A stretch of 64,000 nt of DNA from Acidimicrobiia bacterium (GTDB lineage: Bacteria > Actinomycetota > Acidimicrobiia > Spongiisociales > ZC4RG35). Each line of letters begins with the position of its first letter. The first letter of the stretch is position 1. The position numbers were made by a program, and so were the translations under genes. Positions 1 through 64,000 of this stretch are shown in pieces. The stretch lies in assembly GCA_965248705.1 (NCBI GenBank), contig CBDFJY010000002.1, positions 1,322,980 through 1,386,979 on the forward strand, in the 5' to 3' direction. The notes beneath the pieces are model-generated. The model saw only the letters and a list, made by a program, of their open reading frames with translations, did no database searches and was not told where the DNA came from.

Positions 1-1186
1 GCTTGGCTTGCTCCAGTTCCCAGTACTCCACCTCGAACATGTCCCCCTCGGGTAGAGCGACATACCCGCCCAGATGATCCTCGGCCCGCACCAGGGTGGT
101 GATGGTGTGGTGATAGATGTCCGAAGCTATCCCCGCCGCCGACGCGTTGGCGCCGATCGCCAGCATCCCGATCTCGGGATCGAGCACCACCCGGGGCGCC
201 GGATCCAGCATGGTCGTCTCGCCGCGCGCCCGGCCCAGGTTGCGCTGGTAGTAGCTCCGGTAGTCATCGGCGTATCGGGCAATATCTCTGCCCACCATCG
301 GTGTCCGTTTGGTTCGGATGATGTGATCGGGGGTGAGCGGTCCTCGACTGGCCAGGGAGGCGAGGTCAGGACGGCGGACGAAGCGGGCCACCTCCGGACA
401 GGTATGGCGCACCGAGATCACAGGTTGTCCTACCGCCCGGGAGATCCCTGCTCTCAGGCGGGCCAACTCCACCGGGTCAACCCAACCGAGCGGCTCGCCT
501 TCCGCGGCCCGGTGCGGGGCGTGGATGTCCAGCCACCGGGCGGCGCGGGAGATAAGGTCCAGATGACGTTGATAGGCGTGTCTGGTAGTGGGCCCGTAGG
601 TGAACAGGCCGTGGTTCATGAGCACCATACCGCTCGAGGCATCCCCCCCATCTGGCCACATGTCCCGTACTTCTCGGGCCAGGTCGAAGCCGGGCATCAC
701 GTAGGGCACGATCATCACTCCCTTTCCCAGCACCTCTCGCACGCGGTCGACGCCATCGGCGAGATTGGTGAGGGTGACTATCACATCGGCGTGGCTGTGA
801 AGAACCGCCCGGTGGGGGATCAGGGCGTGGAGCAAGGACTCCACCGACGGCTGGGGAGCGGCCGGATCAAGCCGCGCCGCCGACAATTCCCGCATCATCT
901 CGGAGTCCGAGAGACTCTCCAGTTCCAGAAGTTGGCGCAGGCGATCAAGAGGCAGGGGAGCGAACCCGGCCTTCTCGATGCTGGCCAGATCCCATCCCGA
1001 CCCTTTCACCCACAGGGTTTCCACCTGCGCGCCGGTTATGTCTCGAAATGGCGCTTTCACCGAGGTGTTGCCCCCGCCGTGCAACACCAAAAACGGATCG
1101 GACCCCATCAGCCGGGAGCCGTACACACACTCGGCCAGGGGATCGGAATGACCCGAGGCTATTTCGTCGTTCCAAAGGTCCTTCAT
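1..1186 (-). CDS. bifunctional class II aldolase / short-chain dehydrogenase (rhamnulose-1-phosphate aldolase/alcohol dehydrogenase-like); 3' end cut by the window edge
   Basis: Manual minus-strand translation from the ATG at 1186..1184 (GGAGGAG RBS just upstream) gives MKDLWNDEIASGHSDPLAECVYGSRLMG..LVLHGGGNTSVK..MVLMNHGLFTYG, which carries class II aldolase/adducin motifs. It continues into a linker ..DPAPRVVLDPEIGMLAIGANASAAG. There is no stop before position 1, which explains its absence from the ORF track. The 387-aa plus-strand ORF 74..1237 is its antisense. Confidence 0.7.
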   Translation of the reverse strand, partial: MKDLWNDEIASGHSDPLAECVYGSRLMGSDPFLVLHGGGNTSVKAPFRDITGAQVETLWVKGSGWDLASIEKAGFAPLPLDRLRQLLELESLSDSEMMRELSAARLDPAAPQPSVESLLHALIPHRAVLHSHADVIVTLTNLADGVDRVREVLGKGVMIVPYVMPGFDLAREVRDMWPDGGDASSGMVLMNHGLFTYGPTTRHAYQRHLDLISRAARWLDIHAPHRAAEGEPLGWVDPVELARLRAGISRAVGQPVISVRHTCPEVARFVRRPDLASLASRGPLTPDHIIRTKRTPMVGRDIARYADDYRSYYQRNLGRARGETTMLDPAPRVVLDPEIGMLAIGANASAAGIASDIYHHTITTLVRAEDHLGGYVALPEGDMFEVEYWELEQAK

Positions 1187-1205
1187 CACCCTTCTCCTCC
1201 AGGAT

Positions 1206-1976
1206 TTAGTAGGGAGTGTCTCCGCCGTCGATGCTGATCGCCTGACCGCGGATGATCCCAGCATCGTCGGAGAGCAGGAAGGCGATCACCCGCCCCACTT
1301 CCACCGGCTTGATCTTCCGACCCAGTTGGGCAGGCCCCATCTGTCCCAGCAGTTCATCAGCGGGTACTCCCAAACGGGGAGATAGCCACTCCGCCACTCC
1401 GGCCAGCATGGGGGTGTCCACCCCACCGGGGCAAACCGCATTGACATTGATTTGATCTTCTGCCCATTCCATGGAAAGGGACCGAGTGAGTCCCAGAACT
1501 GCTGCCTTTGAAGCGTTGTAGGCAGCCATATTCGGATATCCGGCCTTGCCGCAGTTGGAACTCACGTTGACCACCGCCCCGCCCCCGTGTTCCCGCAGGT
1601 GGGCCCCTACCGCCTGAGCGAACACGAACGAGCCCGTGACGTTCACCTCCAACTGGCGGTTCCAATCAGACGCAGAGGCGTCCCAGGCGGTGTCAAGGAA
1701 CACCACCCCCGCGCAGTTCACCAGTCCATCCAGCCGCTCGAAACGCCCCAAGGTCTCTGCCACCACCCGCCGGGCATCGGTGGAGATGGTGACATCGGTT
1801 GCCAGGGCCAGTGTCCGGTCTCCGTCGGGGTCGACCTGTGAAGCCGCTTCCGAGGGAGTCTGCAGGTCCACCATCGCCACTCCCCGGGCGCCGTCCTCCA
1901 AGAGGGCTTGAGTGATGCCCCGGCCGATGCCTCCCCCCGCTCCGGTCACCACATATACACGATCGGCAAGTCTCAT
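1206..1976 (-). CDS. short-chain dehydrogenase/reductase (SDR)
   Basis: N-terminal VVTGAGGGIGRG Rossmann motif and an NASKAA (YxxxK) catalytic region. The ORF is 256 aa, and its stop lies 20 nt upstream of the next gene's start. Confidence 0.8.
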   Translation of the reverse strand: MRLADRVYVVTGAGGGIGRGITQALLEDGARGVAMVDLQTPSEAASQVDPDGDRTLALATDVTISTDARRVVAETLGRFERLDGLVNCAGVVFLDTAWDASASDWNRQLEVNVTGSFVFAQAVGAHLREHGGGAVVNVSSNCGKAGYPNMAAYNASKAAVLGLTRSLSMEWAEDQINVNAVCPGGVDTPMLAGVAEWLSPRLGVPADELLGQMGPAQLGRKIKPVEVGRVIAFLLSDDAGIIRGQAISIDGGDTPY

Positions 1977-1989
1977 TGCTGTGTTCCTC

Positions 1990-2760
1990 TCACCAGGTGG
2001 GATGGGCCAGGACGCCGCCGTCCACCACCAGGTTGGCGCCGGTGATCCACCGCGCCAGGGGTGACACCAAAAACAGACAGGCGTCCGCCACGTCCTCGGG
2101 GGTTCCCAGTCTGGTCAGAGGAGCGGCGGCCTGCCAGCGGGCCACTCCCTCGGGCCACTGCTCTTCGAGCCCTTGGCGATGGATCAACCCCGGTGACACC
2201 GCGTTGACCCGAATTCCGTGGCTCCCGTACTCCAGGGCGGCCGCCCGGGCGTGCATGATCAACCCGGCTTTGGTGACTGCATAATGGCCGTGGAAGGCGG
2301 CTGGCTGGCTGCCTTCTATGGAGGCGATGTGGATCACCGAGCCCGGAGAGCCGCGCGAGATGAGATGGTCCGCCACGGCCTGGGTGAGACGATGCACTGC
2401 GGTCAGATTGGTGTCCACCATCACCCGCCACTCCTCTTCGTCCATCTCCGGCATGGAGGCCAAGGTCTGGACCGCGGCGTTGTTAACCACCGCGTCGAGT
2501 TTGCCGAAGGAGGCTACGGCGGCCTCCATCACCCGGCACGGTCCTTCAGGGTCCCGTAGATCAGCGGTGATTTCTGAAGCAGGACCGGGCAGGGAGTGCA
2601 CCAGCGGCCCAAGATCGGTGGTGCGGGTGTGGGCCACGACCGATGCGCCGGCCTCGGAGAATCGACGGGCTATACCCTGGCCGATTCCCCCTCCCGCTCC
2701 GGTGACGGCCACCACCATCCCGGAGAGGTCGAGCATGGCCGAGGGTGAGGGAAGCGTCAT
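1990..2760 (-). CDS. short-chain dehydrogenase/reductase (SDR)
   Basis: The ORF 1990..3153 contains MTLPSPSAMLDLSGMVVAVTGAGGGIGQGIA, an SDR glycine motif. The long upstream extension is Arg/Pro-rich junk. I trimmed the start to the ATG near 2760 (MTLPS..), or alternatively 2738 (MLDLS..). Confidence 0.7.
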   Translation of the reverse strand: MTLPSPSAMLDLSGMVVAVTGAGGGIGQGIARRFSEAGASVVAHTRTTDLGPLVHSLPGPASEITADLRDPEGPCRVMEAAVASFGKLDAVVNNAAVQTLASMPEMDEEEWRVMVDTNLTAVHRLTQAVADHLISRGSPGSVIHIASIEGSQPAAFHGHYAVTKAGLIMHARAAALEYGSHGIRVNAVSPGLIHRQGLEEQWPEGVARWQAAAPLTRLGTPEDVADACLFLVSPLARWITGANLVVDGGVLAHPTW

Positions 2761-3215
2761 GGGAGGGGACGGTCGCGGGTGAGTTCGCAAATCCGGGTCC
2801 CTGCCTCGGGGTACCGGTGGGCCAGGTGAGCGCTGTCTCCCAGTTCGAAGCCGTCGGGATTCCAGGCCGGCGCCATGGTGGTTCCCACCAGGCTCCAGTC
2901 TCCCAGCGTGGAGGCTCCCATCCATACCCCTGCGGGCACCGTCACGCAGGGTCGCTGGCCTTCTGCCAGTTCCTTTCCCAGGATGGGCCGGTCGACCGAG
3001 CCGTTGGGATGGAGCAGCAGCATGCTGGCGGGGGCGCCCAGGTAGTGATGCCAGATCTCGGGCGCGTCCAGGCGGTGCAAGGCGGAGAAATCGCCGGGTC
3101 GCATCAGAAAGTAGATGGCGCTTCCGTGTTCGTCGAGCCAGGTTTGAGCCCACATCCCACCCTCTTCCGGCATGGGCTCCAAGCCCAATAAAGTGATGAC
3201 TTTGTCGGCGTTCAT
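2757..3215 (-). CDS. cupin-fold protein (DUF985-like)
   Basis: Translation MNADKVITLLGLEPMPEEGGMWAQTWLDEHGSAIYFLM..HRLDAPEIWHHYLGAP matches the DUF985/cupin signature HRLxxDEIWH. Its start overlaps the preceding gene's stop and its stop overlaps the next gene's start. Confidence 0.6.
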   Translation of the reverse strand: MNADKVITLLGLEPMPEEGGMWAQTWLDEHGSAIYFLMRPGDFSALHRLDAPEIWHHYLGAPASMLLLHPNGSVDRPILGKELAEGQRPCVTVPAGVWMGASTLGDWSLVGTTMAPAWNPDGFELGDSAHLAHRYPEAGTRICELTRDRPLP

Positions 3216-4528
3216 CCCGTCGCCAGGCGGGCGGCGCGCCGGGAGATATCTACCGGGGACGCTTCGACGTCCACCGTCAGCACCTTGCCCTCCGACATCA
3301 CCCGCCTTCCCCCCACCCACGAGGAGTGAACTGCGGCTGGAGAACCCGACCAGACCAGGCGGGAGATGAGATCATCCTCTTCGGGGATCACCGGGCCGAA
3401 GGCGGGGTCGGTGGTGGAGACGGCGATCATGTCGGCCGGATTCCCGGGGGAAAGCCTGCCCAGGTCGGGCCGGTCTATGGCGGCGGCCGCTTCCTTGGTG
3501 ACCATCGCCAGGGCGTCATGGGGCAGGAGAGCAGCGGCGTCATGTGAACGGATGCGGGCCAGGCGCAGGGCCATCCGCATCTCCTCGAACATGTCCAGGC
3601 GATGGTGCGATGCCGGTCCGTCGGTGGCGATGCCCACCGGAATCCCGGCCTTTCGCATCTCGGCCACCGGGGCGATGCCCGAGGCGTGCTTGCCGTTGGA
3701 GCAGGGACAGTGGGCCACTCCCGCTCCCGCCTCGGCCAGGATGGCGATGTCGTCGGGTGAGATCCACACCGAATGGGCGGCCATCGTCGGTGAATCCAGG
3801 ATGCCCACCTTCGCCAGGTAGGCGGTTGCCGACATTCCGGTCTGCTTCCTTACCGCCTCCACCTCCCATTCCTGTTCGTCGACATGGATGTGGATCAACA
3901 TTCCGTTGGCGGCCGCCGCATCGGCCACCCCCTGCATGCACCGCTCCGAGAGGGAATACACGGCGTGGGGGCCGATTCCTATCTGGATGAGGTCGCTTCC
4001 CTGCCAATCCTTGGCCATTTCGGTCATCTGATGCAACTGGTCCTGCCAGGCGCCGAACCTGCTCAGCTGGGCGTCTTCGATGAGAGGGGCGGTTACCACG
4101 CACCGCAAACCGGCTCGCACCGCACCCGCCGCCACTGCCTGGCCGTAGAAATACATCTCCATCGAAGTGGTTACCCCACCGGCCAGCAGTTCCGCAGCGC
4201 CGGCCATCATTCCCATCTCCACGTCCTCGGGGGTGAGACGGGCCTCCCGCGGCCACATGACCTCGTGCAGCCACCGGTCCACCGGAAGGTCCTCCCCGGC
4301 GCCCCGCAGCAGCACCATGGGAGTGTGGCAGTGGATGTTCACCATGCCGGGCAGGACCACCCCCTCCACCCGCTCGATGGTTGCGTCTTCCCGAGCCGGC
4401 GCGTCTTCGGCCTTCCCCACCCATGTCACTTTGCTTTCTTCCACATCCACGGCGCCCGGCGAGAAAATGGACTCCTCGGCGTCCACCGGGATCAGGTGAT
4501 CCGCCAGATATCGATGCGTCTCGGTCAT
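3212..4528 (-). CDS. mtaD: amidohydrolase of the MtaD/SsnA deaminase family (5-methylthioadenosine/S-adenosylhomocysteine deaminase-like)
   Basis: Contains VNIHCHTPMVLLRGAGEDLPVDRWL (the metal-binding HxH motif and the MtaD-like loop). ..HIHVDEQEWE.. and ..IATDGPASHH.. are typical of the metal-dependent amidohydrolase superfamily. The start is trimmed to MTETHRYLADHLIPVD. Confidence 0.7.
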   Translation of the reverse strand: MTETHRYLADHLIPVDAEESIFSPGAVDVEESKVTWVGKAEDAPAREDATIERVEGVVLPGMVNIHCHTPMVLLRGAGEDLPVDRWLHEVMWPREARLTPEDVEMGMMAGAAELLAGGVTTSMEMYFYGQAVAAGAVRAGLRCVVTAPLIEDAQLSRFGAWQDQLHQMTEMAKDWQGSDLIQIGIGPHAVYSLSERCMQGVADAAAANGMLIHIHVDEQEWEVEAVRKQTGMSATAYLAKVGILDSPTMAAHSVWISPDDIAILAEAGAGVAHCPCSNGKHASGIAPVAEMRKAGIPVGIATDGPASHHRLDMFEEMRMALRLARIRSHDAAALLPHDALAMVTKEAAAAIDRPDLGRLSPGNPADMIAVSTTDPAFGPVIPEEDDLISRLVWSGSPAAVHSSWVGGRRVMSEGKVLTVDVEASPVDISRRAARLATG

Positions 4529-4548
4529 CCCCAATAGGCTAGGGCTCC

Positions 4549-5625
4549 ATGGAGCCGAAATCACAGGAGAGTTCCGTCGAAACGGTGGAGTGGGATGGCG
4601 AAGTCGTAAAGCTGATTGACCAGACTCGGCTCCCCCACCAACTGGTCATCCTGGAAATCTCGGATGTGCCGACTCTGGTGGCGGCTATCCAGCGGCTGTC
4701 GGTGCGGGGCGCTCCCGCTATCGGGGTAGCCGGCGCCTACGGGGTGGCCTTGGCGGTTCGCCACCACGGCACGCAGGGCCCCGAACTCGATGAGGCGATC
4801 GCCGCGCTCCGCTCGGCCCGCCCCACCGCTGTCAACCTGGCCAAGATGGTGGATCGGACGGCTGCTTTGGTGTCCCAGGGCTTGGAAAGGGTGCTGGACG
4901 AAGCCCACAACATCCGCGATGAGGAGCTGGCCGCCTCCATCTCCATGGGCGAATACGGAGCGGATCTGGCGGACGAGTTGATTGGCGAGGCGGCGGCGCG
5001 AACCATGACCATCTGCAACACCGGCGGGCTGGCCACGGTCGCCCGGGGGACGGCGCTGGCTGTCATCCAGACGCTTCACGAACGCGGACGCCTGGAGATG
5101 GCGCTCCCCGTCGAAACCCGTCCCCTCCTGCAGGGAGGGCGTCTCACCACCTGGGAACTGGCCCGGATGGGGGCGCCGTTCCGGCTGCTGGTGGACGGTG
5201 CCGGGCCGTTTCTCCTGGCCAGGGGAGAGGCCAATCTGGTGCTGGCCGGCGCCGACCGGATAGCCCGTAACGGCGATGTGGCCAACAAAATCGGCACTTT
5301 CAGCCTGGCGCTGGCCGCCCGCCACGCCGGGGTGCCGTTCATAGTGGTGGCTCCCGAGTCGACAGTCGATCTCGACACTCCGTCCGGCGCCGAAATAGAC
5401 ATAGAGGACCGGGGATCGAGGGAGGTGGTTTCCCTGGCGGGAGTGGACGTTGCGCCGCCCACCGCCGAGGCGCTGAACCCGGCCTTCGACATCACCCCCG
5501 CCGAATTCATCACCGCTATCGTTACTGATCGGCGGGTCATCAGGCCTCACCACGGCCAAACTCCCGAGAATGTCCCCTGGGGAGCGCTCAGGCGTTCCCG
5601 TGAGGGGGAGACAGCACCAAAATGA
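4549..5625 (+). CDS. mtnA: methylthioribose-1-phosphate isomerase / eIF-2B alpha-beta-delta family (MtnA-like)
   Basis: ..KLIDQTRLPHQLVILEISDVPTLVAAIQRLSVRGAPAIGVAGAYG.. and ..TICNTGGLAT..VLAGADRIARNGDVANKIGT.. are hallmarks of MtnA and the ribose-1,5-bisphosphate isomerase family. It is divergent from mtaD with a 20-bp gap. Confidence 0.75.
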   Translation: MEPKSQESSVETVEWDGEVVKLIDQTRLPHQLVILEISDVPTLVAAIQRLSVRGAPAIGVAGAYGVALAVRHHGTQGPELDEAIAALRSARPTAVNLAKMVDRTAALVSQGLERVLDEAHNIRDEELAASISMGEYGADLADELIGEAAARTMTICNTGGLATVARGTALAVIQTLHERGRLEMALPVETRPLLQGGRLTTWELARMGAPFRLLVDGAGPFLLARGEANLVLAGADRIARNGDVANKIGTFSLALAARHAGVPFIVVAPESTVDLDTPSGAEIDIEDRGSREVVSLAGVDVAPPTAEALNPAFDITPAEFITAIVTDRRVIRPHHGQTPENVPWGALRRSREGETAPK

Positions 5626-5640
5626 GAAGGAGAAAGCGAC

Positions 5641-6672
5641 ATGAGAAACCGAAGAGTGGTTCTGGGAATCACAGTCATGCTGGCCCTTGCCTTGTTGGCC
5701 TCGGCCTGCGCCGAAGAAGAAGAAGCCGCACCCGACGGCCCGAGTTTGATCTATGTAACCCCCAATCCGATTGGCGTTAACAAGTTCCTGGAACTGGGCC
5801 AAGTCGGCACCCAGCGGGTGGCCGAGGAAATGGGAGGGTCTTGGAAAACCTTTGAGTCGACCAACGACTCCGACCGGCGCGCCAACGTCGAGGCCGCCAT
5901 TGACGAGGCGCCCGACGTGGTGGTGCTCACCACCTTCACACTCCTCGAGTTGGCCGACGAAGTTTCCAAGGCCAATCCCGATCAGCAGTTCATTCTGATC
6001 GACGCCTGTCCCAACGAGCCTGCCGCCAACCTGCACTGCGGGGTTTTCCGGGAGCACGAAGGGGCCTACCTGCTGGGCATCATGGCGGGCCGTCTCAGCC
6101 AGGCCAAGCAGATAGGCTCGGTAGTGGCGCTGGACATTCCGTTCCTGCACCGCTGGTCCGACAGCTTCGCGCTGGGCGCCCAGAGCATCGATCCTTCCAT
6201 TACCGACACGCAAGTGTTCATCGGTGGCGACAATCCCTTCTCCGATCCGGCTCGCGCCAAGGAACAGGCGTTGGCGGTGGCGGCGCGCGGCGCCGATCAC
6301 ATCTTCGCAGTGGGCGCCGGGTCCAACGGCGGCATTTTCGAAGCCGCCCAGCAGGAGGGCTTCTTGAGCTATGGTGTGGATATCAACCAGTGCCCGGACG
6401 CTCCGGGAAGCATCGTTGACAACAACCTGAAGCTGGTGGATGTCCTGGTCGAACAGTTAGCGAAGCAGGTGCTGGACGGAACGGCCGGCTCGGTGGTGGC
6501 CTTCGGTCTGGCCGAGGGCGGCACCGGTGTGGTGGCCCTCTTCTCCGATGACGAACTAGCAGCAAGCGAGTGTGTGATTGCCGACCATCCCGATATCGTG
6601 GCCGAGGTCCGCGCCGCCCGGGACGCCATCGTGGCAGGCGACATCGTAGTCCCCGACCCCCTGTTCGGTTGA
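5641..6672 (+). CDS. BMP-family ABC transporter substrate-binding lipoprotein (nucleoside-binding PnrA-like)
   Basis: Lipoprotein signal peptide MRNRRVVLGITVMLALALLASAC, where LASAC is the lipobox. BMP/PnrA-like body. It is immediately followed by the ATPase and two permeases. Confidence 0.75.
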   Translation: MRNRRVVLGITVMLALALLASACAEEEEAAPDGPSLIYVTPNPIGVNKFLELGQVGTQRVAEEMGGSWKTFESTNDSDRRANVEAAIDEAPDVVVLTTFTLLELADEVSKANPDQQFILIDACPNEPAANLHCGVFREHEGAYLLGIMAGRLSQAKQIGSVVALDIPFLHRWSDSFALGAQSIDPSITDTQVFIGGDNPFSDPARAKEQALAVAARGADHIFAVGAGSNGGIFEAAQQEGFLSYGVDINQCPDAPGSIVDNNLKLVDVLVEQLAKQVLDGTAGSVVAFGLAEGGTGVVALFSDDELAASECVIADHPDIVAEVRAARDAIVAGDIVVPDPLFG

Positions 6673-6679
6673 TGACTTC

Positions 6680-8203
6680 TTGACCTTCGAGCTGGAGCTC
6701 CGCGGAATAACCAAGCGGTTCCCCGGCGTCGTTGCCAACGACGCGGTGGACTTGGCGGTGCGGCCCGGAGATATCCACGCCATTGTCGGCGAGAACGGGG
6801 CAGGCAAGACCACCCTGATGTCGTTGCTCTACGGACTGTTCCCCCCCGACGAGGGAGAGATCCTCATCAGGGGGGAACCGGTCCGTTTCTCATCGGCGTT
6901 GGACGCCATCGGGGCCGGGCTGGGCATGGTCCATCAGTCATTCAAACTGTTCCCGACCCTGAGCGTGGCCGACAATGTGGTGTTCCGCCAGGAACCCACC
7001 CGTGGCGGGCTCATCGACCGAGCAGCCAGCGCCGTCCGGGTCCGGGATCTGGCCGACCGGTACGGCTTGGCGGTGGATCCCGAGGCAGCGGTGGAGGATC
7101 TCCCGGTGGGAGTACTGCAGCGGGTAGAGATACTGAAGGCTCTCTACCGGGACGCGCAGGTCCTCATTCTGGATGAGCCCACCGCGGTGCTCACCCCCCA
7201 GGAACGGGACCAGCTGTTCGAGGTTATCCGGAGACTGCGTGACGCGGGGCGAACGATTCTCTTCATCACCCACAAGCTGGGGGAGGTGATGGCGATCTCC
7301 GACCGAGTGACCGTACTCCGCAACGGTCGGTCGGTGGCCAACCTGGTGACCGCCCAGACCAACCCGACCGAGATAACCTTGCATATGACCGGCCGGGCGG
7401 TCGACTTGCATCGGAGGGCCCCCGAACACGAGCCCGACCGGGTCGTGCTCGAGGTGGAGAGTCTCACCGTGCTGGGCGGCCATGGGCGGCCGGTAGTGGA
7501 TGACGCTAACTTCGAGGTGAGATCGGGGGAGATAGTGGGAATAGCCGGGGTGGCGGGAAACGGCCAGAGCGAGTTGATCGAGGCGCTCTGCGGGCTGCGG
7601 GAGGCGGCCTTTGGCTCGGTGACCCTATCGGGTAAGGACATCACCGGTGTCGACGTGGCCGGACGGCGAGATGCCGGACTGGCATACATACCCGAGGATC
7701 GCTACGGGGTGGGTACCACCCGTCAGGCATCGGTCTCCGAGAACCTCCTGATGGGTCATCACCGGAGAACGAAGGTCCAGCGTAAGGGCTGGTTCGACCG
7801 CCGCGCGGTCACCGAACTCACCCGACGGCTGGTGGAGGTGTTCGGGATCAAGGTGGGTTCGGTATCAGATCCGGTTTCAACGCTCTCGGGCGGGAACCTG
7901 CAGAAGGTGGTGGTGGCTCGGGAGATGGAATACGGTTCGCCGCTCCTCATCGCCGAGCAGCCCACCCGCGGACTCGACATCGGCGCCATCGAGTTCGTTC
8001 ACAGCCAGTTAGTGGATTACCGGGACCAGGGCGGAGCGGTGCTGATGGTGTCGGCCGAATTGTCGGAGATCCTAGCGCTGAGCACCCGCATCCTGGTGAT
8101 GTTCGAGGGGCGCATCGTGGCGAGTCTTGATCCCCGTAGCGTCGCCGAGCCCGAGATCGGCCTTTACATGACCGGAGCGCACCTAGAGGCAGCGGTTGCT
8201 TAA
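6680..8203 (+). CDS. ABC transporter ATP-binding protein with duplicated ATPase domains (nucleoside/sugar type)
   Basis: GENGAGKTTLMS (Walker A) in the first half and a second NBD (GVAGNGQSEL) in the second half. LSGGNLQKV signature motifs are present. Confidence 0.85.
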   Translation: MTFELELRGITKRFPGVVANDAVDLAVRPGDIHAIVGENGAGKTTLMSLLYGLFPPDEGEILIRGEPVRFSSALDAIGAGLGMVHQSFKLFPTLSVADNVVFRQEPTRGGLIDRAASAVRVRDLADRYGLAVDPEAAVEDLPVGVLQRVEILKALYRDAQVLILDEPTAVLTPQERDQLFEVIRRLRDAGRTILFITHKLGEVMAISDRVTVLRNGRSVANLVTAQTNPTEITLHMTGRAVDLHRRAPEHEPDRVVLEVESLTVLGGHGRPVVDDANFEVRSGEIVGIAGVAGNGQSELIEALCGLREAAFGSVTLSGKDITGVDVAGRRDAGLAYIPEDRYGVGTTRQASVSENLLMGHHRRTKVQRKGWFDRRAVTELTRRLVEVFGIKVGSVSDPVSTLSGGNLQKVVVAREMEYGSPLLIAEQPTRGLDIGAIEFVHSQLVDYRDQGGAVLMVSAELSEILALSTRILVMFEGRIVASLDPRSVAEPEIGLYMTGAHLEAAVA

Positions 8204-9290
8204 GCGGTTCCTGGACGAACTCCGGAGTATGAGCCAACGGGCGTTGGTGAGTCCGGTGACCTTCTCGTTGCTCTTTGCCTTTGCTCTGGCCGCCGCCATT
8301 GTGGCTGTCACCGGTGGTGATCCCCTGGCGGCGGGGGAGGAGATGTTCACCGGGGCGGTCACCGGCTCCGGGCTGCGCAACACCCTGGGCCGAGCGATCC
8401 CGATAGTGGGTATGGCCCTGGCGGTCTCTATCGCCTTTCGATCGGGAATCATCAATCTGGGGGGAGAGGGTCAGATGGTGATCGGCGGGCTGGCAGGGAC
8501 GATCGTGGCCATATACGTGCCGGGTCCGGGGATTCTGATCGTCCCCCTGGCGATGCTCACAGGAGCCGTGGTGGGCGCCCTGTGGGCGCTCCTCCCCGCC
8601 TACGGTCAGACCAGGCTTCGTCTTCCCATTCTCATCACCACCCTGCTCCTCAATTACGTGGCCCGCGCCATCACCGGATACCTGGTGCGGTTCCCGCTGG
8701 CCGACGTTTCGGTCACTCTGGCGACCACCCGCCAGGTTCCCGAGTCCGCCCGCATGCCCAAGATGCCGGTCTTCGGAGGAGTCAGCCTGTCGCTGATTCT
8801 TGTCATATTGCTGGTGGTGCTTCTCTGGATGGTGTACACCCGCACCGTGGCTGGCTACGAGACGCAGATGGCAGGCTTCAACATGCGCTCCGCCCGCTAC
8901 GGGGGCATCGATGTGGAGCAGCGCACAGTACAGGTGATGGTGGTGGGCGGGGCGATCGGGGGACTGATCGGGACCCATCTCATCATCGGCGAGGCGATTC
9001 GTTACATCGACGGCGAGTTGGTGCTGAGCGGCTTTGCCTGGACCGGTCTCCTGGTCGCCCTCTTGGCGGTGAACCGGCCCATTCCCATTTTCATTACGGG
9101 GCTCTTCTTCTCGGGTCTTCAGATCGGCGGGCTGGCGATGCAGCGGAACGCCGGCGTGTCGTGGCGCCTATCGCAGGTGTTGCAGGCGGTGGTGATCGTG
9201 GCGGTGGCTTGTCGACTTGCCATCCGAAGGGGTGAGCGGCGCCAGGCCGAGCCAGGGGAAGCCGAAGCGGCGGGGGTGGGGGAGGTCTGA
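8196..9290 (+). CDS. ABC transporter permease
   Basis: Polytopic hydrophobic protein. Its start overlaps the ATPase stop, which is classic operon coupling. Confidence 0.75.
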   Translation: MLKRFLDELRSMSQRALVSPVTFSLLFAFALAAAIVAVTGGDPLAAGEEMFTGAVTGSGLRNTLGRAIPIVGMALAVSIAFRSGIINLGGEGQMVIGGLAGTIVAIYVPGPGILIVPLAMLTGAVVGALWALLPAYGQTRLRLPILITTLLLNYVARAITGYLVRFPLADVSVTLATTRQVPESARMPKMPVFGGVSLSLILVILLVVLLWMVYTRTVAGYETQMAGFNMRSARYGGIDVEQRTVQVMVVGGAIGGLIGTHLIIGEAIRYIDGELVLSGFAWTGLLVALLAVNRPIPIFITGLFFSGLQIGGLAMQRNAGVSWRLSQVLQAVVIVAVACRLAIRRGERRQAEPGEAEAAGVGEV

Positions 9291-10207
9291 TGTTCGAACA
9301 GATCTTCGACACCGCTCTCTTCGACTCGGCCACCCGGGCCATGATCCCCATCCTGCTGGCGGCGCTCGGCGGCATGATCTGCGAGCGTGCGGGGGTCTTC
9401 CAGATCGCCCTGGAGGGAATCATGCTAGCGGGGGCTTTTGCGGCGGTGGCCGGTTCCTATCTGGCCCTGAGCTCCGGCGTGGGGGTGATCTTCGGGATGG
9501 CGGCCGGGATGCTGATTGCCCTCGCTCTTGCATACGGCACGGTTACCCGCCAAGGCGATTCCATCGTGCTGGGGATAGCCTTGAACCTGCTGGCGATGGG
9601 CCTCACCGGCTTCTTACTACCGCAACTCTTCGATGTGCGAGGGGTCTTGCAGCATCCCCGCATCGACGGGCTGGACAGGATCGCCATTCCGGGCCTGTCA
9701 CAGCTCCCCTGGGTCGGGCCGGTGCTCTTCGACAACACCGTCCCCACCTACCTGGCGCTGCTGCTGGTACCGGCCCTGTGGGTGTTCCTGTTCCGCTCTC
9801 CGATTGGTTTGCGTCTCCGGGGGGTGGGTGAGCGGCCCCTGGCTGCGGAGACTCTCGGGGTGAGTCCGACCGTCTACAAATACGGAGCGGTTTTGGCGTC
9901 CGGCGCCTTGGCCGGGATGGCCGGGGCTCAACTCTCATTGGGCAACGTGGTGCAGTTCGCCGAGAACATGTCCAGCGGGCGGGGCTGGGTGGCGGTGGTG
10001 GCGGTGATGTTGGGCCGGGCCCATCCGGTGGGTGTCCTGGCTGCCGCCGCTCTTTTCGCTTTGGCCGAGGCGCTTGGCTTCCGCTTCCAGGGCAACGGCC
10101 TCCCGGTGCAGATAACCGACGCCCTTCCCTTCGTGGTGACCCTGTTGGCTCTGGTGGTCGCTCGCAAGCGATTCGCCCGCCTTCTCGACCTGACCACCGC
10201 CGGTTGA
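9290..10207 (+). CDS. ABC transporter permease
   Basis: Second permease. The start ATG overlaps the previous stop (ctgATGttc). The C-terminus is ..LLALVVARKRFARLLDLTTAG. Confidence 0.75.
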   Translation: MFEQIFDTALFDSATRAMIPILLAALGGMICERAGVFQIALEGIMLAGAFAAVAGSYLALSSGVGVIFGMAAGMLIALALAYGTVTRQGDSIVLGIALNLLAMGLTGFLLPQLFDVRGVLQHPRIDGLDRIAIPGLSQLPWVGPVLFDNTVPTYLALLLVPALWVFLFRSPIGLRLRGVGERPLAAETLGVSPTVYKYGAVLASGALAGMAGAQLSLGNVVQFAENMSSGRGWVAVVAVMLGRAHPVGVLAAAALFALAEALGFRFQGNGLPVQITDALPFVVTLLALVVARKRFARLLDLTTAG

Positions 10208-10249
10208 GTAGGCTGGGTTTGGGTGAGAGGCGGGGCCGGGAGCGGCCGC
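10135..10249. repeat. direct repeat copy A (3' end of permease gene plus about 40 nt downstream)
   Basis: ggtgaccctgttggctctggtggtcgctcgcaagcgattcgcccgccttctcgacctgaccaccgccggttga.. recurs imperfectly at 11204..11318. Confidence 0.7.
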
Positions 10250-10313
10250 GCTGTTCCTGATCACATCCAAGAAGCGATGACCGACCGGAAATGGGAATAC
10301 AAGGAGCAATGTC

Positions 10314-11159
10314 ATGAGCAACAGGGGGCTTTGGGAGCGTTTAGAGCGACGCTTGAATCACAAGATTGAGAAATTCGCGGGAGTAGCGGGAGTTTCAGTG
10401 ATGGATCTGAAGCGTGGAGACGGAGTGTCCATACGTGGCAGCGAGGTGTTTCCCACGGCGTCCACTATCAAGATCCACATTTTGACACAGCTCTTGAGCC
10501 GTGCCGAGAGAGGTGAGATAGACCTTGGTGAGCGCGTCAGGATCACACCCGAGATGCGCGGAACAGGTAGTGGAGTAATCCACTATATGGAAGGTGAGCC
10601 CGAGTTGTCAGTGCTGGATATAGCCATCCTGATGATCATTGTGTCGGACAATACGTCGACGAACATGTGCATAGATTGGGCGGGCATGGAGGCAACCAAT
10701 GCGCTGTTGCGTGACATGGGACTGACCGCGACGAAGTTACGGCGCAAGATGATGGACAGCGAGGCTATACACAGGGGTGACGAGAATGTTTCGACGCCGA
10801 ACGAACTCGTTGCGATGCTGGAGATGCTGTATCGGGGTAAGCCGTCATCCAAAGTGGCGGAGCAGGTCCTGCGGATCATTGGTAAGCCCAAGACTGCACC
10901 GTTGAACCGGGCGATACCGTCCAACTTGGTGGTTGCGAACAAATCGGGCGGCATGGAACGGGTCCGCTGCGATGCTGGAATTGTGTTTCTGGGAAACCGA
11001 CCCTACGCCATAGCGGTGATGACCAAATTCGCATTGGAGGACGTCGTAGGCCGGGAAGCATTCATCATGGATCTGGCACGGGACGTACATCAGACGATGG
11101 TGGCACTGGACAGCACCAACGATTTCGGGTTGGGCGTACTTACGTACACGGGTTACTAG
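10314..11159 (+). CDS. class A beta-lactamase-like serine hydrolase (no signal peptide detected)
   Basis: STIK (SxxK), SDN and KSGG (KTG-like) motifs in canonical order and spacing. The coding region is visibly lower in GC than its flanks. Confidence 0.65.
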   Translation: MSNRGLWERLERRLNHKIEKFAGVAGVSVMDLKRGDGVSIRGSEVFPTASTIKIHILTQLLSRAERGEIDLGERVRITPEMRGTGSGVIHYMEGEPELSVLDIAILMIIVSDNTSTNMCIDWAGMEATNALLRDMGLTATKLRRKMMDSEAIHRGDENVSTPNELVAMLEMLYRGKPSSKVAEQVLRIIGKPKTAPLNRAIPSNLVVANKSGGMERVRCDAGIVFLGNRPYAIAVMTKFALEDVVGREAFIMDLARDVHQTMVALDSTNDFGLGVLTYTGY

Positions 11160-11203
11160 CAACAGTGTTTGCTTGTTGCGACAATGGAGGATTTGCGTAA
11201 CCC

Positions 11204-11318
11204 GGTGACCCTGCTGGCCTTGGTGATCGCTCGCAAGCGTTTCGCCCGCCCCCGGGACCTCACCACCGCCGGATGACTAAGCTGGAATCTGTGAAAGGAA
11301 AGGACCGGAGGCGGCCGT
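11204..11318. repeat. direct repeat copy B (diverged remnant of the permease 3' end)
   Basis: ggtgaccctgctggccttggtgatcgctcgcaagcgtttcgcccgcccccgggacctcaccaccgccggatga.. encodes PVTLLALVIARKRFARPRDLTTAG*. Compare VVTLLALVVARKRFARLLDLTTAG* for the real C-terminus. Confidence 0.7.
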
Positions 11319-11352
11319 AGAATTCCTATACCTGTTCGGGTTAGCGGTCGGG

Positions 11353-11838
11353 TTGCCGCTATTGCTGGTTTTCGCTTTTGGGGGCGAAGTGGGCGCCGAC
11401 ACCGACACTGGTTCGGACGGAGGTTTTTTCTCGCGGGTGTCGATCAGTGCTGTCGCCTTTGGGGCTACCTTCTTTGGACTTTCCGGTCTGTTCACCGTGT
11501 GGGTGGGGCTATCCCCTCTGCCGGGGGTGTTGATCTCCGCGGGGGTGGGAGTTCTGGGGGCAGCCTTTCACAACGCCCTTTTTGGTTGGCTGCGCCGCAC
11601 GGAGGCGTCCAGTGAAGTCACCAACCAGGACCTCGAAGGCGCCACCGGTTTGGTCGTGTTGCCGGTTTCTACCGACAGGCGGGGGCAGATAGTTGTAGAA
11701 GTGGCGGGGCAGCGACTTCGGATTAGCGCCTCCCCCGCCAATCCGGAAGATCGGCTGGCAAAGGGAATCAGGGTGAAAATCGTGGAAATGGATGGCGGCG
11801 TGGCTCTGGTAATAGACTTAGGCACAGAAAGAAAGTAG
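11353..11838 (+). CDS. NfeD-like membrane protein (partner of flotillin)
   Basis: N-terminal hydrophobic segments followed by a C-terminal OB-fold-like region (GQIVVEVAGQRLRI..VKIVEMDGGVALVI). It lies immediately upstream of an SPFH/flotillin gene. Confidence 0.6.
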   Translation: MPLLLVFAFGGEVGADTDTGSDGGFFSRVSISAVAFGATFFGLSGLFTVWVGLSPLPGVLISAGVGVLGAAFHNALFGWLRRTEASSEVTNQDLEGATGLVVLPVSTDRRGQIVVEVAGQRLRISASPANPEDRLAKGIRVKIVEMDGGVALVIDLGTERK

Positions 11839-13142
11839 TGAATATGTTTGGAAATGCAGGAACTCCGTTGTTGCTCGGCGCGGCAGTTGCGTTGGTGATA
11901 TTGATTCTGATCGGAATCGTCAAGTCTTTGGTGGTGATTTGTCCTCCCAACCGGGTGGCGGTGATTTCCGGACGCAAGCGCGCACTGAGCGACGGGCGGA
12001 AGGTGGGCTATCGCCTGCTACAAGGAGGACGGACGCTGCGTGTCCCTCTCATTGAGCGGGTCCAGTGGATGAGTCTGAACACCATTCCGTTGGAAGTGGC
12101 GGTGACCAACGCCTATTCGCGGGGGACGATTCCTCTGAATGTGGCGGGGATCGCCAATGTGAAAGTGTCAAGCCGTGAAGGATTGCTGGAAAACGCCGCT
12201 GAGCGGTTCCTGGGACGGTCCAGTGCTCAGATCGGACAGATTGCGAAGGAGACGCTGGAGGCCAACCTGCGAGGCGTGTTGGCGACCTTGTCGCCCGAAG
12301 AGGTGAATGAAGACCGACTCAAGTTTTCGCACCAGTTGATTGATGAGGCCGACGACGACATCAAGACCCTGGGTCTGGAACTTGATGTCCTCAAAATCCA
12401 GAACGTCACCGACGATGTCCAGTATTTGACCTCGGTGGGGCGCCTTCTCACCGCCGAGGTGATTCGTAATGCCCGTGTGGCGGAAGCAGAACGCAAAGCA
12501 GAGGCGGAAAAGGCCGAGGCTGCCGGTCGGCAAGTTGGACAGGTCGCCGGCCTTGAGGCGGACAGGGCGATCGTGGTGGAGAACAATGGTCTGCGGGTCC
12601 GTACCGCCGAACTGGAGGCCGTCTCGAACGCACGAGAGGAGGAAGCGCTGGTGGCGGGAGAGGTCGCCAAAGTCGTGGCCAGTCAGGAGTTGGAAGGCCA
12701 GCGCATCGAGCTGGAGAAACGACGCGTGGAGGCGGCGGTGGTGGTTCCGGCCCGAGCCGAATTGGAAGCTCAACAACTGCATGCCCGGGCCGAAGCAGCG
12801 TCGATCATCGAGGACGGAAGAGCCCAGGTTGAGGTGTTCAAACTCCTCACCGATCAGTATCAGGCAGCCGGCAAGGACGGGCACCATGTGCTGGTGCTCA
12901 ACATGCTTCCCGAACTGATCGACAAGATCGTCGCTACCGTGCAAGGAGTCAAGATCGACCGGGTGGCGGTGGTGGACTCCAACAGCGACCGGGGCAGCAG
13001 CGGTGGAGGTATACCCGGCCTGGTTTCCCAACTGCCCGCCGCTCTGGTGGCCCTGACGGAACAGATAGATGCCGCCACCGGAGTGGACATCCTTGGCTCG
13101 CTACGCCGCCATGTCGACGAACCGACGGAGGACAACGGGTAG
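11838..13142 (+). CDS. flotillin / SPFH (band 7) domain protein
   Basis: N-terminal TM, an SPFH domain, then a long Ala/Glu-rich coiled coil (AEAERKAEAEKAEAAGRQ..). Typical of YqiK/FloA-like flotillins. Confidence 0.8.
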   Translation: MNMFGNAGTPLLLGAAVALVILILIGIVKSLVVICPPNRVAVISGRKRALSDGRKVGYRLLQGGRTLRVPLIERVQWMSLNTIPLEVAVTNAYSRGTIPLNVAGIANVKVSSREGLLENAAERFLGRSSAQIGQIAKETLEANLRGVLATLSPEEVNEDRLKFSHQLIDEADDDIKTLGLELDVLKIQNVTDDVQYLTSVGRLLTAEVIRNARVAEAERKAEAEKAEAAGRQVGQVAGLEADRAIVVENNGLRVRTAELEAVSNAREEEALVAGEVAKVVASQELEGQRIELEKRRVEAAVVVPARAELEAQQLHARAEAASIIEDGRAQVEVFKLLTDQYQAAGKDGHHVLVLNMLPELIDKIVATVQGVKIDRVAVVDSNSDRGSSGGGIPGLVSQLPAALVALTEQIDAATGVDILGSLRRHVDEPTEDNG

Positions 13143-13149
13143 GCCTAGC

Positions 13150-13212
13150 CACAAGTCGGCTTTTGCCGGCTTGCTCGTATGGGTGGAGGGCTACCAAGAA
13201 CCCGATGAACAA
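13150..13212 (-). pseudogene. remnant copy of the 3' end of membrane-protein gene 15341..15700
   Basis: Minus-strand translation FIGFLVALHPYEQ matches the C-terminus FLGFLVALHQYEES of the intact gene. The nucleotide repeat gtatgggtggagggctaccaagaacccgatgaa matches gtattggtggagggctaccaggaacccgaggaa at 15371..15403. Confidence 0.6.
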
Positions 13213-13307
13213 TCCCCGCCGACCAGGGCCGGGCAGCCCAAACTGTCGCAGTGCGCCGCCAACCTTGGTGGAACAGCCGGAGGCAACGGCTGTAGGTTGG
13301 GTAACGC

Positions 13308-14309
13308 TTGGAGGTCCCTATGGAAAGCGCTCTGCAGACCGAGCTCGAACTGGAGATTGATCATCCGAAGCAGGGTCGCGTAAAGACACCTGTTTACCTC
13401 ATCCAAGCTGGGATGACTGATAAAATTAGCCCTATCAGATCGCACCAAATCGAAGTTTCGCCTATTCCCGCGGTAAACGTCGCCTCGGTGCCGCAACGCA
13501 GTCCGCTCCGCTATCCAGGCGGCAAGACATGGCTGGTCCCTCATATCCGTGCTTGGCTCAGCAGCTTCTCCGAGAGGCCCAGGTTGCTGGTCGAACCCTT
13601 CGCCGGCGGGGGGATTGTTTCACTGACCGCCGTTATGGAAAATTTGGTTGAACGTTGTCTTATGGTTGAGCTGGATCGCGACGTGGCTGCCTTCTGGCAC
13701 GCAGCCCTGCGTAAAGGGGAGGAACTCGCTGAAAAGGTGTCATGCTTCACGCCCACGAGAGAAGCGGTGCACTTGCTGGCGAGCCGCGAGACACACGACA
13801 TCGTGGAACACGGTTTTCGCACCCTCGTGTTGAATCGGACCCGCCGGGGTGGCATTCTGGCTCCGGGCGCCTCGTTCAGCCGAGTGGGTGAAAACGGCAA
13901 AGGGCTTGCTTCTCGCTGGTATCCCGAAACGATCGTGAATCGCTTGCAGGAAATAACGAAACACGCCGACCGCATCAGCTTCTGTGAGACGGATGGCATG
14001 AAGATGCTGGAAGCTTTCTCGGGCGAACTTGGTGGTGGCGCAGCTGTTTTCGTGGATCCGCCTTACACCGCCGGGGGCAAACGGGCCGGCAAGCGATTGT
14101 ACGCGCACAGCGAAATAGACCACCCACTGCTCTTTGAGATGCTCGCCGAGAGTGGCGCCGATTTTCTTATGACATACGATCTCTCATACGAAGTCGCCGC
14201 CTTGGTGCAAAAGCACGGCTTCCATGCTGTCCAGGTGACCATGAAGAACACGCACCACGCCCGGATTCCTGAATTGGTGATCACCCCTCGACCTGTGTTT
14301 GGTCCATGA
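13308..14309 (+). CDS. DNA methyltransferase, Dam-like D12 class (N6-adenine type motifs)
   Basis: LRYPGGK, EPFAGGG (FxGxG SAM motif I) and FVDPPY (DPPY motif IV). The true start may be the internal ATG near 13413. Lower GC than the host. Confidence 0.8.
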   Translation: MEVPMESALQTELELEIDHPKQGRVKTPVYLIQAGMTDKISPIRSHQIEVSPIPAVNVASVPQRSPLRYPGGKTWLVPHIRAWLSSFSERPRLLVEPFAGGGIVSLTAVMENLVERCLMVELDRDVAAFWHAALRKGEELAEKVSCFTPTREAVHLLASRETHDIVEHGFRTLVLNRTRRGGILAPGASFSRVGENGKGLASRWYPETIVNRLQEITKHADRISFCETDGMKMLEAFSGELGGGAAVFVDPPYTAGGKRAGKRLYAHSEIDHPLLFEMLAESGADFLMTYDLSYEVAALVQKHGFHAVQVTMKNTHHARIPELVITPRPVFGP

Positions 14310-15184
14310 GCACCCGTTACGGGATCGCGGAATGGTATGGCCGCCTATTTTCAGAACTCTCTCCCGAAACCCGGCATACCCTGGCAAGGAAGGCGTTGCG
14401 AGAAGATCCAGAGGCTCCGCCCTGTCCGTTTCAGAAGAACAAACCTCCCTGCCGCAAGCGTGGCGGAGTGTGTTCCCTGCGCCGTTACCAAAGAGGTGAG
14501 AGTGATCGCATCGGCCTTCCCAAGGGCGATCCGGTCGTAGTGTGCCCTGCTCGATTTGAGGAAGGACAATTATTGGTCGAATGGCTCGCTGAGATTGTCG
14601 GTTTCTCATCGAGCGAGGCGAGGCTGGCCCGCGAAGTGCCTTTCATGCAGGGCACCAGCACCGGTAAACCGGCTGGGAAGATAGATTTGGTAGTGGCCAA
14701 GGCCTCCAACGGCGACCTCAAATGGTATGGCTTGGAGATCCAGGCTGTTTATTTCTCAGGCAGAGGAATGAACTCCGAGTATTTGGGTCTTCGAGATGAC
14801 GACTGTAAAGACCCGCCGTTTCCGGGAGCGGTTCGCCGGCCGGATTGGCGATCCTCAAGTGCAAAGCGCCTCATGCCACAGTTGCAGATCAAGGTACCAA
14901 CCCTCCGTCGGTGGGGATCGAAGCTAGCTGTAGCGGTGGATCGGCCTTTTTTCGATTCGATGGGAGGGCCGAGTTCTGCTCCAAGCAGTGATCTCAATGA
15001 TGGTGATATCGTGTGGATGGTCCCGAGGCTCCTACCCAACGACACGGGGGGCAACGCGTTGTCCCGTGGCCACTGGGAAGTTCTTACCTTGGAGGAATCC
15101 AGCAGGAGACTTCTTGCCGCGGAAACCATCCCGCGTCGCGCCTTCGAACAAACACTAAGAGAGAAGCTGGAGCCCATCGGCTAG
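14306..15184 (+). CDS. putative type II restriction endonuclease, NotI-family-like
   Basis: Its ATG overlaps the MTase TGA (ATGA). A Cys cluster PPCPFQKNKPPCRKRGGVCSL, then VVCPARFEE and YGLEIQAVYFSG, resemble the NotI motifs TGTCPFL..SCVK..RGVCVV, LVCPNRALD and YGVLEIQTMDFHG. The comparison is from memory. Confidence 0.5.
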   Translation: MSTRYGIAEWYGRLFSELSPETRHTLARKALREDPEAPPCPFQKNKPPCRKRGGVCSLRRYQRGESDRIGLPKGDPVVVCPARFEEGQLLVEWLAEIVGFSSSEARLAREVPFMQGTSTGKPAGKIDLVVAKASNGDLKWYGLEIQAVYFSGRGMNSEYLGLRDDDCKDPPFPGAVRRPDWRSSSAKRLMPQLQIKVPTLRRWGSKLAVAVDRPFFDSMGGPSSAPSSDLNDGDIVWMVPRLLPNDTGGNALSRGHWEVLTLEESSRRLLAAETIPRRAFEQTLREKLEPIG

Positions 15185-15340
15185 CTAGAGCCTTATGGCC
15201 TTTAGTGATCTGATTGCATATCGTGCAAAGAGCATGGCCGGTTCGTTTTTACAAAATACCTTATTGGTAAGGGAAAACCGCCAAGGGCGTGACGCAGCAA
15301 AGTTATGACCGAATATGGCCTCCGGGTCATGCGCTCGGGT

Positions 15341-15700
15341 TTAGAGGTCGGCTTTTTCGCGGGATTCTTCGTATTGGTGGAGGGCTACCAGGAACCCGAG
15401 GAAGAGCACGGCCGAGACCACGGTGAAGGTGATTGGGATGATCCGCACCTCGAAGGCGTTGAGTCCCTCGATGTTGGCCGGGCGGGGACCTCGGGGAGCG
15501 TAGAGGACGAAAAGCAGGCTGCCGATGGTCATCCAGGCCGAAATCCCGGCCCCGGTCACCAAGAAAGCCAGCTTCTTTCCCAGGTTGGTGTAGTTCAGTA
15601 GGTAGACGGTGCCGTAGAAAACCAGGATCGCCGTCACCAAGAGGATGATTCCGGTGACGAACAGATTGGCCGAAAGCAGGGATCGAAACAGTTCACGCAT
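15341..15700 (-). CDS. small integral membrane protein (3 predicted TM)
   Basis: Hydrophobic 119-aa ORF, last gene of the respiratory operon. Its 3' terminus is duplicated at 13150..13212. Confidence 0.5.
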   Translation of the reverse strand: MRELFRSLLSANLFVTGIILLVTAILVFYGTVYLLNYTNLGKKLAFLVTGAGISAWMTIGSLLFVLYAPRGPRPANIEGLNAFEVRIIPITFTVVSAVLFLGFLVALHQYEESREKADL

Positions 15701-15703
15701 AGC

Positions 15704-17410
15704 TCAGTTCCCCTTGCCGTTGAGGTTGCCTGCCCACAGGTAGTCCACCAGCAGATCCAGGTCGTCGGAGGAAAGCACCGCCCCGAAAGCGGGCATCTGC
15801 CCGTTCCCGAACCCGCTCACCCCGTAGGGCAGGTCGGCCACCGCCCCCACCAGCAGGAAGGAGCGAAGGTCTTCCTTGGCGATGAACTGCACTCGCGGTC
15901 TGCCCTTCCACACTGCCGGCCCGAACCCTCCCGAGCCTGGCTCGGAGGCATAGGGTGTCCCCGCTGACCAGCCGGAAGTGTGACAGCGCGCACAATAGCC
16001 GGTGAACACTCCAACCGCCCGGGTGGCCTGGTCCGTATCGCCGTCAAAAGCCGCGTCGGCCACTCCTTCCAGATCTATCTCCCACTTCCGCTCCATCTGG
16101 GCGTCCCGCAACTCTTCGAGGCCGGCGCGGGCGGGAACGAGCAGCCGCTCGGCGTTTTCGGTTCGCACCGACAGGTTTATCGCCGCGCTCGCCATACCGG
16201 AGACCGCGGTGGCGGCTGCCCGGTCGTCGGTGATCCCCCCGCCCGAGGAAGCCCGCTCAGGATCCAGGTTGACCACCATCAGGGTGTTGGGGCGGAGCGC
16301 TGTCCGGGCTATGGCCAGTTCGGCGGTGAGCACCCTTTCCAACCGGTCGGAGAGGCCGTCTCCATCCGAGTCTTCCTCGTCCTCGGCGTTAGCCGCCGTC
16401 TCGATAGAGGCAAGCCGCAACTGGAGAATCGGGGCCTGGGGCGCCATCGCCCGCAGGGTGGAGCGGGCAAGGTCGGCCACGGCGGCGTCGGGTCGCCCGT
16501 CCGTTGCGGGGTTTTGCGGATCGAAGGTCAAAGCTTCGATGTCGGTGAAGTCGAACAGGGCGGCGGCTGAGGCGGTTAGCTGGGAGATCGTCACCTCGGA
16601 GATATCCGACAGGTTGTCCCCGTCGCGGTCGATTCCCTGGTCCGAGAGTTCGAGGGTCCGGCGGGCGAGGACCACCAGTTCGGCCATGGTCTCGGCATGC
16701 CGTGGCGCCTGTTCTATATCGGCGATCAACTGCTGTTGCTCGATGATGGCCCTTTCCAGCGACTGGTCGGCGTTCTCCAGAAGGCTCAGCTGGTTCACGA
16801 CCATGCCGTCGGTTTTGCGAAGGGTCTCCTGTTGGGAGATTTGGATGCTCTCCAGGTAGTTGACGATGTCAAAGATCTGCTGTTCGTTCATGGGCCCCCC
16901 TCCCACGGTGCCCCAGGGGGGCATGGGGGAGTTGCCCCGCCCGTATGTAATCCAATAGGTGATGATGTCGCGGTCGTAACGCAGGAAGACGTCATCGAGA
17001 GCCGGCGCCGACCAGGACACGTTCACCCCGGTCCGCTTCTCCACATAGCTGGCCACTCCCCCCACTCCGCTAGGGCCGTGACAGCTCCAGCAGTCGGCAT
17101 CGTCAGGTCCCACCAACTCGGCGCCCCGTTCCACCGACTCCTCGTGGAACTGATCGACGAAGCTGAGTTGACGATCGGTCTCACTCAGGTAGTAAACCGC
17201 CAGTCCGACCGCCAGGAAGGCGGAGAGCAGAACTGCGCCCTGTTGGATGCGCTCCAGCCGGCGGGTCTCCAAAGCGTCGTCGGTGACCCCCGGCGCCTGG
17301 TTGGGAGGTATTCCTTCCCGGCGACGGGATCGAAGCGCGGCCACTCCCAAAAAAGAGAGCCAGATCACCGCTCCCACGACGACCAGGGTTATTACCAGCG
17401 AAGAGTCCAT
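15704..17410 (-). CDS. membrane-anchored diheme cytochrome c with a large acidic insertion
   Basis: Two CxxCH motifs (CWSCH near the N-terminus, CARCH near the C-terminus). Each has a downstream Met ligand context (MPPWG, MPAFG). Two N-terminal TM helices. A roughly 300-aa Asp/Glu-rich insert carries DRDGDNLSD and DSDGDGLSD motifs. Confidence 0.8.
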   Translation of the reverse strand: MDSSLVITLVVVGAVIWLSFLGVAALRSRRREGIPPNQAPGVTDDALETRRLERIQQGAVLLSAFLAVGLAVYYLSETDRQLSFVDQFHEESVERGAELVGPDDADCWSCHGPSGVGGVASYVEKRTGVNVSWSAPALDDVFLRYDRDIITYWITYGRGNSPMPPWGTVGGGPMNEQQIFDIVNYLESIQISQQETLRKTDGMVVNQLSLLENADQSLERAIIEQQQLIADIEQAPRHAETMAELVVLARRTLELSDQGIDRDGDNLSDISEVTISQLTASAAALFDFTDIEALTFDPQNPATDGRPDAAVADLARSTLRAMAPQAPILQLRLASIETAANAEDEEDSDGDGLSDRLERVLTAELAIARTALRPNTLMVVNLDPERASSGGGITDDRAAATAVSGMASAAINLSVRTENAERLLVPARAGLEELRDAQMERKWEIDLEGVADAAFDGDTDQATRAVGVFTGYCARCHTSGWSAGTPYASEPGSGGFGPAVWKGRPRVQFIAKEDLRSFLLVGAVADLPYGVSGFGNGQMPAFGAVLSSDDLDLLVDYLWAGNLNGKGN

Positions 17411-17420
17411 GACATTCCTC

Positions 17421-18287
17421 CTATATGCAGGAGGGGCCTTGCGGATAGGATACGGATTGGGCGATGGCCCGGGGGGTTTCCACGATCATTCCGGTTCTGA
17501 TGACCAACCGTCCTTCCTCGGTGACGTTGACCGCGAATCGGTCGAGATTCCGGGGGGCGGGACCGGCGAAATACTCTCCGATCGAGTTGTACTTGGATCC
17601 GTGGCAGGGGCATTCGAAACCTTGGGAGTCGTTGCACCAGGGCACCCGACATCCCAGGTGGACGCAGCGCTGATAGAGGGCCATCAGCCCACCGGCGACC
17701 ACGTCTCTGTCCGCGAATTGCTGGCTCATCTCGGTGGGCGCCGGGACTACATAGGCGCGGGCGTCGGGGATGAAAGCCGGGGTGACCAGGCCGGCGCTGT
17801 CGGTCATCGCCGGTACCAGGTCGGCGGCGAGTCCGGCGTCCACATCGCTCCCGAAGCCTCCGGTTATTTTGGGCCACAAAAAGGCCAGGATCTCTATCCC
17901 CATGATGCCAAACCACGCGACCGACATGGCGGCCAGGGACCGGTTGAAGAACTGCCGGCGGGTGACCCCCACCTCCTCGGGGGAGGCTTCCACGATCACC
18001 TGAGATTCGGTGATGGGCGCCAGCGCCTCCATCACCTCGACCGGGGCCTCTTCTTCCGCAACGGCCGGGGCTTCGGCCTCCGACGGCTCCGTGTCCACAG
18101 AGGTTTCCAGCACCAAATCCATGGAGGGAGCGGAACGGTCGGCCTTCCGGGCGCGGCGTTCTACCCGCTTGGGCCAGAGAGAGGCCGAGTCGGGATCCGC
18201 GCGGCGGAAGGCGATGGTGAAGGCGCCAATCGCGGCGGCGATGGCCACCGCCGCCACCCCGATGATGATCAGCTCGACGCTGTCCAT
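17421..18287 (-). CDS. Rieske [2Fe-2S] iron-sulfur protein
   Basis: CVHLGC..CPCHGS Rieske boxes. An internal twin-arginine-like TRRQFF sits ahead of the hydrophobic anchor. There is an extra N-terminal TM and an acidic extension. Confidence 0.85.
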
Positions 18288-18309
18288 CAGACCATCAGAC
18301 TATTCGACA

Positions 18310-19182
18310 TCAGTGGCCCCCAAAGTCGACCCAGTCTTTCAGGTCATCGAAAAATATCCCGTCCACCCACGGGTAGGCAAAGTTGAATCCCGGCCCCCGG
18401 AACAGCACTCCCAGGATGGTGAGGGTGGCTGCTCCGGCCAGGAAGATGGTGAACATCATGATGGCCAGTTTGCGGTCGGAGGGGCGGGTGGAGGGGTTGC
18501 GGTCTATATAGGGAATCATCATGAATCCCACCAGCCCGATCACGGTCGGCACCGTGACTCCGGCGATTTGGGGGTCAAAATAGGAGAGCATCTCCTGGAG
18601 ACCCAGGAAATACCAGGGTGCCTTGGAAGGGTTGGGGGTGGCATTGAAGTTGGCCGATTCCAGGAGGGGCGCCTGGAGGATGACCGAGAGAACCAGGAGA
18701 AAGGCGGTCATCGCCAAAAGGGCGGTGAACTCGGTGATCATCAGATGCGGCCAGGTGTTTACCTTGTCGGTGGGGTCGGCCTTTACCTGTTGGATGGCTC
18801 GGGCCTTGACCACGGTGAGCAGTCGCTGATGGCGGACTCCCTCGGGCAGGTCGGTGGGTGGGACCGAGGGACGAACCGAGACCGAAGCCGCCAATCGTCC
18901 GTTCCCGGCGCCGTTTTCCCCACTCGCCGGGGCGGCTGTGACGGCCGGGGTGATTACCGGAGCGGGCTCGGGCGGCGGGGGAGCGGGGGGAGTCTCGGAG
19001 ACGGATGGCGGGGGGGCGGTGGGAACCATGCGGGGGGCGGGCACCACGACCTTCTCTGCGGCTATTTCGGTGACCGGGGCCTCTCCGCGCATCTCGGCCA
19101 GAACCTGTTCAACCGGCAGGCCCAATGCCTTGGCCTTGGCTTCGGCGGACCGTCTCAACAGTTCTTCAGGGATTTGTGGCAC
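18310..19182 (-). CDS. cytochrome b C-terminal-domain protein (b6f subunit IV / PetD-like) with a Pro-rich N-terminal extension
   Basis: WPHLMITEF.., ..APWYFLGLQEMLSYF.. (the PEWY-type motif) and ..IMMFTIF... The first 130 aa are Pro/Ala-rich low complexity. Confidence 0.7.
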   Translation of the reverse strand: MPQIPEELLRRSAEAKAKALGLPVEQVLAEMRGEAPVTEIAAEKVVVPAPRMVPTAPPPSVSETPPAPPPPEPAPVITPAVTAAPASGENGAGNGRLAASVSVRPSVPPTDLPEGVRHQRLLTVVKARAIQQVKADPTDKVNTWPHLMITEFTALLAMTAFLLVLSVILQAPLLESANFNATPNPSKAPWYFLGLQEMLSYFDPQIAGVTVPTVIGLVGFMMIPYIDRNPSTRPSDRKLAIMMFTIFLAGAATLTILGVLFRGPGFNFAYPWVDGIFFDDLKDWVDFGGH

Positions 19183-19201
19183 TAGTGCTCACCTCGCATG
19201 T

Positions 19202-19990
19202 TCAGAGAGGCCCGGAGATGCCGCCGTCTTTGCGGACTCTCCAAAAGTGGACCGCCAGGAATATCACGATGATGAACGGCAGAAAGAGAACATGAAGCAC
19301 ATACCATCGCAAAAGTGTCCCCGCCGTTACCTCCACCCCGCCCAATAGGGCGAATTTCACCTGCGCGCCTATCACAGGAACGAACCCGGCCATGTTGGTG
19401 CCCACCGTCACCGCCCACAGAGCCAACTGGTCCCAGGGAAGCAGATAGCCGGTGAAGGAGAGGAGCAAGGTCAGGAGCAGCAGGATGACTCCCACCACCC
19501 AGTTGAACTCGCGGGGAGGCTTGTAAGCCCCGTGGTAGAAAACCCTGGACATGTGGAGAAACACGGTTAGCACCATCAGATGGGCGCCCCAGCGGTGCAT
19601 ATTCCTCATCAGGGAGCCAAAGGCGATGTCGGTGGAGAGCGCCTGCACATCGATGTAGGCCCGTTCCGCGGTGGGGGCGTAGTAGAACATCAGGAAAATG
19701 CCGGTCACGGTCAGGAGAATGAAGAGGAAAAAGCTCATCCCTCCCAGACAAAGCGTGTAGGAGAGCTTGACGCCGTGTCGCTTCACCTTCACCGGATGGA
19801 GGTGATAGAGCACGTTGTTCATGATCACATAGGAGCGGTTGCGGGGAGTGTCGGTGTAGCCCTTTTTGAAGGGAGAGCCGGGTCGCAGCATCGAATCCAT
19901 GAACTGGCCCGACCAGACTCGTCCCATCAACCCCGACACTGAGGTGCGGGCTTTGGTCAGAAGGCCTTGTCTGCCGTTTTGGTTGCTCAC
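19202..19990 (-). CDS. cytochrome b6-type (N-terminal heme-binding half of a split cytochrome b)
   Basis: ..YHLHPVKV.., ..[17 protein letters not shown].. and ..LPWDQL..WA..V.. show the characteristic b-heme His pairs on helices B and D. Confidence 0.85.
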
Positions 19991-19999
19991 CCTTACTCC

Positions 20000-20449
20000 T
20001 TACCAACGCATTCCATAGGTATAGCCGTGTTTGAAGTCCCTTTGGCCGGTGTCCACCTCCCAGGGCGCCGCGTTGAGGCCCATCTCCTCGGCCTGGGCGG
20101 CCAGGGACCCCTCGAACTTGCCCAGGGAGATGACCCCGGTGGGGCAGCGATCGATGCACAGGGCGCAGCGGGTGCACTCGTTTTCGTCGACCACGAAGAA
20201 ACCGTAATTGGTGACGTCTTCCCGTGGGTCATCGACGTTGACCGCTTCGTCGATGGCGTCCATAGAGAGATAGAAGATGCACTTCCACGGGCAGATGTCC
20301 ACGCAGCCCTCGCAAATGATGCACTCGGACTGATCGATGTGGAGAAACTGCTTGGGGCGAATCTTGCCCAGGTAGAAGTCGTTTTCCACCAGGGCGAGCT
20401 GGTAGTCGTCTCGAAAGGGCGGGGTCTCATCTACAACTCCGCGGGGCAT
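20000..20449 (-). CDS. 2[4Fe-4S] ferredoxin-like protein
   Basis: Two CxxCxxCxxxCP motifs: CIICEGCVDICP and CTRCALCIDRCP. Confidence 0.8.
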   Translation of the reverse strand: MPRGVVDETPPFRDDYQLALVENDFYLGKIRPKQFLHIDQSECIICEGCVDICPWKCIFYLSMDAIDEAVNVDDPREDVTNYGFFVVDENECTRCALCIDRCPTGVISLGKFEGSLAAQAEEMGLNAAPWEVDTGQRDFKHGYTYGMRW

Positions 20450-20450
20450 C

Positions 20451-21083
20451 TCAGCGGTCTCCCTTCACCAGCGGTCGGCCGTACGGGGACAACTGGACGG
20501 GGGGAGTGGGCTTCTTCTTGGGCGACTTGTATAGCTGCTGCAGTTGGTAGGCGAAAAAACCGGCGGCGCCCAAGGCCACCATGTTGTAGGTTGCCGAGAT
20601 GATGTCTTTGATGGCGCCCCAGCTTATCGCCACCTCGTTGCCCAGCATCAGCAACGGTGGAATGTTGAGTGCGATTCTCTGTCCCGACCAGTCGAGATCG
20701 GTCTGGGAGAGGTTGAGCCATTCGGAAGGGACGATCCCGAATATCATTACCAGTTCCATCCAGACCAAAAAGGCGGCGAAAGCGGCTCTCGCCCAGGTCA
20801 TTTTCTGGTTGAGCACCCACAGGAAGGCGGCGCCCGCCAACATCATCTGGGAGGCGGCCAGGGCTCCGAGGTAGCCGAGGCTCTTCCAGAACCAGCCCCG
20901 TGGTATCCAGTTGAAGAAGTCCACCACCAGGGTCGTGGAGACCCCGTTGACGATCTCGGTCTCCGGCAGCTTGGAATAGTGAATCCAGATCACCGCCACG
21001 GTCATGAGGGCGGCACCCATCAACAGCGACGACCACCCTATGAGGATCCTTTTTTGCTGGTCTAAAGAGCCGATGCGATGCAT
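20451..21083 (-). CDS. integral membrane protein, first gene of the cytochrome operon
   Basis: 210-aa Trp-rich polytopic ORF. Its stop abuts the ferredoxin start. No family recognised. Confidence 0.45.
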   Translation of the reverse strand: MHRIGSLDQQKRILIGWSSLLMGAALMTVAVIWIHYSKLPETEIVNGVSTTLVVDFFNWIPRGWFWKSLGYLGALAASQMMLAGAAFLWVLNQKMTWARAAFAAFLVWMELVMIFGIVPSEWLNLSQTDLDWSGQRIALNIPPLLMLGNEVAISWGAIKDIISATYNMVALGAAGFFAYQLQQLYKSPKKKPTPPVQLSPYGRPLVKGDR

Positions 21084-21222
21084 CTGTACCAGATGGCCTT
21101 CCAGAGTCGAACCACTCCTATTTTTACACCGGAGCGGGTCTCAAACAAAGTTCTAACGCCTTTCTTCTTCACAAAGCCGACCATACGCCCTGAACGCCCC
21201 CGCGCCAAGGTGGGTTTGGAAC

Positions 21223-22770
21223 TTGCTATCTTTTGGAGCGGCTCTCATAGCTAACCTTTCCTTTTCCGGGGGTAGCGCTCTGAGTACAACCAAGAATAAT
21301 CAAGTCGGACATCCGAAAAATCGAGTCGGACGTTACGCGGCCTGGTCGGACGCGCTGGGTCCTGACGCCGCGGCCAAATGGCACATCATCATCTCCACCG
21401 CCTTTTTGGCGGTGGCCGGGATCGTATGGGTGGTAGGGATGGTGGAGCTGCGCTTCTCCGGAACGCTGACCGGGCCTTTCTCGTACGGGCGCATCCGCCC
21501 GATCGCCCTGTTGCTGGCCGTGGTGGGCTGGCTGACCCTGTCGCTGGCCGGTGGGGCCTACTACATTCTGCCCCGGCTCACCGGAACCCGGATGCGCAGC
21601 GAAGGCTTGGCGTTGGCGGGTGGGGTGGGAACGGCGCTGGTGACGGTGGTGGGAGCGGCGGTGGTGTTGTTGGGCGGAGGAGACGGGACCGGCCCTTTTT
21701 CTCTTCCCTGGTGGGTCTCTTTTCCGCTGCTCGCCACCCTTCTGGCGCCGATGGTGGTGACCGTCTCCACGGTTCGCCATCGACAAGAACCCAACATCTA
21801 CGTTTCTTTGTGGTATGCCCTGGCCGGGGTGGTTTGGCTTCCTCTCCTCTACCTGGTGGGCGCGCTTCCCGCACCCTCAGCCTTGGGGAGCGCCCTCTCC
21901 GGGTCGATATCTCTCTTCGGGCTCTCCAACCTGTGGGTGGTGGGAATGGGAGTCGGGCTTGCCTACTACGCCCTGGTGAAGGAGACGGGCAACCCCCTGG
22001 CCAGCCGACAGTTGGCGAGAGTGGGATTCTGGTCTCTGGCCTTTGCCTCGGCGTGGGCGGGATCCGCCCCCTTGGTTTTCGGTCCCATTCCCGGCTGGCT
22101 GGAGGCGGTGGCATTCCTGATGACGCTGGCGCTTCCTGTCTCGGCGCTGGCCAACGCCGCCAACCTCGCTTTGACCACCGACCAGTTCTGGGCGGAAAGG
22201 AAAGAGCGTCCGGTGGTGGCCGCGGCCTTGGCGGGCGTCTTTTTTGCTTTGATGACGGCGGCTCTAACCAGCTTTGGAACCATCCGCTCGGCGGCGGCGG
22301 TGGTGGGACTCACCCCCTTCTGGGACGGGGTGCTCTATGCCACCCTGTTCGGCGCGGGAGGCCTCCTGGTGGCTGCCTGGTCCTATCAGGCGCTGCCGTC
22401 GATCATCGGGCGGAAGCTGGCGGGGGTGAGGCTCGCCCGTCTTCATCTGCGTCTCACCTTCTGGGGAGTGGGTTTGACTTCCGCGCTGCTGGTGGGGGCC
22501 GGCTTGGTTTCGGGCTATAGCTGGGCGGGGGGTTCCTACAGTGGCATAAGTCCCACGGGCGAAGGCTGGGGGAGCCTGGTGGGCATGTCCTCGCTGATGG
22601 TGGGGTTGTCCATACTGTCGGGCCTGTTGACCCTGGTGGGCCAGCTCTCTTTCTGTTTGGCCATTGCCAGGACCTTTACCTCCGGACCCGCGTCCACCCA
22701 GGAGATATTCACTTTGGTTGCTGCTGATCGGTCGCCCGATTCCGAAGCTGAGGAAGAGGAAGAGGAATGA
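21223..22770 (+). CDS. polytopic membrane protein resembling heme-copper oxidase subunit I (CcoN-like) but lacking canonical His ligands
   Basis: At least 12 hydrophobic helices. ..FSYGRIRPIALLLAVVGW..GGAYYILPRLTG.. parallels the CcoN FGRLRPLHTNAV..YYVVQR region, with His replaced by Ala. There are only 4 His in 515 aa. The C-terminal tail is acidic (EAEEEEEE). It precedes a CcoO-like gene with overlapping stop and start. Confidence 0.4.
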   Translation: MLSFGAALIANLSFSGGSALSTTKNNQVGHPKNRVGRYAAWSDALGPDAAAKWHIIISTAFLAVAGIVWVVGMVELRFSGTLTGPFSYGRIRPIALLLAVVGWLTLSLAGGAYYILPRLTGTRMRSEGLALAGGVGTALVTVVGAAVVLLGGGDGTGPFSLPWWVSFPLLATLLAPMVVTVSTVRHRQEPNIYVSLWYALAGVVWLPLLYLVGALPAPSALGSALSGSISLFGLSNLWVVGMGVGLAYYALVKETGNPLASRQLARVGFWSLAFASAWAGSAPLVFGPIPGWLEAVAFLMTLALPVSALANAANLALTTDQFWAERKERPVVAAALAGVFFALMTAALTSFGTIRSAAAVVGLTPFWDGVLYATLFGAGGLLVAAWSYQALPSIIGRKLAGVRLARLHLRLTFWGVGLTSALLVGAGLVSGYSWAGGSYSGISPTGEGWGSLVGMSSLMVGLSILSGLLTLVGQLSFCLAIARTFTSGPASTQEIFTLVAADRSPDSEAEEEEEE

Positions 22771-23729
22771 GCGAGATACTGGAAGCGGCCGCTCGCGCCG
22801 TGGGCGCCCCCGCCGAGTTGGTGCAGCGCTCCGCCGAAGCGCGCGCCGGCGCCAGCGGCGTCTCTGTCGAAGAAGTTCTGACCGCCTGGGCGGGAGGTGG
22901 AGTGGCGCCCCCCTCCGTTCCACCCGCGGCTCCCGTTCCACCCGCGGCTCCGGCGCCTGCCGCGGCTCCCGTTCCACCCGCGGCTCCGGCGCCTGCCGCG
23001 GCTCCCGTTCCACCCGCGGCTCCGGCGCCTGCCGCGGCTCCCGTTCCACCCGCGGCTCCGGCGCCTGCCGCGGCCCCCGCTCCTGCCGTACCATTTCCCC
23101 CGCCTGTGGCCCCTCCAGTCGCAGCGCCGCCTGCCGCAACCCCCGCACCCCAGCCGTCGCCCGCGCTTGGCGCCGCGCCGTCGGCGCCTACCGCCCCTGT
23201 CGCCCCTGCGAGGCCCGCCCTGGTCACGCCCGGGGTCGCGGCGGGCCCGCCCCCGGTGCTGAAAGGTCGGGTGGATCGGCCGTTCCGGTATCTGTTCGGC
23301 GCCACTGCCCTGTTGATCCTGTGCTTGGGCGCCACTCTGGTGGTCCCCGCCCTTTCGGAAACGGGCCGGGGAGCACTCCACTCCGAGATCCCCTTCACCG
23401 CGCCGGCGCGGGCGGGAAAAGAGATATATCTGGCGGAGGGATGTGCGGGCTGTCACACCCAGATGGTCCGTCCCATCGTCGCCGACGCCCAACTGGCCGC
23501 TCTGGCCGGGGTGGGCGGGGTTACCCTGTCCGACACCAATCAGGTGATCGGCCGCCAGCGTTACGGTCCCGACTTGGCCAACGTGGGCAGTCGGATGTCC
23601 CCCGAGGACATCGAGGCGGTGCTTTCCGGCGAGGGAGACCATCTTTCCTACCGGGGCGACTGGACTGATTCCCTGGTGGCATACCTGGTGGAGTCGCGAG
23701 TTTTGACCGAGGACGGATCCAGTGAGTGA
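22767..23729 (+). CDS. CcoO/FixO-like monoheme cytochrome c with an N-terminal cytoplasmic domain and Pro/Ala repeat linker
   Basis: [34 protein letters not shown] closely follows the CcoO signature (G.x.Y..GC..CHSQM.RP..GPDL..VGGRYS). One TM ([20 protein letters not shown]) lies upstream of the heme domain. Confidence 0.6.
22914..23075. repeat. perfect 36-bp tandem repeat, 4 copies plus a partial copy, in frame ([12 protein letters not shown])n
   Basis: cccgttccacccgcggctccggcgcctgccgcggct repeated head-to-tail at 22932, 22968, 23004 and 23040. The last copy has one substitution. Confidence 0.9.
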
Positions 23730-24729
23730 GAATTTGGCGAGAGCGGCCCAGGCCATGGGTGCGCCGGAGGTTTTGGTGCAACGCTCGGCCGAAGCCCGGT
23801 CCCAGGCAAGCGGGGTCCCCGTCGAAGAAATTCTGGCGGCCTGGGCGGGTGGTGGCTCGGCGCCGACGGCCTCCTCCGCGGCTCCGGCTGGCGCTCCCGA
23901 TCCCGTACCTCCCCCGGCCCCAACCCAACCAGCCGCGCCGCCGCCCGTGGTTACCGCGCCTGTGGTTACCCCGCCCGCGGCTCCGAGGCCGGTGTCCCCC
24001 TCACCCGCTCCGGCGGCCCCGGTCGTGGCGCCGCCTCTTCCTCCTCCCTCGGAGGTGAGCACCAAGGAAGCGATTTCCTTCCCGGTGGTGGTGTCGGTGC
24101 CCACCGCCCGCCTGACGGAGAGAACCTCATCCACCCTTCCCCGCTGGCTCGCCGCTCTCTTCCTGGTCGTTCCGGTGATAGGTCTGCTCTATCTGGCGGG
24201 AAACTCCGCCCGGGCGGGATGTGTGGAGGGGGGAGTGGAGTTGGCTGTCAACCGGATCAACTCCACGGTGGTCAACTGCGACGGCAGCGAGTTCACCGGT
24301 CGCGCCGACCAATCGGCGGGGATTTTCCTGGTGATGGGGGAAACGATTTTCGAAACTTGTGCCGGATGTCATGGGGCCACCGGTGAAGGGGGAGTGGGGC
24401 CGGCGCTCGCCACCGTGCTCTCCACTTTTTCGGCTTGCGCGGCCCACATCGAGTGGGTGACCCTGGCCACCGGCGGCTTTCAGAACGCCGGAGAAACCAC
24501 CTACGGAGATTTGGCCAAATCGGTGGGCGGCGGGGGCTTCATGCCCGGATTCGCGACCAGTAACAGCCCCGAAGAGATTGCTTCGGTGGTCTCCTTCGAG
24601 CGGATCCGCTTCGGCGGGGCTGATCCCGATCAAACGCTGATGGAGTGTGGATTGGTAGAGGGCGACACGGGTGAGAGTGACACGGGAGAAGGCGAGGCGC
24701 CTCCCGCGGAGGAGGAAGGAAGCGAATGA
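23722..24729 (+). CDS. membrane-anchored c-type cytochrome (CxxCH) paralogous in its N-terminus to 22767..23729
   Basis: CAGCHGATGEGGVGPAL (class I cytochrome c). The N-terminal 45 aa, [45 protein letters not shown], are about 70% identical to the N-terminus of the preceding protein. A Pro/Ala linker and one TM follow. Confidence 0.6.
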   Translation: MSENLARAAQAMGAPEVLVQRSAEARSQASGVPVEEILAAWAGGGSAPTASSAAPAGAPDPVPPPAPTQPAAPPPVVTAPVVTPPAAPRPVSPSPAPAAPVVAPPLPPPSEVSTKEAISFPVVVSVPTARLTERTSSTLPRWLAALFLVVPVIGLLYLAGNSARAGCVEGGVELAVNRINSTVVNCDGSEFTGRADQSAGIFLVMGETIFETCAGCHGATGEGGVGPALATVLSTFSACAAHIEWVTLATGGFQNAGETTYGDLAKSVGGGGFMPGFATSNSPEEIASVVSFERIRFGGADPDQTLMECGLVEGDTGESDTGEGEAPPAEEEGSE

Positions 24730-24744
24730 GTCCCTGGGGGTGCG

Positions 24745-25019
24745 CTATTGGGCGGTCAGGCCCAAGCGTTTCCCGAGGATCGCTCTCCACAGCCGGAAAG
24801 TACTGATCTGTCCCTCGGCCAGTACCTGTCCGGCGGGATCTTCCACCACCGGGATGCGCAGCCCGTAGTCGACGGCCAACTCGGGGCGCTGATCGATGTC
24901 CACTTCTTGCAGGGCCAGGCCCGTGAGGAGCGCCACTCGTCGCACCCGGGGCGCCGCCACCGCGCACAGGTGGCACTCGGGGCGGGTGTAGAACACCAGG
25001 TAGCGCCGTTCTCTCTTCA
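24745..25019 (-). CDS. glutaredoxin-like thioredoxin-fold protein (DUF836-like)
   Basis: ..RYLVFYTRPECHLCAVAAP..LQEVDID..P..YG.RIPVV.. carries the CxxC motif. The likely GTG start at 25019 follows GGGAGGAG. The longer annotated ORF has a His/Arg-rich junk N-terminus. Confidence 0.5.
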
Positions 25020-25123
25020 CTCTCCTCCCTCCCGCGGGATATCCTGGGTAGTTCCCGTCCCCGATTTTGGGAGGAGTAGAATGCGACCCGCCACCGCGGT
25101 AGTGATAGTGACGCTGGCGTTGA

Positions 25124-25966
25124 TCATCGTTGTGGCGGCGGTGGTGCAACTGTGGGGATTGGTGTTCTCTCCATGACCACCGCCATTCCCTCGGCGAGGG
25201 AAAGCCGGTCACAAGCCCGCCCTCCCCTCATTGCCAAGGCCAAAAGTCCCGCCGAGTCGATGTGGATCAGCAAATCGCCCTCTCCAACTTGGGCGTAGGC
25301 CGCCGCTCTCCGAATCCGGTGGACGGATGCGCCCACCCGCACAGTCAGCTCTGAGCAGTCCTCCAAGCCGGCGGCTTCCAGATCACCAGGAGAGATGTTG
25401 GTTTGGACGTTGCCGTAGGTGTCCACCCACCAGGCCGCTCCGCTCACCCGCCCGGTGCTCACCTCGGGCAGGGGCAGCAGCAGGGGGGTTACCTCGTGGG
25501 GGCCAATCGGAGGGCCCAACTCGGAGAGCCGGACTTCTCCCGCGGCCAGGGCCGCCGCCGCCGGAGCGAAGACGTCCCGTCCCCAGAAGGTGTCTCCGGC
25601 GCCCGGCAGACGATATTCGAGGTTTTCGATGGAGACCATCCGCTGGGCGCCTCCCACCATAGCGACTGCCGGCGAGAGGAGACCGTTGTCAGGCCCGACG
25701 AAGGCCATTTCGGAGGTTTCGACCGCCAAGGCCCGCCGGTCGGTTCCCACCCCGGGATCCACCACCGCCAACACCACCCCGGCGGGCAGGTACTGGACGG
25801 CGCGGAGAAGCGATAGGGCGCCGGCCCGCACGTCTCCGGGAGCGATCCGGTGATTGATGTCGATTACCCGTGATTGGGGAGCAATCCGGGCAATTACCCC
25901 GTGAACCACCCCCACGAACTCGTCATCGGTTCCAAAATCGGAGAGAAAGCTGATGGGAAGGCTCAT
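25124..25966 (-). CDS. SAM hydroxide adenosyltransferase family protein (DUF62, fluorinase/chlorinase-like SAM hydrolase)
   Basis: N-terminal ISFLSDFGTDDEFVGVVHGVI matches the conserved (T/S)DFGxxDxYVG start of DUF62 proteins. Confidence 0.7.
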   Translation of the reverse strand: MSLPISFLSDFGTDDEFVGVVHGVIARIAPQSRVIDINHRIAPGDVRAGALSLLRAVQYLPAGVVLAVVDPGVGTDRRALAVETSEMAFVGPDNGLLSPAVAMVGGAQRMVSIENLEYRLPGAGDTFWGRDVFAPAAAALAAGEVRLSELGPPIGPHEVTPLLLPLPEVSTGRVSGAAWWVDTYGNVQTNISPGDLEAAGLEDCSELTVRVGASVHRIRRAAAYAQVGEGDLLIHIDSAGLLALAMRGGRACDRLSLAEGMAVVMERTPIPTVAPPPPQR

Positions 25967-26342
25967 AATGTCCCGGTGGGGTTGACAGCGTAAGCCCAGG
26001 TTACGAGTAAAGGCTAGAGACTTGGCGATTCAAAAGAAGAAGCCCACCCCGGCCGGGCCTGATCATGAGATCATCCCGACTCCGAGTCGGAAGAAAATTC
26101 CTAGATCGGCAAACAATCCAAGCCAAAAGAGTTGACTCCTGTCACAGGCCGGATACACACTGATGAAAGCTGAAACCACCTCACGGCCCGATCCGACGCG
26201 TCGTTCGGACCGCTCCAGGGATCATATTTCAAAAAGGCACCCCTCCAGAGGACTGGCAGAGCGCGTTTTGACCAAAGGAACGGTGGCGAGCTCCTATGAT
26301 GCTATGATTTCCAAATCGGGTTCGGGAGGTGTTGGGCTGGGG

Positions 26343-27389
26343 TTAGGAGGGGGGTGCTTCGCTTGATGGCGGCGGGTTTTCAAGTAGTCGGTATAGCTGT
26401 CGGGCGATGTACCGTTTGAGGCAGCGGCGGGTTTCTCGGGTGGTTTTGCCTTGGCTGGTGCGTTTGGTGATGTAGGCGCGGGTTTTGGGACAGTATCGGG
26501 CGCGGCTGATGGCGATGGTGTGGATGGCTTGGTTGAGTTGGCGGTCACCGCGTCGGTTCAGCCGGTGGCGGGTGTGTTGTCCCGATGAGGCTTCCAAGGG
26601 GGCTACGCCGGCTAGCCGAGCGAAGGCTGCTTCGTTGCGGCAGCGGCGAGGATGGGACCAGGCAATGAACACTTGGGCGGCTGTGATGGGGCCGATCCCG
26701 GGTTGTTGGAGCAGTTGGGGAGCTACGGTTTGGACTAGTTCGGTGATAGTTGTTTTGAGTTGGGCTGCTTCGGTGGTGAGTGCATTGATTCGCCGGGCGA
26801 GGGAACGCATGGCCTGTTTGGTGGCGGTGTGTTCGTTGGCCGGTGCTGATGTGAGTCGAAACCTGTGGCATTTAGCGACCAGAGCAGCAGTGGTAACACC
26901 TCGGAGTTGGTCTCTGAGATCGACTGGCGCGGTCACTAGGAGAGCTTTCAGTTCGTTGATCGCCGATGTTCTAGCTGTTATTGCGCCTCGTCGGGTGGTT
27001 TCCAACACTCGTAAGGCTTCTCGGTCTCCCCGAACTCGCGGTACAGAAGGTCGGAAGCGGCCCAGCGCCTGGCGGGCGGCCCGGCGAGCGTCCAGGGCAT
27101 CGGTCTTGGCGCCGTCGCCGCTGGGGGTGGGATCGTTGAACTCGGTCACCAGTTCCCCACTAGCGACCAAATAGGAGGTCACACCAGCTCCGTAACTGCC
27201 TGTGCCTTCCACAGACCATACCCGATCGGCGGCCTGGGTGTATTGGTCTACCCACTTCAACAACCGCTTGTATCCCAGCCCGCTGGTCTCGAACACCGCA
27301 GACGCCTGTTCTCCGGTGGTGGCGGTGTCCACTACCGACGCGGTGACCCGGTCACGATCCGGGTCGATCCCGATCACATGTTCTACCAA
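26343..27389 (-). mobile_element. IS110-family transposase gene (copy 1)
   Basis: ..HVIGIDPDRDRVTASVV.. DEDD N-terminal domain. C-terminal ..EASSGQHTRHRLNRRGDRQLNQAIHTIAISRAR.. is the Transposase_20-like region. The ATG-defined ORF extends to 27560, but the conserved core begins near 27389. Confidence 0.75.
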
Positions 27390-27474
27390 TGAGGCCAACA
27401 CAACAACCTTCTTTCCTTGTTTGCTACCTGGTTTGTCCAAGGAGGTGCGATCCGAACGGCAGGACTGTGATGAG

Positions 27475-28649
27475 TCACACCCCTTTGGGGTGGACAGGCT
27501 TCTGATCAGGCCAGCGCGGTACGCCAGGTCGGCGCTGGTGGTCAATGTCGGACAGATCATAGGAAAGACACCAAACCGGGTCAGTCAAATTGAGGGTCAC
27601 GACATCAATTCCAGCACCGTACCTGATAGCCTCCAAGGGCACCCGCCATATTCTCACAGTCAAATTGGGGGGGGGGGGTTGGAGGTGTTTGTAGACGCGG
27701 TTGGAGATGTGGCGTTTGAGGTTGCGGATGGCTTCTTTGGGGGTTTTGCCTCGGGCGAGTTGTTTTTGGTAGTAGCGGTGTCCTTCGCTGCCGGGTTGGG
27801 AGATTTGGGTGAGGGCTGCGGTGTAGAGGGCTTGGTTGATGCGGCGGTTTCCTCCTCGGTTGAGTCGATGGCGTGTTATGCGTCCCGAGCTGGCTTCCAG
27901 TGGTGCGGTGTCGTTGGCCATGGCAAATTTGGCTTTGGTGGGGTAGTGGGCGGGGTTCCCGACCTGGGCGATGATCTCGGCGGCGGTGAGGTTGCCGATG
28001 CCGTGGATGTGGGTGAGGGTGGCGCCGGTGGTTTTGACCACCGTGGTGATCTGTTGGGTGAGTTCTTGGATCTGTCGGCTCAGGGAGCGTATGTGGCGGG
28101 TTCTTTGTTTGGCGATCCGGGCGCGGGTGGTGGTGTCACGGGCGAGCATTCGTGTCACGCGGTCAACAGCGGACGGGTTGGTGAGAGCGGTGGGAAGTTT
28201 GGGATGATCGCCGCGCAGTTGGGTGAGATCGGCGTGGAGCCGGTTGATCTGGCGGGTGCGGGTTTCGACCAGTTCACGGCGGTATCCGACCAAAAGCCGC
28301 AGGTCTTCTGTGATACCGTCGGGGCGGCTACCCGGGCGATTAACAAAGCGTCAGTGGAATCGTTCTTGACAGGCGTGCGTTGTCTCCGCCGTTGCCTACT
28401 GGTCATCTGTGGTGGTACTTCCACCACCTCGATACCCGCTTCCACAAGCGCCAAAGCCGCGGGACGTCCGTAATGACCGGACCCTTCGATAGCTACCCGC
28501 CCGGCGCCGGTTTCCCGCGCCCAGGCCACCAACCGGGCACGACCCCCGGAGGTGTTAGGGACACAACGGGTCCCGACCTGGCGCAGGGCCTGGTCGATAA
28601 CACAGCCCATCAAAGTATCCTTGTGCGAGTCGATTCCAATAACAAACAT
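27475..28649 (-). pseudogene. IS110-family transposase (copy 2), split by a frameshift
   Basis: The N-terminal frame reads MFVIGIDSHKDTLMGCVI..ALLIARVAAP and runs to junk after about 28300. The C-terminal frame reads ..LLVGYRRELVETRTRQINRLHADL..EASSGRITRHRLNRGGNRRINQALY... A single-nucleotide shift near the gccgcccc run at about 28300 would join them. The C-terminus reads through a C12 tract (PPPP). Confidence 0.7.
27667..27678. repeat. G12 homopolymer tract
   Basis: caaattgggggggggggggttggagg. It encodes PPPP on the minus strand inside the IS110 copy 2 C-terminus. With 11 G the frame would stop two codons later (..PPPPI*), which resembles the copy 1 C-terminus. Confidence 0.9.
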
Positions 28650-29172
28650 GATTCGCGGTTCCTCTCTGAAGTCGGGAACATGGGATCGGCGGGTTCGGCG
28701 AAGCGCAGCCGTGCGTCGGTTCACACCCTCTGGGTGGAGAACCTCATGCTCCTATCAAGCGACAACACCGAACGAAACAGCCGGTGGGGAGACACTCGCC
28801 AACCAAAGTTACCAACCTGGGAACCAAGAACCGGGACAGACGGGGGAAGAGCCATCCCCACCGGCAACACCCATTCAAACACGCACGGCGGGGGAGGGCC
28901 CAACGGGTTAAAAAGATTCCCACGATTTTCGCGAGATAGAATTGTTCGGATCGGTGACCGGACAGGGTGGCTGTGTACGCAGCGGCGCTTGAGTAGTCGG
29001 GCGGTTGTGAACCGGCCCTCGGTGTCATCCCGCCTTCCCTTTAGGTGACGATCGAAGGATGCCCGATTTCCCGCCCGACCGATTACAGGATGGAGCAAAC
29101 CGGACGGGATTATCAAGTTTTTCGGAGCGCTCTTTTCGCGGATCGGAGAATCGCTGACCCGACGTCTCTTGC

Positions 29173-29592
29173 TCAGCTCTTTTGGAAGGCCATCATCGCC
29201 AGGGGCCGGAAGCTGAGCTCCACCGCCTCATAGATCTCTCCCAACAGCAGATCCAGGGACTCGGGGTTCACCTCGGAGACCGCCAGCCGGCCGGTCAGTA
29301 TCACCGCTCCCTCCCGGTCGAGCGCAAAGTGACATTGCCACAGGCGGTGGTTGCGCAACAGACAAAGCCGGTACACCTCAGCCTGGTTGGCGGGAGGGGC
29401 GGGCAGCACGTAGGCCTCGGCAATGATGCTCCGGTCTCCCACCGTCCACCAGACGGTGGTGGCCGATCGGACGCTCTGGCGCATCCGCACCGCCCAGCGA
29501 CCGTCCACCTGCTCGGAGTACTCGACATCGCTTTCGGGATCCTCCACCCACAAGGAGATGGTCTGAACGAGAGTTGCGGCGGGGTCGCTCAT
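29173..29592 (-). CDS. YbjN-like protein (putative sensory-transduction/chaperone-like fold)
   Basis: Start trimmed to MSDPAATLVQTISLWVEDPE... The family call is weak and made from memory. Confidence 0.4.
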   Translation of the reverse strand: MSDPAATLVQTISLWVEDPESDVEYSEQVDGRWAVRMRQSVRSATTVWWTVGDRSIIAEAYVLPAPPANQAEVYRLCLLRNHRLWQCHFALDREGAVILTGRLAVSEVNPESLDLLLGEIYEAVELSFRPLAMMAFQKS

Positions 29593-30809
29593 CTCCCAAA
29601 GAGTACGCTTCGATAGAGTTCTAATAGGCGGTCGGAGGCGACTTGCCAGGAGTACTGGCTGGCCCATTCCACCGCCCGTTCGGACATGGCGGCGCGCAGT
29701 TCGTCATCCTCCAGCACCTTGGCTATGGCCGCCACGTATCCCTCCGGTTCCCATCCTTCCACCAACAAGCCCGAGCCGCCGTCCTCCACGACATACATGA
29801 GCCCTCCTTTCCGGGCGGCCACCACCGGCAGCCCGCATGCCTGCGCCTCGGCGACCACCAACCCGAAGGACTCGCTGCGAGAGGGCGCCACCAACACATC
29901 CGCCGCCCGGTAGAAGTCGGCGAGCCGGTTGTGGCCGACCGGGGGGTGGAAGCGGACCGTCTCCGGTCCCAGGTCGTCGGCGGCGCTGCGCAGAGCTTGC
30001 ATCTCCCGCTGTCCCTCGGGTCCGCTCGGTCCCCCCACTATCAGCAGCCGGAGATCCGCAATGCGTTCCCGAGCCAGGGCCACCGCCGCCAGAGCCACGT
30101 CCGGTCCTTTCAGGGATTGAATTCTTCCCACGAATAGTGCCAGCGGCCCCTCCCCCAAGCCCAGCTTCGCCCGGGCTTCGGCCTGGTCTCCCGGCTGAAA
30201 GTGGGTGCGGTTGACCCCCGGAGGGGAGACGCACAACTTGGTGGGGTCGGCCCCGTAGTGGTCCATCAGGTCGTCCGCCTCGAAAGGGGTGGACGCCACC
30301 ACGCAGTTGGCGCTGGAAATCAGAGTCTGCTCGGCGGCGATTCGCCGCGGGTCGGTGGGGGATTGATCCGCCCGTCGGGTGGCGTCCTTCACTCTGCCCA
30401 GAGTGTGAAAAGAGTTCGCCATGGGGATGTTCAACCTCTGTTTGACCTCCAGCGCCGCCCATCCCGAAAGCCAGTAATGGCTGTGAACCAGGTCGGGCAG
30501 GGCCTCCCCGGCTTCCAACCGCTCCAACAGCGCCTTGCTGAATTCCTCCACATGCGGGAACTGCGCTTCGATGGAGAGCGATCGAAGCGGTCCGGCCTCC
30601 AAGTGGTGGACCCGATAGCCGGGCGCCACCTCCACCGTCTCTTCAAGCTCGGGGTGATCCTTGCGAGTGAACACGTCCACCACCACTTCCTGGGCGGCCA
30701 TGGTTGCGGAGAGCTCGTGCAGGTAGACATTCATGCCACCCGCGTCGCCCTCCCCGGGATCCCGGAGCGGAGAGGTGTGCATGGAAATAAAAGCGACCCG
30801 GGCGATCAT
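29589..30809 (-). CDS. mshA: D-inositol-3-phosphate glycosyltransferase MshA (GT4), mycothiol biosynthesis
   Basis: MIARVAFISMHTSPLRDPGEGDAGGMNVYLHEL is the characteristic MshA N-terminus (HTSPL..PG.GDAGGMNVY). The C-terminal EAQACGLPVVA is the GT4 motif. Confidence 0.8.
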   Translation of the reverse strand: MIARVAFISMHTSPLRDPGEGDAGGMNVYLHELSATMAAQEVVVDVFTRKDHPELEETVEVAPGYRVHHLEAGPLRSLSIEAQFPHVEEFSKALLERLEAGEALPDLVHSHYWLSGWAALEVKQRLNIPMANSFHTLGRVKDATRRADQSPTDPRRIAAEQTLISSANCVVASTPFEADDLMDHYGADPTKLCVSPPGVNRTHFQPGDQAEARAKLGLGEGPLALFVGRIQSLKGPDVALAAVALARERIADLRLLIVGGPSGPEGQREMQALRSAADDLGPETVRFHPPVGHNRLADFYRAADVLVAPSRSESFGLVVAEAQACGLPVVAARKGGLMYVVEDGGSGLLVEGWEPEGYVAAIAKVLEDDELRAAMSERAVEWASQYSWQVASDRLLELYRSVLFGR

Positions 30810-31720
30810 TTTCGACAGCTCACCGTGTAGAGGGGCCGCCGGACCGCGCCCAGCCGACGCTTGTAGGTCTCGTCACCTTTCAGGAAATCGAAGCGGGTGA
30901 GCCCCTCGCTGATCACCTTTTCGATCAAAGATGACAGCAAAACCATTCCCGGGGAGAAGGCCGAATAGGACGGATCGAACGAAGAGTTGTACAGGTAGTA
31001 GCAGTCGACGTCCGAATAACCGAACACACAAGCGGCGGTTTCCCCGTCTTCGGTGGCCAACAGGTCGACTCGCCATCCCCGAAGGTCGGCCAGCCGTCGG
31101 AACAGTGGCGTCGTTTCCTCATCCATGAACTGTCCTTTGGCCCCGCCCGCCAGTTTGTGCAGCCGCACGAACTCCTCAAACCCCCATCCCGGTCCCCGTT
31201 GGGTCCGAAGCGTCGCTTCTCCCAGCCCCTTGTGATAGCGTCTGGTCTTGCGACGTATCTCGTGGCGCTCTTTTTTGCCGACCAGTTGCAGGTACTCGTC
31301 GAAGGTGGGGGGCAGGTGCAGCACCGCCGCCACGGCGGTCTGTTCCCTGGTGGGGGTGGCGCCGGCCATGCCCAGTCCTTCTTCGGCCACCTCGGCGGCC
31401 CGATGGGGAAGAGAGTCCCAACTGAGTTCCACGCCTTGTTCCTGACCTTGCCACCACTCCGCCACCAAAGCAGGGACGCCTGAGCCCCGCGGACTGTGAT
31501 AGTCCGTCAAAGAAGATCGACCCGCCATGCGAACCGTGCGCTCCTCTCGCTCCAACGCCAGCAGGCCGTCTTCTCCCTCCACCAGCTCCACCCGGGTTGG
31601 AGCGCCGGGGGACCGCTCGGTTACGGCCCGCAGGAATTCCCGGTCGGGGAAGGGTCCAAGATGATCGCCCACCGTGGGAAGATGAAATGAAGCGGCGTCC
31701 CAGTCTTGATGAAGGCGCAT
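30806..31720 (-). CDS. GNAT-fold protein of the CelD/BioF2-like (FemAB-related) family
   Basis: Start trimmed to MRLHQDWDAASFH... The C-terminal ..CYYLYNSSFDPSYSAFSPGMVLL.. pattern resembles the cellulose-biosynthesis CelD-like acetyltransferase fold. Confidence 0.5.
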   Translation of the reverse strand: MRLHQDWDAASFHLPTVGDHLGPFPDREFLRAVTERSPGAPTRVELVEGEDGLLALEREERTVRMAGRSSLTDYHSPRGSGVPALVAEWWQGQEQGVELSWDSLPHRAAEVAEEGLGMAGATPTREQTAVAAVLHLPPTFDEYLQLVGKKERHEIRRKTRRYHKGLGEATLRTQRGPGWGFEEFVRLHKLAGGAKGQFMDEETTPLFRRLADLRGWRVDLLATEDGETAACVFGYSDVDCYYLYNSSFDPSYSAFSPGMVLLSSLIEKVISEGLTRFDFLKGDETYKRRLGAVRRPLYTVSCRK

Positions 31721-31724
31721 CCGG

Positions 31725-32927
31725 CTAACAGGCCGCTCGTACGGTCGGGTAGGGGTTGTAAGCGGGCCCCTCCCTTCCGTTGGGGTGGAGTTGGAGGTGG
31801 AGGTGGGGGAGTCCTCCGTAGGCGTTGCCGGAGGCGCCGTTGTATCCCACCACTTGGCCCGCATTCACTCGTTGGTCCTCACTCACCGCCCATCCACTCA
31901 GGTGAGCGTAGTAGTAGTCGACCCCGGTGTCGGAGTGCAGCCAGAGGCCCCTCCCCCCCAGGCCGCCGTTGGTTATGGTGATTGTTCCGTTGGCCACCGC
32001 ATACAGGGGAGCGCCTTGCCGGCCGAACATGTCCACTCCCTTGTGGGCTCTTCCTCCCGAGCGGGGCGCGCCCCAGGAATCCACGAACGCCGACCCCGGG
32101 AAAGGACAGACCAAACTGGGAATGGGCCCCACTCCCTGTCCTTGCCGGGAAGAGAGGGCGATCGCCTGGATGCGAGCCTGCTCACGGCGCCGGGCCGCGG
32201 CGGCTCTCTGGCGGGCTTCCTCCGCTCTTTGGCGGGCCTCTTCGGCTCTCTGGCGGGCTTCCTGTGCCTCCCATTGTCTGACCAGTTCCTGGCAGTCCTC
32301 GTCGAGCTCTTCCCAGGCTGTGTACTGATTTCGGGCCGCCAGCGCCAGTTGTCCCATCCAGGCCTGGCGATCCTCTTCCAACTCCGCCAACTCGCCTTGC
32401 AGGGCGGCGACGTCTTCCCGATGGAGGTCGAGGTCCCTTTGGGAACTCAGGTAGTTGTTGATATCGGCGAGCTTCGTGTCCGTGTCGCTTTCCAGATACT
32501 GGCGGCCCACTATCAGTTCTCCGGGGGTTTCTCCGAGAAAGGGCGTCAGGCTCACGACGCCTTGCTGCATATAGATATCGATGGCTGTTTGTTCCAATCC
32601 GGCGCGGAGTTTTTCCACCTCATCGGCTTTGAGAGCCGCCAGTGATAGCGCCACATCTTGGCGCCCTTGCGCGATCTCGATGTCTTCTAATACGATATCC
32701 CATTCCGCGGTTGCCTCATGGAAGGAGTCCAGAGCGTTCTCGTAGGCGGCCAACTGGTCGAGCGAAACCGCGCACGCCTCTTCAACTTCTCCCTTTTCTA
32801 TCTGGGAGGTTTCCTGCTGCTCCTCCTCCTGAGCTATCGAGAGCAAGGCTCCGCTGGCGGCCAAGACCACTCCCATGAGGATCACTACGAGAACCCGACC
32901 AGCCGGGATGCGCTCTGATCTTCCCAT
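31725..32927 (-). CDS. M23 family metallopeptidase with N-terminal anchor and coiled coil
   Basis: HKGVDM..(N)G..G..HLHLQLH LytM catalytic motifs. An internal EARQRAEEARQRAEEARQRA repeat. Confidence 0.75.
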   Translation of the reverse strand: MGRSERIPAGRVLVVILMGVVLAASGALLSIAQEEEQQETSQIEKGEVEEACAVSLDQLAAYENALDSFHEATAEWDIVLEDIEIAQGRQDVALSLAALKADEVEKLRAGLEQTAIDIYMQQGVVSLTPFLGETPGELIVGRQYLESDTDTKLADINNYLSSQRDLDLHREDVAALQGELAELEEDRQAWMGQLALAARNQYTAWEELDEDCQELVRQWEAQEARQRAEEARQRAEEARQRAAAARRREQARIQAIALSSRQGQGVGPIPSLVCPFPGSAFVDSWGAPRSGGRAHKGVDMFGRQGAPLYAVANGTITITNGGLGGRGLWLHSDTGVDYYYAHLSGWAVSEDQRVNAGQVVGYNGASGNAYGGLPHLHLQLHPNGREGPAYNPYPTVRAAC

Positions 32928-32972
32928 GTGAGATAGGTTAAAGGATTTGCCTGGCTAAATAGTCCGCTGCCT

Positions 32973-33965
32973 CTAGAGAACCAGTGTGAGCAAAGCGAAA
33001 AAGACCATTCCCGCACAGAGGGGCCCGTCCAGGCTGGCCAGGATCCCGGGCAGGGAGGTAGACCACAGCCGTCCGGAGCGAAGCGCCGTGCCGAAACCTT
33101 CCCCGGCCAGATAAGCCGCGGCCAAGCCGAATCCGATCAGGAGAAAGTCCGTGAGGGAGAACCCCCACACGTACGCTCCCACCAACGAAAGGATCACCAC
33201 TCCTAGCACCACCGTATTCTGACGGTTGAAAAGTCGGTTGGAACTCATCCGCCGAGCAACTTCCGCCAAAGTTATGGTTCCCACGGTCACCACCAAAAAG
33301 AACCCGATTGTCCGCCCCCCCGGCTCGAAGACGGTTCGGGCCAGCATCAACGACGCCAGTGCGCCGCAGGTCAGCGTGCCGATTCCGGCCGTGATTCCAA
33401 TCGAGGCGAGATTGCGGCGGTGGGGCACGAAAGCCGCCGCGCCCAGAGGGAAAATGACTCCCATCGCCAGGGCGGGCAGCAGAGCCGAGGGGCCCATCAG
33501 GTGGGTGATCGCCATGGCCGCCACCTGGCCTCCCAGCAGCGCTCCCACCGCGAGCTGATATCCCCGTTCTCCGGCCGCGGCGGTGATGTCGATTGTCCAC
33601 AGCCCCACCATGGCGGCCAGGATGGGTGTCCACAGGTCGAATCCGCTCGCCAGGTTGCCCAGGATCAGAGCCAATACCACTATCAGGGTGGCGAATCCTC
33701 CAGAGCCGATCTGTTTTCCCCAGGCCATGGAGCCGCCGGAGACGGGAGGCAGCAGCGCTATTTCATCGTCGGGGGCCACCGGTTGGAAAACGTCGGTCTC
33801 TTCTCCGTTTCGCCATATCTTGGCAGTGGCCACCCCGGCGGCGAACTGCTCTCCGAAGCGGGAGGAAGCGGCCTCCAGCACCTCTCCCACCGTGGCGCCC
33901 TCGATCACCACTTCCGAGGCGCGCGCCGCCTCTCTCAAACCGGCGAAAAGACGGACCCGCGGCAT
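32973..33965 (-). CDS. MoaD/ThiS-like beta-grasp domain fused in frame to a polytopic membrane domain
   Basis: The N-terminal 82 aa, MPRVRLFAGLREAARASEVVIEGATVGEVLEA..ETDVFQPVAPDDEIALLPPVSGG, end in the Gly-Gly typical of sulfur-carrier proteins. The frame continues without a stop into roughly 245 aa of hydrophobic helices. Confidence 0.5.
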   Translation of the reverse strand: MPRVRLFAGLREAARASEVVIEGATVGEVLEAASSRFGEQFAAGVATAKIWRNGEETDVFQPVAPDDEIALLPPVSGGSMAWGKQIGSGGFATLIVVLALILGNLASGFDLWTPILAAMVGLWTIDITAAAGERGYQLAVGALLGGQVAAMAITHLMGPSALLPALAMGVIFPLGAAAFVPHRRNLASIGITAGIGTLTCGALASLMLARTVFEPGGRTIGFFLVVTVGTITLAEVARRMSSNRLFNRQNTVVLGVVILSLVGAYVWGFSLTDFLLIGFGLAAAYLAGEGFGTALRSGRLWSTSLPGILASLDGPLCAGMVFFALLTLVL

Positions 33966-34077
33966 CTTTTACCAGCATAGACAGAATTGCCACTTTCTGG
34001 ATGCTTCTTGGCGGGTGGGAAATGGCCGGGGGCTATAGTCTGCGGTGCCAATCGAGAAACACTGAACCTGGAGGTGA

Positions 34078-35047
34078 GATGCACTCCATAAGGGTCGAAA
34101 GCCACGGGGGCGCCGAGCAGTTGAAGTGGAGGAAGACCCCCGATCTTCGTCCGGGTCCGGGTCAGGCGCTGGTCACGGTGCTGGCCGCGGGAGTGAATTT
34201 CATCGACACCTATCAGCGGACCGGCCTCTATCCGGTGGAACTCCCCTTTACTCCCGGTTTGGAGGGAGCGGGGATAGTGCGGGAGTTGGGGGAGGGGGTG
34301 GAGGGGATCGAAGTGGGCGACCGGGTGGCCTGGAGCCAGTGCCTGGGCTCCTACGCCGAGCAGGTGGTGGGGCCGGCGGAGAAGATGGTTCCCGTGCCCC
34401 CGGATCTCGAGATCGAGTCGGCGGCGGGGGTGCTGGTGCAGGGGCTGACCGCCTACTTCCTGGCGCACGACACCTTCCCCCTCCGAGAAGGTCATCGGGC
34501 GCTGGTGCATGCCGGGGCGGGGGGAGTGGGGCTGCTGCTGATCCAGATGGCCAAACAGCGCGGGGCGGAAGTGTTCACCACCGTGGGCTCCGAAGAGAAA
34601 GGCGGGCTGGCCAAGAGCGCGGGGGCCGACCATGTCATCTACTACCGGGAGACCGACTTCGGGGACTCAGTGGAGGAGATCGCGGGTCCCAGGCCGCTCG
34701 ATGTGGTCTATGACGGGGTGGGCGCCGTTACTTTTGACCGGGGGCTCTCCCTGCTTCGTCCCCGGGGGATGATGGTCACCTTCGGAAACGCCAGCGGGCC
34801 GGTGCCTCCCGTGGCGCCGCTGCGCCTCACCCAGGAGGGGTCGCTGTTCTTGACCCGCCCCACGGGGTCCGACTATGTGTCGACCCGCGCCGAACTGCTG
34901 GAAAGAACCTCCTCGTTGTTCGGAATGGTGCTCAGCGGCGAGTTGGGCTTGCGGATCGCACACAGCCTTCCCATTCGGGAAGCCGCCCGCGCCCATCGGA
35001 TGCTGGAGGGGAGAGAGACCACCGGAAAGGTGATCCTCATCCCCTGA
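34078..35047 (+). CDS. qor: NADPH:quinone oxidoreductase / zinc-type MDR alcohol dehydrogenase family
   Basis: MHSIRVESHGGAEQLKWRK..VLAAGVNFIDTYQRTGLYP.. and HAGAGGVGLLLIQ (AxxGxxG cofactor motif). The longer annotated ORF 33593..35047 has a junk N-terminus. Confidence 0.8.
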
Positions 35048-36197
35048 GCCCCTCCATTCGCTTCAGGGCGGCGCGGAGCGTGGATTCGCTCTTGCAGAAG
35101 GCGAAACGGACCAACTCGGCGCCGTCGGTGGGATCGTCGTAAAAGACTGAGGGCGGAATCGCCGCCACCCCTACTTCGTCTATCAGGTGGTTGACGAAGG
35201 CCACGTCGTCGGGGTGTCCGAAGGGGCGATGATCGGCCAGCAGGAAATAGGTGCCCTCCGGTGTGTAGACCTCAAACCCCAGCCGGTCCAGCCCCTCGGC
35301 CAAGAGGTCCCGCCGTGCGGTGTACAGCCCTCGCAGATCCTCAAAATACTCCTCAGGGGCCGAGAGAGCGGCGACCGCGCCATATTGCATGGGGTTGGGA
35401 GTGGTGAAAGTGAGGAACTGGTGGGCGGCGCGCACCCCGGAGGTGAGAGTCTCCGGCGCCACCGCCCATCCGGTTTTCCAACCGGTGAGGGAAAAGCTCT
35501 TCCCCAAGGAAGATAAGGTCACGGTCCGTTCCCACATTCCCGGCAGAGAAGCGAGGGAGAGATGAGAACGCTGGTCGAAGAGGATGTGCTCGTAGACTTC
35601 GTCGGTGAAGGCGATGACGTCGTGGGCAACGCACAGCTCGGCCACCAGTGCTAGCTCATCGTGGTCAAAGACCCGGCCGGTGGGGTTGTGGGGCGTGTTG
35701 AAGACGATCGCCCGGGCGCCGGCCTCGAAAGCCGTCCGCAGTGCGGCTTCGGGCAGTCGGAAACCCGGGGGACGGAGCGTTACGAACCGGGGCAGGGCGC
35801 CGGCCAGGGCGCAGCCCACCGGGTAGGCGTCGTACCAGGGCTGGAGAAGAATCACCCGGTCTCCGGGCTCCACCAGACCCAGAAAGGAGGCCGCCAGCGC
35901 CTCGGTACATCCCGAGGTGACGGTCACATGCCGATCTGGATCGGCCTTGATCCCGGTCTGATCATGGAAACGGGCGGCGATCTCCTCCCGCAGGACGGGA
36001 ATGCCCATCGAAGGCGGATACTGGTTGGATTCGAGGTCGATTCCCGCCTTGGCGGCCTGCTTGACGAAATCCGGACCCTCGAAATCGGGGAAACCCTGCC
36101 CGAGATCGATTGCCTTCCGCTGCCGGGCCCGATGCGATATCTCGGTGAAGATAGTGTTCCCAAAAGGGCGCAGACGAGTAGCGACGGCCATGATCAA
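35037..36197 (-). CDS. PLP-dependent aminotransferase, class I/II
   Basis: ..NTPHNPTG.. and ..SLGKSFSLTGWKTGW.. (the PLP-lysine region). Confidence 0.8.
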   Translation of the reverse strand: MIMAVATRLRPFGNTIFTEISHRARQRKAIDLGQGFPDFEGPDFVKQAAKAGIDLESNQYPPSMGIPVLREEIAARFHDQTGIKADPDRHVTVTSGCTEALAASFLGLVEPGDRVILLQPWYDAYPVGCALAGALPRFVTLRPPGFRLPEAALRTAFEAGARAIVFNTPHNPTGRVFDHDELALVAELCVAHDVIAFTDEVYEHILFDQRSHLSLASLPGMWERTVTLSSLGKSFSLTGWKTGWAVAPETLTSGVRAAHQFLTFTTPNPMQYGAVAALSAPEEYFEDLRGLYTARRDLLAEGLDRLGFEVYTPEGTYFLLADHRPFGHPDDVAFVNHLIDEVGVAAIPPSVFYDDPTDGAELVRFAFCKSESTLRAALKRMEGLRG

Positions 36198-36373
36198 ACC
36201 AGATTAGGTGAGATTGTCCGGAGGTGCGGAACACTATTGCTCCATCCAACGTCCCTGAGAGGGAGCCCTGTTCGTCGGATCACCAATGTCACAGCGGAGT
36301 CCCATAGTTAAGGGGTAAGGCCAGGGACGGGTTAGATGTCGGGCCGGAGACGCGATAAAGAGAGGAGTTTTGC

Positions 36374-37183
36374 ATGTCGGAGGACCAGAGATACAGGACA
36401 TCAGAGAACGAGTTGATGCGGCGATTGTTGAATGCGGGAATAGAAGTGACTGGGGGTTCGGCTACCAGTGTCGTAAGTGCCGCGCTTGGCTTCCTCGTAG
36501 CTGGTCCGGTTGGGGTGGCGATTGGCGGTGCGGCCGGTGCGGGTCTCATGATGGCATTGAGGAAGGTCGGTAGTGAGGTTGATCAACGCTTGCTGGGCCC
36601 GAGAGAAAGAAGACGTGTCGGAGAAGTGTTGACCCTTGGGGCAGTGGCGATTCAAAAGCGTATCAAGAGGGGAGACATTCTCCGTACTGATGGGTTTTTT
36701 GACTCTAAGCAGTCAGGGAGATCGGATGCGGAGGAAGTCGCAGAAAGCGTGTTGCTAAAAAGCCAGAGAGAACCTGAGGAACAAAAACTGCCGTACATGG
36801 CGCACCTGTTGGCGAACATATCCTTTGATATCGAGATCAGCCCAGAGATGGCGCATCAGATTACGAAGGCTGCCGAACAACTTACCTATCGGCAACTCTG
36901 TTTGCTTAAGCTCGCGGTCAATAAAGACGCATACGGTCTACGTCGCGCCGACTACAGGGGGCAGGAAGGCTTTTCGAAAGAGCTATATCAGGTGCTCGAT
37001 GAGTGCTTCGATCTCTATCGCAGGGCGTATGTCAACTTTGGCGGCAAAGTTGCATTCGGCCCTACAGATGTAAAACCTGGGGAGATGACCGTCCAAGGGA
37101 TCGGAGCAGACATGTTCAACCTTATGGATCTCTCCTTGGTTCCAAATGAAGACATAGAGCCAATGGCTATGCGACTGCAATGA
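36374..37183 (+). CDS. hypothetical protein with an N-terminal glycine-zipper transmembrane segment (low-GC gene)
   Basis: GGSATSVVSAALGFLVAGPVGVAIGGAAGAGLMMAL glycine zipper, followed by a roughly 200-aa soluble domain. GC is clearly below that of the flanking genes. No family recognised. Confidence 0.45.
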   Translation: MSEDQRYRTSENELMRRLLNAGIEVTGGSATSVVSAALGFLVAGPVGVAIGGAAGAGLMMALRKVGSEVDQRLLGPRERRRVGEVLTLGAVAIQKRIKRGDILRTDGFFDSKQSGRSDAEEVAESVLLKSQREPEEQKLPYMAHLLANISFDIEISPEMAHQITKAAEQLTYRQLCLLKLAVNKDAYGLRRADYRGQEGFSKELYQVLDECFDLYRRAYVNFGGKVAFGPTDVKPGEMTVQGIGADMFNLMDLSLVPNEDIEPMAMRLQ

Positions 37184-37220
37184 TGAAAAACCCGGGAGCC
37201 TGAGGGGTACGGGGTGGGGG

Positions 37221-37874
37221 CTACAGCAGCACCGCGTGGATTTCGCCGGGTCCGTGCACTCCTTTGGTAAGGATAAGTTCGATGTCTCCGGTGCGGCTGG
37301 GTCCGGTTATGACCACCATGTTTGCCAATAGTTCGGGCGATTCGGCATGTGCCGCCCAATGTGAGAGGGAGCGGAAGATTCGGTCGGTGGGTACCAGCAC
37401 TATGTGCACCGCCGGGATCACCGAGGCCAGCCGGGACCGTCCCCGTCCGGAAGCCACCACCATTGAGCCGGACTCGGCGAAGGCGGCCACAGCCGCGGAG
37501 ACTCCCACCTTTGCGTCCATGTAGCCCATCTGATGGGGGATCCGGCCGTCCGGGTCCGAAGGCAGGACGGTCTCGGTCCGCCGGTATCCCTTCTTTGCCA
37601 GAGCGGCCAGTAATCCGTCGGCGGGAAGCTGCTCGTCGTCCCAGGCCAGGAACTTCGCCGCCTGGCGTTCCTCCATAATCCCGGTTATCACTTCCAGGGG
37701 CGATTGGCGGTGGACGATCCCGTCCAGCGCTTGGAAGGCCTCGACGAAGTGAGCGGTCAGGTCTACGTCGGCCAGGTCGGGGAGGGCATGGCCGGGATGG
37801 GGAGCGGGAAGCCCGGGGAGAGAACCGGCCCCCACCGCTTCTTCGACCCGCTTCAGAAACCGGCTACGCTCCAC
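37221..37874 (-). CDS. lutC: lactate utilization protein C (LutC/YkgG, LUD domain)
   Basis: The conserved core begins near VERSRFLKRVEEAVG, probably from the GTG near 37874. Operon position after lutB. The annotated longer ORF has an Arg/Trp-rich junk N-terminus. Confidence 0.55.
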   Translation of the reverse strand: MERSRFLKRVEEAVGAGSLPGLPAPHPGHALPDLADVDLTAHFVEAFQALDGIVHRQSPLEVITGIMEERQAAKFLAWDDEQLPADGLLAALAKKGYRRTETVLPSDPDGRIPHQMGYMDAKVGVSAAVAAFAESGSMVVASGRGRSRLASVIPAVHIVLVPTDRIFRSLSHWAAHAESPELLANMVVITGPSRTGDIELILTKGVHGPGEIHAVLL

Positions 37875-39267
37875 CGCGGTTCTCTTTCCACCATTGCCGG
37901 AAAGACTGGGTCGCCGGCGACGGAAAGTCCCGGCTGTTGGTCCACCCCTTGGCGTGAAAGGGCAGGTGGCGGAACCACTCGTCCTTCTTTTTGATCCGTC
38001 CTGCCACTCGCCCGGCCGCCAGCACCGTCTTCCACAGCGCGGGGCGTTTGCCCACCTGTCGGTAGACCGCCAGCCCCGGTCCCATCCATCGGAACGGATC
38101 ATTCTCCTTGGTTGCCCGAACCCGTTGGTTCACCAACAGCTTGGGGATGTCGATCCGCACCGGGCACACCTCTCGGCACGCTCCGCACAGGCTGGAGGCG
38201 TAGGGCAGGTCGACCCATTCCTTGAAATCCGCCAGCCCGGGCGCCAGCACCGCGCCCACCGGACCCGAATAGACCTGTCCGTAGGCATGGCCGCCCACCT
38301 CTCGGAAGACGGGGCAGACGTTCAGGCAGGCCCCGCAGCGGATGCAGGCCAGTATCTCGGAGGCGTCGCTTGCCAGGACCAGGCTGCGTCCGTTGTCCAC
38401 GATCACCACCACGAACTCGTCGGGTCCGTCCGGATCGCCGGGTCTTCTCGGCCCGGTTACCACATTGGTGTAGACACTGAGCCGCTGACCCGTGGCTGAT
38501 CGGGCCAGTATCTCCACAATGGTGGCCGCGTCACGGAAAGTGGGAACCAGCCTCTCCATGCCCATCACTGCGATGTGCATCCGGGGGGCGGCGGTGGTCA
38601 GCCAGCCGTTGCCCTCGTTGGTGACGGTTATGATCGACCCGGTCTCGGCTATTCCCATGTTCACCCCCGAGATACCCACATCGGCGGAGAGGAAAAAACG
38701 GCGCAGGTGGCGGCGGGCCACCTTGTTGAGTTCTTCGTGATCATCGGTGTAGGGAATACCCAGCCGCTCGTGGAAAAGAGTGCCGATGTCTTGGCGGGTG
38801 AGGTGCATCACCGGCGCAATGATGTGTGAAGGATGATCCTCGGCCAGTTGGGCGATGAACTCTCCCAGGTCGGTCTCCACCACGGTGTGCCCCTCGCTCT
38901 GTAGGTGGTGGTTAAGTTCGAGTTCTTCGGTGACCATCGACTTGGATTTGATCACCAACGACTCTCTTTTCCCCCCGACCAGGCTGGCGATTAGTTCATT
39001 GGCTTCCGCCGCGTCGTCCGCCCAAAGCACTTTGCCTCCGGCTCGCTCAACTCCTTCGGCGAACTGATCCAGGTAGCTGTGGAGGTTGGCCAGGGTGTGT
39101 AGCCGGATTTCCCGGGCCCGGTCCCGGGTCTCCTCCATGGCCGTGAAATCGTCGACCGCCCACTGGCGCTGGGAGGTGAAGCGGCGAGCCGCCCGGCCCA
39201 CCGCCGATGGTTTGGAGGTAGCCATTTGCTCAATGGCGCGGCGACGGAAGGTGACCGGTTGGTTCAT
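37864..39267 (-). CDS. lutB: lactate utilization protein B (LutB/YkgF, 4Fe-4S cluster-binding)
   Basis: Start trimmed to MNQPVTFRRRA (RBS GGAGGAATCGGAGAA). Two CxxCxxCxxxCP ferredoxin motifs (CIRCGACLNVCP, CGACREVCP). Confidence 0.85.
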   Translation of the reverse strand: MNQPVTFRRRAIEQMATSKPSAVGRAARRFTSQRQWAVDDFTAMEETRDRAREIRLHTLANLHSYLDQFAEGVERAGGKVLWADDAAEANELIASLVGGKRESLVIKSKSMVTEELELNHHLQSEGHTVVETDLGEFIAQLAEDHPSHIIAPVMHLTRQDIGTLFHERLGIPYTDDHEELNKVARRHLRRFFLSADVGISGVNMGIAETGSIITVTNEGNGWLTTAAPRMHIAVMGMERLVPTFRDAATIVEILARSATGQRLSVYTNVVTGPRRPGDPDGPDEFVVVIVDNGRSLVLASDASEILACIRCGACLNVCPVFREVGGHAYGQVYSGPVGAVLAPGLADFKEWVDLPYASSLCGACREVCPVRIDIPKLLVNQRVRATKENDPFRWMGPGLAVYRQVGKRPALWKTVLAAGRVAGRIKKKDEWFRHLPFHAKGWTNSRDFPSPATQSFRQWWKENRGGA

Positions 39268-40040
39268 TTCTCCGATTCCTCCGCACGGCCGCCGACCAGC
39301 GCCGAGGCGATGTGCAGCACCTGCATGCGGTTTTCCCGGCGCCGGAGGCCCCCTTCCAGGTGTATTAGGCAGGCCGCGTCCGCTCCCACCAGCATCTCGA
39401 CGCCCGCTTCTTCCAACTGATCCAGCTTGGTGTTCATGATCTCGGTGGAAATCTCGGGCATTTCCACCGAGAACAGGCCACCGAACCCACAGCAGTCCTC
39501 GGCGCCTTCGATCTCCACCCGCTCCACCCCTTTCACCGATTCCAACAGCGTCTCCCCTTCCCGGCGCAGACCCAGGCCGCGGAGTGCATGACATGAAGGG
39601 TGGTAGAAAGCCCGGCGCGACGGCTCCGAGCTCCGATGATCGCTTGTTTTCGGTTGGTCGGCTACGTCTTCTCCCCGTCTTTCGACCGCATAGGAGGTGA
39701 ATTCTCGGATTCGCGCGGCGACTCGCTCGGCCAAAGCAGCCTTTTCCGGGCGGTCGGCTGCCAGCCGCGGGCCGTGATGCATAAGGAAGTCCGCACAGGA
39801 GCCGGAGGGAATCACTATGGGGCCGTCGGTGGCGTCCAGCACCTCCAGATTGTGGATCAGCACCTCGGTCGATGCCCGACGATGCCCGGCGTTGTAGGCG
39901 GGCTGGCCACAGCAGGTTTGATTTGTGGGAAACTCCACCGTTACGCCACTCCGTTCCAGCTCTGCCACTACATCCCGGCCCACTTGCGGGAAGACCGCGT
40001 CAATAACGCAGGTGACGAACAGTTGAACGGTTTCGGACAT
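39264..40040 (-). CDS. lutA: lactate utilization protein A (LutA/YkgE, CCG-domain Fe-S oxidoreductase)
   Basis: Two Cys-rich CCG motifs (..TCCGQPAYNAG.., ..DCCGFGGLFS..). Confidence 0.85.
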   Translation of the reverse strand: MSETVQLFVTCVIDAVFPQVGRDVVAELERSGVTVEFPTNQTCCGQPAYNAGHRRASTEVLIHNLEVLDATDGPIVIPSGSCADFLMHHGPRLAADRPEKAALAERVAARIREFTSYAVERRGEDVADQPKTSDHRSSEPSRRAFYHPSCHALRGLGLRREGETLLESVKGVERVEIEGAEDCCGFGGLFSVEMPEISTEIMNTKLDQLEEAGVEMLVGADAACLIHLEGGLRRRENRMQVLHIASALVGGRAEESEK

Positions 40041-40093
40041 GGATGAGACAATACAGAGGCTTGCGCCGCTGACTTGCCAAACTAGGCAGGGTC

Positions 40094-40942
40094 ATGCCGG
40101 ATTTTGGGTTACGCGTCGCCCCGCCCTACCGCGGCCCGATTCATGGAGTGATTCTCGACTGGAGCGGAACTGTTTGCGACGCATATGTGATTGCTCCGGC
40201 CAGGGTGTTTGTGGAAGTGTTCAGGAGAAGAGGGGTGGAGATCAGCATGAGCGAGGCTCGCGGGCCGATGGGCTTGACCAAGGATCTTCACATCAAGAAG
40301 CTGATCGAGGTTCCCGTCATTCGAGAAAGGTGGCGAGCGGTCCACAGCAGGTATCCCGATCAGACCGACGCGGAGGACATGTTCGAAGATTTCGTGCCTC
40401 TCCAGATCGAATGTCTGCCCGATCACGCGGCGCTCTTGCCGGGGGTTAGTGAGATGGCCGGAACGTTGCAGCGGGACTATGGCATCAAGATCGGCATGAC
40501 CACCGGCTTTACCCGGCCGATGGTCGATGTCTTGTTGGAGCACACCCGGATTCAGGGCTTTTTTCCCGACTGCACGGTGGCGGGCGACGAAGTGGCGCAC
40601 GGCGCCAGGCCCCGTCCTTTCATGGTGTATCGCAACCTCGATCTCTTGGATGTCCATCCCATCCGGTCGGTGGTCAAAGTGGATGACACCACCTCGGGAG
40701 TGGGGGAGGGGCTGGCGGCGGGATGCTGGTCGGTGGGGATCGCTCGGTACAGCAACTATATGAATGCCGACACTTTGGAGGAGGCCCGGGACTGGTCGCC
40801 GGCGCAGGTGGCAGAACGCCTCGAAGGTGTCCGCCGCTTGCTGTGGGAGGCGGGCGCCCACTATGTGATAGACGAGCCATTGGAATTGTTGGGGGTGGTG
40901 GACGACATCAATGTCCGGTTGGGGAGGGGCGAGCAGCCGTAG
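40094..40942 (+). CDS. phnX: phosphonoacetaldehyde hydrolase (HAD family, PhnX)
   Basis: VILDWSGTVCDAY..ARGPMGL..GIKIGMTTGFTRPMVD..KVDDTTSGVGEG follows the PhnX signature (DWAGT..ARKPMGL..GIKIG.TTGYTR.M.D..KVGDT..D). The start may be a few codons downstream. Confidence 0.7.
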   Translation: MPDFGLRVAPPYRGPIHGVILDWSGTVCDAYVIAPARVFVEVFRRRGVEISMSEARGPMGLTKDLHIKKLIEVPVIRERWRAVHSRYPDQTDAEDMFEDFVPLQIECLPDHAALLPGVSEMAGTLQRDYGIKIGMTTGFTRPMVDVLLEHTRIQGFFPDCTVAGDEVAHGARPRPFMVYRNLDLLDVHPIRSVVKVDDTTSGVGEGLAAGCWSVGIARYSNYMNADTLEEARDWSPAQVAERLEGVRRLLWEAGAHYVIDEPLELLGVVDDINVRLGRGEQP

Positions 40943-41012
40943 CGGTTACCACTCCCAGAAGATAAGACTTTTTAGCGATATTTCCGTGTTTTGGTGCTAC
41001 TCTTTTAGAGAC

Positions 41013-42008
41013 ATGTTTAACCTCGCTTCTCAGGCTCTTTTTCGTCGAATTCTTTGGCCAGCGCTGTTGATGATCCTGGTGGCGGCAACAGCCTGCGGCG
41101 GCGACGACGGGGAAGAACCCGATGCTACCGCTTCCGCGGATGGGGGGACGGTTGCGACTGCGGATGGGACTTCGGCGGGTAACGGGACGGGTACCACCAC
41201 GGACGCCGCTCCCACCCCCTCTGAGGCGCCTGCTACCACTACCGCCACAACCCTTCCTCCCCGACGGAGCATGGGAGTGGTGTTGCTTGCTCCCGATGAC
41301 GCAAACAACAGCTTGAACATTCGGGAAGGCCCCGGCACCGACAATCCCGTCGTCGGTGAACTTCTGCCGGCTCAAGCAGAACTTTCTCCCACCGGCGACA
41401 TTGAGGTGGTTGAAGGTCGGGTGTGGCATGAACTGCTGACCGCAGAGTTTGGGGGATGGGTGTACGGCTATTACCTCACCGAGATTTGGACGCCCGCAGA
41501 GGTCGAGGAGGAGTGGGACTGGGAGTTGGCTCTCGACGACTTCGCCAACGCTCTGGTATTGGGTGAAGGCTTGACGGAGACCGTGTCTTGGAGAGGCCTC
41601 TTCGCCATCTATTTCGACCAGACCCTGCGTCGTTGGACACCTGAGGAGTTGCCTGGCCTTGCGGCGGACGAAACCGAGTTGCAATGGTCCAACACCGGAG
41701 CCTCGGCCGAGGAGGGTGACGCCACAGTCGGAACATGGAAAGAGGTAATCGCCGATGCCTTCTTGTCCGATTATCTCGATTCGGATGTGGAGATCGAGGA
41801 GGGAGGCCTGACTCTGGGCCCCAACGCGGTTCTGCCGGGTTCAGCTATCTCCTCGGCCTTCGCCAACTTCCCATGGGTGGCCATACACGATCCGGGAGAC
41901 GATGAGAACCTGGACGGACTCGACTGGTCCACCTGGCTGGTGTTCATGGAGTTGGAAGAGGGCGAATCCCGAGTGGTAGGTCTCCAACCGCAGTTCGGCT
42001 ATCCCTGA
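41013..42008 (+). CDS. secreted lipoprotein of unknown function
   Basis: Start trimmed to MFNLASQALFRRILWPALLMILVAATACGG (lipobox). A Thr/Ala-rich linker, then an acidic Trp-rich domain. Confidence 0.5.
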   Translation: MFNLASQALFRRILWPALLMILVAATACGGDDGEEPDATASADGGTVATADGTSAGNGTGTTTDAAPTPSEAPATTTATTLPPRRSMGVVLLAPDDANNSLNIREGPGTDNPVVGELLPAQAELSPTGDIEVVEGRVWHELLTAEFGGWVYGYYLTEIWTPAEVEEEWDWELALDDFANALVLGEGLTETVSWRGLFAIYFDQTLRRWTPEELPGLAADETELQWSNTGASAEEGDATVGTWKEVIADAFLSDYLDSDVEIEEGGLTLGPNAVLPGSAISSAFANFPWVAIHDPGDDENLDGLDWSTWLVFMELEEGESRVVGLQPQFGYP

Positions 42009-42327
42009 GCGGATTGCCCAGCGGTGGGGACGGACACCTGATCTGAAAACGCCGTCCAATCCTATCTCGCGAAAATCGCTCCTGAATTTCCCCTGCCAGG
42101 GCCCTCCCCCGCCACCAGCCTACCGTTGGTCAAAAACGCGCTCCGCCGGTCCCTGAGGGGTCGTTTTTGAAAGAAAATAATCCCTGGAGCGGCCTGAACG
42201 ACGCGTCGGATCAGACCGTGAGGTTGTTGTGACTACTTACCACTATGGGCCGGGCCTGGGATAAGAGTCAAGCCTTGCTAAGGCCGTTTTTTCCCAACTA
42301 TGTGATGTGGAGCGTTAAGCCGGGAAG

Positions 42328-42882
42328 CTATACCCAGGCTTCTATCCGGTCGGCCAGATAAACGCTGACCTCTTTTGCCAAATCCAGGGTTTCGCACAGT
42401 TGCTCGCGACCCATCACCATCTCCACCAGGGAGATATGCACGGTTCCGGTGATCATCAGGCGACGTTGGGGAGACTCGCCCAGCGGTGCGTAGGAGTCGA
42501 TCGCCTGCACCTCGATGGGGAGAGAGAGGTTTCCCACCCCGGCCAGATCGGTGGCCAGCACCAACAGGTCGGGTGGGTTGGTGAGAGGGGGAACCGACCA
42601 GTTGAAGTACAAATGCATCTGATAGATGTCCTCGGGTTCCTCGAAATCGTCTTCCATCTCGTCCAGGCGGTCGATGAGGGCGAGGAGCGCTCGGGGTTCT
42701 ACATCCAGCGACAAGTGGAGGTCGATCGGCAGGTTGCAGGACTCAGCGGGATGCAGGTCCACCTCCCAAGACTGGCGAAGAGAGTAGGTCTCCACGAAGT
42801 GCCGCTCGTCGTGGATATGAAATCCGTGTTTGATCGCGTGTTCTTTGACGTTGTGGATGAACCCGGCGATATCGATGGACAT
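42328..42882 (-). CDS. hypothetical protein
   Basis: 184-aa ORF with no recognised motifs. Moderate GC. Confidence 0.35.
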   Translation of the reverse strand: MSIDIAGFIHNVKEHAIKHGFHIHDERHFVETYSLRQSWEVDLHPAESCNLPIDLHLSLDVEPRALLALIDRLDEMEDDFEEPEDIYQMHLYFNWSVPPLTNPPDLLVLATDLAGVGNLSLPIEVQAIDSYAPLGESPQRRLMITGTVHISLVEMVMGREQLCETLDLAKEVSVYLADRIEAWV

Positions 42883-43034
42883 ACTGGCAAGAGATTACCG
42901 GAGCGGATGACTAACAGATCGATCCGGCGTTGGAAATGTTTGGCGGGACGCGTCAGCCAGATGAGGTAAATCAACGAACGCCTGCCCGGTGCGGAGCCGT
43001 AACATTGATGGTGGGGTTGACCAAAGGATTATCG

Positions 43035-44048
43035 ATGATCATCGTGATGCGAAAAGATGCCACCCAGGATCAGATCAAGGTGGTGGTGAACAGGCTTGAG
43101 TCGATAGATTGCGAAGCACATGTGTCGGTGGGACGTTTTAGAACTGTTATCGGGGCGGTGGGTGATCGCCAGCAAATCCTGCAGCTACCGCTGGAGGCGC
43201 TGGGCGGAGTGGAGCGGGCGGTGCCGGTGATGAGGCCTTACAAGCTGGTTAGTCGCGAGTTTCGGGAGACCAACACGGTGGTCGAGATCAGGGGGGTAAG
43301 AATCGGAGACGGCTCGTTCACTGCCATCGCCGGGCCGTGCGCGGTGGAATCGCGCGACCTGTTGTTCGAGACAGCCGCGGCCGTCAAAGAAGCGGGCGCC
43401 ACCGTGCTGCGGGGAGATGCCTTCAAGCCGCGCACTTCTCCCTTTTCCTTCCAGGGGCTGAAAGAGAAGGCGCTGATTTTTCTGGCCGAGGCTCGCGAGG
43501 AATTCGATATGCCCTTCGTGGCCGAGGTGCTGGACCCCAGAGATGTGAAACTGGTAGCCGAATACGCCGATATGCTTCGCATCGGCACCCGCAATATGTC
43601 CAACTTCGCTCTTTTGACCGAGGTGGGCCGCACCAACACTCCGGTAATGCTCAAGCGAGGCTTCACAGCCACTCTGGAAGAATGGTTGAACGCTGCCGAG
43701 TACATCTACAAGGAGGGAAACCAGGAGATCGTATTGGCGGAGCGGGGCATCCGCACTTTCGAGACCGCTTCCCGCAACACCCTCGATATCACCGCGGTTC
43801 CCCTGCTTAAGGAGTTTTCGCATCTGCCGGTGCTTATTGATCCTTCCCACTCCTCGGGCAAAAGACAATTGGTGGCACCCCTTTCCCGGGCGGCTTTGGC
43901 GGTGGGATCTGATGGAATCATGATCGATGTTCATCCTGTCCCCGAGCAAGCTCTGGTCGACGGTTCCCAGGCGATTCTGCCCGAAGAGTTCGCCGAGTTG
44001 ATGAAAAGCATTGAGGTGATAGCCAAAGCTCTTTGCATTCCCATCTAG
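43035..44048 (+). CDS. aroG: 3-deoxy-7-phosphoheptulonate (DAHP) synthase, type I-beta with N-terminal regulatory domain
   Basis: Start trimmed to MIIVMRKDATQDQIKVV (ferredoxin-like regulatory domain). Core motifs ..AGPCAVES.. and ..LKRG..AT..EW... Its stop abuts the tyrA start. Confidence 0.75.
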   Translation: MIIVMRKDATQDQIKVVVNRLESIDCEAHVSVGRFRTVIGAVGDRQQILQLPLEALGGVERAVPVMRPYKLVSREFRETNTVVEIRGVRIGDGSFTAIAGPCAVESRDLLFETAAAVKEAGATVLRGDAFKPRTSPFSFQGLKEKALIFLAEAREEFDMPFVAEVLDPRDVKLVAEYADMLRIGTRNMSNFALLTEVGRTNTPVMLKRGFTATLEEWLNAAEYIYKEGNQEIVLAERGIRTFETASRNTLDITAVPLLKEFSHLPVLIDPSHSSGKRQLVAPLSRAALAVGSDGIMIDVHPVPEQALVDGSQAILPEEFAELMKSIEVIAKALCIPI

Positions 44049-45131
44049 ATGCGTTCGGTCACCATTGTCGGTACCGGGCTGATCGGGACTTCGATCGGGA
44101 TCGGGCTTTCCGGCGCCGGATGGGAAGTGTGCGGATGGGACACCAACCCCCAACATCTTGCTCAGGCGGTTTCCATAGGGGCGGTCGCAAAGCAGGCATC
44201 CAGTTTCGAGGAGGCAGTCACCGCCTCGGAGTTGGTAATTCTGGCGGTCTCTCCCAAGGGCACGATTTCTATGCTTTCAGACTTGCGCACCCAGGCGTTG
44301 GTCACCGATGTGGCGGGAATCAAACAGCCAGTGGTGGAAGCCGCCGCTGGTCTTTCCCGGTTTGTGGGCGGCCATCCTATGTCCGGACGGGAGGTCTCGG
44401 GTCCGCTCGGAGCCAGCGGGGGGCTTTTCCGAGGCGCCACTTGGGTGCTCACCACCGACCACGCCGCTCCGAACGACCTGGAAACGCTTTCGGAAGTAGT
44501 GCGGTCACTGGACGCCCATCCGGTGGAAATGACCGCCGCTCGTCACGACCACATAGTGGCGCTGGTCAGCCACCTTCCCATGGTGCTGGCCGCCACCTTG
44601 GTCGACCAGTTGACCACGACCGGCCAATCCGCCGACACTTTGGTGGCGGGAGGATTCCGCGACCTGACCAGGATTGCGCTGTCGAGTTCGGACTGGTGGG
44701 CGGACCTGTTGGTGGCAAACCGTCGATCTCTTGTCTCTGTGCTTCGGAACATGTCGGCCGGGTTGGAGGACTGGGCGAAGCACCTGGACGAGTTAGAACT
44801 GGAATGGGTCTCCGAATTGTTGGGTTCGGCACGACAGACGCGTGCCGGGCTCGCTCCACCCGGAGAAAGCGTAGGGGTGCTCTTGGATGACCATCCGGGG
44901 GAGATTGCCCGGGTGGGCCATGCGCTGGCGGAGAGCGGAGTGGATATACGGGATTTGCAACTTCGTCACTCCACTCATGGCGGAGGGGGTGTGCTCACCC
45001 TGTCAGTCCGACCGAAAGAGGCCGCCAGTCTGCGGGACGCCCTGATCTTGGAGGGGTTCCGGATTCTGGAGATTGAGTCCGGAGAGCGACCCTTAGCCGA
45101 CGATCGGTTGGGACAAAAGGCCCAGCACTGA
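44049..45131 (+). CDS. tyrA: prephenate dehydrogenase with C-terminal ACT domain
   Basis: MRSVTIVGTGLIGTSIGIGL NAD-binding motif, ..GGHPMSGRE.., and a C-terminal ACT-like region. Confidence 0.8.
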   Translation: MRSVTIVGTGLIGTSIGIGLSGAGWEVCGWDTNPQHLAQAVSIGAVAKQASSFEEAVTASELVILAVSPKGTISMLSDLRTQALVTDVAGIKQPVVEAAAGLSRFVGGHPMSGREVSGPLGASGGLFRGATWVLTTDHAAPNDLETLSEVVRSLDAHPVEMTAARHDHIVALVSHLPMVLAATLVDQLTTTGQSADTLVAGGFRDLTRIALSSSDWWADLLVANRRSLVSVLRNMSAGLEDWAKHLDELELEWVSELLGSARQTRAGLAPPGESVGVLLDDHPGEIARVGHALAESGVDIRDLQLRHSTHGGGGVLTLSVRPKEAASLRDALILEGFRILEIESGERPLADDRLGQKAQH

Positions 45132-46274
45132 GGCTATTCCAATCTTGACCCCGACTTCCAGACAGTCTTCGTCTATCTGGAACCACGCCGAATGGATATC
45201 CCGTCGATTGCCGTCGGTCATGGTGCCCAGCCTCACCATCACGCCCGGCGCGCGGTCGAGGTAGAAGGAAAAATCTTCCGCTCCAAGGGAGGTAAAGGTG
45301 TCCGTCACCGCTGGGCCGCCCAGCAACTCGGTCAGGGAGCGTCGCAGAGTATCGACGGTGGAGGGATCGTTGTACACCGGCGCCAAGACCGGCTGCCATT
45401 CGGTCTGCACCTCTGCTCCAGTGGGCGCCGCGATTTCGGCCGTTAGTCGCCGCACCAGTTGCGGAAGGCGCTCGCGCAGCTGAGGATCGGAGGTGCGGCA
45501 GGTGCCCCTGATCGTCACTTCGGTGGGGATCACGTTCTCGGCTTGGCCTCCCCGTATGGAGCCGAAGGTCAGCGTGAAAGGCAGGCGGGGGTCGACCAGG
45601 CGACCGAGCAGACCGGGGAGTTCGGTGACCACCTTCCCCGCCGCATAGATGAGATCGGTGGTCAGATGAGGTCGGGCGGTGTGGCCTCCCGGGCCCCGGA
45701 GAACTATTCGCATGCGGTCGACCGAACTGGTGATCGGGCCTTCTTTCAATCCCACCTTCCCCACTTCCAAAGAAGCGTCGACATGCAGCGCCGCGATTGC
45801 TTCCACTTCGTCCATCACTCCCTCCTCCACCATCTCCGCCGCTCCACTGGGAACAGACTCCTCAGAGTGTTGGAAGACCATCCGGACTCTGCCCTCCAGG
45901 TGCGGCAGCCTGTTCAGGGCGGCCGCCACCCCCAAACCGATGGCCGCATGGGCGTCGTGGCCGCAGGCGTGCATCACCCCCGGCCTCTCCGACGGGTAGG
46001 CATTGGTGGACGGCTCCTCGATGGGCAACGCGTCCAGATCACAGCGCCAGGCAACCAGACGACCTGCCGATCCGACCTCGGCCACCAGACCTGTCTGGGA
46101 GGGAAACCGAATCCGGGGGTTTATCCCCTGGTTTCCGAGCGCGTCCGCCAGTAGGGCGGTGGTGCGGTGCTCAGAATGCGCCAGCTCCGGATGGCGGTGG
46201 AGCATTCTTCGCACCGCAATCACCTCATCGAGAACTGCCCGGACCGCTTTTTCGATCAGTTTGCGCTCCACCAT
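45093..46274 (-). CDS. M20 family amidohydrolase (N-acyl-amino acid amidohydrolase / hippuricase-like)
   Basis: ..HRHPELAHSEH.., ..MHACGHDAH.., ..FQHSEE.. metal-binding motifs. Confidence 0.8.
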   Translation of the reverse strand: MVERKLIEKAVRAVLDEVIAVRRMLHRHPELAHSEHRTTALLADALGNQGINPRIRFPSQTGLVAEVGSAGRLVAWRCDLDALPIEEPSTNAYPSERPGVMHACGHDAHAAIGLGVAAALNRLPHLEGRVRMVFQHSEESVPSGAAEMVEEGVMDEVEAIAALHVDASLEVGKVGLKEGPITSSVDRMRIVLRGPGGHTARPHLTTDLIYAAGKVVTELPGLLGRLVDPRLPFTLTFGSIRGGQAENVIPTEVTIRGTCRTSDPQLRERLPQLVRRLTAEIAAPTGAEVQTEWQPVLAPVYNDPSTVDTLRRSLTELLGGPAVTDTFTSLGAEDFSFYLDRAPGVMVRLGTMTDGNRRDIHSAWFQIDEDCLEVGVKIGIASVLGLLSQPIVG

Positions 46275-46383
46275 GTCTTCGAGAGGCTATCGAAGAAGCG
46301 GGCGGTGGCGAAGATCGTAGCCCTGACACGCGAAACCAACACCTTGTCGAGAAAACGCTGCCGGAACACTCACCATGGGTCGA

Positions 46384-46740
46384 TCACATGACACCGCTGC
46401 CGATCCACGCCAGTGCGATTCCGGTGAGGGCCAGGGGTACGGTCCGTAACCAGGCGTTTCTCGGTTTCCTCACAGATTCTTCGAGAGTTTCAACCATCCA
46501 CGTCGAAAACGTGGTCAACCCGCCCAGGAGGCCGACCCCAAGCACCAGTCCCAAATCCGAGTGGAGTCGCCCGTTGTCCACGAGGGCGACGACGACCCCG
46601 AGTGCGAAGGCGCCGACCAGATTGACCACCGCCGTGCCGGTTCCTCGTCGACAGCGATCGGCGAACCAGGCCGTCACCAGCCACCGTATGCATGCCCCGA
46701 CCCCACCAGCCAGCGCCACGCCGATGATCACCACGCGATA
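46384..46740 (-). CDS. crcB: fluoride ion channel CrcB/Fluc (second of a tandem pair)
   Basis: Small 4-TM protein. ..GGLTTFSTWMVE.. is the Fluc signature. Likely GTG start overlapping the upstream crcB. Confidence 0.7.
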   Translation of the reverse strand, partial: YRVVIIGVALAGGVGACIRWLVTAWFADRCRRGTGTAVVNLVGAFALGVVVALVDNGRLHSDLGLVLGVGLLGGLTTFSTWMVETLEESVRKPRNAWLRTVPLALTGIALAWIGSGVM

Positions 46741-47120
46741 CTCCGCTTGCGGGCGGTGGTGGCGATCCACAGACCGGCGAGCACACTACCGCCGGCGTAG
46801 AGCACCGCGGTGGCCAGGCCCTGGTCGTTGAAAATGGTTATTGCTTCCAAAGCGAAGGTGGAGAAGGTCGTGAGGGCGCCGGCGAAGCCGACGCCCAGCA
46901 GCGGCCAAGCCACACCTCGACCGACCCGCCGCGCCGTGAGCCCGGCCAAGACCCCGAGGATCGCCGATCCCACGAGGTTGGCGATCAAAGTCGCGGTGAC
47001 GACCTCGCCCACCGGCGCCAGCCACTCGCCGAGTCCGTAGCGAGCCAGTGCACCCAACGACCCGCCACCGAAGACAGCGGCGGCCGTGGCGCCGCGGCCG
47101 ATCAGGGCAGGAGTGGTCAC
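46728..47120 (-). CDS. crcB: fluoride ion channel CrcB/Fluc (first of a tandem pair)
   Basis: ..GALTTFSTFALE.. signature. GTG start. Confidence 0.75.
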   Translation of the reverse strand: MTTPALIGRGATAAAVFGGGSLGALARYGLGEWLAPVGEVVTATLIANLVGSAILGVLAGLTARRVGRGVAWPLLGVGFAGALTTFSTFALEAITIFNDQGLATAVLYAGGSVLAGLWIATTARKRSIAW

Positions 47121-47215
47121 CGCAGCTGAGCGTATCAGGTGATCTCCGCTTAGGGCGCAAACCCCGGGTTCAGAGGACTAACTGTCGGTGTAGCGGTGTT
47201 TTCCTCCGTATCCTT

Positions 47216-48883
47216 ATGGACATGGCGTTGCGGATTGCGGGTGCCCAACTCAACCTGGTCGTCGGGGATTTGGACGGAAACTGTCGACGGCTCCTGGATG
47301 CCATGGATTGGGCGGAGGAGGAAAACGCCGACCTTCTGGTGTTCCCCGAACTGGCTATCAGTGGATATCCGCCCGAGGACCTGGCATTGCGCGGTGGTTT
47401 CCTGGAAGCCAACCGGGCGGTGCTGTCCCAACTTGCCGACCGGTCCCGCCGCACGGTTACCGTGGTGGGCTTCTTGGATTCCTCCCGCCCCGTGGCAGGC
47501 GGGTCGATGGCGGGCGACACCTTCTCTGGTCGGGTGTCCAACGCGGCGGCGATTCTGGGAGGAGGCCGTGTTCAGGGGATCTATCGCAAGACGATTCTGC
47601 CCAACTACGGAGTTTTCGACGAGCGGCGCTGGTTTTATCCCGGCCGTGATCCGGTCCGCACCTGGCTGGTCGGCGAGGTAACGGTGGGGGTCTCTATCTG
47701 TGAGGACTTGTGGATGGAAGACGGTCCCTGGCGGCGGCAGGCCGCGGCCGGCGCCAGGGTGATCGTCAACCTCAACGCATCTCCCTATCACATGGGAAAG
47801 GCCGCTGAGCGAGAAGTGTTGGTGTCCCGGCGAGCCCGGGCGGCGGGTGTGCCGGTGGTTTATTTGAACCTGGTGGGAGGCCAGGACGAGCTGGTTTTCG
47901 ACGGCGCCTCGCTGGTTGCCGGCGCCAACGGCGCCATCCTCCATCGGTCTGCCCAGTTCGAAGAGGACCGGTTCGTTCTCGACGTCCCCCTGGCCGGCGA
48001 GCCTGTCGCACCTTGTCGGCCGGAGCGGAACTGGATGGAACCCGAAGAGGAGATCTGGGCCGCTTTGATCCTGGCCACCGGTGACTACGTGCGCAAAAAC
48101 GGTTTCGACTCAGCAGTGGTGGGTCTTTCGGGGGGTATCGACTCGGCGGTCACCGCCTGCCTGGCAGCCGATGCCCTGGGCGCCGACCGGGTTTGGGGGG
48201 TCTCCATGCCGTCGGTCTACAGCTCCGAGCACTCCAAGACCGACGCCAAGCGGCTGGCGTCCAATCTGGGCATCCGCTTCGACATGGTTCCGATCGAACG
48301 CGCCCACACTGCGTTTTTGGACACCTTGTCGCCGGTGATGGGCAAAGACGGATGGGGAGTGGCCGGTGAGAACTTGCAAGCCCGCGCCCGGGGGTCGATT
48401 CTCATGGCCCTCTCCAACCGCCACGGTGGATTGGTGCTTGCCACCGGCAATAAATCGGAGTTGTCGGTGGGCTATGCCACCCTCTATGGCGACATGGTGG
48501 GGGGATTCGCTCCCCTCAAAGACATCTACAAGACCTGGGTGTACCGCTTGGCCCAGTGGAGAAACCGCCAACGCCTCGACATCCCCGAGGACATCCTCAT
48601 CAAGCCGCCCTCCGCCGAACTGCGCCCCGATCAGCTTGATACCGACTCACTGCCTCCCTATGATGTTTTGGATGCCATTCTTACCATGTACATCGATTCT
48701 GAACGTTCCATAGAAGAGATAACCGCGGCTGGGTTCGACCCAGCGTTGGTGCACCGGGTGGTGGGCCTGGTGGAGCGATCCGAGTACAAGAGACACCAAT
48801 CGGCGCCGGGTCCCAAGATCACCACCAAATCCCTGGGGCGGGAGAGGCGACGTCCCATCACCAGCAGATGGAACCTCCGATGA
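47216..48883 (+). CDS. nadE: glutamine-dependent NAD+ synthetase (N-terminal CN-hydrolase domain plus NadE)
   Basis: Start trimmed to MDMALRIAGAQLNLVVGDLDGN.. The C-N hydrolase region contains ..VFPELAISGYPPEDL... The synthetase domain contains ..VVGLSGGIDSAV.. (PP-loop SGGxDS). Confidence 0.85.
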   Translation: MDMALRIAGAQLNLVVGDLDGNCRRLLDAMDWAEEENADLLVFPELAISGYPPEDLALRGGFLEANRAVLSQLADRSRRTVTVVGFLDSSRPVAGGSMAGDTFSGRVSNAAAILGGGRVQGIYRKTILPNYGVFDERRWFYPGRDPVRTWLVGEVTVGVSICEDLWMEDGPWRRQAAAGARVIVNLNASPYHMGKAAEREVLVSRRARAAGVPVVYLNLVGGQDELVFDGASLVAGANGAILHRSAQFEEDRFVLDVPLAGEPVAPCRPERNWMEPEEEIWAALILATGDYVRKNGFDSAVVGLSGGIDSAVTACLAADALGADRVWGVSMPSVYSSEHSKTDAKRLASNLGIRFDMVPIERAHTAFLDTLSPVMGKDGWGVAGENLQARARGSILMALSNRHGGLVLATGNKSELSVGYATLYGDMVGGFAPLKDIYKTWVYRLAQWRNRQRLDIPEDILIKPPSAELRPDQLDTDSLPPYDVLDAILTMYIDSERSIEEITAAGFDPALVHRVVGLVERSEYKRHQSAPGPKITTKSLGRERRRPITSRWNLR

Positions 48884-49698
48884 GCGGGCATCCTATCCTG
48901 GTCGACGGGAAGCCCTCGGGGCCGATGATTTTCTCCATAAACAGTCCCACCATCACCCGGGGCGACGGCTGCTTCGAGGTGATGCGCGTCTACGAGGGAC
49001 ATCCTTTCGAATGTGACTCCCACCTCGACCGTCTGGACCGTTCCGCCGAGATGCTCGATCTCCGGGTTCCCGACCGCGCCGATCTGGACTCCTGGGTGGA
49101 GCAGGTGGCGGCCTGTGGCACAGAAGGGCTGATCAGGGTGGTGCTCGGCCGGGGGAACCAGCCCGGCGAAGAACAATGCGTGGTGACCTGGCATGACCTT
49201 CCCTCCCGGCCCGACCAGATCCGCCTGCTGCCGGTCAGCGCTCCCTGGCATTCGGCCGGTCGACCCTGGGATCTGGCCGGCGGCAAGACGCTCTCCTATG
49301 CGCCCAACATGGCGGCCGCCCGCCGCGCCGTGAAGGAGGGGTATGATGATGCCCTGCTGATCTCCGACGACCAGACGGTTCTGGAGGGCCCGGTCTTTTC
49401 GGTGGCCTGGGTTTACCGGGGAGTGTGGGAAACCCCTTCCTTGGATCTGCTGATCCTCGACTCCATAACCCGTCGGGTAGTGCTGGAGCTTGTGTCGGAG
49501 TCGGGTGTGCCTTTTCGGGAGGGACGCTTCGGCCTCGATCGGGTTCTGGATGCAGACGAGGTGATGGTGATCGGAACCACCCGGGAAGTGACGCCCGTGG
49601 TTGCTGTGGGGGAGCAGGAGTTTTCCCACGGGCCGGTCTCCAAACTGCTGAGAGAGGCTTTTTTCAGACGCGTCCGACAGGCCATTGACCAAGCCTGA
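48880..49698 (+). CDS. class IV aminotransferase (branched-chain amino acid aminotransferase / aminodeoxychorismate lyase-like)
   Basis: Its ATG overlaps the nadE TGA (ATGA). ..FEVMRVYEGHPFE.. and a ..E.G..S.. fold-type IV pattern. The subfamily is not resolved. Confidence 0.65.
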   Translation: MSGHPILVDGKPSGPMIFSINSPTITRGDGCFEVMRVYEGHPFECDSHLDRLDRSAEMLDLRVPDRADLDSWVEQVAACGTEGLIRVVLGRGNQPGEEQCVVTWHDLPSRPDQIRLLPVSAPWHSAGRPWDLAGGKTLSYAPNMAAARRAVKEGYDDALLISDDQTVLEGPVFSVAWVYRGVWETPSLDLLILDSITRRVVLELVSESGVPFREGRFGLDRVLDADEVMVIGTTREVTPVVAVGEQEFSHGPVSKLLREAFFRRVRQAIDQA

Positions 49699-49746
49699 GG
49701 GTAGTTCACCCCGATGGGCAAACGGAGCAGGCGTGGGCTTTTTGGC

Positions 49747-50304
49747 ATGACAGAGTCGAGAAGGATGCTCGGTGCCTACGCCGTGGCGGGGTTGGCGGTC
49801 CTGGCGATGGCCGCAGCTTGCGGAAGTGACGACGGCCCGGCCTTGGTCACCACCTCCTCTCGGGTGGTCACTACCGCCGCGCCCACTACCACCGCGCCCA
49901 CCACCACCGCGCCCATCACGACCGCCGCGGCGCCCACCACGACCCCCGCGCCCACCACCATCGCAGAGGAGCAGGACACCAATCAGATTTATTATCGGGT
50001 GGCACGCCAGGAGTCAACCCGCGATGGCAGCGTTTTGTATGTGGAGATCCCTCCGGGCGACTACACCGACATTGATCTGGAGAACCTGGTGCTCTCCGTA
50101 TACGAAGAGCGGGGTGATCTCTATGAGCTGCATGTGGTGGACGATCGGGAGGCGGTTGCGGCGTTGCTCAAAGCAGAGGGGGAGCGGACTCCCGAAGAGG
50201 CCGACTCGCTGGAACGCCACTATCTGGTCAGCTTTCTGGAGGGATCAATCTTGCGTTTCCAGGGACCCTTTGCCGAGTTGGAGGGATTCATCGTCGGCTC
50301 GTAG
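49747..50304 (+). CDS. secreted lipoprotein with Thr/Pro-rich linker
   Basis: MTESRRMLGAYAVAGLAVLAMAAACGS (lipobox), then (TTAPTTT)n low complexity. Confidence 0.5.
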   Translation: MTESRRMLGAYAVAGLAVLAMAAACGSDDGPALVTTSSRVVTTAAPTTTAPTTTAPITTAAAPTTTPAPTTIAEEQDTNQIYYRVARQESTRDGSVLYVEIPPGDYTDIDLENLVLSVYEERGDLYELHVVDDREAVAALLKAEGERTPEEADSLERHYLVSFLEGSILRFQGPFAELEGFIVGS

Positions 50305-50632
50305 ATGTTCGACGCCGGGTGTCCGCCCCGGCGGTCTGCGTTTGTCAATTCTTGGGTTTACCCTCCCGACCCGCCGCCGCCGGTCCGGTTGAAACCTTTA
50401 GGGTGGGCGCGTAGGGCCTGCCCGAACCTGGGATTGGTCGTCGGCTAAGCGCTCGGTCCCCGGGGATGCGTTGTCGAAGGCCGCTTTTCGGGGAGCGAGA
50501 CTTTTGATGATCGAGCCGGTCCGGACCTTGCTCTGATGTTTGTTCTTATCACTATGTAGAACCGCGGTGACGAAAATTCAAGGCTCCAAGCCGATTTGTT
50601 GGGGGACTTTTCCGCGACTCCTCGCTTGCTGT

Positions 50633-52036
50633 TCAGAGCAGTGCGGCGGCCACCATCAGGAATCCTCCGAATCCCACCACGTCGGTGATCAGGGTCAGGA
50701 AGATGCTGGAGGCCAGCGCCGGGTCGAATCCCATCCGACGCAGCGCCATGGGGATGCCGGCGCCGGCCAGGGTGGCGATGGTCAGGTTGGCCAACGCCGC
50801 CACGCCCACCACCACCGCCACCTGCACTGCGCCGAAGTTGGAGGAAAACAGTTTCAGCGACAAGAGAGCGATGGTCAGGCCCATGGCCGCCAGAGCCAAA
50901 AAGGCGCCGTTGATTAGCCCGATGCCTATTTGACGTTTCATCACCTCCCGGATCCGCGCTCGGGGAAGATCGCCGGAGGCCATGGAGCGGATCACCACCG
51001 CCAGGCTCTGGATGCCCCCGTTTCCGCCTAGGAGCGCCACCACCGGCATGAGCGCGGCCAACACCGGCTCAGCGGAGATGATCCCGGTCTGCAGTTCGAT
51101 GACAAACGCCACGATCAGAGCCAGACACAAGTTGAGCGTAAGCCAGGGAAGCCGCATCCTCACCGAGGACCGCACCGGCGTGTAGATGGTCTCCTCAGCG
51201 CCCGCACCCACCGAGGCGGCGAAGTCTTCGGAGGCCTCGGCCTGCACGGCGTCGATCACCTCGTCGTATGTCACCATCCCCTGCAGGTGTCCCAGGTCGT
51301 CCACCACCGGCAACCCCAGCAGCCGGTAGCGCTGCATCAGCTCGGAGACTTCTTCCCGGTCGGCGGTGGTGTGCACCACTATCGGGTTGGCCTCCATGGC
51401 CTCGTCGAGACCCACCGACGGTCTTGCAAACACCAGGTCTCGAAAAGAGAGCACCCCCCGCAGCACTCCGAAGTCGTCGACGATGTACACATAGGTAAGG
51501 TCGTTCACTGTTTCGCGGATGTTTCGGATCCGCTCTATGGCCTCTCCGGCGGTGAGGCCGATGGGCAGCACCGCCACTTCGGTGGTCATGAGACCCCCGG
51601 CGGTGTCGGACGGGTAGTGAAACAGCCGGCTGACTTCCGAGCTGGCCGGCTCCGCCATCAGTTCGATCAAGGCGCTCACCGTCTCGGTGGGCATATTCTC
51701 CAGAATGTCCACCGCTTCGGTGGAGGGCATTTCCTCCAGCACCGAGGCCGCCTCCAAGAGGGGCAGCTCTTGCAGAAGAGTGGCGGCCAGTTCGTCGCGC
51801 AGCTCCTCGAGAATGAAGGCGCTTTGCTTCTGGGCGAGCGGACTAAGGAGCTCCCCGGCGATCTCGGGGGAAACCGATTCCAGGATGTCCGCCGCATCGT
51901 GGGGAGACGCCTCCGCCAAAGCCATCCACATTTCGGTGTTGGCGCCCAGGTACTCCTCGACGTCGGTGGGTCGGAGATGGGCGATCCTGCGCAGACGCTG
52001 GGCAAGCTCCCGGGGACGATGCAGTCGCAATTTCAT
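50633..52036 (-). CDS. mgtE: magnesium transporter MgtE
   Basis: N-terminal MgtE-N helical domain, tandem CBS domains, and a C-terminal 5-TM MgtE channel domain. Confidence 0.85.
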   Translation of the reverse strand: MKLRLHRPRELAQRLRRIAHLRPTDVEEYLGANTEMWMALAEASPHDAADILESVSPEIAGELLSPLAQKQSAFILEELRDELAATLLQELPLLEAASVLEEMPSTEAVDILENMPTETVSALIELMAEPASSEVSRLFHYPSDTAGGLMTTEVAVLPIGLTAGEAIERIRNIRETVNDLTYVYIVDDFGVLRGVLSFRDLVFARPSVGLDEAMEANPIVVHTTADREEVSELMQRYRLLGLPVVDDLGHLQGMVTYDEVIDAVQAEASEDFAASVGAGAEETIYTPVRSSVRMRLPWLTLNLCLALIVAFVIELQTGIISAEPVLAALMPVVALLGGNGGIQSLAVVIRSMASGDLPRARIREVMKRQIGIGLINGAFLALAAMGLTIALLSLKLFSSNFGAVQVAVVVGVAALANLTIATLAGAGIPMALRRMGFDPALASSIFLTLITDVVGFGGFLMVAAALL

Positions 52037-52109
52037 CCCTCAAGAGACTACGGCTTCTTCGGGCGACAGCCACCGATTGAGGGGTCCAGGCCTAGCGGTA
52101 GGGGAGGGG

Positions 52110-52586
52110 TTAGCTGGAGTAGGGACGGACCGAGGTTACTTTTACCTCGAAAGTGCCGCCGGGAGCGACATAGGTGACCAGATCTCCGGGCGTTTTGGTC
52201 AACACGGCTTTTCCCAGGGGGCTGGTGGGCGAGACCACCAACCGGGCCGATCCCTTGTTCTCCGCCGGCGCCAACAAGAACTCCATCTCGTCCCCGTCGC
52301 TGTCCACCACGGTCACCATGGTGCCGATCTCCACCCGTCCGGTGTCGTCAACCTCCATCACCGTGACGTCTCTCAACACCGACTCAAGATGTGCGATCCG
52401 CGCTTCCATCAGACCCTGTTGCTCCTTGGCGGCGTGATAGTCGGCGTTCTCTCGGATGTCGCCGTGTGAACGAGCCTCGGCGATGCGATCGGAGATCTCG
52501 ATCCGCTTGGGTCCTTTCAACTCGTCCAGTTCGGCCACCAGCCGCCGGTGCGCCTCGGGAGTGAGAAAGGTGCTAGGGGTTTGCAT
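52110..52586 (-). CDS. greA: transcription elongation factor GreA
   Basis: N-terminal coiled coil ..AEARSHGDIRENADYHAAKEQQ.. and a C-terminal FKBP-like domain. Confidence 0.85.
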   Translation of the reverse strand: MQTPSTFLTPEAHRRLVAELDELKGPKRIEISDRIAEARSHGDIRENADYHAAKEQQGLMEARIAHLESVLRDVTVMEVDDTGRVEIGTMVTVVDSDGDEMEFLLAPAENKGSARLVVSPTSPLGKAVLTKTPGDLVTYVAPGGTFEVKVTSVRPYSS

Positions 52587-52654
52587 CGTACCCAGAAAGG
52601 ATATCGCCCACCGGTTGGGGGATAACCCGGTCCGGCTTTGGTAGCTTTGTGGCG

Positions 52655-53680
52655 ATGAGCACCAAGCTGACCCGGTTCAGTCACGGCGCCGGCTGAGGCT
52701 GCAAGCTCGGATCAGCCGAGCTGGCGCAGGTTCTGCGCCCCTTGCAGGGTCATCCCGCCTATTCCTCCCCCCATCTGCTAGTGGGGGTGGATACCCGTGA
52801 CGATGCAGGCGTATATCGCCTGTCGGATGGACGCGTCCTCATCCAGACGGTCGATTTTTTCACTCCGGTGGTGGATAGCCCCGAGGATTGGGGGCGGATT
52901 GCCGCCGCCAACGCTTTGTCCGATATCTACGCCATGGGCGGGACGCCGCTCACTGCTCTCCAGTTGGTGTGCTGGCCAGCACAATCCCTATCACTGGAGA
53001 TCCTGACAACGGTTGTCCGGGGAGGAGCGGAGGTGATGGCTCGAGCGGGATGCACGGTGGTGGGCGGCCACTCCGTTGACGATCCTGAGCCAAAATACGG
53101 GTTCGCGGTGACCGGGATCGCTACGGAGGTGACCACCAACTCCGGCGCCCGACCGGGCGATCGGCTAGTGCTAACCAAGCCGCTCGGAACCGGGATCATC
53201 ACCACCGCCCACAAAGCGGGTGATTGCCCCCCGTCCTCCCTGGATGCGGCGGTGGAGGCAATGATCTCCCTCAACGACCGAGCTTCTCGGGCGATGATCT
53301 CGGTCGGAGTTTCCGCCGCCACCGATGTCACCGGCTACGGATTGGCGGGCCACCTCCTTTCCATGCTGGACGCCTCGGAGGCGGCGGCCCGGATAGAGAC
53401 CGCCCGGCTGCCGCTCCTGGCGGGGGCCGAACAAATCCTGGCCGCCGGATTCTATCCGGGGGGAAGCCTTCGCAATCTGGAGGCGGCCGGCGACCGGCTC
53501 CGGGGCGGAAACGAGATGTCCCGACGTCTGGTGTGCGACGCGCAGACCAGCGGGGGACTGCTGATGTCGGTTCACCCATCCAAGCTGGCCGAACTCAAGG
53601 GCAGGCTCAAAGAAGAAGGCGTGCGCGGGACGGTGATTGGAGCGGTGGTGGAGGGTAAACCTTCGGTGGAGCTGTTCTAG
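52655..53680 (+). CDS. selD: selenide, water dikinase SelD, selenocysteine-containing (in-frame TGA at 52694..52696)
   Basis: Manual translation from the ATG at 52655 gives MSTKLTRFSHGAG-U-GCKLGSAELAQVL..LLVGVDTRDDAGVY..VDFFTPVVD..GRIAAANALSDIYAMGG. This aligns position-for-position with the E. coli SelD N-terminus (..YSHGAGCGCKISPKVL..LLVGNETRDDAAVY..), with the TGA at the Cys17 position. The ORF track's 52742 start would delete the catalytic loop. Confidence 0.85.
52705..52721 (+). promoter_or_regulatory. SECIS-like hairpin 11 nt downstream of the selD UGA
   Basis: Perfect stem gctcgg / ccgagc with loop atcag, extendable to agctcgg/ccgagct. This is the expected position for a bacterial SECIS. 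Confidence 0.55.
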
Positions 53681-54852
53681 CCCAGAATCGCCTGAAGACC
53701 GGGTTCAAACTTTTCGGGCTCCAACAGAAAGGCGTCGTGTCCCTTGTCGGAGTGGACGGTGTGCCAGAGAACCGGCACTCCCGCCTCGTTGAGCGTCTTG
53801 ACCATGGTCTCCTGCTCCTCGGGGTAGAAGCAGACGTCGGAGTCGATGGTGAAGATCAGCCACTGTTGGTGGCGACAGCGGCTCAGCAGCTCCTCGACGC
53901 TATCTCCACCCACCTCTTTGAGCAGATTGAACTTCTGCCAGATCCGCACCACCCGCAGATAGGTGTTGGCGTCGAATCGTTCCACGAACTTTTGCCCCTG
54001 ATGCAGCATGTAGGACTCCATGGGATGCTGCACCCGGTATCCGCCCAGGTCTTCCTGCTCGATAATCTCGTGGCGGATCCGCTCCCGGAAAGCCGACAGG
54101 GAGACGAAGGTCTTGTGGCTGATCATCCGGGCCAGGGCCAGTCCCAGGTCCGGCCGGGTCCCCCCGTAGAAGTCGCCGCCCGCGAAATGTGGATCGGTGA
54201 CGATGGCGAACATCTGCTCGAAGTTGTGAATCACTTGCAGGGTGGTTACCTCGAGGCCCGCGGCGATGGGGATCACCACCTTCACCTGGTCGGGATAGCG
54301 GGTACCTAACACCAACGCCATCAAACCGCCCACCGAGCCTCCCGTGCAGGCGTGGATCCGCTCCACGCCGAGATGATCCAAGAGTTTCATCTGAGAGTCG
54401 ACGATATCGGTGATGGTCAGGGCGGGGAAAGCCGAGCCGTAGGGGCGGCCGGTGGAAGGGTTGGTGGAGGACGGACCGGTGGAGCCATAGCAGCCACCCA
54501 GGTAGTTGACGCACAAAACCGCGTATTTGTCGGTGTCCAGAGCCCGTCCCGGTCCGATGAACCCGTCCCACCAGCCCACCTGCATCTCTTCGGTCCACTG
54601 GGCGCCCACCCCGGGCACCGAGGGATTGAATCCGGCCGCGTGCTGGCTTCCGGTGAGGGCGTGGAATACCAGAATGACGTTGTCCCGGGCCTCGTTGAGC
54701 TCCCCGTACAGCTCATAGGCCAGGGTTACTTCGGGAATGGTCTTGCCGCCCAAAGTGGTGTAAGGATCGTCCAGACGAAGAAACCGGGTCTCGGTGCGCG
54801 TCAGGTCTGGTGGGATGGGGGAACTGTTTGTCACCGACTCTCCTTTACTCAT
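53677..54852 (-). CDS. metX: homoserine O-acetyltransferase MetX
   Basis: ..IPEVTLAYELYGELN.. MetX N-terminus and an alpha/beta-hydrolase nucleophile elbow. Alternative GTG start at 54834 behind AAGGAGAG. The 3' end overlaps the selD 3' end by 4 nt (convergent). Confidence 0.85.
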   Translation of the reverse strand: MSKGESVTNSSPIPPDLTRTETRFLRLDDPYTTLGGKTIPEVTLAYELYGELNEARDNVILVFHALTGSQHAAGFNPSVPGVGAQWTEEMQVGWWDGFIGPGRALDTDKYAVLCVNYLGGCYGSTGPSSTNPSTGRPYGSAFPALTITDIVDSQMKLLDHLGVERIHACTGGSVGGLMALVLGTRYPDQVKVVIPIAAGLEVTTLQVIHNFEQMFAIVTDPHFAGGDFYGGTRPDLGLALARMISHKTFVSLSAFRERIRHEIIEQEDLGGYRVQHPMESYMLHQGQKFVERFDANTYLRVVRIWQKFNLLKEVGGDSVEELLSRCRHQQWLIFTIDSDVCFYPEEQETMVKTLNEAGVPVLWHTVHSDKGHDAFLLEPEKFEPGLQAILG

Positions 54853-54938
54853 CGGTCAGGCGTTGGCACCGTGTCGGCTGGCCGACCGGTTGCCGCGGTT
54901 TCACGGGGCCTGATCCCTCCACCGCTCTGGATGAGCGT
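54848..54938 (-). ncRNA. SAM-I (S-box) riboswitch candidate in the metX leader
   Basis: Minus-strand RNA: ACGCUCAUCCAGAGCGGUGGAGGGAUCAGGCCCCGUGAAACCGCGGCAACCGGUCGGCCAGCCGACACGGUGCCAACGCCUGACCGAUGAG. It matches the SAM-I consensus CUUAUCAAGAGNGGNGGAGGGANNGGCCCNAUGAANCCCGGCAACC..GGUGCNAANUCC..AGAUGAG. The P1 arms are CUCAUC/GAUGAG. The P4 hairpin is reduced to about 5 nt. Confidence 0.65.
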
Positions 54939-55108
54939 CTGGTGACGCTACCTGTCCCAGTTTGGCAGAAGTCTCCGCCAAAATCAACCCGGATGCCACA
55001 TCGGGTACTGGGAGACGGCTGGGGCCATTTGGTTCAGCCGGGCGCGGAGTTCACGAGGAGAACGAGAGTTGCCTCCCGCCCCGTGGAGGAGCGCCGCCCC
55101 TATCGGCG

Positions 55109-56236
55109 CTAGTGCATTTGGGGGTGGTTGCTCACCCAAACGGTATTCCCTTCGGGATCGGTTACTCCCGTCAGGTCGAGAGGCAGGCTTGTTCGAGAGG
55201 CTGGCATCTTCATCACTGCCAGGCCCTGAGCGGTCAGATAATCTTCCCACTCTCCTATGTCGTCCGCCCACAGCACGGTCTCTCTTGATCCGGAGGGCGG
55301 CGAATTGGCTTGCCTTTTGCGGAGGATGAGGTAGGCGCCGCCGATCGCCATCCACACAAACCCGCGGGTGGCCATCCGGGGCGCGGTGATCTCATGCAGG
55401 CCGAGGGCCGTGGAGTAAAAGTTGGACATCTTTTCCAGGTCGTCCACCCAGACAATCATGCTCATCCCTCCTCGGCGGCTGAGCGACGGCGCCTCTTCCC
55501 CGGCCATTACCGTTTTCTTGGCTTGCGCCAGGCTGAATCGGCCGTGGGTTACCTCTCTTCCCACGATCACCCCGGCCAGTTTGCGGCCCGACACCGACAA
55601 CCGGGCCAGGGCGCTGAGGTCATCCACCGATCCCACGCCGCCCGCCACTATCACCGGCTCGGGCACCAATCCCAGTACTTCCCCGTAGATGTCCAGGTCG
55701 ACTGGTTCCTTCAGCGGATCACGCCCGGCTTCGGCCACCAAAAAGGAGGCCACTCCCGCCGAAGACATCTCCAAGAGCACCTCTTCGAGGTAGCGTCCGC
55801 TTCGTTCCGACCACCCCTGGGTGACGATCTCATGGTCGGACCGGACATCGAGGGACACCGTGATCTTGCCTGGATAGTCCCGGCAGAGGTCCCAAATCAT
55901 GATCTGGTCTTCGATGGCGGCGGTTCCCATCACCACTCTCCAGGCGCCGTTTCGGATCAACCGGGCGGCCTCGAGATGCGAGCGGATTCCTCCCGCCACC
56001 TGTACCGGTGTCTCCAGTTCCGAGACGATGGCGTCGATCAGGGGCCGGTTCTGGTAGTCGCCCAACGCCGCAGCGTTGAGATCCACGACATGCAAATAGT
56101 CGGCGCCCTGATTGACCCAGCTCTTGGCGCGGCTCAGGGGATCGTTGTCCAAGACAATGGCCTGGGTTACGTCACCGGTGGGGAGGCGGACCGATCTGCC
56201 GCCCAGAATGTTTATTCGCCCATAGACGTCCATGCT
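55109..56236 (-). CDS. HisA-like (beta/alpha)8 isomerase domain fused to a C-terminal VOC/glyoxalase-like domain
   Basis: Start trimmed to MDVYGRINILGGRSVRLPTGD. HisA-like motifs HVVDLNAA, VAGGIRS, SLDVR, VIVAGGVGS and GVIVGRE. The first catalytic Asp of HisA (IDL) reads N (INIL). The C-terminal 120 aa (MSMIVWVDDLEKMSNFYSTALGLHE..) look VOC-like. Confidence 0.6.
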   Translation of the reverse strand, partial: SMDVYGRINILGGRSVRLPTGDVTQAIVLDNDPLSRAKSWVNQGADYLHVVDLNAAALGDYQNRPLIDAIVSELETPVQVAGGIRSHLEAARLIRNGAWRVVMGTAAIEDQIMIWDLCRDYPGKITVSLDVRSDHEIVTQGWSERSGRYLEEVLLEMSSAGVASFLVAEAGRDPLKEPVDLDIYGEVLGLVPEPVIVAGGVGSVDDLSALARLSVSGRKLAGVIVGREVTHGRFSLAQAKKTVMAGEEAPSLSRRGGMSMIVWVDDLEKMSNFYSTALGLHEITAPRMATRGFVWMAIGGAYLILRKRQANSPPSGSRETVLWADDIGEWEDYLTAQGLAVMKMPASRTSLPLDLTGVTDPEGNTVWVSNHPQMH

Positions 56237-56282
56237 GTTAAGAAGAATACCCGCTCTCGGGCTGGTTTTCCATACCAAATTG

Positions 56283-58169
56283 CTACAGAGGTTCGAGTTC
56301 CAAAGCCTGCTCGGCCGATTCCAGGGTTTGATTTCCCGCCAGCACCGGCAGGAACAGGTCGCCATAGCGGGAAAGACGCTCCCAGAGGTTGGTGATATCA
56401 ATGTCGCCGTTGCGGAAATGTCCCACCTCTTCCCAGAGCAGGGGAACAGAGACGGGAGCGCCGGGAAGGGGGCGTACCGAGTACACCGAGGCGATCGTCT
56501 GGCCGAAAGCGTTGCGGTTGTGGTCGATGAACACCTTCCCCGCCCGCTTGGGCTTGTCCCAGGCGATGGTCAGGTCGTCGGGGTTGGCCGCCACCAACAA
56601 CCCGGCCACTGCTCCCACGAAACGCCGCACCCGCTCATAGGTGTGGACGGGCCGGAGGGGAAGGTAGACGTGCATGCCGCGGCTTCCCGAAAGCTTGGCG
56701 ACCGACCGCAGCCCCAGTTGCTCCAGCGCCATCCCCAGCAGGCGGGTTCCCGCCACCACCTGGGACCATGAGGAGCCCTCGGCCGGATCGAAGTCGAATA
56801 CTGCCCAGTCGGGGTATCCGAGGTCCGGGTGGCGGGAATGAAAAGGGTGGGTTTCCACACACCCCATGTTGGCGAACCACATCAGGGACTCGGGGTGGTC
56901 GGCGCAGAGAAAGTCGATATTCCCGCCCGCCGAGTGCGAGCCCACCGGGAGGGTACGCATCCACTCGGGCTGGTGTCCCGGCGCTCGCTTCTCATAAAAA
57001 GACGGTCCCCCGATCCCGTCTGGATAGCGGGACATCGAGAGGGGGCGGTCCCGGAGATGGGGGAGGAGCGTGGCGGCTATCGAGGAGTAGTAGGTGATCA
57101 GATCACCCTTGGTGTAGCCCTCGGGAAAAAACGGCTTCGACAGGTTGGAGAGCCGTAGGGGAAGAGTGGCGTCGGTTGGCCGGTAGCGGTCTTCCACCGG
57201 CTCGACCGGCGTGGGGTCGGGGAAGTCCACCAGCCCCGATCCGGCCGGCAGGCGGGTGGACGGCTCTTCTTCCAGCCGGTGGAGAACCGAGCGAAGTTCG
57301 GCGCCGATGGCCAGGTGGCTCTTCCACTCCCGCGCCTCGGAGATGACCACCATCGCCAATCCCGTCTCATGGGCGGCCTCGGCCAGAGGGCCGATCCGAA
57401 GAGTCCCCTCTCCGTAGGGAAGATGGCTGATCTCCCCGGCGGGTCCGAATCGGTTGTCGGTGAACTGGGTGTGGAGGGGAGAGAGCATCCAGGCGGGGAA
57501 GGAGTCTTTTATGAAGGCCATCACCGTTTTGAAGCGCTCTGTTCCGGTCAGTCCGCCGCCCGACATGGCGTGAAGATGCGCCCAGTCGATCACCGGTCTC
57601 ACGAAGGGGAACTCCGCAGCCAGCAGGGCAATGTCGCCCAGCGTTCCGAAAGAGCGGTTATTGCCGGCGGTCTCGATCCCCAGTCCCACCCCCAGGTGGG
57701 CCACTTTGGGCGCCAGCATCTCCAAACGTTCTCGGATCGTCTCCATTACCTCGTGCGGCGGACGACCCTTCAGATGACCGGCGTGGGCGACGATCAAGGG
57801 AGCGCCCAGTTCCCGTCCGAGTTTCATGGTGTGCTCCAAAGCCGAGAGGCACATGCGGGCCTTCTCGGGGTCTTCGACGGTCAGCACCGCGAAATAGGGA
57901 GCGTGCGCAGAGAGCCGAAATCCCCGGGCGGCGGCCTGTGTTCCGAACTGGGCGCACCGCGCCTCTTTCCAAGGGAAACCTTTGACGAACGAAAGCTCAT
58001 AGGATGAGATATTCTGCTTTGCTAGGCCGTCCAGGAAAGCTCCGTCGTCGGCGCCCCGAGGAGGTGGGGGGCCCGACACTCCGAACAGGATGGGTTCCCG
58101 GCGTTTGCGGGTGGTGGCCATGGCCGCTATTAATGGTTGCCGAGGCACCGTCCAACCCCGCGCGGGCAA
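56283..58169 (-). CDS. fusion protein: AP endonuclease IV-like TIM-barrel domain plus LigD-type primase-polymerase (PolDom)
   Basis: N-terminal ..LSAHAPYFAVLT.. and ..VAHAGH.. resemble Nfo (HAPYLINL). The C-terminal half contains ..GSRGMHVYLPLRP.. and ..KVFIDHNRNAFGQT.., typical of the NHEJ LigD polymerase domain. Confidence 0.6.
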   Translation of the reverse strand: MPARGWTVPRQPLIAAMATTRKRREPILFGVSGPPPPRGADDGAFLDGLAKQNISSYELSFVKGFPWKEARCAQFGTQAAARGFRLSAHAPYFAVLTVEDPEKARMCLSALEHTMKLGRELGAPLIVAHAGHLKGRPPHEVMETIRERLEMLAPKVAHLGVGLGIETAGNNRSFGTLGDIALLAAEFPFVRPVIDWAHLHAMSGGGLTGTERFKTVMAFIKDSFPAWMLSPLHTQFTDNRFGPAGEISHLPYGEGTLRIGPLAEAAHETGLAMVVISEAREWKSHLAIGAELRSVLHRLEEEPSTRLPAGSGLVDFPDPTPVEPVEDRYRPTDATLPLRLSNLSKPFFPEGYTKGDLITYYSSIAATLLPHLRDRPLSMSRYPDGIGGPSFYEKRAPGHQPEWMRTLPVGSHSAGGNIDFLCADHPESLMWFANMGCVETHPFHSRHPDLGYPDWAVFDFDPAEGSSWSQVVAGTRLLGMALEQLGLRSVAKLSGSRGMHVYLPLRPVHTYERVRRFVGAVAGLLVAANPDDLTIAWDKPKRAGKVFIDHNRNAFGQTIASVYSVRPLPGAPVSVPLLWEEVGHFRNGDIDITNLWERLSRYGDLFLPVLAGNQTLESAEQALELEPL

Positions 58170-58277
58170 AGATAGGCCGGGTTGGCTGTCATAAGGCCAT
58201 TTTTTAAGAAAGTGATGTTTATAGTATCATACGAAAGTGAGTCAATACCGGCTCATCACCTAGGTAAGGAAGTAAAT

Positions 58278-58478
58278 ATGGATCTCCAAGGTATAAGCAT
58301 TGTGGTAGCGGCCATCGGGGCTATCAACTGGGGTTTGATCGGACTGTTCGGCTTTGACCTGGTAGCGGCCATCACTACCGCTGGCAAGTTCGGGTCAACC
58401 AACCTCATCTCACGAATTGTTTATGTCATCGTCGGGATAGGGGGCGGCTGGGCGCTTTACATCCAACTCTTTGGGTAG
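58278..58478 (+). CDS. DUF378-like small membrane protein
   Basis: MDLQGISIVVAAIGAINWGLIGLFGFDLVA. The ATG follows an AAGGAAG RBS in a locally AT-rich, promoter-like stretch. Confidence 0.5.
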   Translation: MDLQGISIVVAAIGAINWGLIGLFGFDLVAAITTAGKFGSTNLISRIVYVIVGIGGGWALYIQLFG

Positions 58479-58510
58479 GGAGCACCAGAGCATCCACTGA
58501 TAATCGCCGT

Positions 58511-58568
58511 CGTCCCATCCTGGCGACCTTTTTCCCAAGCGGGAGTCGGCAGGATGGGACGGCTTTTT
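58511..58568 (+). terminator. putative intrinsic terminator after the DUF378 gene
   Basis: 11-12 bp stem (cgtcccatcctg .. caggatgggacg) with a long loop, followed by gcTTTTTg. Confidence 0.4.
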
Positions 58569-58709
58569 GTTGCACGGGCTAAGGTTTTGGATGGGGCAGG
58601 AAAGAGAAAGCACATTGATGAACATGCTTAAGCGTCCAAAATGGCGTTCACCGGATCACCGCCGGGTGATAGGGGGCGAGGTGATGACCTGATGGGAGGT
58701 GATGACCTG

Positions 58710-59576
58710 ATGGATGGAGACATCCGGTTCGGGATCTGCACCGATCAGTCGATGCCCTACGCCACTTTGGTGGACCGGTGGCGCTACTTTGAGGAACTGG
58801 GGTTCGACAGTGTCTGGGACTGTGACCATTTCCTCCGGCCCAGCAATCCCTCCCATCCCTACTTCGAGGGGTGGACTCTGTTGGCCGCCCTTGCCACCCA
58901 AACCACCCGGATCCGGGTGGGGGTGCTGGTGGGAAGCAACACTTTCCGTCACCCCGCGCTCTTGGCGCAGCAGGCCATCACCATCGACCACATCTCGGAG
59001 GGGCGCTTGGAGTTCGGTTTCGGCGCCGGATGGTTTGTGGAGGAACATCAGCGGTTCGGGATACCTTTCGGTGATCCGCCGGTGCTGGTCGAAAGGTTCC
59101 GAGAAGCGGTCGAGATTATCGACTCGCTCCTCTGTGGCCGGGAAGTCACCTATGAGGGTCGGCACTATCAGCTGAGTGAGGCCCGGCTCCGGCCCCGGCC
59201 GGTGCAGTCTCCCCGTCCGCCTCTCACCCTGGGCGCACACCGTCCTCGTATGCTGGCGATTTGCGCGCGGTTCGCCGACCGGTGGAACTCGTTCGGGACG
59301 GTGGAGGAGATCGCCGAGCGCAATCGGCTGCTGGATCAGGCCTGTGGGAGGATCGGGAGGGATCCCACCGAGATCATCCGCTCCTTCTACGGGTGGTCAT
59401 CCAACATGGCCGCCCAGGGTCTGCCCGACCCGTGGTCGAGCCCCGACGCCTTCACCGAGGTGGTGGGCAGATACGTCGAGGCGGGGGTGAACGAGTTCAT
59501 TCTGGATCAACCCCGTCCCGAACAGTTCAAGATCGCCGAACGGATCGTCTCGGACGTCATCGAGCCGACTCGTTGA
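58710..59576 (+). CDS. LLM-class (luciferase-like monooxygenase family) flavin/F420-dependent oxidoreductase, tandem copy 1
   Basis: MDGDIRFGI..VDRWRYFEELGFDSVWDCDHF..GW..LAAL..T..IR.G.LV..N..RHPALLAQQA.T.DH.S.GRLE.G.G.GW is the LLM fold pattern. Start chosen at the ATG after the GGAGGTGA RBS. Confidence 0.7.
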   Translation: MDGDIRFGICTDQSMPYATLVDRWRYFEELGFDSVWDCDHFLRPSNPSHPYFEGWTLLAALATQTTRIRVGVLVGSNTFRHPALLAQQAITIDHISEGRLEFGFGAGWFVEEHQRFGIPFGDPPVLVERFREAVEIIDSLLCGREVTYEGRHYQLSEARLRPRPVQSPRPPLTLGAHRPRMLAICARFADRWNSFGTVEEIAERNRLLDQACGRIGRDPTEIIRSFYGWSSNMAAQGLPDPWSSPDAFTEVVGRYVEAGVNEFILDQPRPEQFKIAERIVSDVIEPTR

Positions 59577-59791
59577 GTGGCGACGGGCCGTTTGGCCGGC
59601 GCTGTAGGGCGGGCATCCGCAAATTGTTTTGTGTTATGTTGGTTATGACATTGGAAATGGCCGAATGATCGTGCCGCTCGGCCCCAACGGCGTGCGCAGC
59701 GCGGGGGGAACCACCGATGCGCACCGTGGATGGCGCACCGAAGGCGGTTCGAGGAAAACCGGTTTGTGATGAGAGTCGAGGTGATGCTCTG

Positions 59792-60655
59792 GTGAAAGGA
59801 ATGAGGTTCGGTGTTTACACCCCCCAGTGGAAGCCGTATCGGGTTCTGGTGGAGAATTGGCGGTATTTCGAAGAATTGGGGTTCGACAGCGTGTGGCCCT
59901 GTGATCATTTCCACAATCCCGGGCATCCGGACAAGCCCTTTTTCGAGGGGTGGACTGTACTGGCCGCCCTGGCTGCCGAAACCTCCCGGATCAGGGTGGG
60001 AGTGCTGGTGAGCAGCAACACGTTCCGCCATCCGGCGCTCCTGGCGCAGCAGGCCATCACCCTGGATCACATCTCCGAAGGGCGGCTCGACTTTGGGATC
60101 GGCGCCGGGTGGTACGAGTTGGAGCACGAGTGGTTCAGGATCCCCCTGTATGAGCCACGGGTGCGGGTGGACCGCTTTTCCGAGGCGATGGAGATCATCG
60201 ATCCCCTGATGCGCGGGGAGACCGTCTCCTATGAGGGTCGGCACTATCAGCTGAGTGAGGCCCGGCTCCGTCCCCGCTCCGTTCAGTTGCCCCGCCCACC
60301 GTTCATGCTGGCCGGCCACCGCCCCCGGATGCTGGGGATCTGCGCGCGGTACGCGGACGCGTGGAACTCCACCGGGACGGTGGAGGATCTCACCGAACGT
60401 AACCGCCTGGTTGACGAGGCCTGTCGGAGGATCGGGAGGGATCCGACCGAGATAGTCCGTTCCTATCTGGGAGGAAACTCCACCCTGGGCCCCCAGGGTC
60501 TGCCCGATATGTGGTCGAGCCCCGATGCCTTCTCGGAGGTGGTGGGGCGATACGCCGAAGCGGGGGTGAACGAGTTTATCTTCGTCGAACCCCTGCCCGA
60601 GCAGTACAAGATGGTCGAGCGGATCGCCTCTGAGGTGATCGAGCCGAGCCGTTGA
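59792..60655 (+). CDS. LLM-class oxidoreductase, tandem copy 2
   Basis: Paralog of copy 1 (..NWRYFEELGFDSVWPCDHF..). GTG start 7 nt after AGGTGA. The annotated 59717 start adds unrelated leader residues. Confidence 0.7.
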   Translation: MKGMRFGVYTPQWKPYRVLVENWRYFEELGFDSVWPCDHFHNPGHPDKPFFEGWTVLAALAAETSRIRVGVLVSSNTFRHPALLAQQAITLDHISEGRLDFGIGAGWYELEHEWFRIPLYEPRVRVDRFSEAMEIIDPLMRGETVSYEGRHYQLSEARLRPRSVQLPRPPFMLAGHRPRMLGICARYADAWNSTGTVEDLTERNRLVDEACRRIGRDPTEIVRSYLGGNSTLGPQGLPDMWSSPDAFSEVVGRYAEAGVNEFIFVEPLPEQYKMVERIASEVIEPSR

Positions 60656-60706
60656 GTGCGACTGCCCGGCGGGCCCGTTTGTGATGAGAGTGGAGGCGAT
60701 GCTCCG

Positions 60707-61570
60707 GTGAAGGGATTGAAGTTCGGACTCACCGTGACTCCGTCCGAGCCGTATCCGGTCCTGGCGAAGAAGTGGCGGTACTTCGAGGAGTTGGGGTTCG
60801 ACAGCATCTGGCATTGTGATCATCTCCTTCGTCCCAACGATCCGACCGGTCCCCTCTTCGAGGCGTGGACTCTGCTGGCCGCCCTGGCCACCGAAACCTC
60901 CCGGATCCGGGTGGGTGTGATGGTGACCAGCAACGTCCTCCGTCATCCCGCCCTCCTGGCGCAAGAGGCTATCACCGTCGATCACATCTCCGAGGGGCGC
61001 CTGGAGCTGGGGATTGGCTGCGGGTGGTTCGAGGAGGAACACAAGCGGTTCAGGATCCCCCTCTATGAGCCACGGGTTCGGGTGGACCGATTTGAGGAGG
61101 CCTTGGAGATCATCGACCCCCTGCTGAGGGGGGAGACCGTCTCCTATGAGGGTCGGCACTATCAGCTGAGCGAGGCCCGGCTCCGTCCTATGCCGGTGCA
61201 GTCGCCCCGCCCGCCCCTCACCCTGGCCGCCCACCGTCCCCGGATGCTTCGGATCTGCTCCCGCTATGCGGACCGGTGGAATTCCTCAGGAACGATCGAG
61301 GAGATGGCCGGACGGAACCGGCTCTTGGACGAGGCCTGTGAGAGAATCGGGAGGGATCCGACCGAGATCATCCGTTCTTTCCGCGCGGGAGTCTCCAACG
61401 TGGGCAGCCGGGGCCTGCCCGATATGTGGTCGAGCCCCGATGCTTTCACGGAGGTGGTGGGGATATTCGGAGAGGCCGGCGCGACCGAGTTCATCATGGA
61501 CCAGCCCCGTCCCGACCAGTACCAGACGGTCGAGCGGATCGCGTCGGAGGTCATCGAACCCAGTCGTTAA
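60707..61570 (+). CDS. LLM-class oxidoreductase, tandem copy 3
   Basis: Paralog. GTG start (VKGLKFGL) overlaps the uORF stop. Confidence 0.7.
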   Translation: MKGLKFGLTVTPSEPYPVLAKKWRYFEELGFDSIWHCDHLLRPNDPTGPLFEAWTLLAALATETSRIRVGVMVTSNVLRHPALLAQEAITVDHISEGRLELGIGCGWFEEEHKRFRIPLYEPRVRVDRFEEALEIIDPLLRGETVSYEGRHYQLSEARLRPMPVQSPRPPLTLAAHRPRMLRICSRYADRWNSSGTIEEMAGRNRLLDEACERIGRDPTEIIRSFRAGVSNVGSRGLPDMWSSPDAFTEVVGIFGEAGATEFIMDQPRPDQYQTVERIASEVIEPSR

Positions 61571-61609
61571 GGTGGAACCGTCTGTGATGAGAGTGAAGGT
61601 GATGTTCCG

Positions 61610-62473
61610 ATGAAGGGCTTTAGAGTCGGAATTTCCGCCATGCAGTACGAGCCGTATCCGGTTCTCCGGAAGAAGTGGCGATATTTTGAGGAGTTGGGGT
61701 TCGAGAGCATTTGGCACTGTGATCATTTGCTTTTCACCTCGGATTCGACCGTTCCCCTCTTCGAGGGTTGGACTGTCCTGGCCGCCCTGTCCGCCGAAAC
61801 CTCCCGGATCCGGCTGGGGGTGCTGGTGAGCAGCAATGTCCTCCGTCATCCCGCTCTCCTTGCCCAGGAGGCCATCACCGTCGATCACATCTCCGAGGGG
61901 CGCCTGGAAGTGGGGATTGGCTGCGGGTGGTTCGAGGAGGAACACGAGCGGTTCGGAATCCCGCTGTATGAGCCGGGGGTTCGGGTGGACCGATTTGAGG
62001 AGGCCTTGGAGATCATCGACCCGCTGTTGCGGGGAGAGACCGTCTCCTATGAGGGTCGGCACTATCAGTTGGCAGAGGCCCGGCTCCGTCCTCTCCCCGT
62101 TCAGTTGCCCCGCCCGCCCCTCACCCTGGCCGCCCACGGTCCCCGCATGCTTCGGATCTGCGCCCGCTACGCGGACCGGTGGAACTCCACCGGGACAGTG
62201 GAGGAGATGGCCGGACGGAACCGGCTCCTGGACGAGGTGTGTCGCAAGATCGGGAGGGATCCCACCGGGATCATCCGCTCCCTCCGCTTATCGATCCCCA
62301 AATTAGTCTCCCGGGGTCTGCCCGATCCGTGGTCGAGCGCCGGTGCCTTCACGGAGGTGGTGGGCAGATACGGAGAGGCCGGCGTGGACGAGTTCATTAT
62401 CGACCAGCCCCGTCCCGACCAGTACAAGACGGCCGAGCGAATCGCGCTGGAGGTCATCGAACCGAGTGGTTGA
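61610..62473 (+). CDS. LLM-class oxidoreductase, tandem copy 4
   Basis: Paralog. ATG start (MKGFRVGI) overlaps the uORF stop (ATGA). Confidence 0.75.
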   Translation: MKGFRVGISAMQYEPYPVLRKKWRYFEELGFESIWHCDHLLFTSDSTVPLFEGWTVLAALSAETSRIRLGVLVSSNVLRHPALLAQEAITVDHISEGRLEVGIGCGWFEEEHERFGIPLYEPGVRVDRFEEALEIIDPLLRGETVSYEGRHYQLAEARLRPLPVQLPRPPLTLAAHGPRMLRICARYADRWNSTGTVEEMAGRNRLLDEVCRKIGRDPTGIIRSLRLSIPKLVSRGLPDPWSSAGAFTEVVGRYGEAGVDEFIIDQPRPDQYKTAERIALEVIEPSG

Positions 62474-62681
62474 GTTGGGACTGGCGGGTGGGCTGGAGGG
62501 CCATCGTGGGGACGGAGAACTCGGTGTATGTTGGTGACGACATTGGAAGAGGCCGAGTGATCGGGTTGCCGGGGCCATGCCGGCGGGTGCGGCTCGGGTA
62601 GGATCACCGATGCGCGCCGCGGGTGGCGGTAGAGAATATGATCGGGGAATGCCCGTTTGTAACGAGAGTGGAGGTGATGGT

Positions 62682-63560
62682 GTGACGAAAGGACTGAGGT
62701 TCGGTATTACCGTCGTTCAGTCGGATCCGTATCCGGTTCTGGCCGAGAAGTGGCGGTACTTCGAGGAGTTGGGGTTCGACAGCATCTGGCACTGCGACCA
62801 CCTCCTCCGTTCCTTGGATCCGACCGCTCCCCTCTTCGAGGCATGGACCCTGCTGGCCGCCCTGGCCGCCGAGACTTCCCGGATCCGGGTGGGAGCGCTG
62901 GTGAGCAGCAACGTCCTCCGCCATCCGGCGCTCCTGGCGCAGCAGGCCATCACGGTCGATCACATCTCCGAGGGCCGCCTGGAAGTGGGGATTGGCTGCG
63001 GGTGGTTCGAGGAGGAGCACCGCCGGTTCGGGATCCCCCTCTATGAGCCGGGGGTGCGGGTGGACCGCTTCTCCGAGGCCCTGGAGATCATCGACCTCTT
63101 GCTGGTGGGGAAGACGGTCTCCCATGGGGGGCGGCATTATCAGTTGAGCGAGGCCCGGCTCCGTCCCCGCCCCGTGCAGTTGCCCCGCCCGCCGTTCATG
63201 CTGGCCGCTCACGGTCCCCGGATGCTGCGGATCTGCGCACGCTATGCGGACCGGTGGAACTCGTTCGGGACGGTGGAGGAGATGGCCCGAAGGAACCGCC
63301 TGCTGGACGAGGCCTGTGAGAGGATCGGGAGGGATCCCACCGGGATAAGCCGTTCCCTCTGCGTCGAGGACTCCACCAACCTGGCCTCCCAGGGCCTGCC
63401 GGACATATGGTCAAGCCCCGGCGGCTTCGCCGAAGTGGCGGGGAGGTACGCCGAGGCAGGGGTGAACGAGTTCATCATCGAACAGCCCCGGCCCGACCAG
63501 CACAAGACGGTCGAGCGGATCGTTTCAGAGGTGATCGAGCCGGGACGTCGATCTTTGTGA
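62682..63560 (+). CDS. LLM-class oxidoreductase, tandem copy 5
   Basis: Paralog. GTG start (VTKGLRFGI). The leader is degenerated (ATG to ACG). Confidence 0.65.
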   Translation: MTKGLRFGITVVQSDPYPVLAEKWRYFEELGFDSIWHCDHLLRSLDPTAPLFEAWTLLAALAAETSRIRVGALVSSNVLRHPALLAQQAITVDHISEGRLEVGIGCGWFEEEHRRFGIPLYEPGVRVDRFSEALEIIDLLLVGKTVSHGGRHYQLSEARLRPRPVQLPRPPFMLAAHGPRMLRICARYADRWNSFGTVEEMARRNRLLDEACERIGRDPTGISRSLCVEDSTNLASQGLPDIWSSPGGFAEVAGRYAEAGVNEFIIEQPRPDQHKTVERIVSEVIEPGRRSL

Positions 63561-63989
63561 TCAGGCGCTGGCGCTGAGCGGTTTGGTGGGGCGTGACAGC
63601 ACGTACCACCAGGCTACGGCAGCCACCGCCACCAGTATCACCCGCAGCGCGGTGTCGTTGGTGAGCAAGACCGCGGAGACGCTGATCGAGGCTGTGATGC
63701 CCACCAACGCGATGGTCTTGGCGCGGACGGTGAGGCCTCCCTGGTAGCTTCGGATGATCTTTCCGAACACCGGATGGTTGCGGAGCCACATCTCAAAGCG
63801 GCGGGAGGAGCGGGTGAAAAAGAACAGGGCGAGGACCACGAAGTCCGCGGTGGGGATGCCTGGCAGCCAACTCAGGAAAACAAACCCGAGACAGATCAGT
63901 CCCAGGATGAAATAGATCAGGCGGACGAGGGGGAAGCGGGCGATCTTTGCCACGGCCCACAAGGCTACGAAAGTCGGGGCCTTTATCAA
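63561..63989 (-). CDS. DUF454/YbaN-like inner membrane protein
   Basis: Small 3-4 TM protein. ..SWLPGIPTADFVVLALFFFTRSS.. resembles the YbaN family. Confidence 0.45.
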   Translation of the reverse strand: MIKAPTFVALWAVAKIARFPLVRLIYFILGLICLGFVFLSWLPGIPTADFVVLALFFFTRSSRRFEMWLRNHPVFGKIIRSYQGGLTVRAKTIALVGITASISVSAVLLTNDTALRVILVAVAAVAWWYVLSRPTKPLSASA

Positions 63990-64000
63990 AAGCCTCTTGC

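Follow-up and report, generated by a model that had tools for sequence, protein, structure and literature searches.

The window is a stretch of 64,000 nucleotides from an Acidimicrobiia bacterium, and the features of the locus studied here are listed in Table 1. On the left is an intact ABC permease gene, which in its Bmp/PnrA-type ABC operon (5641-10207) is the second to encode a BPD_transp_2 permease. A bla-like gene, NfeD and SPFH/flotillin-like genes and a type II restriction-modification (R-M) cargo follow, and the right border is formed by C3, a small membrane-protein gene, and a di-haem cytochrome c gene, after which come Rieske and cytochrome b genes (Pfam Rieske, Cytochrom_B_C). This right core border is kept in all close relatives. 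The window locus (W) was compared with 16 related sponge-associated Acidimicrobiia genomes, all of them MAGs; the assemblies of L001 and L005 reach chromosome level, and for L002 there is a 2.6-Mb contig. Permease orthologs in the 16 related MAGs are 91-98% identical, and the C-terminus, VTLLALVVARKRFARLLDLTTAG, is conserved.

Table 1 Features between the ABC permease gene and the cytochrome c gene of the window
Feature	Position	Strand	Evidence
Intact ABC permease gene	9290..10207	+	Pfam PF02653, E 3.5e-38
Left repeat copy (RA): last 73 nt of permease gene (10135-10207), native permease-NfeD spacer and start of NfeD stub	10135..10249	+	
Remnant of resident NfeD, ~7 codons (GCGCTGTTCCTGATCACATCC), truncated in situ	10248..10270	+	Alignment
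bla-like gene, preceded by a conserved upstream region of its own	10271..11159	+	Pfam, PDB, NCBIfam, dN/dS, alignments
44-nt spacer after bla	11160..11203	+	Alignment
Right repeat copy (RB): 5'-truncated pseudogene relic of permease 3' end, last 24 codons and stop	11204..11276	+	nhmmer
Tract of discordant ancestry: relic, spacer, NfeD and first ~167 nt of SPFH	11204..12005	+	Identity, quartets
Permease-NfeD spacer and probable true NfeD start codon	11277..11319	+	N-terminus conservation
NfeD and SPFH/flotillin-like genes, the module that owns the relic	11317..13142	+	Pfam NfeD, Band_7
Relic of C3 3' end, directly after SPFH	13143..13221	-	self-blastn, nhmmer
Type II R-M cargo (methyltransferase and endonuclease)	13308..15184	+	
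D12-class adenine methyltransferase	13308-14309	+	Pfam PF02086
NotI-family endonuclease	14306-15184	+	Pfam PF12183
Right core border: C3 (15341-15700) and di-haem cytochrome c (15704-17410)	15341..17410	-	Pfam PF13442/PF00034

A sequence-only reading of the window had described a 115-base imperfect repeat of the permease terminus with a bla-like gene between the copies, and both points were confirmed. Self-blastn of the whole window recovered the repeat at E 4.2e-18, and local alignment of 11160-11352 to the permease end gave z=39, with 0/500 shuffles reaching the score. The repeat search paired 10135-10216 with 11204-11285 (82 nt, 84% identity). Over the full coordinates of RA (10135-10249) and RB (11204-11318), 86/115 positions are identical without gaps (74.8%), the coding-derived part accounting for 62/73 (84.9%) and the part beyond the stop codon for 24/42 (57.1%). 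Identity is at background (38%) in the 45 nt to the left and the 21 nt to the right. Three elements make up the repeat: the final 73 nt of the permease gene, all 40 nt of the spacer between permease and NfeD, and the start codon of NfeD. The encoded tails are those reported earlier, VVARKRFARLLDLTTAG in the permease gene and VIARKRFARPRDLTTAG in RB. As the window, like every comparator, is probably a MAG, an assembly artefact might be considered, as might chance similarity, but the statistics above (E 4e-18, z=39) and the same architecture in three independent assemblies (L001, L002 and L005) leave either explanation with almost no probability.

The two copies hold complementary parts of one arrangement. 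The left side keeps the full permease gene, the spacer and an NfeD stub, and the right side has a permease stub, the spacer and the full NfeD gene, which shows that NfeD once lay directly downstream of the permease. The RA spacer (10208-10247, 40 nt) contains GGGAG and is also kept 3' of the permease in clade C loci. In L002 the NfeD stub is 73 nt long, and the NfeD profile has a match there (10935-11045, E 1.2e-18, nhmmer). On the right, RB matches positions 178-294 of the permease-end profile (E 4.8e-19, nhmmer) and has the derived motif ATGACTA, one of the derived characters that all NfeD-linked relics share. The 40-nt RB spacer carries GGAGG at ~11307-11311 and shows 100% conservation across W, L001 and L002. 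The true start codon of NfeD is probably GTA at 11317-11319: conservation of the amino acid sequence begins at this codon in 11 lineages, and the frame upstream of it is broken by indels. NfeD runs from 11317 or 11353 to 11838 and SPFH from 11838 to 13142. The spacer after bla is longer in L002, where an extra ~265 nt includes a 215-nt relic of the 3' end of C2, a binding-protein gene (12011-12225, E 2.5e-55), which was lost in W and L001.

Next, the gene between the copies was characterized. Its ORF (10314-11159, 281 aa) is preceded by the ribosome-binding site AAGGAG, and its upstream region is kept in clade C. The product matches Pfam Beta-lactamase2 (PF13354, E 8e-59), and its best PDB match is Tll2115/PBP-A (2J7V, E 4.9e-25); against NCBIfam NF033103 (bla_class_A) it scores 116.8 bits, below the cut-off of 200. 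The motifs S50-T-I-K53, S111-D-N113 and K210-S-G212 are invariant in 14 orthologs, and homologs are all about 277-283 aa long. No upstream extension of the ORF is possible. Residues 1-23 of the product are charged and already match the beginning of the mature domain in the alignment, so there is no room for a signal peptide. The earlier description of the protein, a class A fold with SxxK, SDN and KSG motifs and no signal peptide, therefore holds.

Class A beta-lactamases need Glu166 of the omega loop as the general base for deacylation. In the bla product, the omega-loop position that aligns with PBP-A is Met146, within the invariant motif RRKMMDSEA, and an equivalent of Glu166 appears to be lacking. 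By sequence alignment only, this position is Leu in 2J7V, the Leu of the NNPLPDM motif that we take to be the Glu166 position of class A enzymes, and Glu in 2J9O. PBP-A of Thermosynechococcus elongatus (Tll2115; 2J7V/2J8Y and 2J9O/2JBF) is the nearest solved relative, with Glu replacing that Leu in the sequence of 2J9O/2JBF. The two proteins share SxxK, SDN and K(T/S)G motifs and, in the case of 2J7V, the lack of Glu at this omega-loop position; they differ in that the bla product has low identity to PBP-A and lacks an N-terminal extension for a signal peptide. An exact-protein look-up gave no match. We conclude that the product is most likely a PBP-A-like serine hydrolase of class A fold without a signal peptide, and it would be wrong to annotate the gene as a beta-lactamase or to list it among resistance genes of mobile elements. 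A functional link to the Bmp-type ABC transporter was considered and rejected, as distant bla homologs sit in unrelated contexts.

The sequence-only reading had treated bla as cargo whose insertion duplicated the permease terminus. It had also noted a lower-GC segment between the copies, and the bla segment is indeed lower in GC (54.3%, compared to 65.1% in the left flank). The low GC, however, continues to about 15340, across NfeD-SPFH and the R-M genes, and therefore the limits of the low-GC tract are not those of the repeats. The bla gene is a conserved resident under selection, found in 13/16 relatives and showing dN/dS of 0.09-0.17 among 14 orthologs, window included, which indicates purifying selection.

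The same relic was found directly 5' of NfeD in five contigs from other assemblies (L079-L083), which carry three distinct NfeD sequences. The permease-end profile matched upstream of NfeD at E 5.5e-26 in L082 and L083, E 4.8e-18 in L079 and L080 and E 9.4e-13 in L081. In these contigs NfeD-SPFH lies between aminotransferase and thiolase genes, an unrelated locus, and W 11236-13139 aligns to the module with its relic there at 81% in a single HSP. A search for bla, ABC, C2 and C3 sequences near NfeD-SPFH of L079-L083 found none nearby, and no relics of C3, C2, bla or cytochrome c were found beside the NfeD-SPFH copies of the aminotransferase locus. No synteny was found between that locus and the ABC neighborhood of the window, so a local deletion of an ABC operon at L079-L083, though conceivable, gets no support from synteny. 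The second copy belongs to the NfeD-SPFH module rather than to bla, and the cargo claim is left unsupported because the relic stands upstream of NfeD without bla. A copy independent of the cargo is what the sequence-only reading had itself named as speaking against it, and the relic of L079-L083, without bla or the ABC operon, is in spirit such a copy. Overall, that earlier interpretation is partly supported.

Could a site-specific element account for the repeat? Under this explanation the permease 3' end would be attB, RA and RB would be attL and attR, and a tyrosine or serine recombinase acting in trans, or an integron-like system, would have done the joining. Elements that insert at gene 3' ends characteristically restore the gene and leave a direct repeat, and new modules do stack beside the permease. 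All ORFs of 5641-17410 were assigned to families other than integrases or transposases, though, and no integrase was found in or near the 16 hotspots examined. There is no tRNA anywhere in the window, and scans for tRNA, Rfam families, promoters and terminators at the junctions gave no match. No meaningful inverted repeats were found, nor any terminal or attC-like repeats at the module ends. The 5' limit of the relic varies by genome (-162, -73, -55 or -35 nt), the junctions truncate arbitrary genes, mirror-image relics of C3, C2 and bla lie at other borders, and bla was not found in viral contigs. Taken together, these data make a site-specific element or cassette very improbable and already close to refuted.

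Two further candidates were rejected. A transposon or insertion sequence does not fit a segment without transposase or terminal inverted repeats and a repeat that is 115 nt long and imperfect; an integron gene cassette does not fit module ends without an inverted repeat and without an integrase. For the integrative element considered above, the repeat should moreover be tied to the cargo, but it is not, bla occurring without the repeat in L008-L011 and L014 and the repeat without bla in L079-L083. The only transposase in the window, of the IS110 family (26343-27560), was also considered as a link to the hotspots, and it and its 117-nt repeat are absent from all of them.

The history of the two copies was then examined by codon position. 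Between ancestral RB, whose last 24 codons were reconstructed as GTAACCCTGCTGGCCTTGGTGATCGCCCGCAAGCGTTTCGCCCGCCTCCTGAACCTCACCACCGCCGGATGA, and ancestral RA, 13 nt differ, giving 11 synonymous and 2 non-synonymous codons. Under random change 7.6 non-synonymous codons are expected (P=0.0003). This synonymous bias means that the copies are alleles from different lineages, RA and RB having once been distinct functional alleles and not halves of an in situ duplication. After the W/L001/L002 split, the RB copies gained 2 synonymous and 10 non-synonymous codon changes and a frameshift, consistent with a relic that has decayed neutrally in these three genomes. The NfeD genes also differ in type: the stub of the window is of the L007/L004 type, with which it shares 78-79% nt identity, compared to no more than 69-71% with the present NfeD of the W clade.

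A tandem duplication that began inside the permease and ran through NfeD-SPFH-bla, with later deletions that removed one copy of each gene except for stubs, would account for a permease stub after bla and an NfeD stub before it, and also for permuted orders such as bla/NfeD-SPFH and, in L003, NfeD-SPFH/bla. Copies that start out identical are contradicted by the synonymous-biased divergence and by the differing NfeD types, and on these grounds this origin was rejected for the window copy. Tandem duplication also cannot supply modules foreign to the genome, such as MTase-NotI in L013 and the PD-Lambda-5-like insert in L004, and it leaves the relic of the aminotransferase locus unexplained. We therefore regard it as improbable.

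The right copy is the left end of a longer tract of discordant ancestry, ~800 bp with an approximate right limit at ~12005. Identity of W to L005 is 65-73% in 11204-~12005, compared to 86-90% in bla and 80-95% in the rest of SPFH. Quartet counts are 17:24:21 in the tract, whereas its two flanks give 54:10:17 and 36:11:7; the differences have Fisher P=4e-6 and 6e-4, and support for (W,L005) is lost only in the tract. In the NfeD identity matrix, W is nearest to L079 (80%), ahead of the sister L005 (72%). At 11204, the sharp left edge is where an imported tract stops or else a boundary of secondary origin, and not a conserved insertion site, given that the 5' limit of the relic differs by genome. 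No donor with an intact permease of RB-type end directly followed by a W-type NfeD was found, and the exact spacer 25-mer had no match in JGI metagenome contigs. Assigning relics to donor lineages by identity was also tried and abandoned, since the relics are too short and the differences between lineages too small; the only one informative on its origin is that of L004, which is 100% identical to its own permease end and at most 94% identical to any other.

Another possible explanation is that the bla segment was inserted at a resident permease-NfeD junction and duplicated its target (permease -73/-162 to NfeD +50, ~190-290 nt), for instance at nicks with a wide stagger or through Campbell-type integration of a circle with that homology, the differences arising later and partly by patch replacement. 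L002 has the complementary halves that this predicts, with permease, spacer and the 73-nt NfeD stub, then bla, then permease stub, spacer and NfeD, and one insertion that duplicated a long target (~190-290 nt) would also give its structure. In L004, another insert has a perfect 48-nt duplication around it, which points the same way. Against it, the synonymous bias means that the copies were non-identical at origin unless overwritten, and a later tract import could have overwritten the evidence on the first event. The NfeD stub and the full NfeD differ in type, the relic and NfeD occur at loci that never had bla, and the C2 3' fragment between bla and the relic in L002 implies that the inserted DNA ended arbitrarily inside another gene. 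Recombinase, inverted repeats and conserved ends are lacking, and neither the conservation of bla nor the extent of the low GC, which the repeats do not bound, fits an insertion. Overall, we consider it unlikely that an insertion of bla made the repeat.

The relic's permease-derived part could also have been kept for a function, for example by giving NfeD-SPFH a promoter or 5' leader or by encoding a small ORF. It persists 5' of NfeD across deeply diverged lineages and in two genomic contexts, the spacer does not vary between W, L001 and L002, and direct reading of W gives a 31-codon ORF (ATG 11184 to TGA 11276). The coding-derived part, however, has gained non-synonymous changes, frameshifts and differing 5' truncations, and the ORF is not conserved, L002 having 265 nt inserted and L001 a frameshift. 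A promoter-like site was sought in the relic and none was found, and conservation is centered on the spacer and the ribosome-binding site. A functional relic is therefore quite unlikely.

Relics of gene ends are not limited to the permease. Directly after SPFH lies a relic of C3, whose intact 3' end is at 15341-15403: self-blastn paired 13155-13209 with 15347-15403 (84%, E 2e-9), and the C3 profile matched at E 1.4e-11 (nhmmer). It is 98% identical in L002, where it encloses C2, and is a second scar of the same kind as the permease relic. The neighboring R-M cargo is classed by PADLOC as MTase_II / PD-Lambda-5_B, its GC3 is 0.57-0.65 in all lineages, and its slot holds C2 in L001, L002 and L005. 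Throughout the 16 related genomes, gene-end relics are seen at many module borders with different cargo, those of C2, C3, bla, NfeD and NotI at other borders than the permease one. The modules (bla, NfeD-SPFH, the NotI-type R-M pair MTase-NotI and the binding-protein gene) occur in permuted orders, bla preceding NfeD-SPFH or, in L003, following it. These results identify a recombination hotspot in the interval that separates the ABC operon from the convergent cytochrome bc operon, a place where modules are gained, exchanged and re-ordered among related sponge-associated Acidimicrobiia.

Seven close relatives lack a W-type repeat around bla. In L008-L011 and L014 bla follows the permease across an intergenic sequence like that of W, and no second copy lies between bla and the next gene. 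In L012 and L013 the relic is upstream of bla, beyond MTase-NotI (z=20-22); MTase-NotI is present in L013 and absent from L008, which is 95% identical. In L004 a 48-nt, 100% identical permease relic lies beyond a PD-Lambda-5_A-like pseudogene, the insert ending within a truncated C40-like gene that joins the permease at -55. The junction in L002 is a C2 fragment joined to permease -73, and in L005 the 3' end of bla joined to permease -162. The L035 relic is weakly significant (z=2.8-4.4). A 12-nt match after SPFH in L003, ACCTGACCACCG, was rejected as a permease relic, as 33/500 shuffles reach its score.

We consider it probable that the second copy (11204-11318) is a non-functional relic of a foreign permease that is part of the NfeD-SPFH module, left as an ordinary scar of recombination. 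Three observations are those expected of a displacement scar. An intact anchor gene, new DNA and a 5'-truncated 3' end of the anchor occur in this order and recur in L004, L012 and L013. The copies come from different genomes, as seen from the codon-position test, the discordant tract and the mismatch of NfeD types. Lastly, non-homologous junctions truncate genes at arbitrary positions in L002, L004 and L005.

The hotspot modules would have been re-ordered by recombination with DNA of related lineages that had other hotspot contents. One crossover would be homologous, within a conserved gene, and the other join may often be non-homologous, inside a neighboring gene, as in homology-facilitated illegitimate recombination. 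Every such join would leave a truncated gene end, which could later move together with the module beside it. The relic, spacer, NfeD and first ~170 nt of SPFH would have been imported into the W/L001/L002 lineage as one ~800-bp tract, from a donor whose permease was still functional and had NfeD directly 3' of it. The relic would then have decayed neutrally, with the spacer presumably staying conserved because it carries the ribosome-binding site of NfeD. DNA uptake, natural transformation and illegitimate recombination may have operated in these uncultivated bacteria. The L005 and L035 relics have other junctions, and the relics may go back to one event or several. It is also conceivable, although we think it doubtful and hold it as a tentative idea, that NfeD-SPFH forms a discrete unit with its permease relic and moves between unrelated chromosomal sites and between lineages without its own recombinase; the hotspot would then be a chronologically stacked, integrase-free array of cassettes, made by a systematic process that regenerates gene termini and not by sporadic accidents.

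Similar displacement has been described in other bacteria. At T6SS effector-immunity loci of Vibrio cholerae, sequential displacement by homology-facilitated illegitimate recombination was proposed (Kirchberger et al. 2017, PMC5361080), and Rhs loci show C-terminal displacement (Jackson et al. 2009, as cited in PMC5361080). In both and at our locus, a conserved upstream gene is the homologous anchor, incoming DNA brings its own 3' end and new genes, and the former 3' end, along with the genes downstream of it, is shifted distally and survives as orphans or relics, with no integrase. Unlike those systems, the anchor here is a housekeeping ABC permease and not a toxin gene, selection for the displaced genes is not obvious, and the cargo is heterogeneous (hydrolase, NfeD-SPFH, R-M and binding protein). 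Relics are also found here at the opposite border and between modules, and one module, relic included, occurs at a second, unrelated locus.

In homology-facilitated illegitimate recombination, experimental cases of which are given in PMC3240628 for Acinetobacter, Streptococcus pneumoniae, Pseudomonas stutzeri and E. coli, one end is homologous and the other is joined non-homologously. Such one-sided joining leads to junctions in arbitrary genes and to two alleles of the anchor end; in our case, unlike in those experiments, the process is read from sequence scars alone. Islands and prophages at gene 3' ends (attL/attR) resemble the locus in having an intact gene end on one side and a partial direct repeat on the far side. 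They differ from it in that the locus has no integrase, no fixed core, variable limits, synonymous-biased divergence and a relic that travels with its module. Chromosomal integration hotspots between core genes, without mobile-element genes, are known from comparative genomics of horizontal gene transfer. The interval studied here is like them in its high turnover between two conserved convergent operons, its enrichment in defense genes (R-M, PD-Lambda-5-like) and its lack of mobility genes, and unlike them in general in that its series of gene-end relics is an unusually readable record of earlier neighbors.

A direct repeat of a gene end around another gene is easily misread as an insertion footprint or att site, and here it is the record of a former neighborhood. 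Analysis by codon position and local phylogenetic discordance separate an in situ duplication from recombined alleles. Each relic names a previous neighbor, which makes the scar informative on the evolution of the hotspot. In uncultivated sponge symbionts, the locus offers a clear natural case of accessory and defense genes turning over between two core operons without mobile-element machinery.

The sequence-only reading had described a 115-nt imperfect duplication of the permease gene end, with two peptide tails, around a beta-lactamase-like gene (bla), and both the duplication and the tails as written there were confirmed. A repeat search of the window gave a direct repeat of 82 nt (84% identity), whole-window self-blastn matched the copy at the permease end (RA) to the second copy (RB) with an E-value of 4.2e-18, and local alignment of 11160-11352 with the permease end reached z=39 over 500 shuffles. 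Over the 115 nt, RA and RB were 74.8% identical without gaps, with 84.9% in the 73 coding-derived nt and 57.1% in the 42 nt past the stop. The flanks just outside the copies were at background identity (38%) on both sides. As seen in the table, the ABC operon lies on the plus strand and the cytochrome operon on the minus strand and, therefore, the variable genes sit between two convergent core operons. No tRNA was found in the window and no Rfam match near the locus, and the region 5641-17410 has neither an integrase nor a transposase. The 117-nt sequence associated with the IS110-family transposase was missing from all loci of this inter-operon hotspot.

Features of the window and, where named, of contigs from other genomes
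Feature	Position	Strand	Remark
Bmp/PnrA-type ABC operon	5641-10207	+	permease is the last gene
Second mosaic tract, in permease	9396-9845
RA	10135-10249		direct repeat 10135-10216
NfeD stub	10248-10270		7 codons
bla	10314-11159	+	Beta-lactamase2-family ORF between RA and RB
RB	11204-11318		direct repeat 11204-11285
Low-identity block	11204 to ~12005
Conserved NfeD codon	11317		ORF-list TTG at 11353 (region 11317-11355)
NfeD, SPFH/flotillin-like gene			downstream of bla, in this order
C3 3' relic	13143-13221	-	right after SPFH
D12-class methyltransferase, NotI-family endonuclease (MTase-NotI)			after SPFH, in this order
C3 segment matching the relic	15341-15403	-
C3, di-haem cytochrome c, Rieske protein, cytochrome b		-	after MTase-NotI
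Weak direct repeat	22797-22933 / 23752-23885		72-74% identity (self-comparison); probably adjacent paralogous genes
Weak direct repeat	26504-26596 / 27807-27899		72-74% identity (self-comparison)
117-nt sequence	26174-26286		just 3' of the IS110-family transposase; may be an IS end, non-coding RNA region or solo remnant
IS110-family transposase	26343-27560	-	DEDD_Tnp_IS110 and Transposase_20
117-nt sequence, second copy	42115-42228		16 kb away, inverted, 82% identical, beside an unrelated ORF
SAM riboswitch	54846-54937	-	RF00162, 71.9 bits; sole Rfam match in window
Luciferase-like monooxygenases	58641-63560		PF00296; five tandem paralogs, 76-83% nt identity
NfeD-SPFH, L079-L083	~7770-9800
Insert, L004	10864-12335		1.36 kb
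Rewritten bla C-terminus, L005	11935-11953		…ALD-TNDDGARCLEDRGKPVF*

Amino-acid-level conservation of NfeD starts with a codon that is GTA, GTG or ATA and stands 6 nt downstream of GGAG; 5' of it, indels among lineages interrupt the frame. From this codon on, NfeD changes were mostly synonymous. Therefore, RB has exactly three parts: the last 73 nt of a permease; the permease-NfeD spacer in full (40 nt), which bears the ribosome-binding site of NfeD; and the start codon of NfeD. The RA side is its complement: the full permease, the same spacer, an NfeD stub (73 nt in the relative L002; nhmmer E-value 1.2e-18), and then the conserved bla upstream region. Since the two halves are complementary, NfeD once immediately followed the permease in situ. 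The NfeD start is probably the non-canonical conserved codon (GTA in 7 of 11 lineages, ATA in 2, GTG in L004 and the L002 stub) and not the TTG of the ORF list.

The repeat had been read as the footprint of a cargo insertion and tied to bla. The nearest NfeD homologs outside the window, L001 and L002 (77-81% identical) lie at L079-L083, where NfeD-SPFH is flanked by an aminotransferase gene and a thiolase gene, among neighbors unrelated to those of the window. No bla, cytochrome c, C2 (periplasmic binding-protein gene) or C3 (small membrane-protein gene) sequences were found at these loci, nor were any ABC genes present within 8 kb. A permease-end profile placed the relic, a 5'-truncated remnant of the permease 3' end, and the spacer immediately 5' of NfeD (E-values of 5.5e-26 in L082/L083, 4.8e-18 in L079/L080 and 9.4e-13 in L081). 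These relics contain frameshifts and reach as far as 142 nt into the permease. Derived characters absent from functional permease ends, for example ATGACTA versus TTGA[G/T]TA, are common to all relics. Thus, the relic accompanies NfeD-SPFH independently of bla. Clade C (L008-L011 and L014) has bla directly after the permease with the same intergenic sequence as the window, and no second permease fragment was found at bla there. With a relic lacking bla and bla lacking a relic, neither the insertion footprint nor the tie to bla was supported. Mobile-element genes were seen near two of the unrelated loci, an IS110-family transposase ~5.5 kb downstream of SPFH in L080 and ISL3 and IS21 genes in L081.

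A permease-protein scan with one genome per species returned 73 loci, 16 of them at 91-98% protein identity. Fourteen of the 16 are titled Acidimicrobiia or Acidimicrobiaceae, L008 and L035 are labelled just "bacterium", and several come from sponge metagenome series. The ABC operon was kept in all 16 and the cytochrome c operon recovered in 14; it was unseen within 10 kb in L006, and the L009 contig ends before reaching it. Between the operons, the same few modules occur in varying combinations and orders: bla, NfeD-SPFH in L001, L002, L005 and L035; the same followed by MTase-NotI in the window; NfeD-SPFH, bla in L003; MTase-NotI, NfeD-SPFH in L007; and MTase-NotI, bla in L012 and L013. Clade C has bla without NfeD-SPFH or MTase-NotI, the remainder being C2 or other genes, and L004, L006 and L036 have other contents. 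C2 usually adjoins C3, and its slot in the window is filled by MTase-NotI. Relatives at 81% identity or less had none of these modules beside the permease.

Gene-end relics are common at the module borders of the hotspot. Those of the permease are found on the far side of its adjoining module, whichever that is. A permease relic lies beyond bla in the window, L001, L002 and L005, beyond MTase-NotI in L012 and L013 (z=20-22), and, as 48 nt at 100% identity, beyond a frameshifted PD-Lambda-5_A-like (ParB-like) gene in L004. The L004 relic and MTase-NotI are collinear (one 2-kb HSP) with the intact permease end and MTase-NotI of L012, so MTase-NotI, too, has kept a permease end from the context in which it formerly lay. 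A C2 3' relic separates bla from the permease relic in L002 (E-value 2.5e-55), and a C3 3' relic follows SPFH in the window (1.4e-11) and in L002. With C3, the relic of the window forms a 57-nt repeat at 84% identity that brackets MTase-NotI; its counterpart in L002 is 98% identical to it but has C2 as the bracketed gene. Therefore, MTase-NotI took the place of C2 in the window's lineage. Further relics are a bla 5' end before NfeD in L004, C2 in L013 and NotI in L036. In each case, the gene from which the relic end derives is a direct neighbor of that module in some other genome, and the permease-relic limits vary (-162, -73, -55 and -35). The L004 insertion, a recent event at the same site, comprises the frameshifted gene and ~45 first codons of a second gene, inside which it stops. 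It is flanked by a perfect 48-nt permease-end duplication, the distal copy having a different stop region that in L012 forms the intact end of the permease.

bla is a resident gene and not drifting cargo. It was found in 13 of the 16 relatives, and among 14 orthologs including the window's, pairwise dN/dS between the window and other lineages was 0.09-0.17 and the STIK, SDN, KSG and RRKMMDSEA motifs were invariant. A lower-GC segment does lie between the copies (54% GC versus 65% in the left flank), but it is not bounded by them. bla GC3 was 0.68 in the clade of the window, L001, L002 and L005 versus 0.83-0.91 elsewhere, NfeD and SPFH of this clade show the same drop, and MTase-NotI GC3 is low in all lineages, so low GC extends from the permease stop as far as ~15340. 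The family and motifs of the product agree with the beta-lactamase-like label, but it scored 116.8 bits against the NCBIfam class A beta-lactamase model (cut-off 200), and its closest solved structure was PBP-A (Tll2115) of Thermosynechococcus (E-value 4.9e-25). Met146, at what we take to be the Glu166 position of class A enzymes, aligns with Leu of PBP-A and Glu of 2J9O. The product is, therefore, a predicted class A-fold, PBP-A-like serine hydrolase and not a bona fide beta-lactamase. Since the ORF is not extendable upstream and ~930 homologs are all ~280 aa, a cytoplasmic location is plausible. Distant homologs (SAR202, other bacteria) have unrelated contexts, so a link to the transporter is not conserved. 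In L005, bla has lost its last ~25 nt and now runs into the permease relic; the rest appears intact.

RA and RB derive from different alleles. The ancestral RB of the window, L001 and L002, reconstructed by majority, encodes an intact VTLLALVIARKRFARLLNLTTAG*. Against the ancestral RA, it carries 13 nt differences, each in a separate codon; 11 of these codon changes are synonymous and 2 non-synonymous, versus 7.6 non-synonymous expected if substitutions were random (P=0.0003). After the split of the three lineages, 2 synonymous and 10 non-synonymous codon changes accumulated in the RB copies taken together, along with one frameshift, versus 3 synonymous and 1 non-synonymous in the RA copies. 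The synonymous bias before the split and the non-synonymous excess after it indicate that RB was part of a functional permease gene until shortly before the split and has decayed since. Duplication in situ, by target-site duplication, a staggered cut or tandem duplication, begins with identical copies and could give this pattern only if overwritten later.

The window was compared with its backbone sister L005. bla was 86-90% identical and most of SPFH 80-95%, but the block that begins at RB just 65-73%. Four-taxon informative sites favored pairing the two in the backbone (112:5:18), bla (36:11:7) and the rest of SPFH (54:10:17), versus 17:24:21 in the block (Fisher test of the block: P=4e-6 versus the rest of SPFH, P=6e-4 versus bla). 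NfeD of the window's clade was closest to L079 (80% aa versus 72% to L005). The in-situ stub of L002 is of another NfeD type, with 78-79% nt identity to L007/L004, 61-64% to the L079 group and 69-71% to the clade's own NfeD. These comparisons point to RB as the left end of an imported tract. No donor was found by relic identity comparison or by a spacer 25-mer search of JGI metagenome contigs. In the second mosaic tract, the window was 88-91% identical to L035 versus 75-78% to L005 (quartets 2:3:17). Plain homologous patch replacement is also at work here.

We infer that the simplest process yielding all these features would be recombination with DNA of related lineages bearing other hotspot contents, in which one crossover would fall within conserved sequence and the other join would be non-homologous, inside a neighboring gene. 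Such a process is homology-facilitated illegitimate recombination, which PMC3240628 reports as experimentally defined in several bacteria, and the same mechanism was proposed for "sequential displacement" arrays, formally like this hotspot, at Vibrio T6SS loci and, as PMC5361080 mentions, Rhs loci (PMC5361080). The very first bla, NfeD arrangement may have arisen by such an event or by insertion with a long target duplication, and one or more independent events may underlie the relics of L005 and L035. In our reading, RB is a recombination scar that belongs to NfeD-SPFH, in a hotspot that lacks an integrase and lies between two convergent core operons. Such a scar is an ordinary phenomenon, yet this is an unusually legible case of it.

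Follow-up and report, generated by a model that had tools for sequence, protein, structure and literature searches.

Truncated gene ends beside an NfeD–flotillin block in a recombination hotspot of sponge-type Acidimicrobiia

The interval at 10.2–15.3 kb of the stretch of DNA analysed here (64 kb in full, the window) varies strongly among sponge-type Acidimicrobiia, in which it separates two conserved operons that converge on it, and it contains a second, diverged copy of the 3′ end of each of the genes that bound it, perm2 and mem119. Both repeat pairs are true relics of these two gene ends, far beyond chance. We give an even chance to the reading that the two relics are the truncated ends of a single NfeD–flotillin segment that was cut from an older perm2–NfeD–flotillin–mem119 order and pasted by illegitimate recombination.

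On the left, the interval is bounded by an ABC transporter operon of the Bmp family that ends in perm2 (9290..10207, + strand; PF02653), the product of which is 91–99% identical in amino acids in relatives; on the right, a cytochrome bc1 (qcr) operon ends in mem119 (15341..15700, − strand), which encodes a conserved 119-aa membrane protein. Between 10135 and 15403 lie genes for a class-A beta-lactamase-like protein (bla; PF13354), NfeD, an SPFH/flotillin protein, a D12 MTase and a NotI-family REase. Among ~30 related contigs (given here as L numbers), the perm2-to-mem119 interval shows at least 15 gene orders and is therefore a true hotspot, as the earlier note on this DNA had supposed; the modules that it holds are the bla-like gene, NfeD–flotillin, the NotI-type R-M cassette and a substrate-binding protein (SBP) gene. 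The hotspot is limited to one clade. No exact-protein match to the flotillin or to the mem119 product of the window was found in the index searched. Distant relatives were set aside as a comparison: 54 of 55 GTDB flotillin loci and 79 of 80 metagenome mem119 loci lacked the ABC/qcr juxtaposition.

Self-BLAST within the 64-kb window paired 10135–10216 with 11204–11285 (82 nt, 84% identical, E = 4e-18), and in gapped alignment this pair reaches ~40 nt beyond the stop codon, to 10248 and 11317, respectively. Copy A (10135–10207, + strand) is the functional 3′ end of perm2. The copy at 11204–11285 retains the perm2 reading frame and stop codon and forms part of relic B (11204..11325, + strand), which comprises the diverged last 72 nt of perm2, the stop codon and ~40–110 nt downstream, up to where NfeD begins. 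In L001 and L140, the perm2 relic still measures ~170–210 nt, and it was originally longer than it is here; in the window and in L159, where it carries an internal deletion of ~85 nt, the two versions are 90% identical, and relic B is present in L165 and L166 too. The second pair matches 13155–13209 with 15347–15403 (57 nt, of which 84% are identical, and a single gap of 2 nt; E = 2e-9), with a score that was reached by none of 300 shuffles and an extent of ~13151–13226 against some orthologues. Here, copy T (15347–15403, − strand) is the functional 3′ end of mem119, and relic T′ (13151..13226, − strand) is its diverged last ~57–76 nt, with a degenerate stop codon (TCA>CCA on the + strand) and a 2-nt deletion; T′ is identical in the window and L159 at 81 of 81 nt. 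The terminus copies described in the earlier note are thus real and correctly placed. Similarity to perm2 and mem119 did not discriminate a closest lineage for either relic, as all values were 72–84% over <90 nt. Synonymous bias of relic B relative to the functional perm2 end was dropped as a foreign-versus-in-situ test because the functional copy's own synonymous drift produces an equal bias, and only 9 codons are changed.

Several observations argue for a pasted block. First, both relics directly abut the NfeD–flotillin block (11353..13142, + strand; NfeD at 11353–11838 and flotillin at 11838–13142): B runs into the NfeD start, which probably lies further upstream than 11353, and T′ starts 8 nt after the flotillin stop. 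Moreover, the perm2 relic accompanies the block to an unrelated locus. In L165 and L166, a block with 81% nucleotide identity to window 11236–13139 lies between aminotransferase and VWA genes, with no perm2 nearby, and a ~107–135-nt relic of the perm2 3′ end stands directly upstream of NfeD (E = 4e-14), which is at odds with the proposal that the perm2 relic is an insertion scar. L165 and L166 could have received B–NfeD–flotillin from a window-type genome; the block would then be mobile together with its relic, and the first origin of the relic would stay unexplained. NfeD–flotillin also occurs in other contexts in L002–L055. Second, the perm2 stop-proximal spacer within relic B (the B-tail) precedes every NfeD at the locus, whatever gene is upstream of it: bla in the window, L001, L112 and L143–145, or R-M in L158 and L161. 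Third, the GC3 of NfeD–flotillin (0.66–0.70) is island-like when set against the flanking operons (0.77–0.82) and bla/R-M (0.61–0.68). The NfeD–flotillin pair is thus not a piece of host backbone that separates two islands.

Related genomes also provide the presumed source order and a state without the block. L161 reads perm2>(R-M)>NfeD>flotillin><mem119 with a single mem119 end, which confirms that the perm2>NfeD>flotillin><mem119 order presupposed by the earlier note exists, and genomes that have bla and SBP, no NfeD–flotillin and no relics are represented by L153–156. The bla-like gene (10314..11159, + strand; GC 55%) encodes a class-A beta-lactamase-like serine hydrolase with STIK, SDN and KSG motifs and no signal peptide. 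It adjoins perm2 in nearly all relatives, including those without NfeD–flotillin, and so is not a recent cassette. Last, the hallmarks of site-specific integration are missing. No 6-mer is kept in both copies of both repeat pairs, and local alignments between the pairs are at chance (p = 0.10–0.99), which removes the shared att-like core that the earlier note had named as its own check. Terminal inverted or direct repeats were found in none of four copies of the R-M cassette (p = 0.37–0.65). Neither unit within 10135–15403 contains a recombinase, as had been noted from the start, and none lies within ~10 kb.

The right-hand side of the interval has a separate history. The Type II R-M cassette (13227..15231, + strand) lies between the two mem119-end copies and consists of the N6-adenine MTase of the D12 family (PF02086, 13320–14309), the NotI-family REase (PF12183, 14306–15184) and a 47-nt stub of a third gene, which in L159, L148 and L162 encodes 87 aa on the opposite strand; its upstream region carries the 9-bp palindrome motif AACTGTCGCAG (13241–13251). 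Because the partner of the REase is an N6-adenine MTase, the specificity is probably not that of NotI; GCGGCCGC sites number 7 against 7.1 expected, a count that makes NotI-site avoidance uninformative. The cassette does not sit exactly at the mem119 end, as had been claimed: the REase and mem119 stops are 156 nt apart, and 15260..15340 (− strand) is native mem119-downstream spacer, 84% identical to L136–L142, separated from the cassette by a junction region of ~28 nt (15232..15259). L159, the closest relative, is 95.9% identical in nucleotides to window 4303–15231; to the right of 15231 identity falls to 86–87%, and the sharp break at 15231/15232 marks the end of collinearity. Between R-M and mem119, L159 has the SBP gene and the 87-aa gene, whereas SBP is absent from the whole 64-kb window and most of the 87-aa gene is missing. 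Since L159 has an identical T′ yet keeps these two genes before mem119, the R-M/mem119 adjacency of the window is a later junction, made at 15231/15232, and the mem119 relic is not the scar of R-M landing at mem119. The same facts favour the pasted block. In other genomes, this R-M cassette stands directly at the perm2 stop (L148, L158, L161 and L162) or the Bmp stop (L164), and in the window and L159 it abuts the interior of the mem119 relic, with relic lengths of 0, 26, 46, 50 or 57–76 nt depending on the site. A gene-end R-M cassette with a displaced-terminus relic, as the earlier note envisaged, therefore does occur in L148, L162 and L158.

We propose that modules of the hotspot are gained, lost and re-ordered by recombinase-independent recombination, illegitimate or one-sided homologous, among diverged relatives. 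A single segment, running from the perm2 3′ end through its spacer, NfeD and flotillin to the mem119 3′ end, would have been excised from the older perm2>NfeD>flotillin><mem119 order and pasted into its present place, with bla to its left, R-M/SBP to its right and the relics as its decaying passengers. As the displaced termini would be the two ends of one segment, functional perm2 and mem119 would never have been interrupted. A later arrival would have been the R-M cassette, with SBP on one side and the mem119 relic on the other as in L159, and still later a deletion or recombination joint at 15231/15232 would have removed SBP and put R-M beside mem119. We infer both the direction of these events (a block pasted, rather than neighbours inserted around a block) and the end-joining mechanism. 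In favour of illegitimate joining, L164 has a deletion between two CGGTTGA heptamers (7-nt microhomology), and the window encodes a LigD primase-polymerase, an end-joining gene; the window's own junctions are too decayed to be read for microhomology. Recombination in the flanks is evident from mosaic identities (in L112, 97% for perm2 versus 90% for the ABC ATPase; between the window and L159, 96% versus 86%), with no donor/recipient pair near enough to map a tract for either the B or the T′ event.

Other features of the locus count against a pasted block. The 62 nt that follow the functional perm2 stop (10205..10266, + strand) are homologous to the perm2/NfeD junction as it occurs in other genomes and reach over ~9 codons of the NfeD start (against the L144 junction, the score was reached by 0 of 500 shuffles), and such a relic on the functional perm2 side is found only in the window and L159. 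Thus, bla lies inside a duplication of ~145–230 bp that spans the junction, which is predicted by insertion with long target duplication and not by a simple block paste. Furthermore, L161 is the only genome with flotillin and mem119 adjacent, it is distant from the window, and its spacer is 230 nt rather than 8 nt. A mem119 relic after flotillin was not significant in L001 (p = 0.82), L140 (p = 0.52), L143–145 (p = 0.17–0.47) or L166 (p = 0.10), where T′ is undetectable (L001 and L140) or reduced to traces of 8–14 nt (L143, L145 and L166); T′ is therefore a doubtful member of the block outside the window/L159 lineage. The R-M-adjacent perm2 terminus relics of L148, L162 and L158 indicate that terminus-duplicating insertion is real at this locus. 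In addition, the tree of these lineages is a mosaic without a root, on which gains cannot be told from losses.

The main rival, which we regard as possible though somewhat unlikely, keeps the geometry of the earlier note but dispenses with a recombinase: a perm2>NfeD>flotillin><mem119 backbone would have received two independent inserts, each with long target duplication. On the left, bla would have entered the perm2/NfeD junction, duplicating ~150–230 bp, and on the right SBP and/or R-M would have entered the mem119 end, duplicating ~57–76 bp, by the recombinase-free process known for R-M systems, in which fill-in follows staggered breaks or template switching; genomes without NfeD–flotillin would reflect later loss. 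The junction relic beside functional perm2 and the gene order of L161 are as this scenario expects, and R-M flanked by perm2-end duplications, with empty sites, is seen in L148 versus L153–156 (26-nt overlap) and in L162 (50 nt). On the right, however, SBP, a neighbour of mem119 in all lineages, is part of what separates T′ from mem119 in L159, and no flotillin relic, which would be expected if the duplication had spanned the junction, was detected beside the functional mem119 end (p = 0.62–0.97). On the left, bla is near-universal and the perm2 relic goes with NfeD–flotillin to an unrelated locus. Two insertions would in addition require a clean secondary loss of relic–NfeD–flotillin–relic in the L148–156/L162 clade.

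An unlikely alternative is terminus displacement by homology-facilitated illegitimate recombination (HFIR). DNA of a relative that has other cargo would pair at a conserved flank gene, perm2 or mem119, and its non-homologous end would be joined illegitimately just upstream of the resident stop, so that the incoming gene end replaces the resident one and the latter is stranded beyond the cargo. L158 offers an example: a 46-nt perm2-end copy, 93% identical, with three differences (two synonymous and one at a residue that is polymorphic among orthologues), lies between a truncated REase before it and, behind it, the decayed upstream region of a second R-M. The mosaic of the window and L159 with its sharp break, and the mosaic perm2 identities among lineages, also suit HFIR. 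The process is known, and it is a proposed origin of the displaced 3′ ends of T6SS/Rhs arrays (PMC5361080). Yet a bla–SBP-type donor would place its own spacer after perm2, not an NfeD 5′ relic; two independent events would be needed; and no donor/recipient pair is close enough to display the recombination tract. Moreover, published cases of HFIR are mostly deletions and not duplications.

Quite improbable, in our view, is that illegitimate breaks and joins in this lineage are not random but concentrate around the stop codon, within the terminal tens of nucleotides of genes; the R-M cassette is joined to perm2 at its stop in four genomes and to Bmp at its stop in one, the bla spacer of L158 begins at the flotillin stop, and the relics measure 26–210 nt. 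Such a terminus-displacing, recombinase-free exchange of cassettes might be driven by R-M-inflicted breaks together with LigD-type end joining or template switching at terminators. Strains would in this way trade defence and accessory modules, and the flanking gene would always be regenerated.

Site-specific integration of integrase-less cassettes at att-like gene 3′ ends, carried out in trans by a recombinase of the tyrosine or another type as in the earlier note, is very improbable indeed, and no observation points to a tyrosine recombinase of this kind: the geometry recalls the attL/attR of elements whose integration sites are gene 3′ ends, and IS110-family recombinases lie beside mem119 in L136–L141 and in the window (transposases at 26343–28724, the nearest recombinases, ~11 kb away), but, besides the missing core and terminal repeats, the repeats differ evenly along their length and contain no identical crossover block longer than 13–15 nt, relics vary from 26 to ~210 nt with junctions at different positions in different genomes, one cassette swap (L145) left no relic, T′ in L159 is not adjacent to the unit that it supposedly served, and the 64-kb window has no tRNA genes and hence no tRNA targets.

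Because the relics are very probably not the footprints of two recombinase-driven cassettes, the locus is an example of illegitimate recombination that is ordinary, though well documented; the type of event is already known, and no new mechanism is revealed. In uncultured Acidimicrobiia associated with sponges, the locus provides a natural series of at least 15 arrangements, into which accessory and defence modules have been shuffled between two conserved operons without dedicated mobility genes. It also illustrates that a partial gene copy of att-like appearance can have travelled along with a transplanted block instead of marking an integration, a caution for island and prophage callers that take partial gene duplications as att evidence.

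Integrative elements and phages insert into the 3′ ends of tRNA or protein genes, and their att sites regenerate the gene end. The window shares with them an intact gene end next to the cargo and a partial copy at the far border, but differs in having no integrase, identical core or fixed junction and in units of only 1–2 kb. Similarly, integron cassettes and pdif (XerCD) modules are small integrase-less units of one or two genes clustered at one locus; unlike them, the units here have no attC-like or dif-like inverted repeat at their ends, no IntI and no array downstream of attI. Also related are HFIR and the Rhs/T6SS C-terminal and effector displacement arrays (Kirchberger et al. 2017, PMC5361080; Jackson et al. 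2009 therein), in which the upstream anchor gene is conserved, new cargo stands behind it and the old 3′ end or the next gene is kept distally as an orphan, with no integrase. In the present case, however, the regenerated terminus has the same sequence rather than a new toxin domain, the cargo consists of unrelated genes of housekeeping-like or defence type, and the anchors are a permease and a respiratory-chain membrane protein. A further parallel is R-M insertion with long target duplication, in which a ~2-kb R+M unit without mobility genes is flanked by direct repeats of tens to hundreds of bp, whereas an empty site has a single copy. Such units are known from many phyla, and one of the hosts is an actinobacterium (Furuta, Abe & Kobayashi 2010, PMC2853133). 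L148 and L162 fit this description directly, with an empty site in L153–156 that has a single repeat copy at the perm2 end and differs only in R-M. The R-M cassette of the window fits formally, a point for the two-insertion scenario: R and M lie in an insert of ~2.1 kb (13227–15346; limit, <20 kb) that has only M, R and the small-gene stub and no transposase, integrase or phage genes, and the direct repeat of 57–76 nt (84% identical) exceeds 30 bp. Compared with L159 or L161, however, the window lacks an empty site at which R-M is the sole difference. Its repeats also enclose more than R-M (SBP is inside in L159), its left pair encloses a non-R-M gene (bla), its repeats are old (84% identical) where published cases are near-identical, and its relics also travel with a neighbouring block. 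With these genomes, the long target duplication mode of R-M mobility, for which an explanation is still lacking, gains examples from actinobacteria known through metagenomes.

The repeats at the two gene ends are genuine. The first pair, at 10135–10216 and 11204–11285, is 82 nt long and 84% identical (self-BLAST E = 4e-18), and its gapped alignment runs about 40 nt beyond the stop codon. The second pair, at 13155–13209 and 15347–15403, is 57 nt long and 84% identical (E = 2e-9, a score reached in 0 of 300 shuffles), and against orthologues its span grows to approximately 13151–13226, degenerate stop codon included. The displaced gene termini described in the earlier note are therefore real: a diverged copy of the 3′ end of perm2 (relic B), the last gene of a Bmp-family ABC transporter operon, and one of the 3′ end of mem119 (relic T′), which encodes a conserved 119-aa membrane protein. 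The locus comprises the genes for the ABC ATPase (6680–8203), perm1 (8196–9290) and perm2 (9290–10207), a class-A beta-lactamase-like gene (bla; 10314–11159), NfeD (11353–11838), an SPFH/flotillin gene (11838–13142), a restriction–modification (R–M) pair of D12 methyltransferase (MTase; 13320–14309) and NotI-family endonuclease (REase; 14306–15184), and mem119 (15341–15700, minus strand), beyond which lie the cytochrome c, Rieske and cytochrome b genes of the bc1 operon, also on the minus strand. The two units had been read as low-GC islands, and both are indeed low (54% at 10258–11203 and 57% at 13227–15231; approximately 65% in the ABC operon to the left and 62% in the bc1 operon to the right). 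However, the NfeD–flotillin pair between them is likewise low (GC3 of 0.66–0.70 versus 0.77–0.82 in the flanks), so the entire 10.2–15.3 kb interval is compositionally atypical, beyond the two islands. The mem119 product has no Pfam match and is labelled 'sugar transferase', 'YadS' or 'Fe2+/Pb2+ permease' in public sources; because its gene is always the final one after the bc1 cytochrome c across Acidimicrobiia (65–97% identity), it may be an unrecognised bc1-complex subunit.

For comparison, flotillin, mem119, REase and NfeD searches yielded 166 loci (L001–L166), every one of them from Acidimicrobiia and many of sponge-metagenome origin; L136–L166 stem from long-read sponge-metagenome assemblies (series ERZ2506–2507xxxx, ERZ2866–2876xxxx and ERZ2182xxxx). 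A further NfeD, 95% identical, lies on the 918-kb contig P0241. The ABC and bc1 operons stand apart in more distant relatives but adjoin convergently in a single clade, where the stretch from perm2 to mem119 varies extremely. In that direction, it holds bla and a substrate-binding-protein gene (SBP) in L153–L156, between which stand an N6/N4 MTase gene in L152, an SLH protein gene in L149–L151 and NfeD–flotillin in L001, L140 and L142. Variants of this last order have an additional 1.3 kb (L112) or a phosphatase gene (L144) between NfeD–flotillin and SBP, a 378-aa gene after SBP (L143, L146) or a three-gene MTase cassette before bla (L145). The order is R–M, bla, SBP in L148; R–M, bla, two genes and two SBP copies in L162; R–M, NfeD–flotillin in L161; truncated R–M, NfeD–flotillin, bla, pseudo-SBP in L158; and R–M, SBP in L164, where the permease genes are deleted. 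The closest relative, L159, has bla, NfeD–flotillin, R–M, an 87-aa gene and SBP, the window has bla, NfeD–flotillin and R–M, and in L136–L139 and L141 IS elements adjoin mem119. This range of gene orders strongly supports the suggestion of a local hotspot. The cbb3-oxidase region carries a 74% internal repeat of its own (22797–22933 versus 23752–23885, about 950 nt apart; at approximately 17.5 versus 18.3 kb in L143–L156), which is kept in all relatives and may reflect domain duplication within a di-haem cytochrome c subunit.

The bla gene, previously taken for an inserted cassette, is the neighbour of perm2 in nearly every one of these genomes, even where NfeD–flotillin is missing, and is thus not a recent cassette. 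Relic B separates bla from NfeD in the window, in L159 (where it matches the window copy at 90% identity), and in L001, L140 and L142. It measures approximately 170–210 nt and extends to the bla stop in L001 and L140; the window and L159 copies have lost about 85 nt internally. In L112 and L143–L145 about 50% identity is left in its coding part and the stop-proximal tail is retained, with the pattern CCGGnTGACTAnTCTGGGC ... TTGGGAGCGGCCGTAC, the final part of which is the NfeD start. The same tail precedes NfeD in L158 and L161, although the upstream gene there is R–M and not bla, so relic B and the tail are part of the upstream edge of NfeD–flotillin regardless of the preceding gene. In L165 and L166 the NfeD–flotillin block (81% nucleotide identity to 11236–13139) has an aminotransferase gene on one side and a VWA gene on the other, with no ABC transporter in the vicinity, and a perm2 3′ relic of approximately 107–135 nt directly precedes NfeD (E = 4e-14); these loci strengthen the same reading, if not conclusively. 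Relic B is in the bla frame (as in L001), and an ATG at 11184 opens a 33-codon reading frame (11184–11285), MEDLRNPVTLLALVIARKRFARPRDLTTAG*, running through the relic, probably fortuitously. A further gene-terminus duplication at the hotspot is found in L001 (11285–11353) and L140 (8282–8350, both in window orientation): the 23-nt unit GAGGACGAGGGGTAGGCCTACTT, comprising the last 15 nt of flotillin, the stop codon and 8 nt downstream, stands in three tandem copies, the third of which makes a GAGGTAGGCCTACCTC palindrome.

The R–M unit is a discrete three-gene cassette, in which MTase and REase are joined by a small gene of 87 aa on the other strand. About 25 nt in from the left end of the cassette is a 9-bp palindrome, AACTGTC[A/G]CAG (13241–13251), and a search for terminal inverted or direct repeats found none. 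Copies with 70–79% protein identity stand directly behind the perm2 stop (L148, L158, L161, L162), the Bmp stop (L164) or, in the window and L159, the mem119 relic. T′ starts 8 nt past the flotillin stop; 8–14-nt traces of its start behind that stop in L143, L145 and L166 are not statistically significant. The earlier note had R–M inserted at the mem119 end with T′ as its scar, yet L159 keeps T′ (81 of 81 positions identical) though its 87-aa gene and SBP separate R–M from mem119. Window and L159 are 95.9% identical across 4303–15231, collinearity stops at 15231/15232, 47 nt past the REase stop, and SBP was found nowhere in the 64-kb window. The adjacency of R–M and mem119 in the window is therefore a secondary deletion or recombination joint, and T′ does not mark an R–M insertion at mem119. 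Window positions 15260–15340 match the mem119-downstream spacer of L136–L142. To the right of the break, identity to L159 is only 86–87% (bc1/cbb3 oxidase, 15331–23538). The mosaic is sharp: two lineages that are otherwise diverged recently shared a tract of at least 11 kb with the variable region in it. L164 (6880–7030, contig ERZ25072384) lacks the ABC ATPase gene and the two permease genes, and R–M directly follows the Bmp stop; since Bmp and perm2 share a terminal CGGTTGA, a 3.5-kb deletion probably took place at this 7-nt microhomology. This contig, labelled circular, measures only 1.03 Mb and may be a reduced genome. In L158 (1425–1877, window orientation) about 136 codons of the truncated REase remain, joined in frame to a 46-nt perm2-terminus copy, 93% identical to the real one (296–341), behind which lies a decayed second copy of the R–M upstream region; this looks like a nested or tandem acquisition of the cassette.

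We propose, and give it about an even chance, that the relics are truncated gene ends carried as passengers on a transplanted NfeD–flotillin block. This is the simplest reading because both relics bracket NfeD–flotillin at equal divergence (84%), the pair is island-like in composition, L161 shows perm2, (R–M), NfeD, flotillin and convergent mem119, L153–L156 show the bla–SBP order without relics, and NfeD–flotillin with a perm2 relic also occurs at the unrelated locus of L165/L166. In a single event, a segment of approximately 2.1–2.3 kb, excised from an L161-type genome by cuts within perm2 and mem119, would have been joined illegitimately between bla and SBP of an L153-type genome; R–M would then have been added (the L159 state) and SBP lost in the window. 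L164 provides a clear microhomology deletion (CGGTTGA/CGGTTGA). Bearing on such inferred joins, the window encodes a non-homologous end-joining component, an AP-endonuclease-2/xylose-isomerase-like TIM barrel fused to a LigD primase-polymerase domain (56283–58169, minus strand). On either side of this gene lie a SAM riboswitch (RF00162, 71.9 bits; 54846–54937, minus strand), directly upstream of an alpha/beta-hydrolase gene (53677–54852) probably of the homoserine O-acetyltransferase type, and a tandem array (58696–63551) of about five paralogous units of approximately 900 bp, 76–83% identical, at least two of which encode luciferase-like monooxygenases (PF00296).

One observation is a misfit for the block transplantation. 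The 62 nt past the functional perm2 stop (10205–10266) in the window and in L159 are homologous to the perm2/NfeD junction, including the first NfeD codons (a score reached by 0 of 500 shuffles), so that bla formally lies within a duplication of approximately 150–230 bp spanning that junction. This is the signature of recombinase-free insertion with long target duplication, described for R–M systems by Nobusato et al. and Furuta et al. (PMC2853133), which we regard as a serious, if rather unlikely, explanation of the window. The process is clearly at work at this hotspot: in L148 and L162, R–M has the perm2 end on one side and a 26–50-nt relic of that end on the other, with L153–L156 acting as empty sites, which also bears out, in other genomes, the claim of terminus duplication at R–M. 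Also serious, though less probable still, is homology-facilitated illegitimate recombination, a one-sided homologous process of the kind invoked for 3′ ends displaced in T6SS/Rhs arrays (PMC5361080); L158 offers a young case that fits it, its 46-nt repeat behind the truncated REase being 93% identical with allelic-looking differences. All three processes are recombinase-independent and already known.

Site-specific integration at att-like sites is very improbable, as a recombinase in or near the units, an identical core and a fixed junction were each sought and none was found. On neither strand does any 6-mer occur in all four repeat copies, and local alignments between the pairs are at chance (p = 0.10–0.99); the pairs thus share no core, which the earlier note had itself named as refuting its reading. 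Duplications without cargo, the other refuting outcome that it named, were not observed. Mismatches are scattered along each repeat pair with no crossover block, relic lengths vary (26–30 nt in L148, 50 nt in L162, 46 nt in L158, 57–76 nt for T′ and 82 to about 210 nt for B), and the cassette swap between L145 and L144 left no relic at all. The units do lack an integrase, as claimed, and none lies within about 10 kb, but the att-like mechanism with a tyrosine recombinase in trans, and the cargo assigned to it, find no support. The IS110-family transposases in the window (26.3–28.7 kb) show no link to the repeat junctions. They comprise an intact gene (26343–27560, minus strand; 405 aa, PF01548 and PF02371) and a frameshifted copy alongside (27475–28724, minus strand). 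Directly downstream of the intact gene, a 113-nt element (26174–26286), with an inverted solo copy 16 kb off (42115–42228, 82% identical), may represent either an IS end or a non-coding (bridge) RNA region of IS1111 type. In L136, L138 and L141, IS110 genes directly adjoin mem119.

Partial gene-end duplications can thus ride on transplanted blocks instead of being att scars; breaks in this lineage might conceivably concentrate at the ends of genes. Among known systems, the locus differs from att-type integrative elements in the three features sought here, and from integron cassettes in that neither a terminal attC-type repeat nor an integrase was found. The geometry of the displaced termini parallels C-terminal displacement in Rhs/T6SS loci. 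The nearest known class is R–M insertion with long target duplication: the window R–M shows three of its four diagnostic features, the exception being the empty site, because the 'insert' of L159 holds additional genes, and L148 and L162 show essentially all four. These are new examples, from an uncultured lineage, of known kinds of rearrangement, with no new mechanism.

What the first reader, a model, noticed from the sequence alone, without database searches (positions are those of the whole stretch)
13150..15403. Low-GC restriction-modification island (Dam-like MTase plus NotI-family-like REase) inserted at the 3' end of a respiratory-operon gene
A roughly 2.1-kb segment (13213..15340) of clearly lower GC carries an overlapping (ATGA) M-R gene pair. 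The first is a D12-class methyltransferase with DPPY and FxGxG motifs. The second is a Cys-cluster nuclease whose motifs parallel NotI (CPF..C..GVC, VCP.R, YG.EIQ..F.G). NotI-family nucleases pair with cytosine methylases in the systems I recall, so pairing with a Dam-like MTase would be an unusual combination. The segment sits between the intact 3' end of membrane-protein gene 15341..15700 and a 60-bp diverged copy of that same 3' end at 13150..13212. No integrase or transposase is adjacent.
Basis: partly seen in the sequence, partly recalled or inferred. Interest (0 to 1): 0.7.

Follow-up and report, generated by a model that had tools for sequence, protein, structure and literature searches.

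The report
Ordinary NotI-family restriction-modification gene pair
This is an intact but ordinary two-gene restriction-modification system of an already annotated, widespread type, and it probably reached this Acidimicrobiia genome inside a ~10-kb stretch of DNA recombined in from a sister lineage, not as a self-contained island flanked by its own target duplication.

Summary
The sequence observations hold. A methyltransferase gene (13320-14309) overlaps a nuclease gene (14306-15184) by ATGA. GC is 57.2% against 62.7% for the window. A 49-68 nt copy (84% identical) of the 3' end of the 119-aa membrane-protein gene lies at 13150-13222.

The "unusual pairing" claim fails. The same M-R pair, usually with the same 4-bp overlap, occurs in relatives, in Gammaproteobacteria and elsewhere. 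RefSeq plasmids already annotate "NotI family restriction endonuclease" next to "DNA adenine methylase". The methylase's closest solved relative is M.CbeI, an N4-cytosine enzyme that has DPPY, so even "adenine" is unproven.

The "island with target duplication" reading is only partly right. The pseudo-3' end also occurs in a relative that has no R-M, so it is older than the R-M.

The window is 95-97% identical to a sister clade from at least 5057 to 15231, but only about 85% identical to the right of that. The joint lies 45 bp past the nuclease stop codon and is not homologous. The pair therefore sits at the edge of an imported tract.

Novelty is low.

The parts
13150..13222 (-). Pseudo-3' end of the 119-aa membrane-protein gene (gene nt ~285-360). 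It has a 2-nt deletion and no stop codon in frame. It is an older scar, not an R-M target duplication.
   Evidence: 49 nt at 84% identity ungapped; gapped alignments. The same copy is present in L002, which lacks R-M, and in L023.
13310..13314 (+). GGAGG Shine-Dalgarno-like motif 5 nt upstream of the methylase ATG.
   Evidence: Read directly from the sequence.
13320..14309 (+). Alpha-class (Dam/D12-like) DNA amino-methyltransferase, 329 aa. Motif I is EPFAGGG and motif IV is DPPY. The target base (m6A or m4C) is undetermined.
   Evidence: PF02086 E 1.2e-10. TIGR00571 35.5 bits, below the cutoff of 114.85. PADLOC MTase_II 2.5e-31 and PD-Lambda-5_B 9.9e-45. 7M6B/M.CbeI E 1e-8. 44-71% identical to the partner methylases of homologous nucleases.
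14306..15184 (+). NotI-family PD-(D/E)xK restriction endonuclease, 292 aa. Its start overlaps the methylase stop (ATGA). Invariant residues are C40, C49, C56, C80, D127, E144 and Q146.
15185..15231 (.). Tail downstream of the nuclease that is still colinear with relative L023. It marks the end of the clade-A-like tract.
   Evidence: blastn: window 8307-15231 matches L023 1-6926 at 96.4%; alignment.
15229..15231 (.). Non-homologous recombination or deletion joint with 2-3 bp of microhomology. Compared with L023, orf87 and the Peripla_BP_6 gene are missing here.
   Evidence: Three-way alignment of window, L023 and L002; gene map of L023.
15232..15340 (-). Spacer downstream of the membrane-protein gene, of the genome's own (lineage B) type. 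It holds a terminator-like hairpin at 15279-15294.
   Evidence: Homologous to L002 12070-12184; terminator scan.
15341..15700 (-). Intact 119-aa membrane-protein gene, the last gene of the cytochrome b / Rieske / dihaem cytochrome c operon.
   Evidence: ORF list. Conserved downstream of cytochrome c in 20 of the 22 loci fetched as relatives. Operon content.
5057..15231 (.). Tract that is 94.6-96.4% identical to sister clade A (L008, L002, L023). It probably begins near 4549. The R-M pair lies at its right-hand end.
   Evidence: blastn and pairwise matrices. 90%-identity cluster membership of proteins along the window.
11204..11285 (+). A second scar of the same kind in the same neighbourhood: an 82-nt, 84%-identical copy of the permease-gene 3' end (10135-10216). 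Together they flank the low-GC bla-like gene at 10314-11159.
   Evidence: the repeat finder D1; alignment; GC.

Best explanation
**What it is.** The region encodes an intact Type II restriction-modification system.
- A Dam-like alpha-class amino-methyltransferase marks the host's copies of a specific site that is still unknown.
- A NotI-fold PD...ExQ endonuclease carries a Cys4 metal-binding motif and cleaves unmarked copies.
- The methylase gene comes first and the nuclease start codon overlaps its stop codon (ATGA). I infer that nuclease translation is coupled to methylase translation.
- The pair belongs to a conserved, highly mobile two-gene cassette found in several phyla and on plasmids.

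**How it got here.** The genome has a distinct backbone (lineage B) that is about 85% identical to its nearest known relatives.
- The cassette lies at the right-hand end of a tract of about 10.2-10.7 kb (from 5057 or further left, to 15231) that is 95-97% identical to sister clade A.
- The most likely history has three steps.
  1. In clade A, a block of methylase, nuclease and orf87 was inserted into an older remnant of the membrane-protein gene's 3' end, next to Band7.
  2. A clade-A segment carrying this block was then imported into lineage B by recombination.
  3. The crossover at the far end was homologous. The near end is a non-homologous joint 45 bp past the nuclease stop. This joint formed either during the import or through a later 1.7-kb deletion, and it removed orf87 and the binding-protein gene.

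**What is shown and what is inferred.**
- Shown: gene content, family membership, conservation of the pairing, the step in identity, the position of the joint, and the remnant's presence in a relative without R-M.
- Inferred: enzymatic activity, site specificity, the direction of the import and the order of events.
For: **Identity of the two genes.**
- Pfam, NCBIfam and PADLOC hits.
- Invariant Cys4 and D127/E144/Q146 across 53 homologues and the plasmid copies. NotI is documented to have Fe-Cys4 and Q in place of K (PMC4081073).

**The pairing is conserved.**
- Relatives L003, L004, L009, L012, L013 and L023 carry the pair.
- So do Gammaproteobacteria (methylase 71%, nuclease 63% aa identity) and four other genomes, all with the M-then-R 4-bp overlap.
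- Plasmid pairs have methylases 44-48% identical to this one.

**The genome is a mosaic.**
- Window 8307-15231 matches L023 at 96.4%, but 15331-18948 matches it at only 86.9%. The same step appears against L008 and L002, which are 92-99% identical to each other on both sides.
- Cytochrome c and NadE have no relative above 88% and 84% aa identity.
- All 7 right-side proteins tested are singletons at 90% identity. In contrast, 9 of 10 proteins tested in the tract (4.5-15.2 kb) cluster with other contigs, 7 of them with listed clade-A genomes; the methylase and nuclease clusters have 4 members (own contig, L023's and two ENA contigs).

**The joint.** Three-way alignment places it at 15229-15231.

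**The remnant is older than the R-M.**
- L002 keeps gene nt 154-220 and 301-354 and has no R-M. The window and L023 keep nt 285-354.
- L023 differs from L008 by a 2453-bp block made of the remnant, methylase, nuclease and orf87.
Against: - The left boundary of the tract was not seen at the DNA level. It rests only on cluster membership, and that clustering is imperfect: Band7 is a singleton even though it is 98% identical to L008's copy.
- The direction of transfer is inferred from tract lengths (at least 37 kb of lineage-B type against about 10.7 kb of clade-A type).
- The source is a metagenome-assembled genome, and no independent contig spanning the joint was found.
- No activity or methylation data exist.
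- R-M copies in more distant relatives are about 73-79% identical. That is also compatible with long residence in this neighbourhood followed by local reshuffling.
Confidence: 0.65

Rival explanations
1. One reading: a discrete 2.1-kb R-M island inserted into the 3' end of the membrane-protein gene. [quoted passage not shown]
For: - R and M lie between two direct copies longer than 30 bp, the insert is shorter than 20 kb, and no mobility gene is present. These are three of the criteria of Furuta et al. 2010 (PMC2853133).
- The repeat is real.
- GC is lower than the surroundings.
Against: - L002 has both copies of the 3' end but no R-M.
- In L023 the two copies also enclose orf87 and the binding-protein gene, and that binding-protein gene is present in relatives without R-M.
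- The copies are only 84% identical, whereas published cases are about 94-98%.
- Homology with the L002-type spacer shows the right junction is at 15229, not at the gene's end.
Confidence: 0.08
2. Reverse direction. The genome is basically clade A and has carried the R-M pair for a long time. The cytochrome operon side, from 15.3 kb rightwards, is the segment replaced by divergent DNA, or is simply fast-evolving.
For: - The genome was not found as its own species representative in the GTDB scan; the best cytochrome c match was 88%.
- The step in identity does not by itself give a direction.
Against: - Divergence continues for at least 37 kb. DNA identity is 80-88% out to 29 kb, NadE at 47-49 kb is 84%, and 7 of 7 proteins from 17 to 52 kb are singletons at 90%.
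- Genes at 1.2-4.5 kb also lack clade-A cluster members.
Confidence: 0.15
3. Assembly artefact. The contig is a chimera of two co-occurring Acidimicrobiia strains joined at this point, so the adjacency of the R-M pair and the membrane-protein gene is not real.
For: - The source is a MAG.
- Related strains co-occur in the same study series.
- No independent contig with the joint was found.
Against: - Strain-switch chimeras form inside shared homologous sequence and keep gene order. Here the joint is non-homologous and deletes 1.7 kb.
- The tract also appears to end on the left near 4.5 kb, which would require two switches.
Confidence: 0.1

Closest known systems
NotI restriction endonuclease (Nocardia otitidiscaviarum; PDB 3BVQ) and Pfam family PF12183
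   Same: - Strong family HMM hit.
- Four conserved Cys, and a PD...ExQ catalytic motif with Q in place of K.
   Different: - Only 18% identical to NotI.
- Not detectable by phmmer, by a 12-sequence profile, or by Foldseek.
- 292 aa here, against a 342-residue NotI chain in 3bvq_A.
- The partner is a Dam-like alpha-class methylase.
- The recognition site is unknown and need not be GCGGCCGC.
Plasmid-borne "NotI family restriction endonuclease" plus "DNA adenine methylase" pairs (Aeromonas veronii NZ_CP121823, IncP-1 pEST4011 NC_005793, Thermus brockianus pTbrSNM4-1c)
   Same: Both proteins are homologous to the window's pair. Nucleases are 35-39% identical and methylases 44-48% identical. This is the same R-M lineage.
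   Different: - The gene order is reversed (R then M): a 53-133 bp gap in the Aeromonas and pEST4011 pairs, a 14-nt overlap in the Thermus pair.
- The pairs are plasmid-borne, next to replication, mobilisation or integrase genes.
M.CbeI (PDB 7M6B), the alpha-class N4-cytosine methyltransferase of Caldicellulosiruptor bescii
   Same: - It is the only solved structure hit by sequence (E 1e-8, spanning residues 65-302).
- It shares the Dam-like alpha-class architecture and the DPPY motif.
   Different: - The match is weak (38 bits, E 1e-8).
- Its specificity cannot be transferred to this methylase.
R-M mobility classes of Furuta, Abe and Kobayashi 2010 (PMC2853133): insertion with long target duplication, and allelic substitution
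   Same: - The R-M pair has no mobility gene, is flanked by a direct repeat longer than 30 bp, and has lower GC.
- Compared with L002, it substitutes for a different gene (the binding-protein gene) between the same flanks.
   Different: - The repeat predates the R-M pair and is only 84% identical.
- The event coincides with the end of an inter-lineage recombination tract.
Homology-facilitated illegitimate recombination and sequential displacement of cassettes (for example V. cholerae T6SS effector-immunity arrays, PMC5361080; E. coli, PMC3240628). I took these from their abstracts only.
   Same: - One end is anchored by homology and the other is an illegitimate joint.
- Truncated 3'-end remnants of the neighbouring gene are left behind as scars. 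This neighbourhood has two such scars, each 84% identical to its intact copy.
   Different: - The mechanism is inferred only from comparative sequence.
- Competence or conjugation in these Acidimicrobiia is unknown.

Membership tests
NotI family restriction endonuclease (PF12183) | Family HMM score above the curated gathering threshold over most of the model | tested here: met
   149.8 bits against a cutoff of 22; profile positions 7-233 of 238; E 1e-43.
NotI family restriction endonuclease (PF12183) | NotI three-dimensional fold | tested here: met
   [not shown]
NotI family restriction endonuclease (PF12183) | Cys4 structural metal site (Fe in NotI) | tested here: inconclusive
   C40, C49, C56 and C80 are invariant in 53 close homologues and in 4 plasmid homologues. 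I did not check their residue-by-residue equivalence to NotI's cysteines. The metal cannot be tested with these tools.
NotI family restriction endonuclease (PF12183) | PD...(D/E)xK catalytic motif with Q replacing K | tested here: met
   D127 (GKIDLV) and E144-I-Q146 (LEIQAVYFSG) are invariant. The K-to-Q replacement in NotI is stated in PMC4081073.
NotI family restriction endonuclease (PF12183) | Cleavage at GCGGCCGC (NotI itself) | not testable with these tools
   Word counts in the 64-kb window show no decisive avoidance: GCGGCCGC occurs 7 times against 6 expected.
Dam / D12-class N6-adenine DNA methyltransferase (PF02086, TIGR00571) | Family HMM above threshold over the full domain | tested here: inconclusive
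   PF02086 scores 42 bits, above the cutoff of 22, but matches only profile positions 1-71 of 253. TIGR00571 (dam) scores 35.5 bits, far below its cutoff of 114.85, although it aligns over 3-248 of 267.
Dam / D12-class N6-adenine DNA methyltransferase (PF02086, TIGR00571) | Alpha-class motif order: FxGxG (motif I), then the target-recognition region, then DPPY (motif IV) | tested here: met
   EPFAGGG near residue 92 and VDPPY near residue 245 of the 329-aa protein.
Dam / D12-class N6-adenine DNA methyltransferase (PF02086, TIGR00571) | Methylates the N6 of adenine | not testable with these tools
   The nearest solved relative, 7M6B (M.CbeI), is an N4-cytosine methylase that has DPPY. No solved Dam, T4 Dam or DpnM was hit at E <= 0.1.
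Type II R-M operon | Adjacent, intact, co-oriented M and R genes whose linkage is conserved across genomes | tested here: met
   ATGA overlap. Full-length proteins compared with homologues. The same pair is linked in 6 relatives and in 7 of 7 other contexts.
R-M insertion with long target duplication (Furuta et al. 2010) | R and M both in the insert, insert shorter than 20 kb, repeat longer than 30 bp | tested here: met
   The two repeat copies start 2194 bp apart, and the repeat is 49-68 nt long.
R-M insertion with long target duplication (Furuta et al. 2010) | A related genome without R-M has a single copy of the repeat at the empty site | tested here: not met
   L002 lacks R-M but has both copies. 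In L023 the copies also enclose the resident binding-protein gene.
Site-specific integrative island | An integrase or recombinase in or next to the element, and att repeats with an identical core | tested here: not met
   No recombinase lies within about 11 kb. The repeats are only 84% identical.
PD-lambda-5 defence system | Both the A and B components are present | tested here: not met
   The methylase matches PD-Lambda-5_B at E 9.9e-45. The nuclease matches no PADLOC model at E <= 0.001.

The most novel reading that the evidence does not exclude
This M-R lineage couples a NotI-fold nuclease to an M.CbeI/Dam-like alpha-class methylase. It could recognise a site not yet described for the NotI fold, possibly a long, rare-cutting site protected by m4C or m6A. 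Its position exactly at the non-homologous end of a ~10-kb inter-lineage import could also mean that the R-M system itself promoted or selected the capture of flanking DNA. That would be an R-M-driven case of homology-facilitated illegitimate recombination in an uncultured symbiont lineage.
Probability: 0.12. Interest if true: 0.45.

Novelty: new member of a known kind. Interest (0 to 1): 0.18.

Why it matters
This finding matters little on its own. It adds one more uncharacterised specificity to a well-populated Type II R-M family.

Three points have modest value:
- Calling a methylase "Dam-like with DPPY" does not establish that it is adenine-specific.
- The region shows how a gene-sized defence cassette moves between related uncultured Acidimicrobiia lineages by recombination of flanking DNA, without any mobility gene. 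These lineages include MAGs that look sponge- or coral-associated, judging only from isolate names.
- The space between two convergent operon ends acts as a cassette hotspot, marked by remnants of gene 3' ends.

If the recognition site proved to be a new 8-bp site, the enzyme could be useful as a reagent.

Tried and rejected
- **Site avoidance.** I looked for palindrome and word avoidance in the 64-kb window to guess the recognition site. Nothing decisive came out. CTAG and CGCG are depleted, CTCGAG has a ratio of 0.41 with z -2.6, and GATC is not avoided.
- **Independent support for the joint.** Exact-protein look-ups of the window's nuclease, membrane protein and cytochrome c were not on record. 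An exact 31-mer across the joint gave no hit in JGI metagenomes.
- **PD-lambda-5 membership.** Considered and rejected.
- **Origin of the pseudo-3' end.** I tested whether it came from an L012-like genome in which the membrane-protein gene abuts Band7. This is rejected, because the L012 allele is among the least similar.
- **ORF clustering.** A greedy ORF-clustering map of the loci was too noisy in this high-GC DNA. I replaced it with tblastn and blastn maps.
- **Promoters.** The sigma-70 promoter scan found nothing upstream of the methylase.
Full report
**Observation**

The region holds two co-oriented ORFs. The first runs from 13308 (TTG) or, more likely, 13320 (ATG) to 14309. The ATG is preceded by GGAGG at 13310-13314 and gives the 329-aa length called in the closest relative. 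The second runs from 14306 to 15184. Its ATG overlaps the first gene's TGA as ATGA.

Pfam gives PF02086 (D12-class methylase, E 1.2e-10, N-terminal 71 of 253 profile positions only) for the first protein. It gives PF12183 (NotI, E 1e-43, positions 7-233 of 238) for the second.

Segment 13213-15340 is 57.2% GC against 62.7% for the window and falls in the lowest 1.1% of same-size windows. GC3 is 0.61-0.64, against 0.75-0.82 in core genes. The dip is real but modest, and the bla-like/NfeD stretch at 10.2-12.4 kb is equally low.

The direct repeat is real: 13161-13209 matches 15355-15403 over 49 nt at 84%. With a 2-nt indel it extends to about 13155-13222, which corresponds to nt 285-354 of the 360-nt gene. 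The left copy has lost the reading frame and the stop codon.

No integrase is adjacent. The nearest mobility genes are two IS110-family ORFs at 26.3-28.3 kb.

**The two proteins**

Four cysteines (C40, C49, C56, C80), D127 and E144-x-Q146 are invariant in close homologues and in plasmid homologues that are 28-43% identical. NotI is documented to carry an Fe-Cys4 motif and Q in place of the catalytic K (PMC4081073).

The methylase has motif I (EPFAGGG) followed by DPPY, which is the alpha-class order. It scores far below the Dam equivalog cutoff (35.5 against 114.85 bits). It matches PADLOC Type II methylase models and PD-Lambda-5_B, but the nuclease matches no PADLOC model, so this is not PD-lambda-5.

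The only solved structure the methylase hits by sequence is 7M6B. The depositors' name says "adenine-specific". However, the structure providers describe it as M.CbeI, an alpha-class N4-cytosine methyltransferase with a conserved DPPY motif (PMC8616854). The target base of the window's methylase therefore cannot be read from its Dam-like appearance.

**Is the pairing unusual? No.**

- The nuclease has 2362 database relatives, and the top 120 are at least 62% identical.
- Every context I examined for this subfamily shows the same PF02086-like methylase immediately upstream with the same 4-bp overlap. This covers a Gammaproteobacteria MAG (methylase 71%, nuclease 63% identical) and four other genomes. 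One of these has an IS next to the pair and one has a split methylase.
- RefSeq plasmids already annotate "NotI family restriction endonuclease" next to "DNA adenine methylase". Examples are in Aeromonas, IncP-1 pEST4011 and Thermus. Their methylases are 44-48% identical to this one.
- Other NotI-family members sit next to C5-cytosine methylases.

The family therefore uses both kinds of partner. This particular M-R lineage is old, widespread and already named.

**Comparative context**

The organism is an uncultured Acidimicrobiia bacterium. Fifteen species representatives share the cytochrome c gene at 83-88% aa identity. The region lies between two convergent units: the cytochrome b / Rieske / cytochrome c / 119-aa membrane-protein operon and an ABC-transporter operon. 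Its content varies among relatives.

Gene orders in the relatives are as follows:
- L001 and L008 have the membrane-protein gene, then a Peripla_BP_6 binding-protein gene, then Band7.
- L002 has the same order, plus a longer pseudo-copy of the membrane-protein 3' end next to Band7.
- L012 has the membrane-protein gene directly next to Band7.
- The same M-R pair (72-79% aa identity, also 55-58% GC) occurs in L003, L004, L009 (nuclease truncated), L012 and L013. L014 has the methylase only. In these genomes the pair sits at different positions in the same neighbourhood, in L003 and L009 next to the permease genes.

The closest relative is L023, whose nuclease is 99% identical. It reads Band7, pseudo-3' end, methylase, nuclease, orf87, binding-protein gene, membrane-protein gene. 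Compared with L008, whose flanks are 99% and 96% identical, L023 carries a 2453-bp block consisting of the pseudo-3' end, methylase, nuclease and orf87.

**The duplication is older than the R-M pair**

The pseudo-3' ends of the window, L023 and L002 share the same 2-nt deletion and the same substitutions. L002 has no R-M. It keeps gene nt 154-220 and 301-354, while the window and L023 keep nt 285-354.

Both forms must therefore derive from a longer ancestral remnant of at least 200 nt. The M-R-orf87 block was inserted into or beside that remnant. This fails the key criterion for "insertion with long target duplication", namely a single copy of the repeat in the relative that lacks the R-M (PMC2853133).

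A second scar of the same kind flanks the low-GC bla-like gene. The permease 3' end at 10135-10216 has an 82-nt, 84%-identical copy at 11204-11285. Both scars are 84% identical to their intact copies, which is about the nucleotide divergence between lineages of this group. This fits remnants left when diverged DNA recombined within or near a gene's 3' end. It fits less well with in-place duplication followed by decay. This last point is an inference.

**A mosaic genome with the R-M pair at the seam**

- Window 8307-15231 is colinear with L023 at 96.4% identity, but 15331-18948 matches L023 at only 86.9%.
- The same step appears against L008 (95.5% up to 13141, 87.8% from 15322) and against L002 (94.6% and 84%).
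- Those three genomes are 92-99% identical to each other on both sides.
- To the right, divergence continues. DNA identity is 80-88% out to 29 kb. Cytochrome c has no relative above 88%, and NadE at 47-49 kb has none above 84%. Seven of seven proteins between 17 and 52 kb are singletons at 90% identity.
- On the left, 9 of 10 proteins tested in the tract (4.5-15.2 kb) sit in multi-member clusters, and 7 of those list clade-A genomes. The methylase and nuclease clusters hold only the own contig, L023's contig and two ENA contigs. The three genes tested at 1.2-4.5 kb have no clade-A members.
- This clustering is imperfect. Band7 is a singleton even though it is 98% identical to L008's copy, so the left boundary near 4.5 kb is tentative.

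The three-way alignment puts the joint at 15229-15231, 45 bp past the nuclease stop codon. On one side the sequence follows L023. On the other it follows the L002-type spacer downstream of the membrane-protein gene. Only 2-3 bp are shared at the joint. Compared with L023, orf87 and the binding-protein gene are missing.

**Most likely history and function**

The system most likely works as a standard Type II R-M. The methylase protects a specific site, and the NotI-fold nuclease cuts unprotected copies. I infer from the family that the nuclease acts as a Mg-dependent dimer stabilised by Cys4. The M-then-R order with an overlapping stop and start codon probably couples nuclease synthesis to methylase synthesis. 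Specificity is unknown.

The pair most likely arrived in this genome as the terminal cargo of a tract of about 10.2-10.7 kb imported from clade A into a distinct lineage. One end was resolved by homology. The end next to the R-M is a non-homologous joint, formed either at import or by a later 1.7-kb deletion.

Three rivals remain:
- The reverse direction of transfer.
- An assembly chimera, which is unlikely because the joint is non-homologous and the tract seems bounded on both sides.

**Verdict**

This is a new, uncharacterised member of a known and already annotated R-M lineage. The genomic context is a good small example of R-M spreading through recombination of flanking DNA in a cassette hotspot, but that phenomenon has been described before (PMC2853133). 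Interest is low.

Noticed in passing
window 10135-10216 and 11204-11285: The low-GC (55%) class-A beta-lactamase-family gene at 10314-11159 is flanked by the intact 3' end of the ABC permease gene and an 82-nt, 84%-identical copy of it. This is the same architecture as the membrane-protein 3'-end pair around the R-M genes.
   Followed up: partly
window 26287-29019 (ORFs 26343-27560 and 27475-28293, minus strand): A stretch with no counterpart in L008 or L002 carries two IS110/IS116/IS902-family transposase ORFs (PF01548, PF02371).
   Followed up: partly
L023 6880-7143 (minus strand); L003 ~18003-18262: An 87-aa ORF that looks as if it starts with a signal peptide (judged by eye) and has no Pfam hit lies immediately downstream of the nuclease in L023. 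It is also linked to the M-R pair in L003. It is absent from the window.
   Followed up: partly
L009 6912-7544; L014 13504-14415; L034 3071-4004: Several relatives show signs of R-M decay. In L009 the nuclease matches only residues 81-291. In L014 only the methylase remains. In L034 the methylase is split into 191-aa and 117-aa ORFs next to an intact nuclease.
   Followed up: no
L025-L027 (Gammaproteobacteria MAG, ERZ25067984) compared with L023 (ERZ25072670): The same M-R pair occurs in a Gammaproteobacteria genome (methylase 71%, nuclease 63% aa identity, about 67% nt identity). Its ENA analysis accession number is close to L023's. This hints at cross-phylum exchange.
   Followed up: no
window 15341-15700 and its orthologues in L001-L022: The 119-aa membrane protein that ends the cytochrome bc-type operon is highly conserved across Acidimicrobiia (64-97% aa identity) but has no Pfam or NCBIfam family. 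One source labels it "sugar transferase", which looks like a misannotation.
   Followed up: no
window 11868-13139 (Band7): The 90%-identity protein clustering lists this protein as a singleton even though it is 98% identical to the L008 orthologue. Singleton status in that collection is therefore not proof that close relatives are absent.
   Followed up: yes
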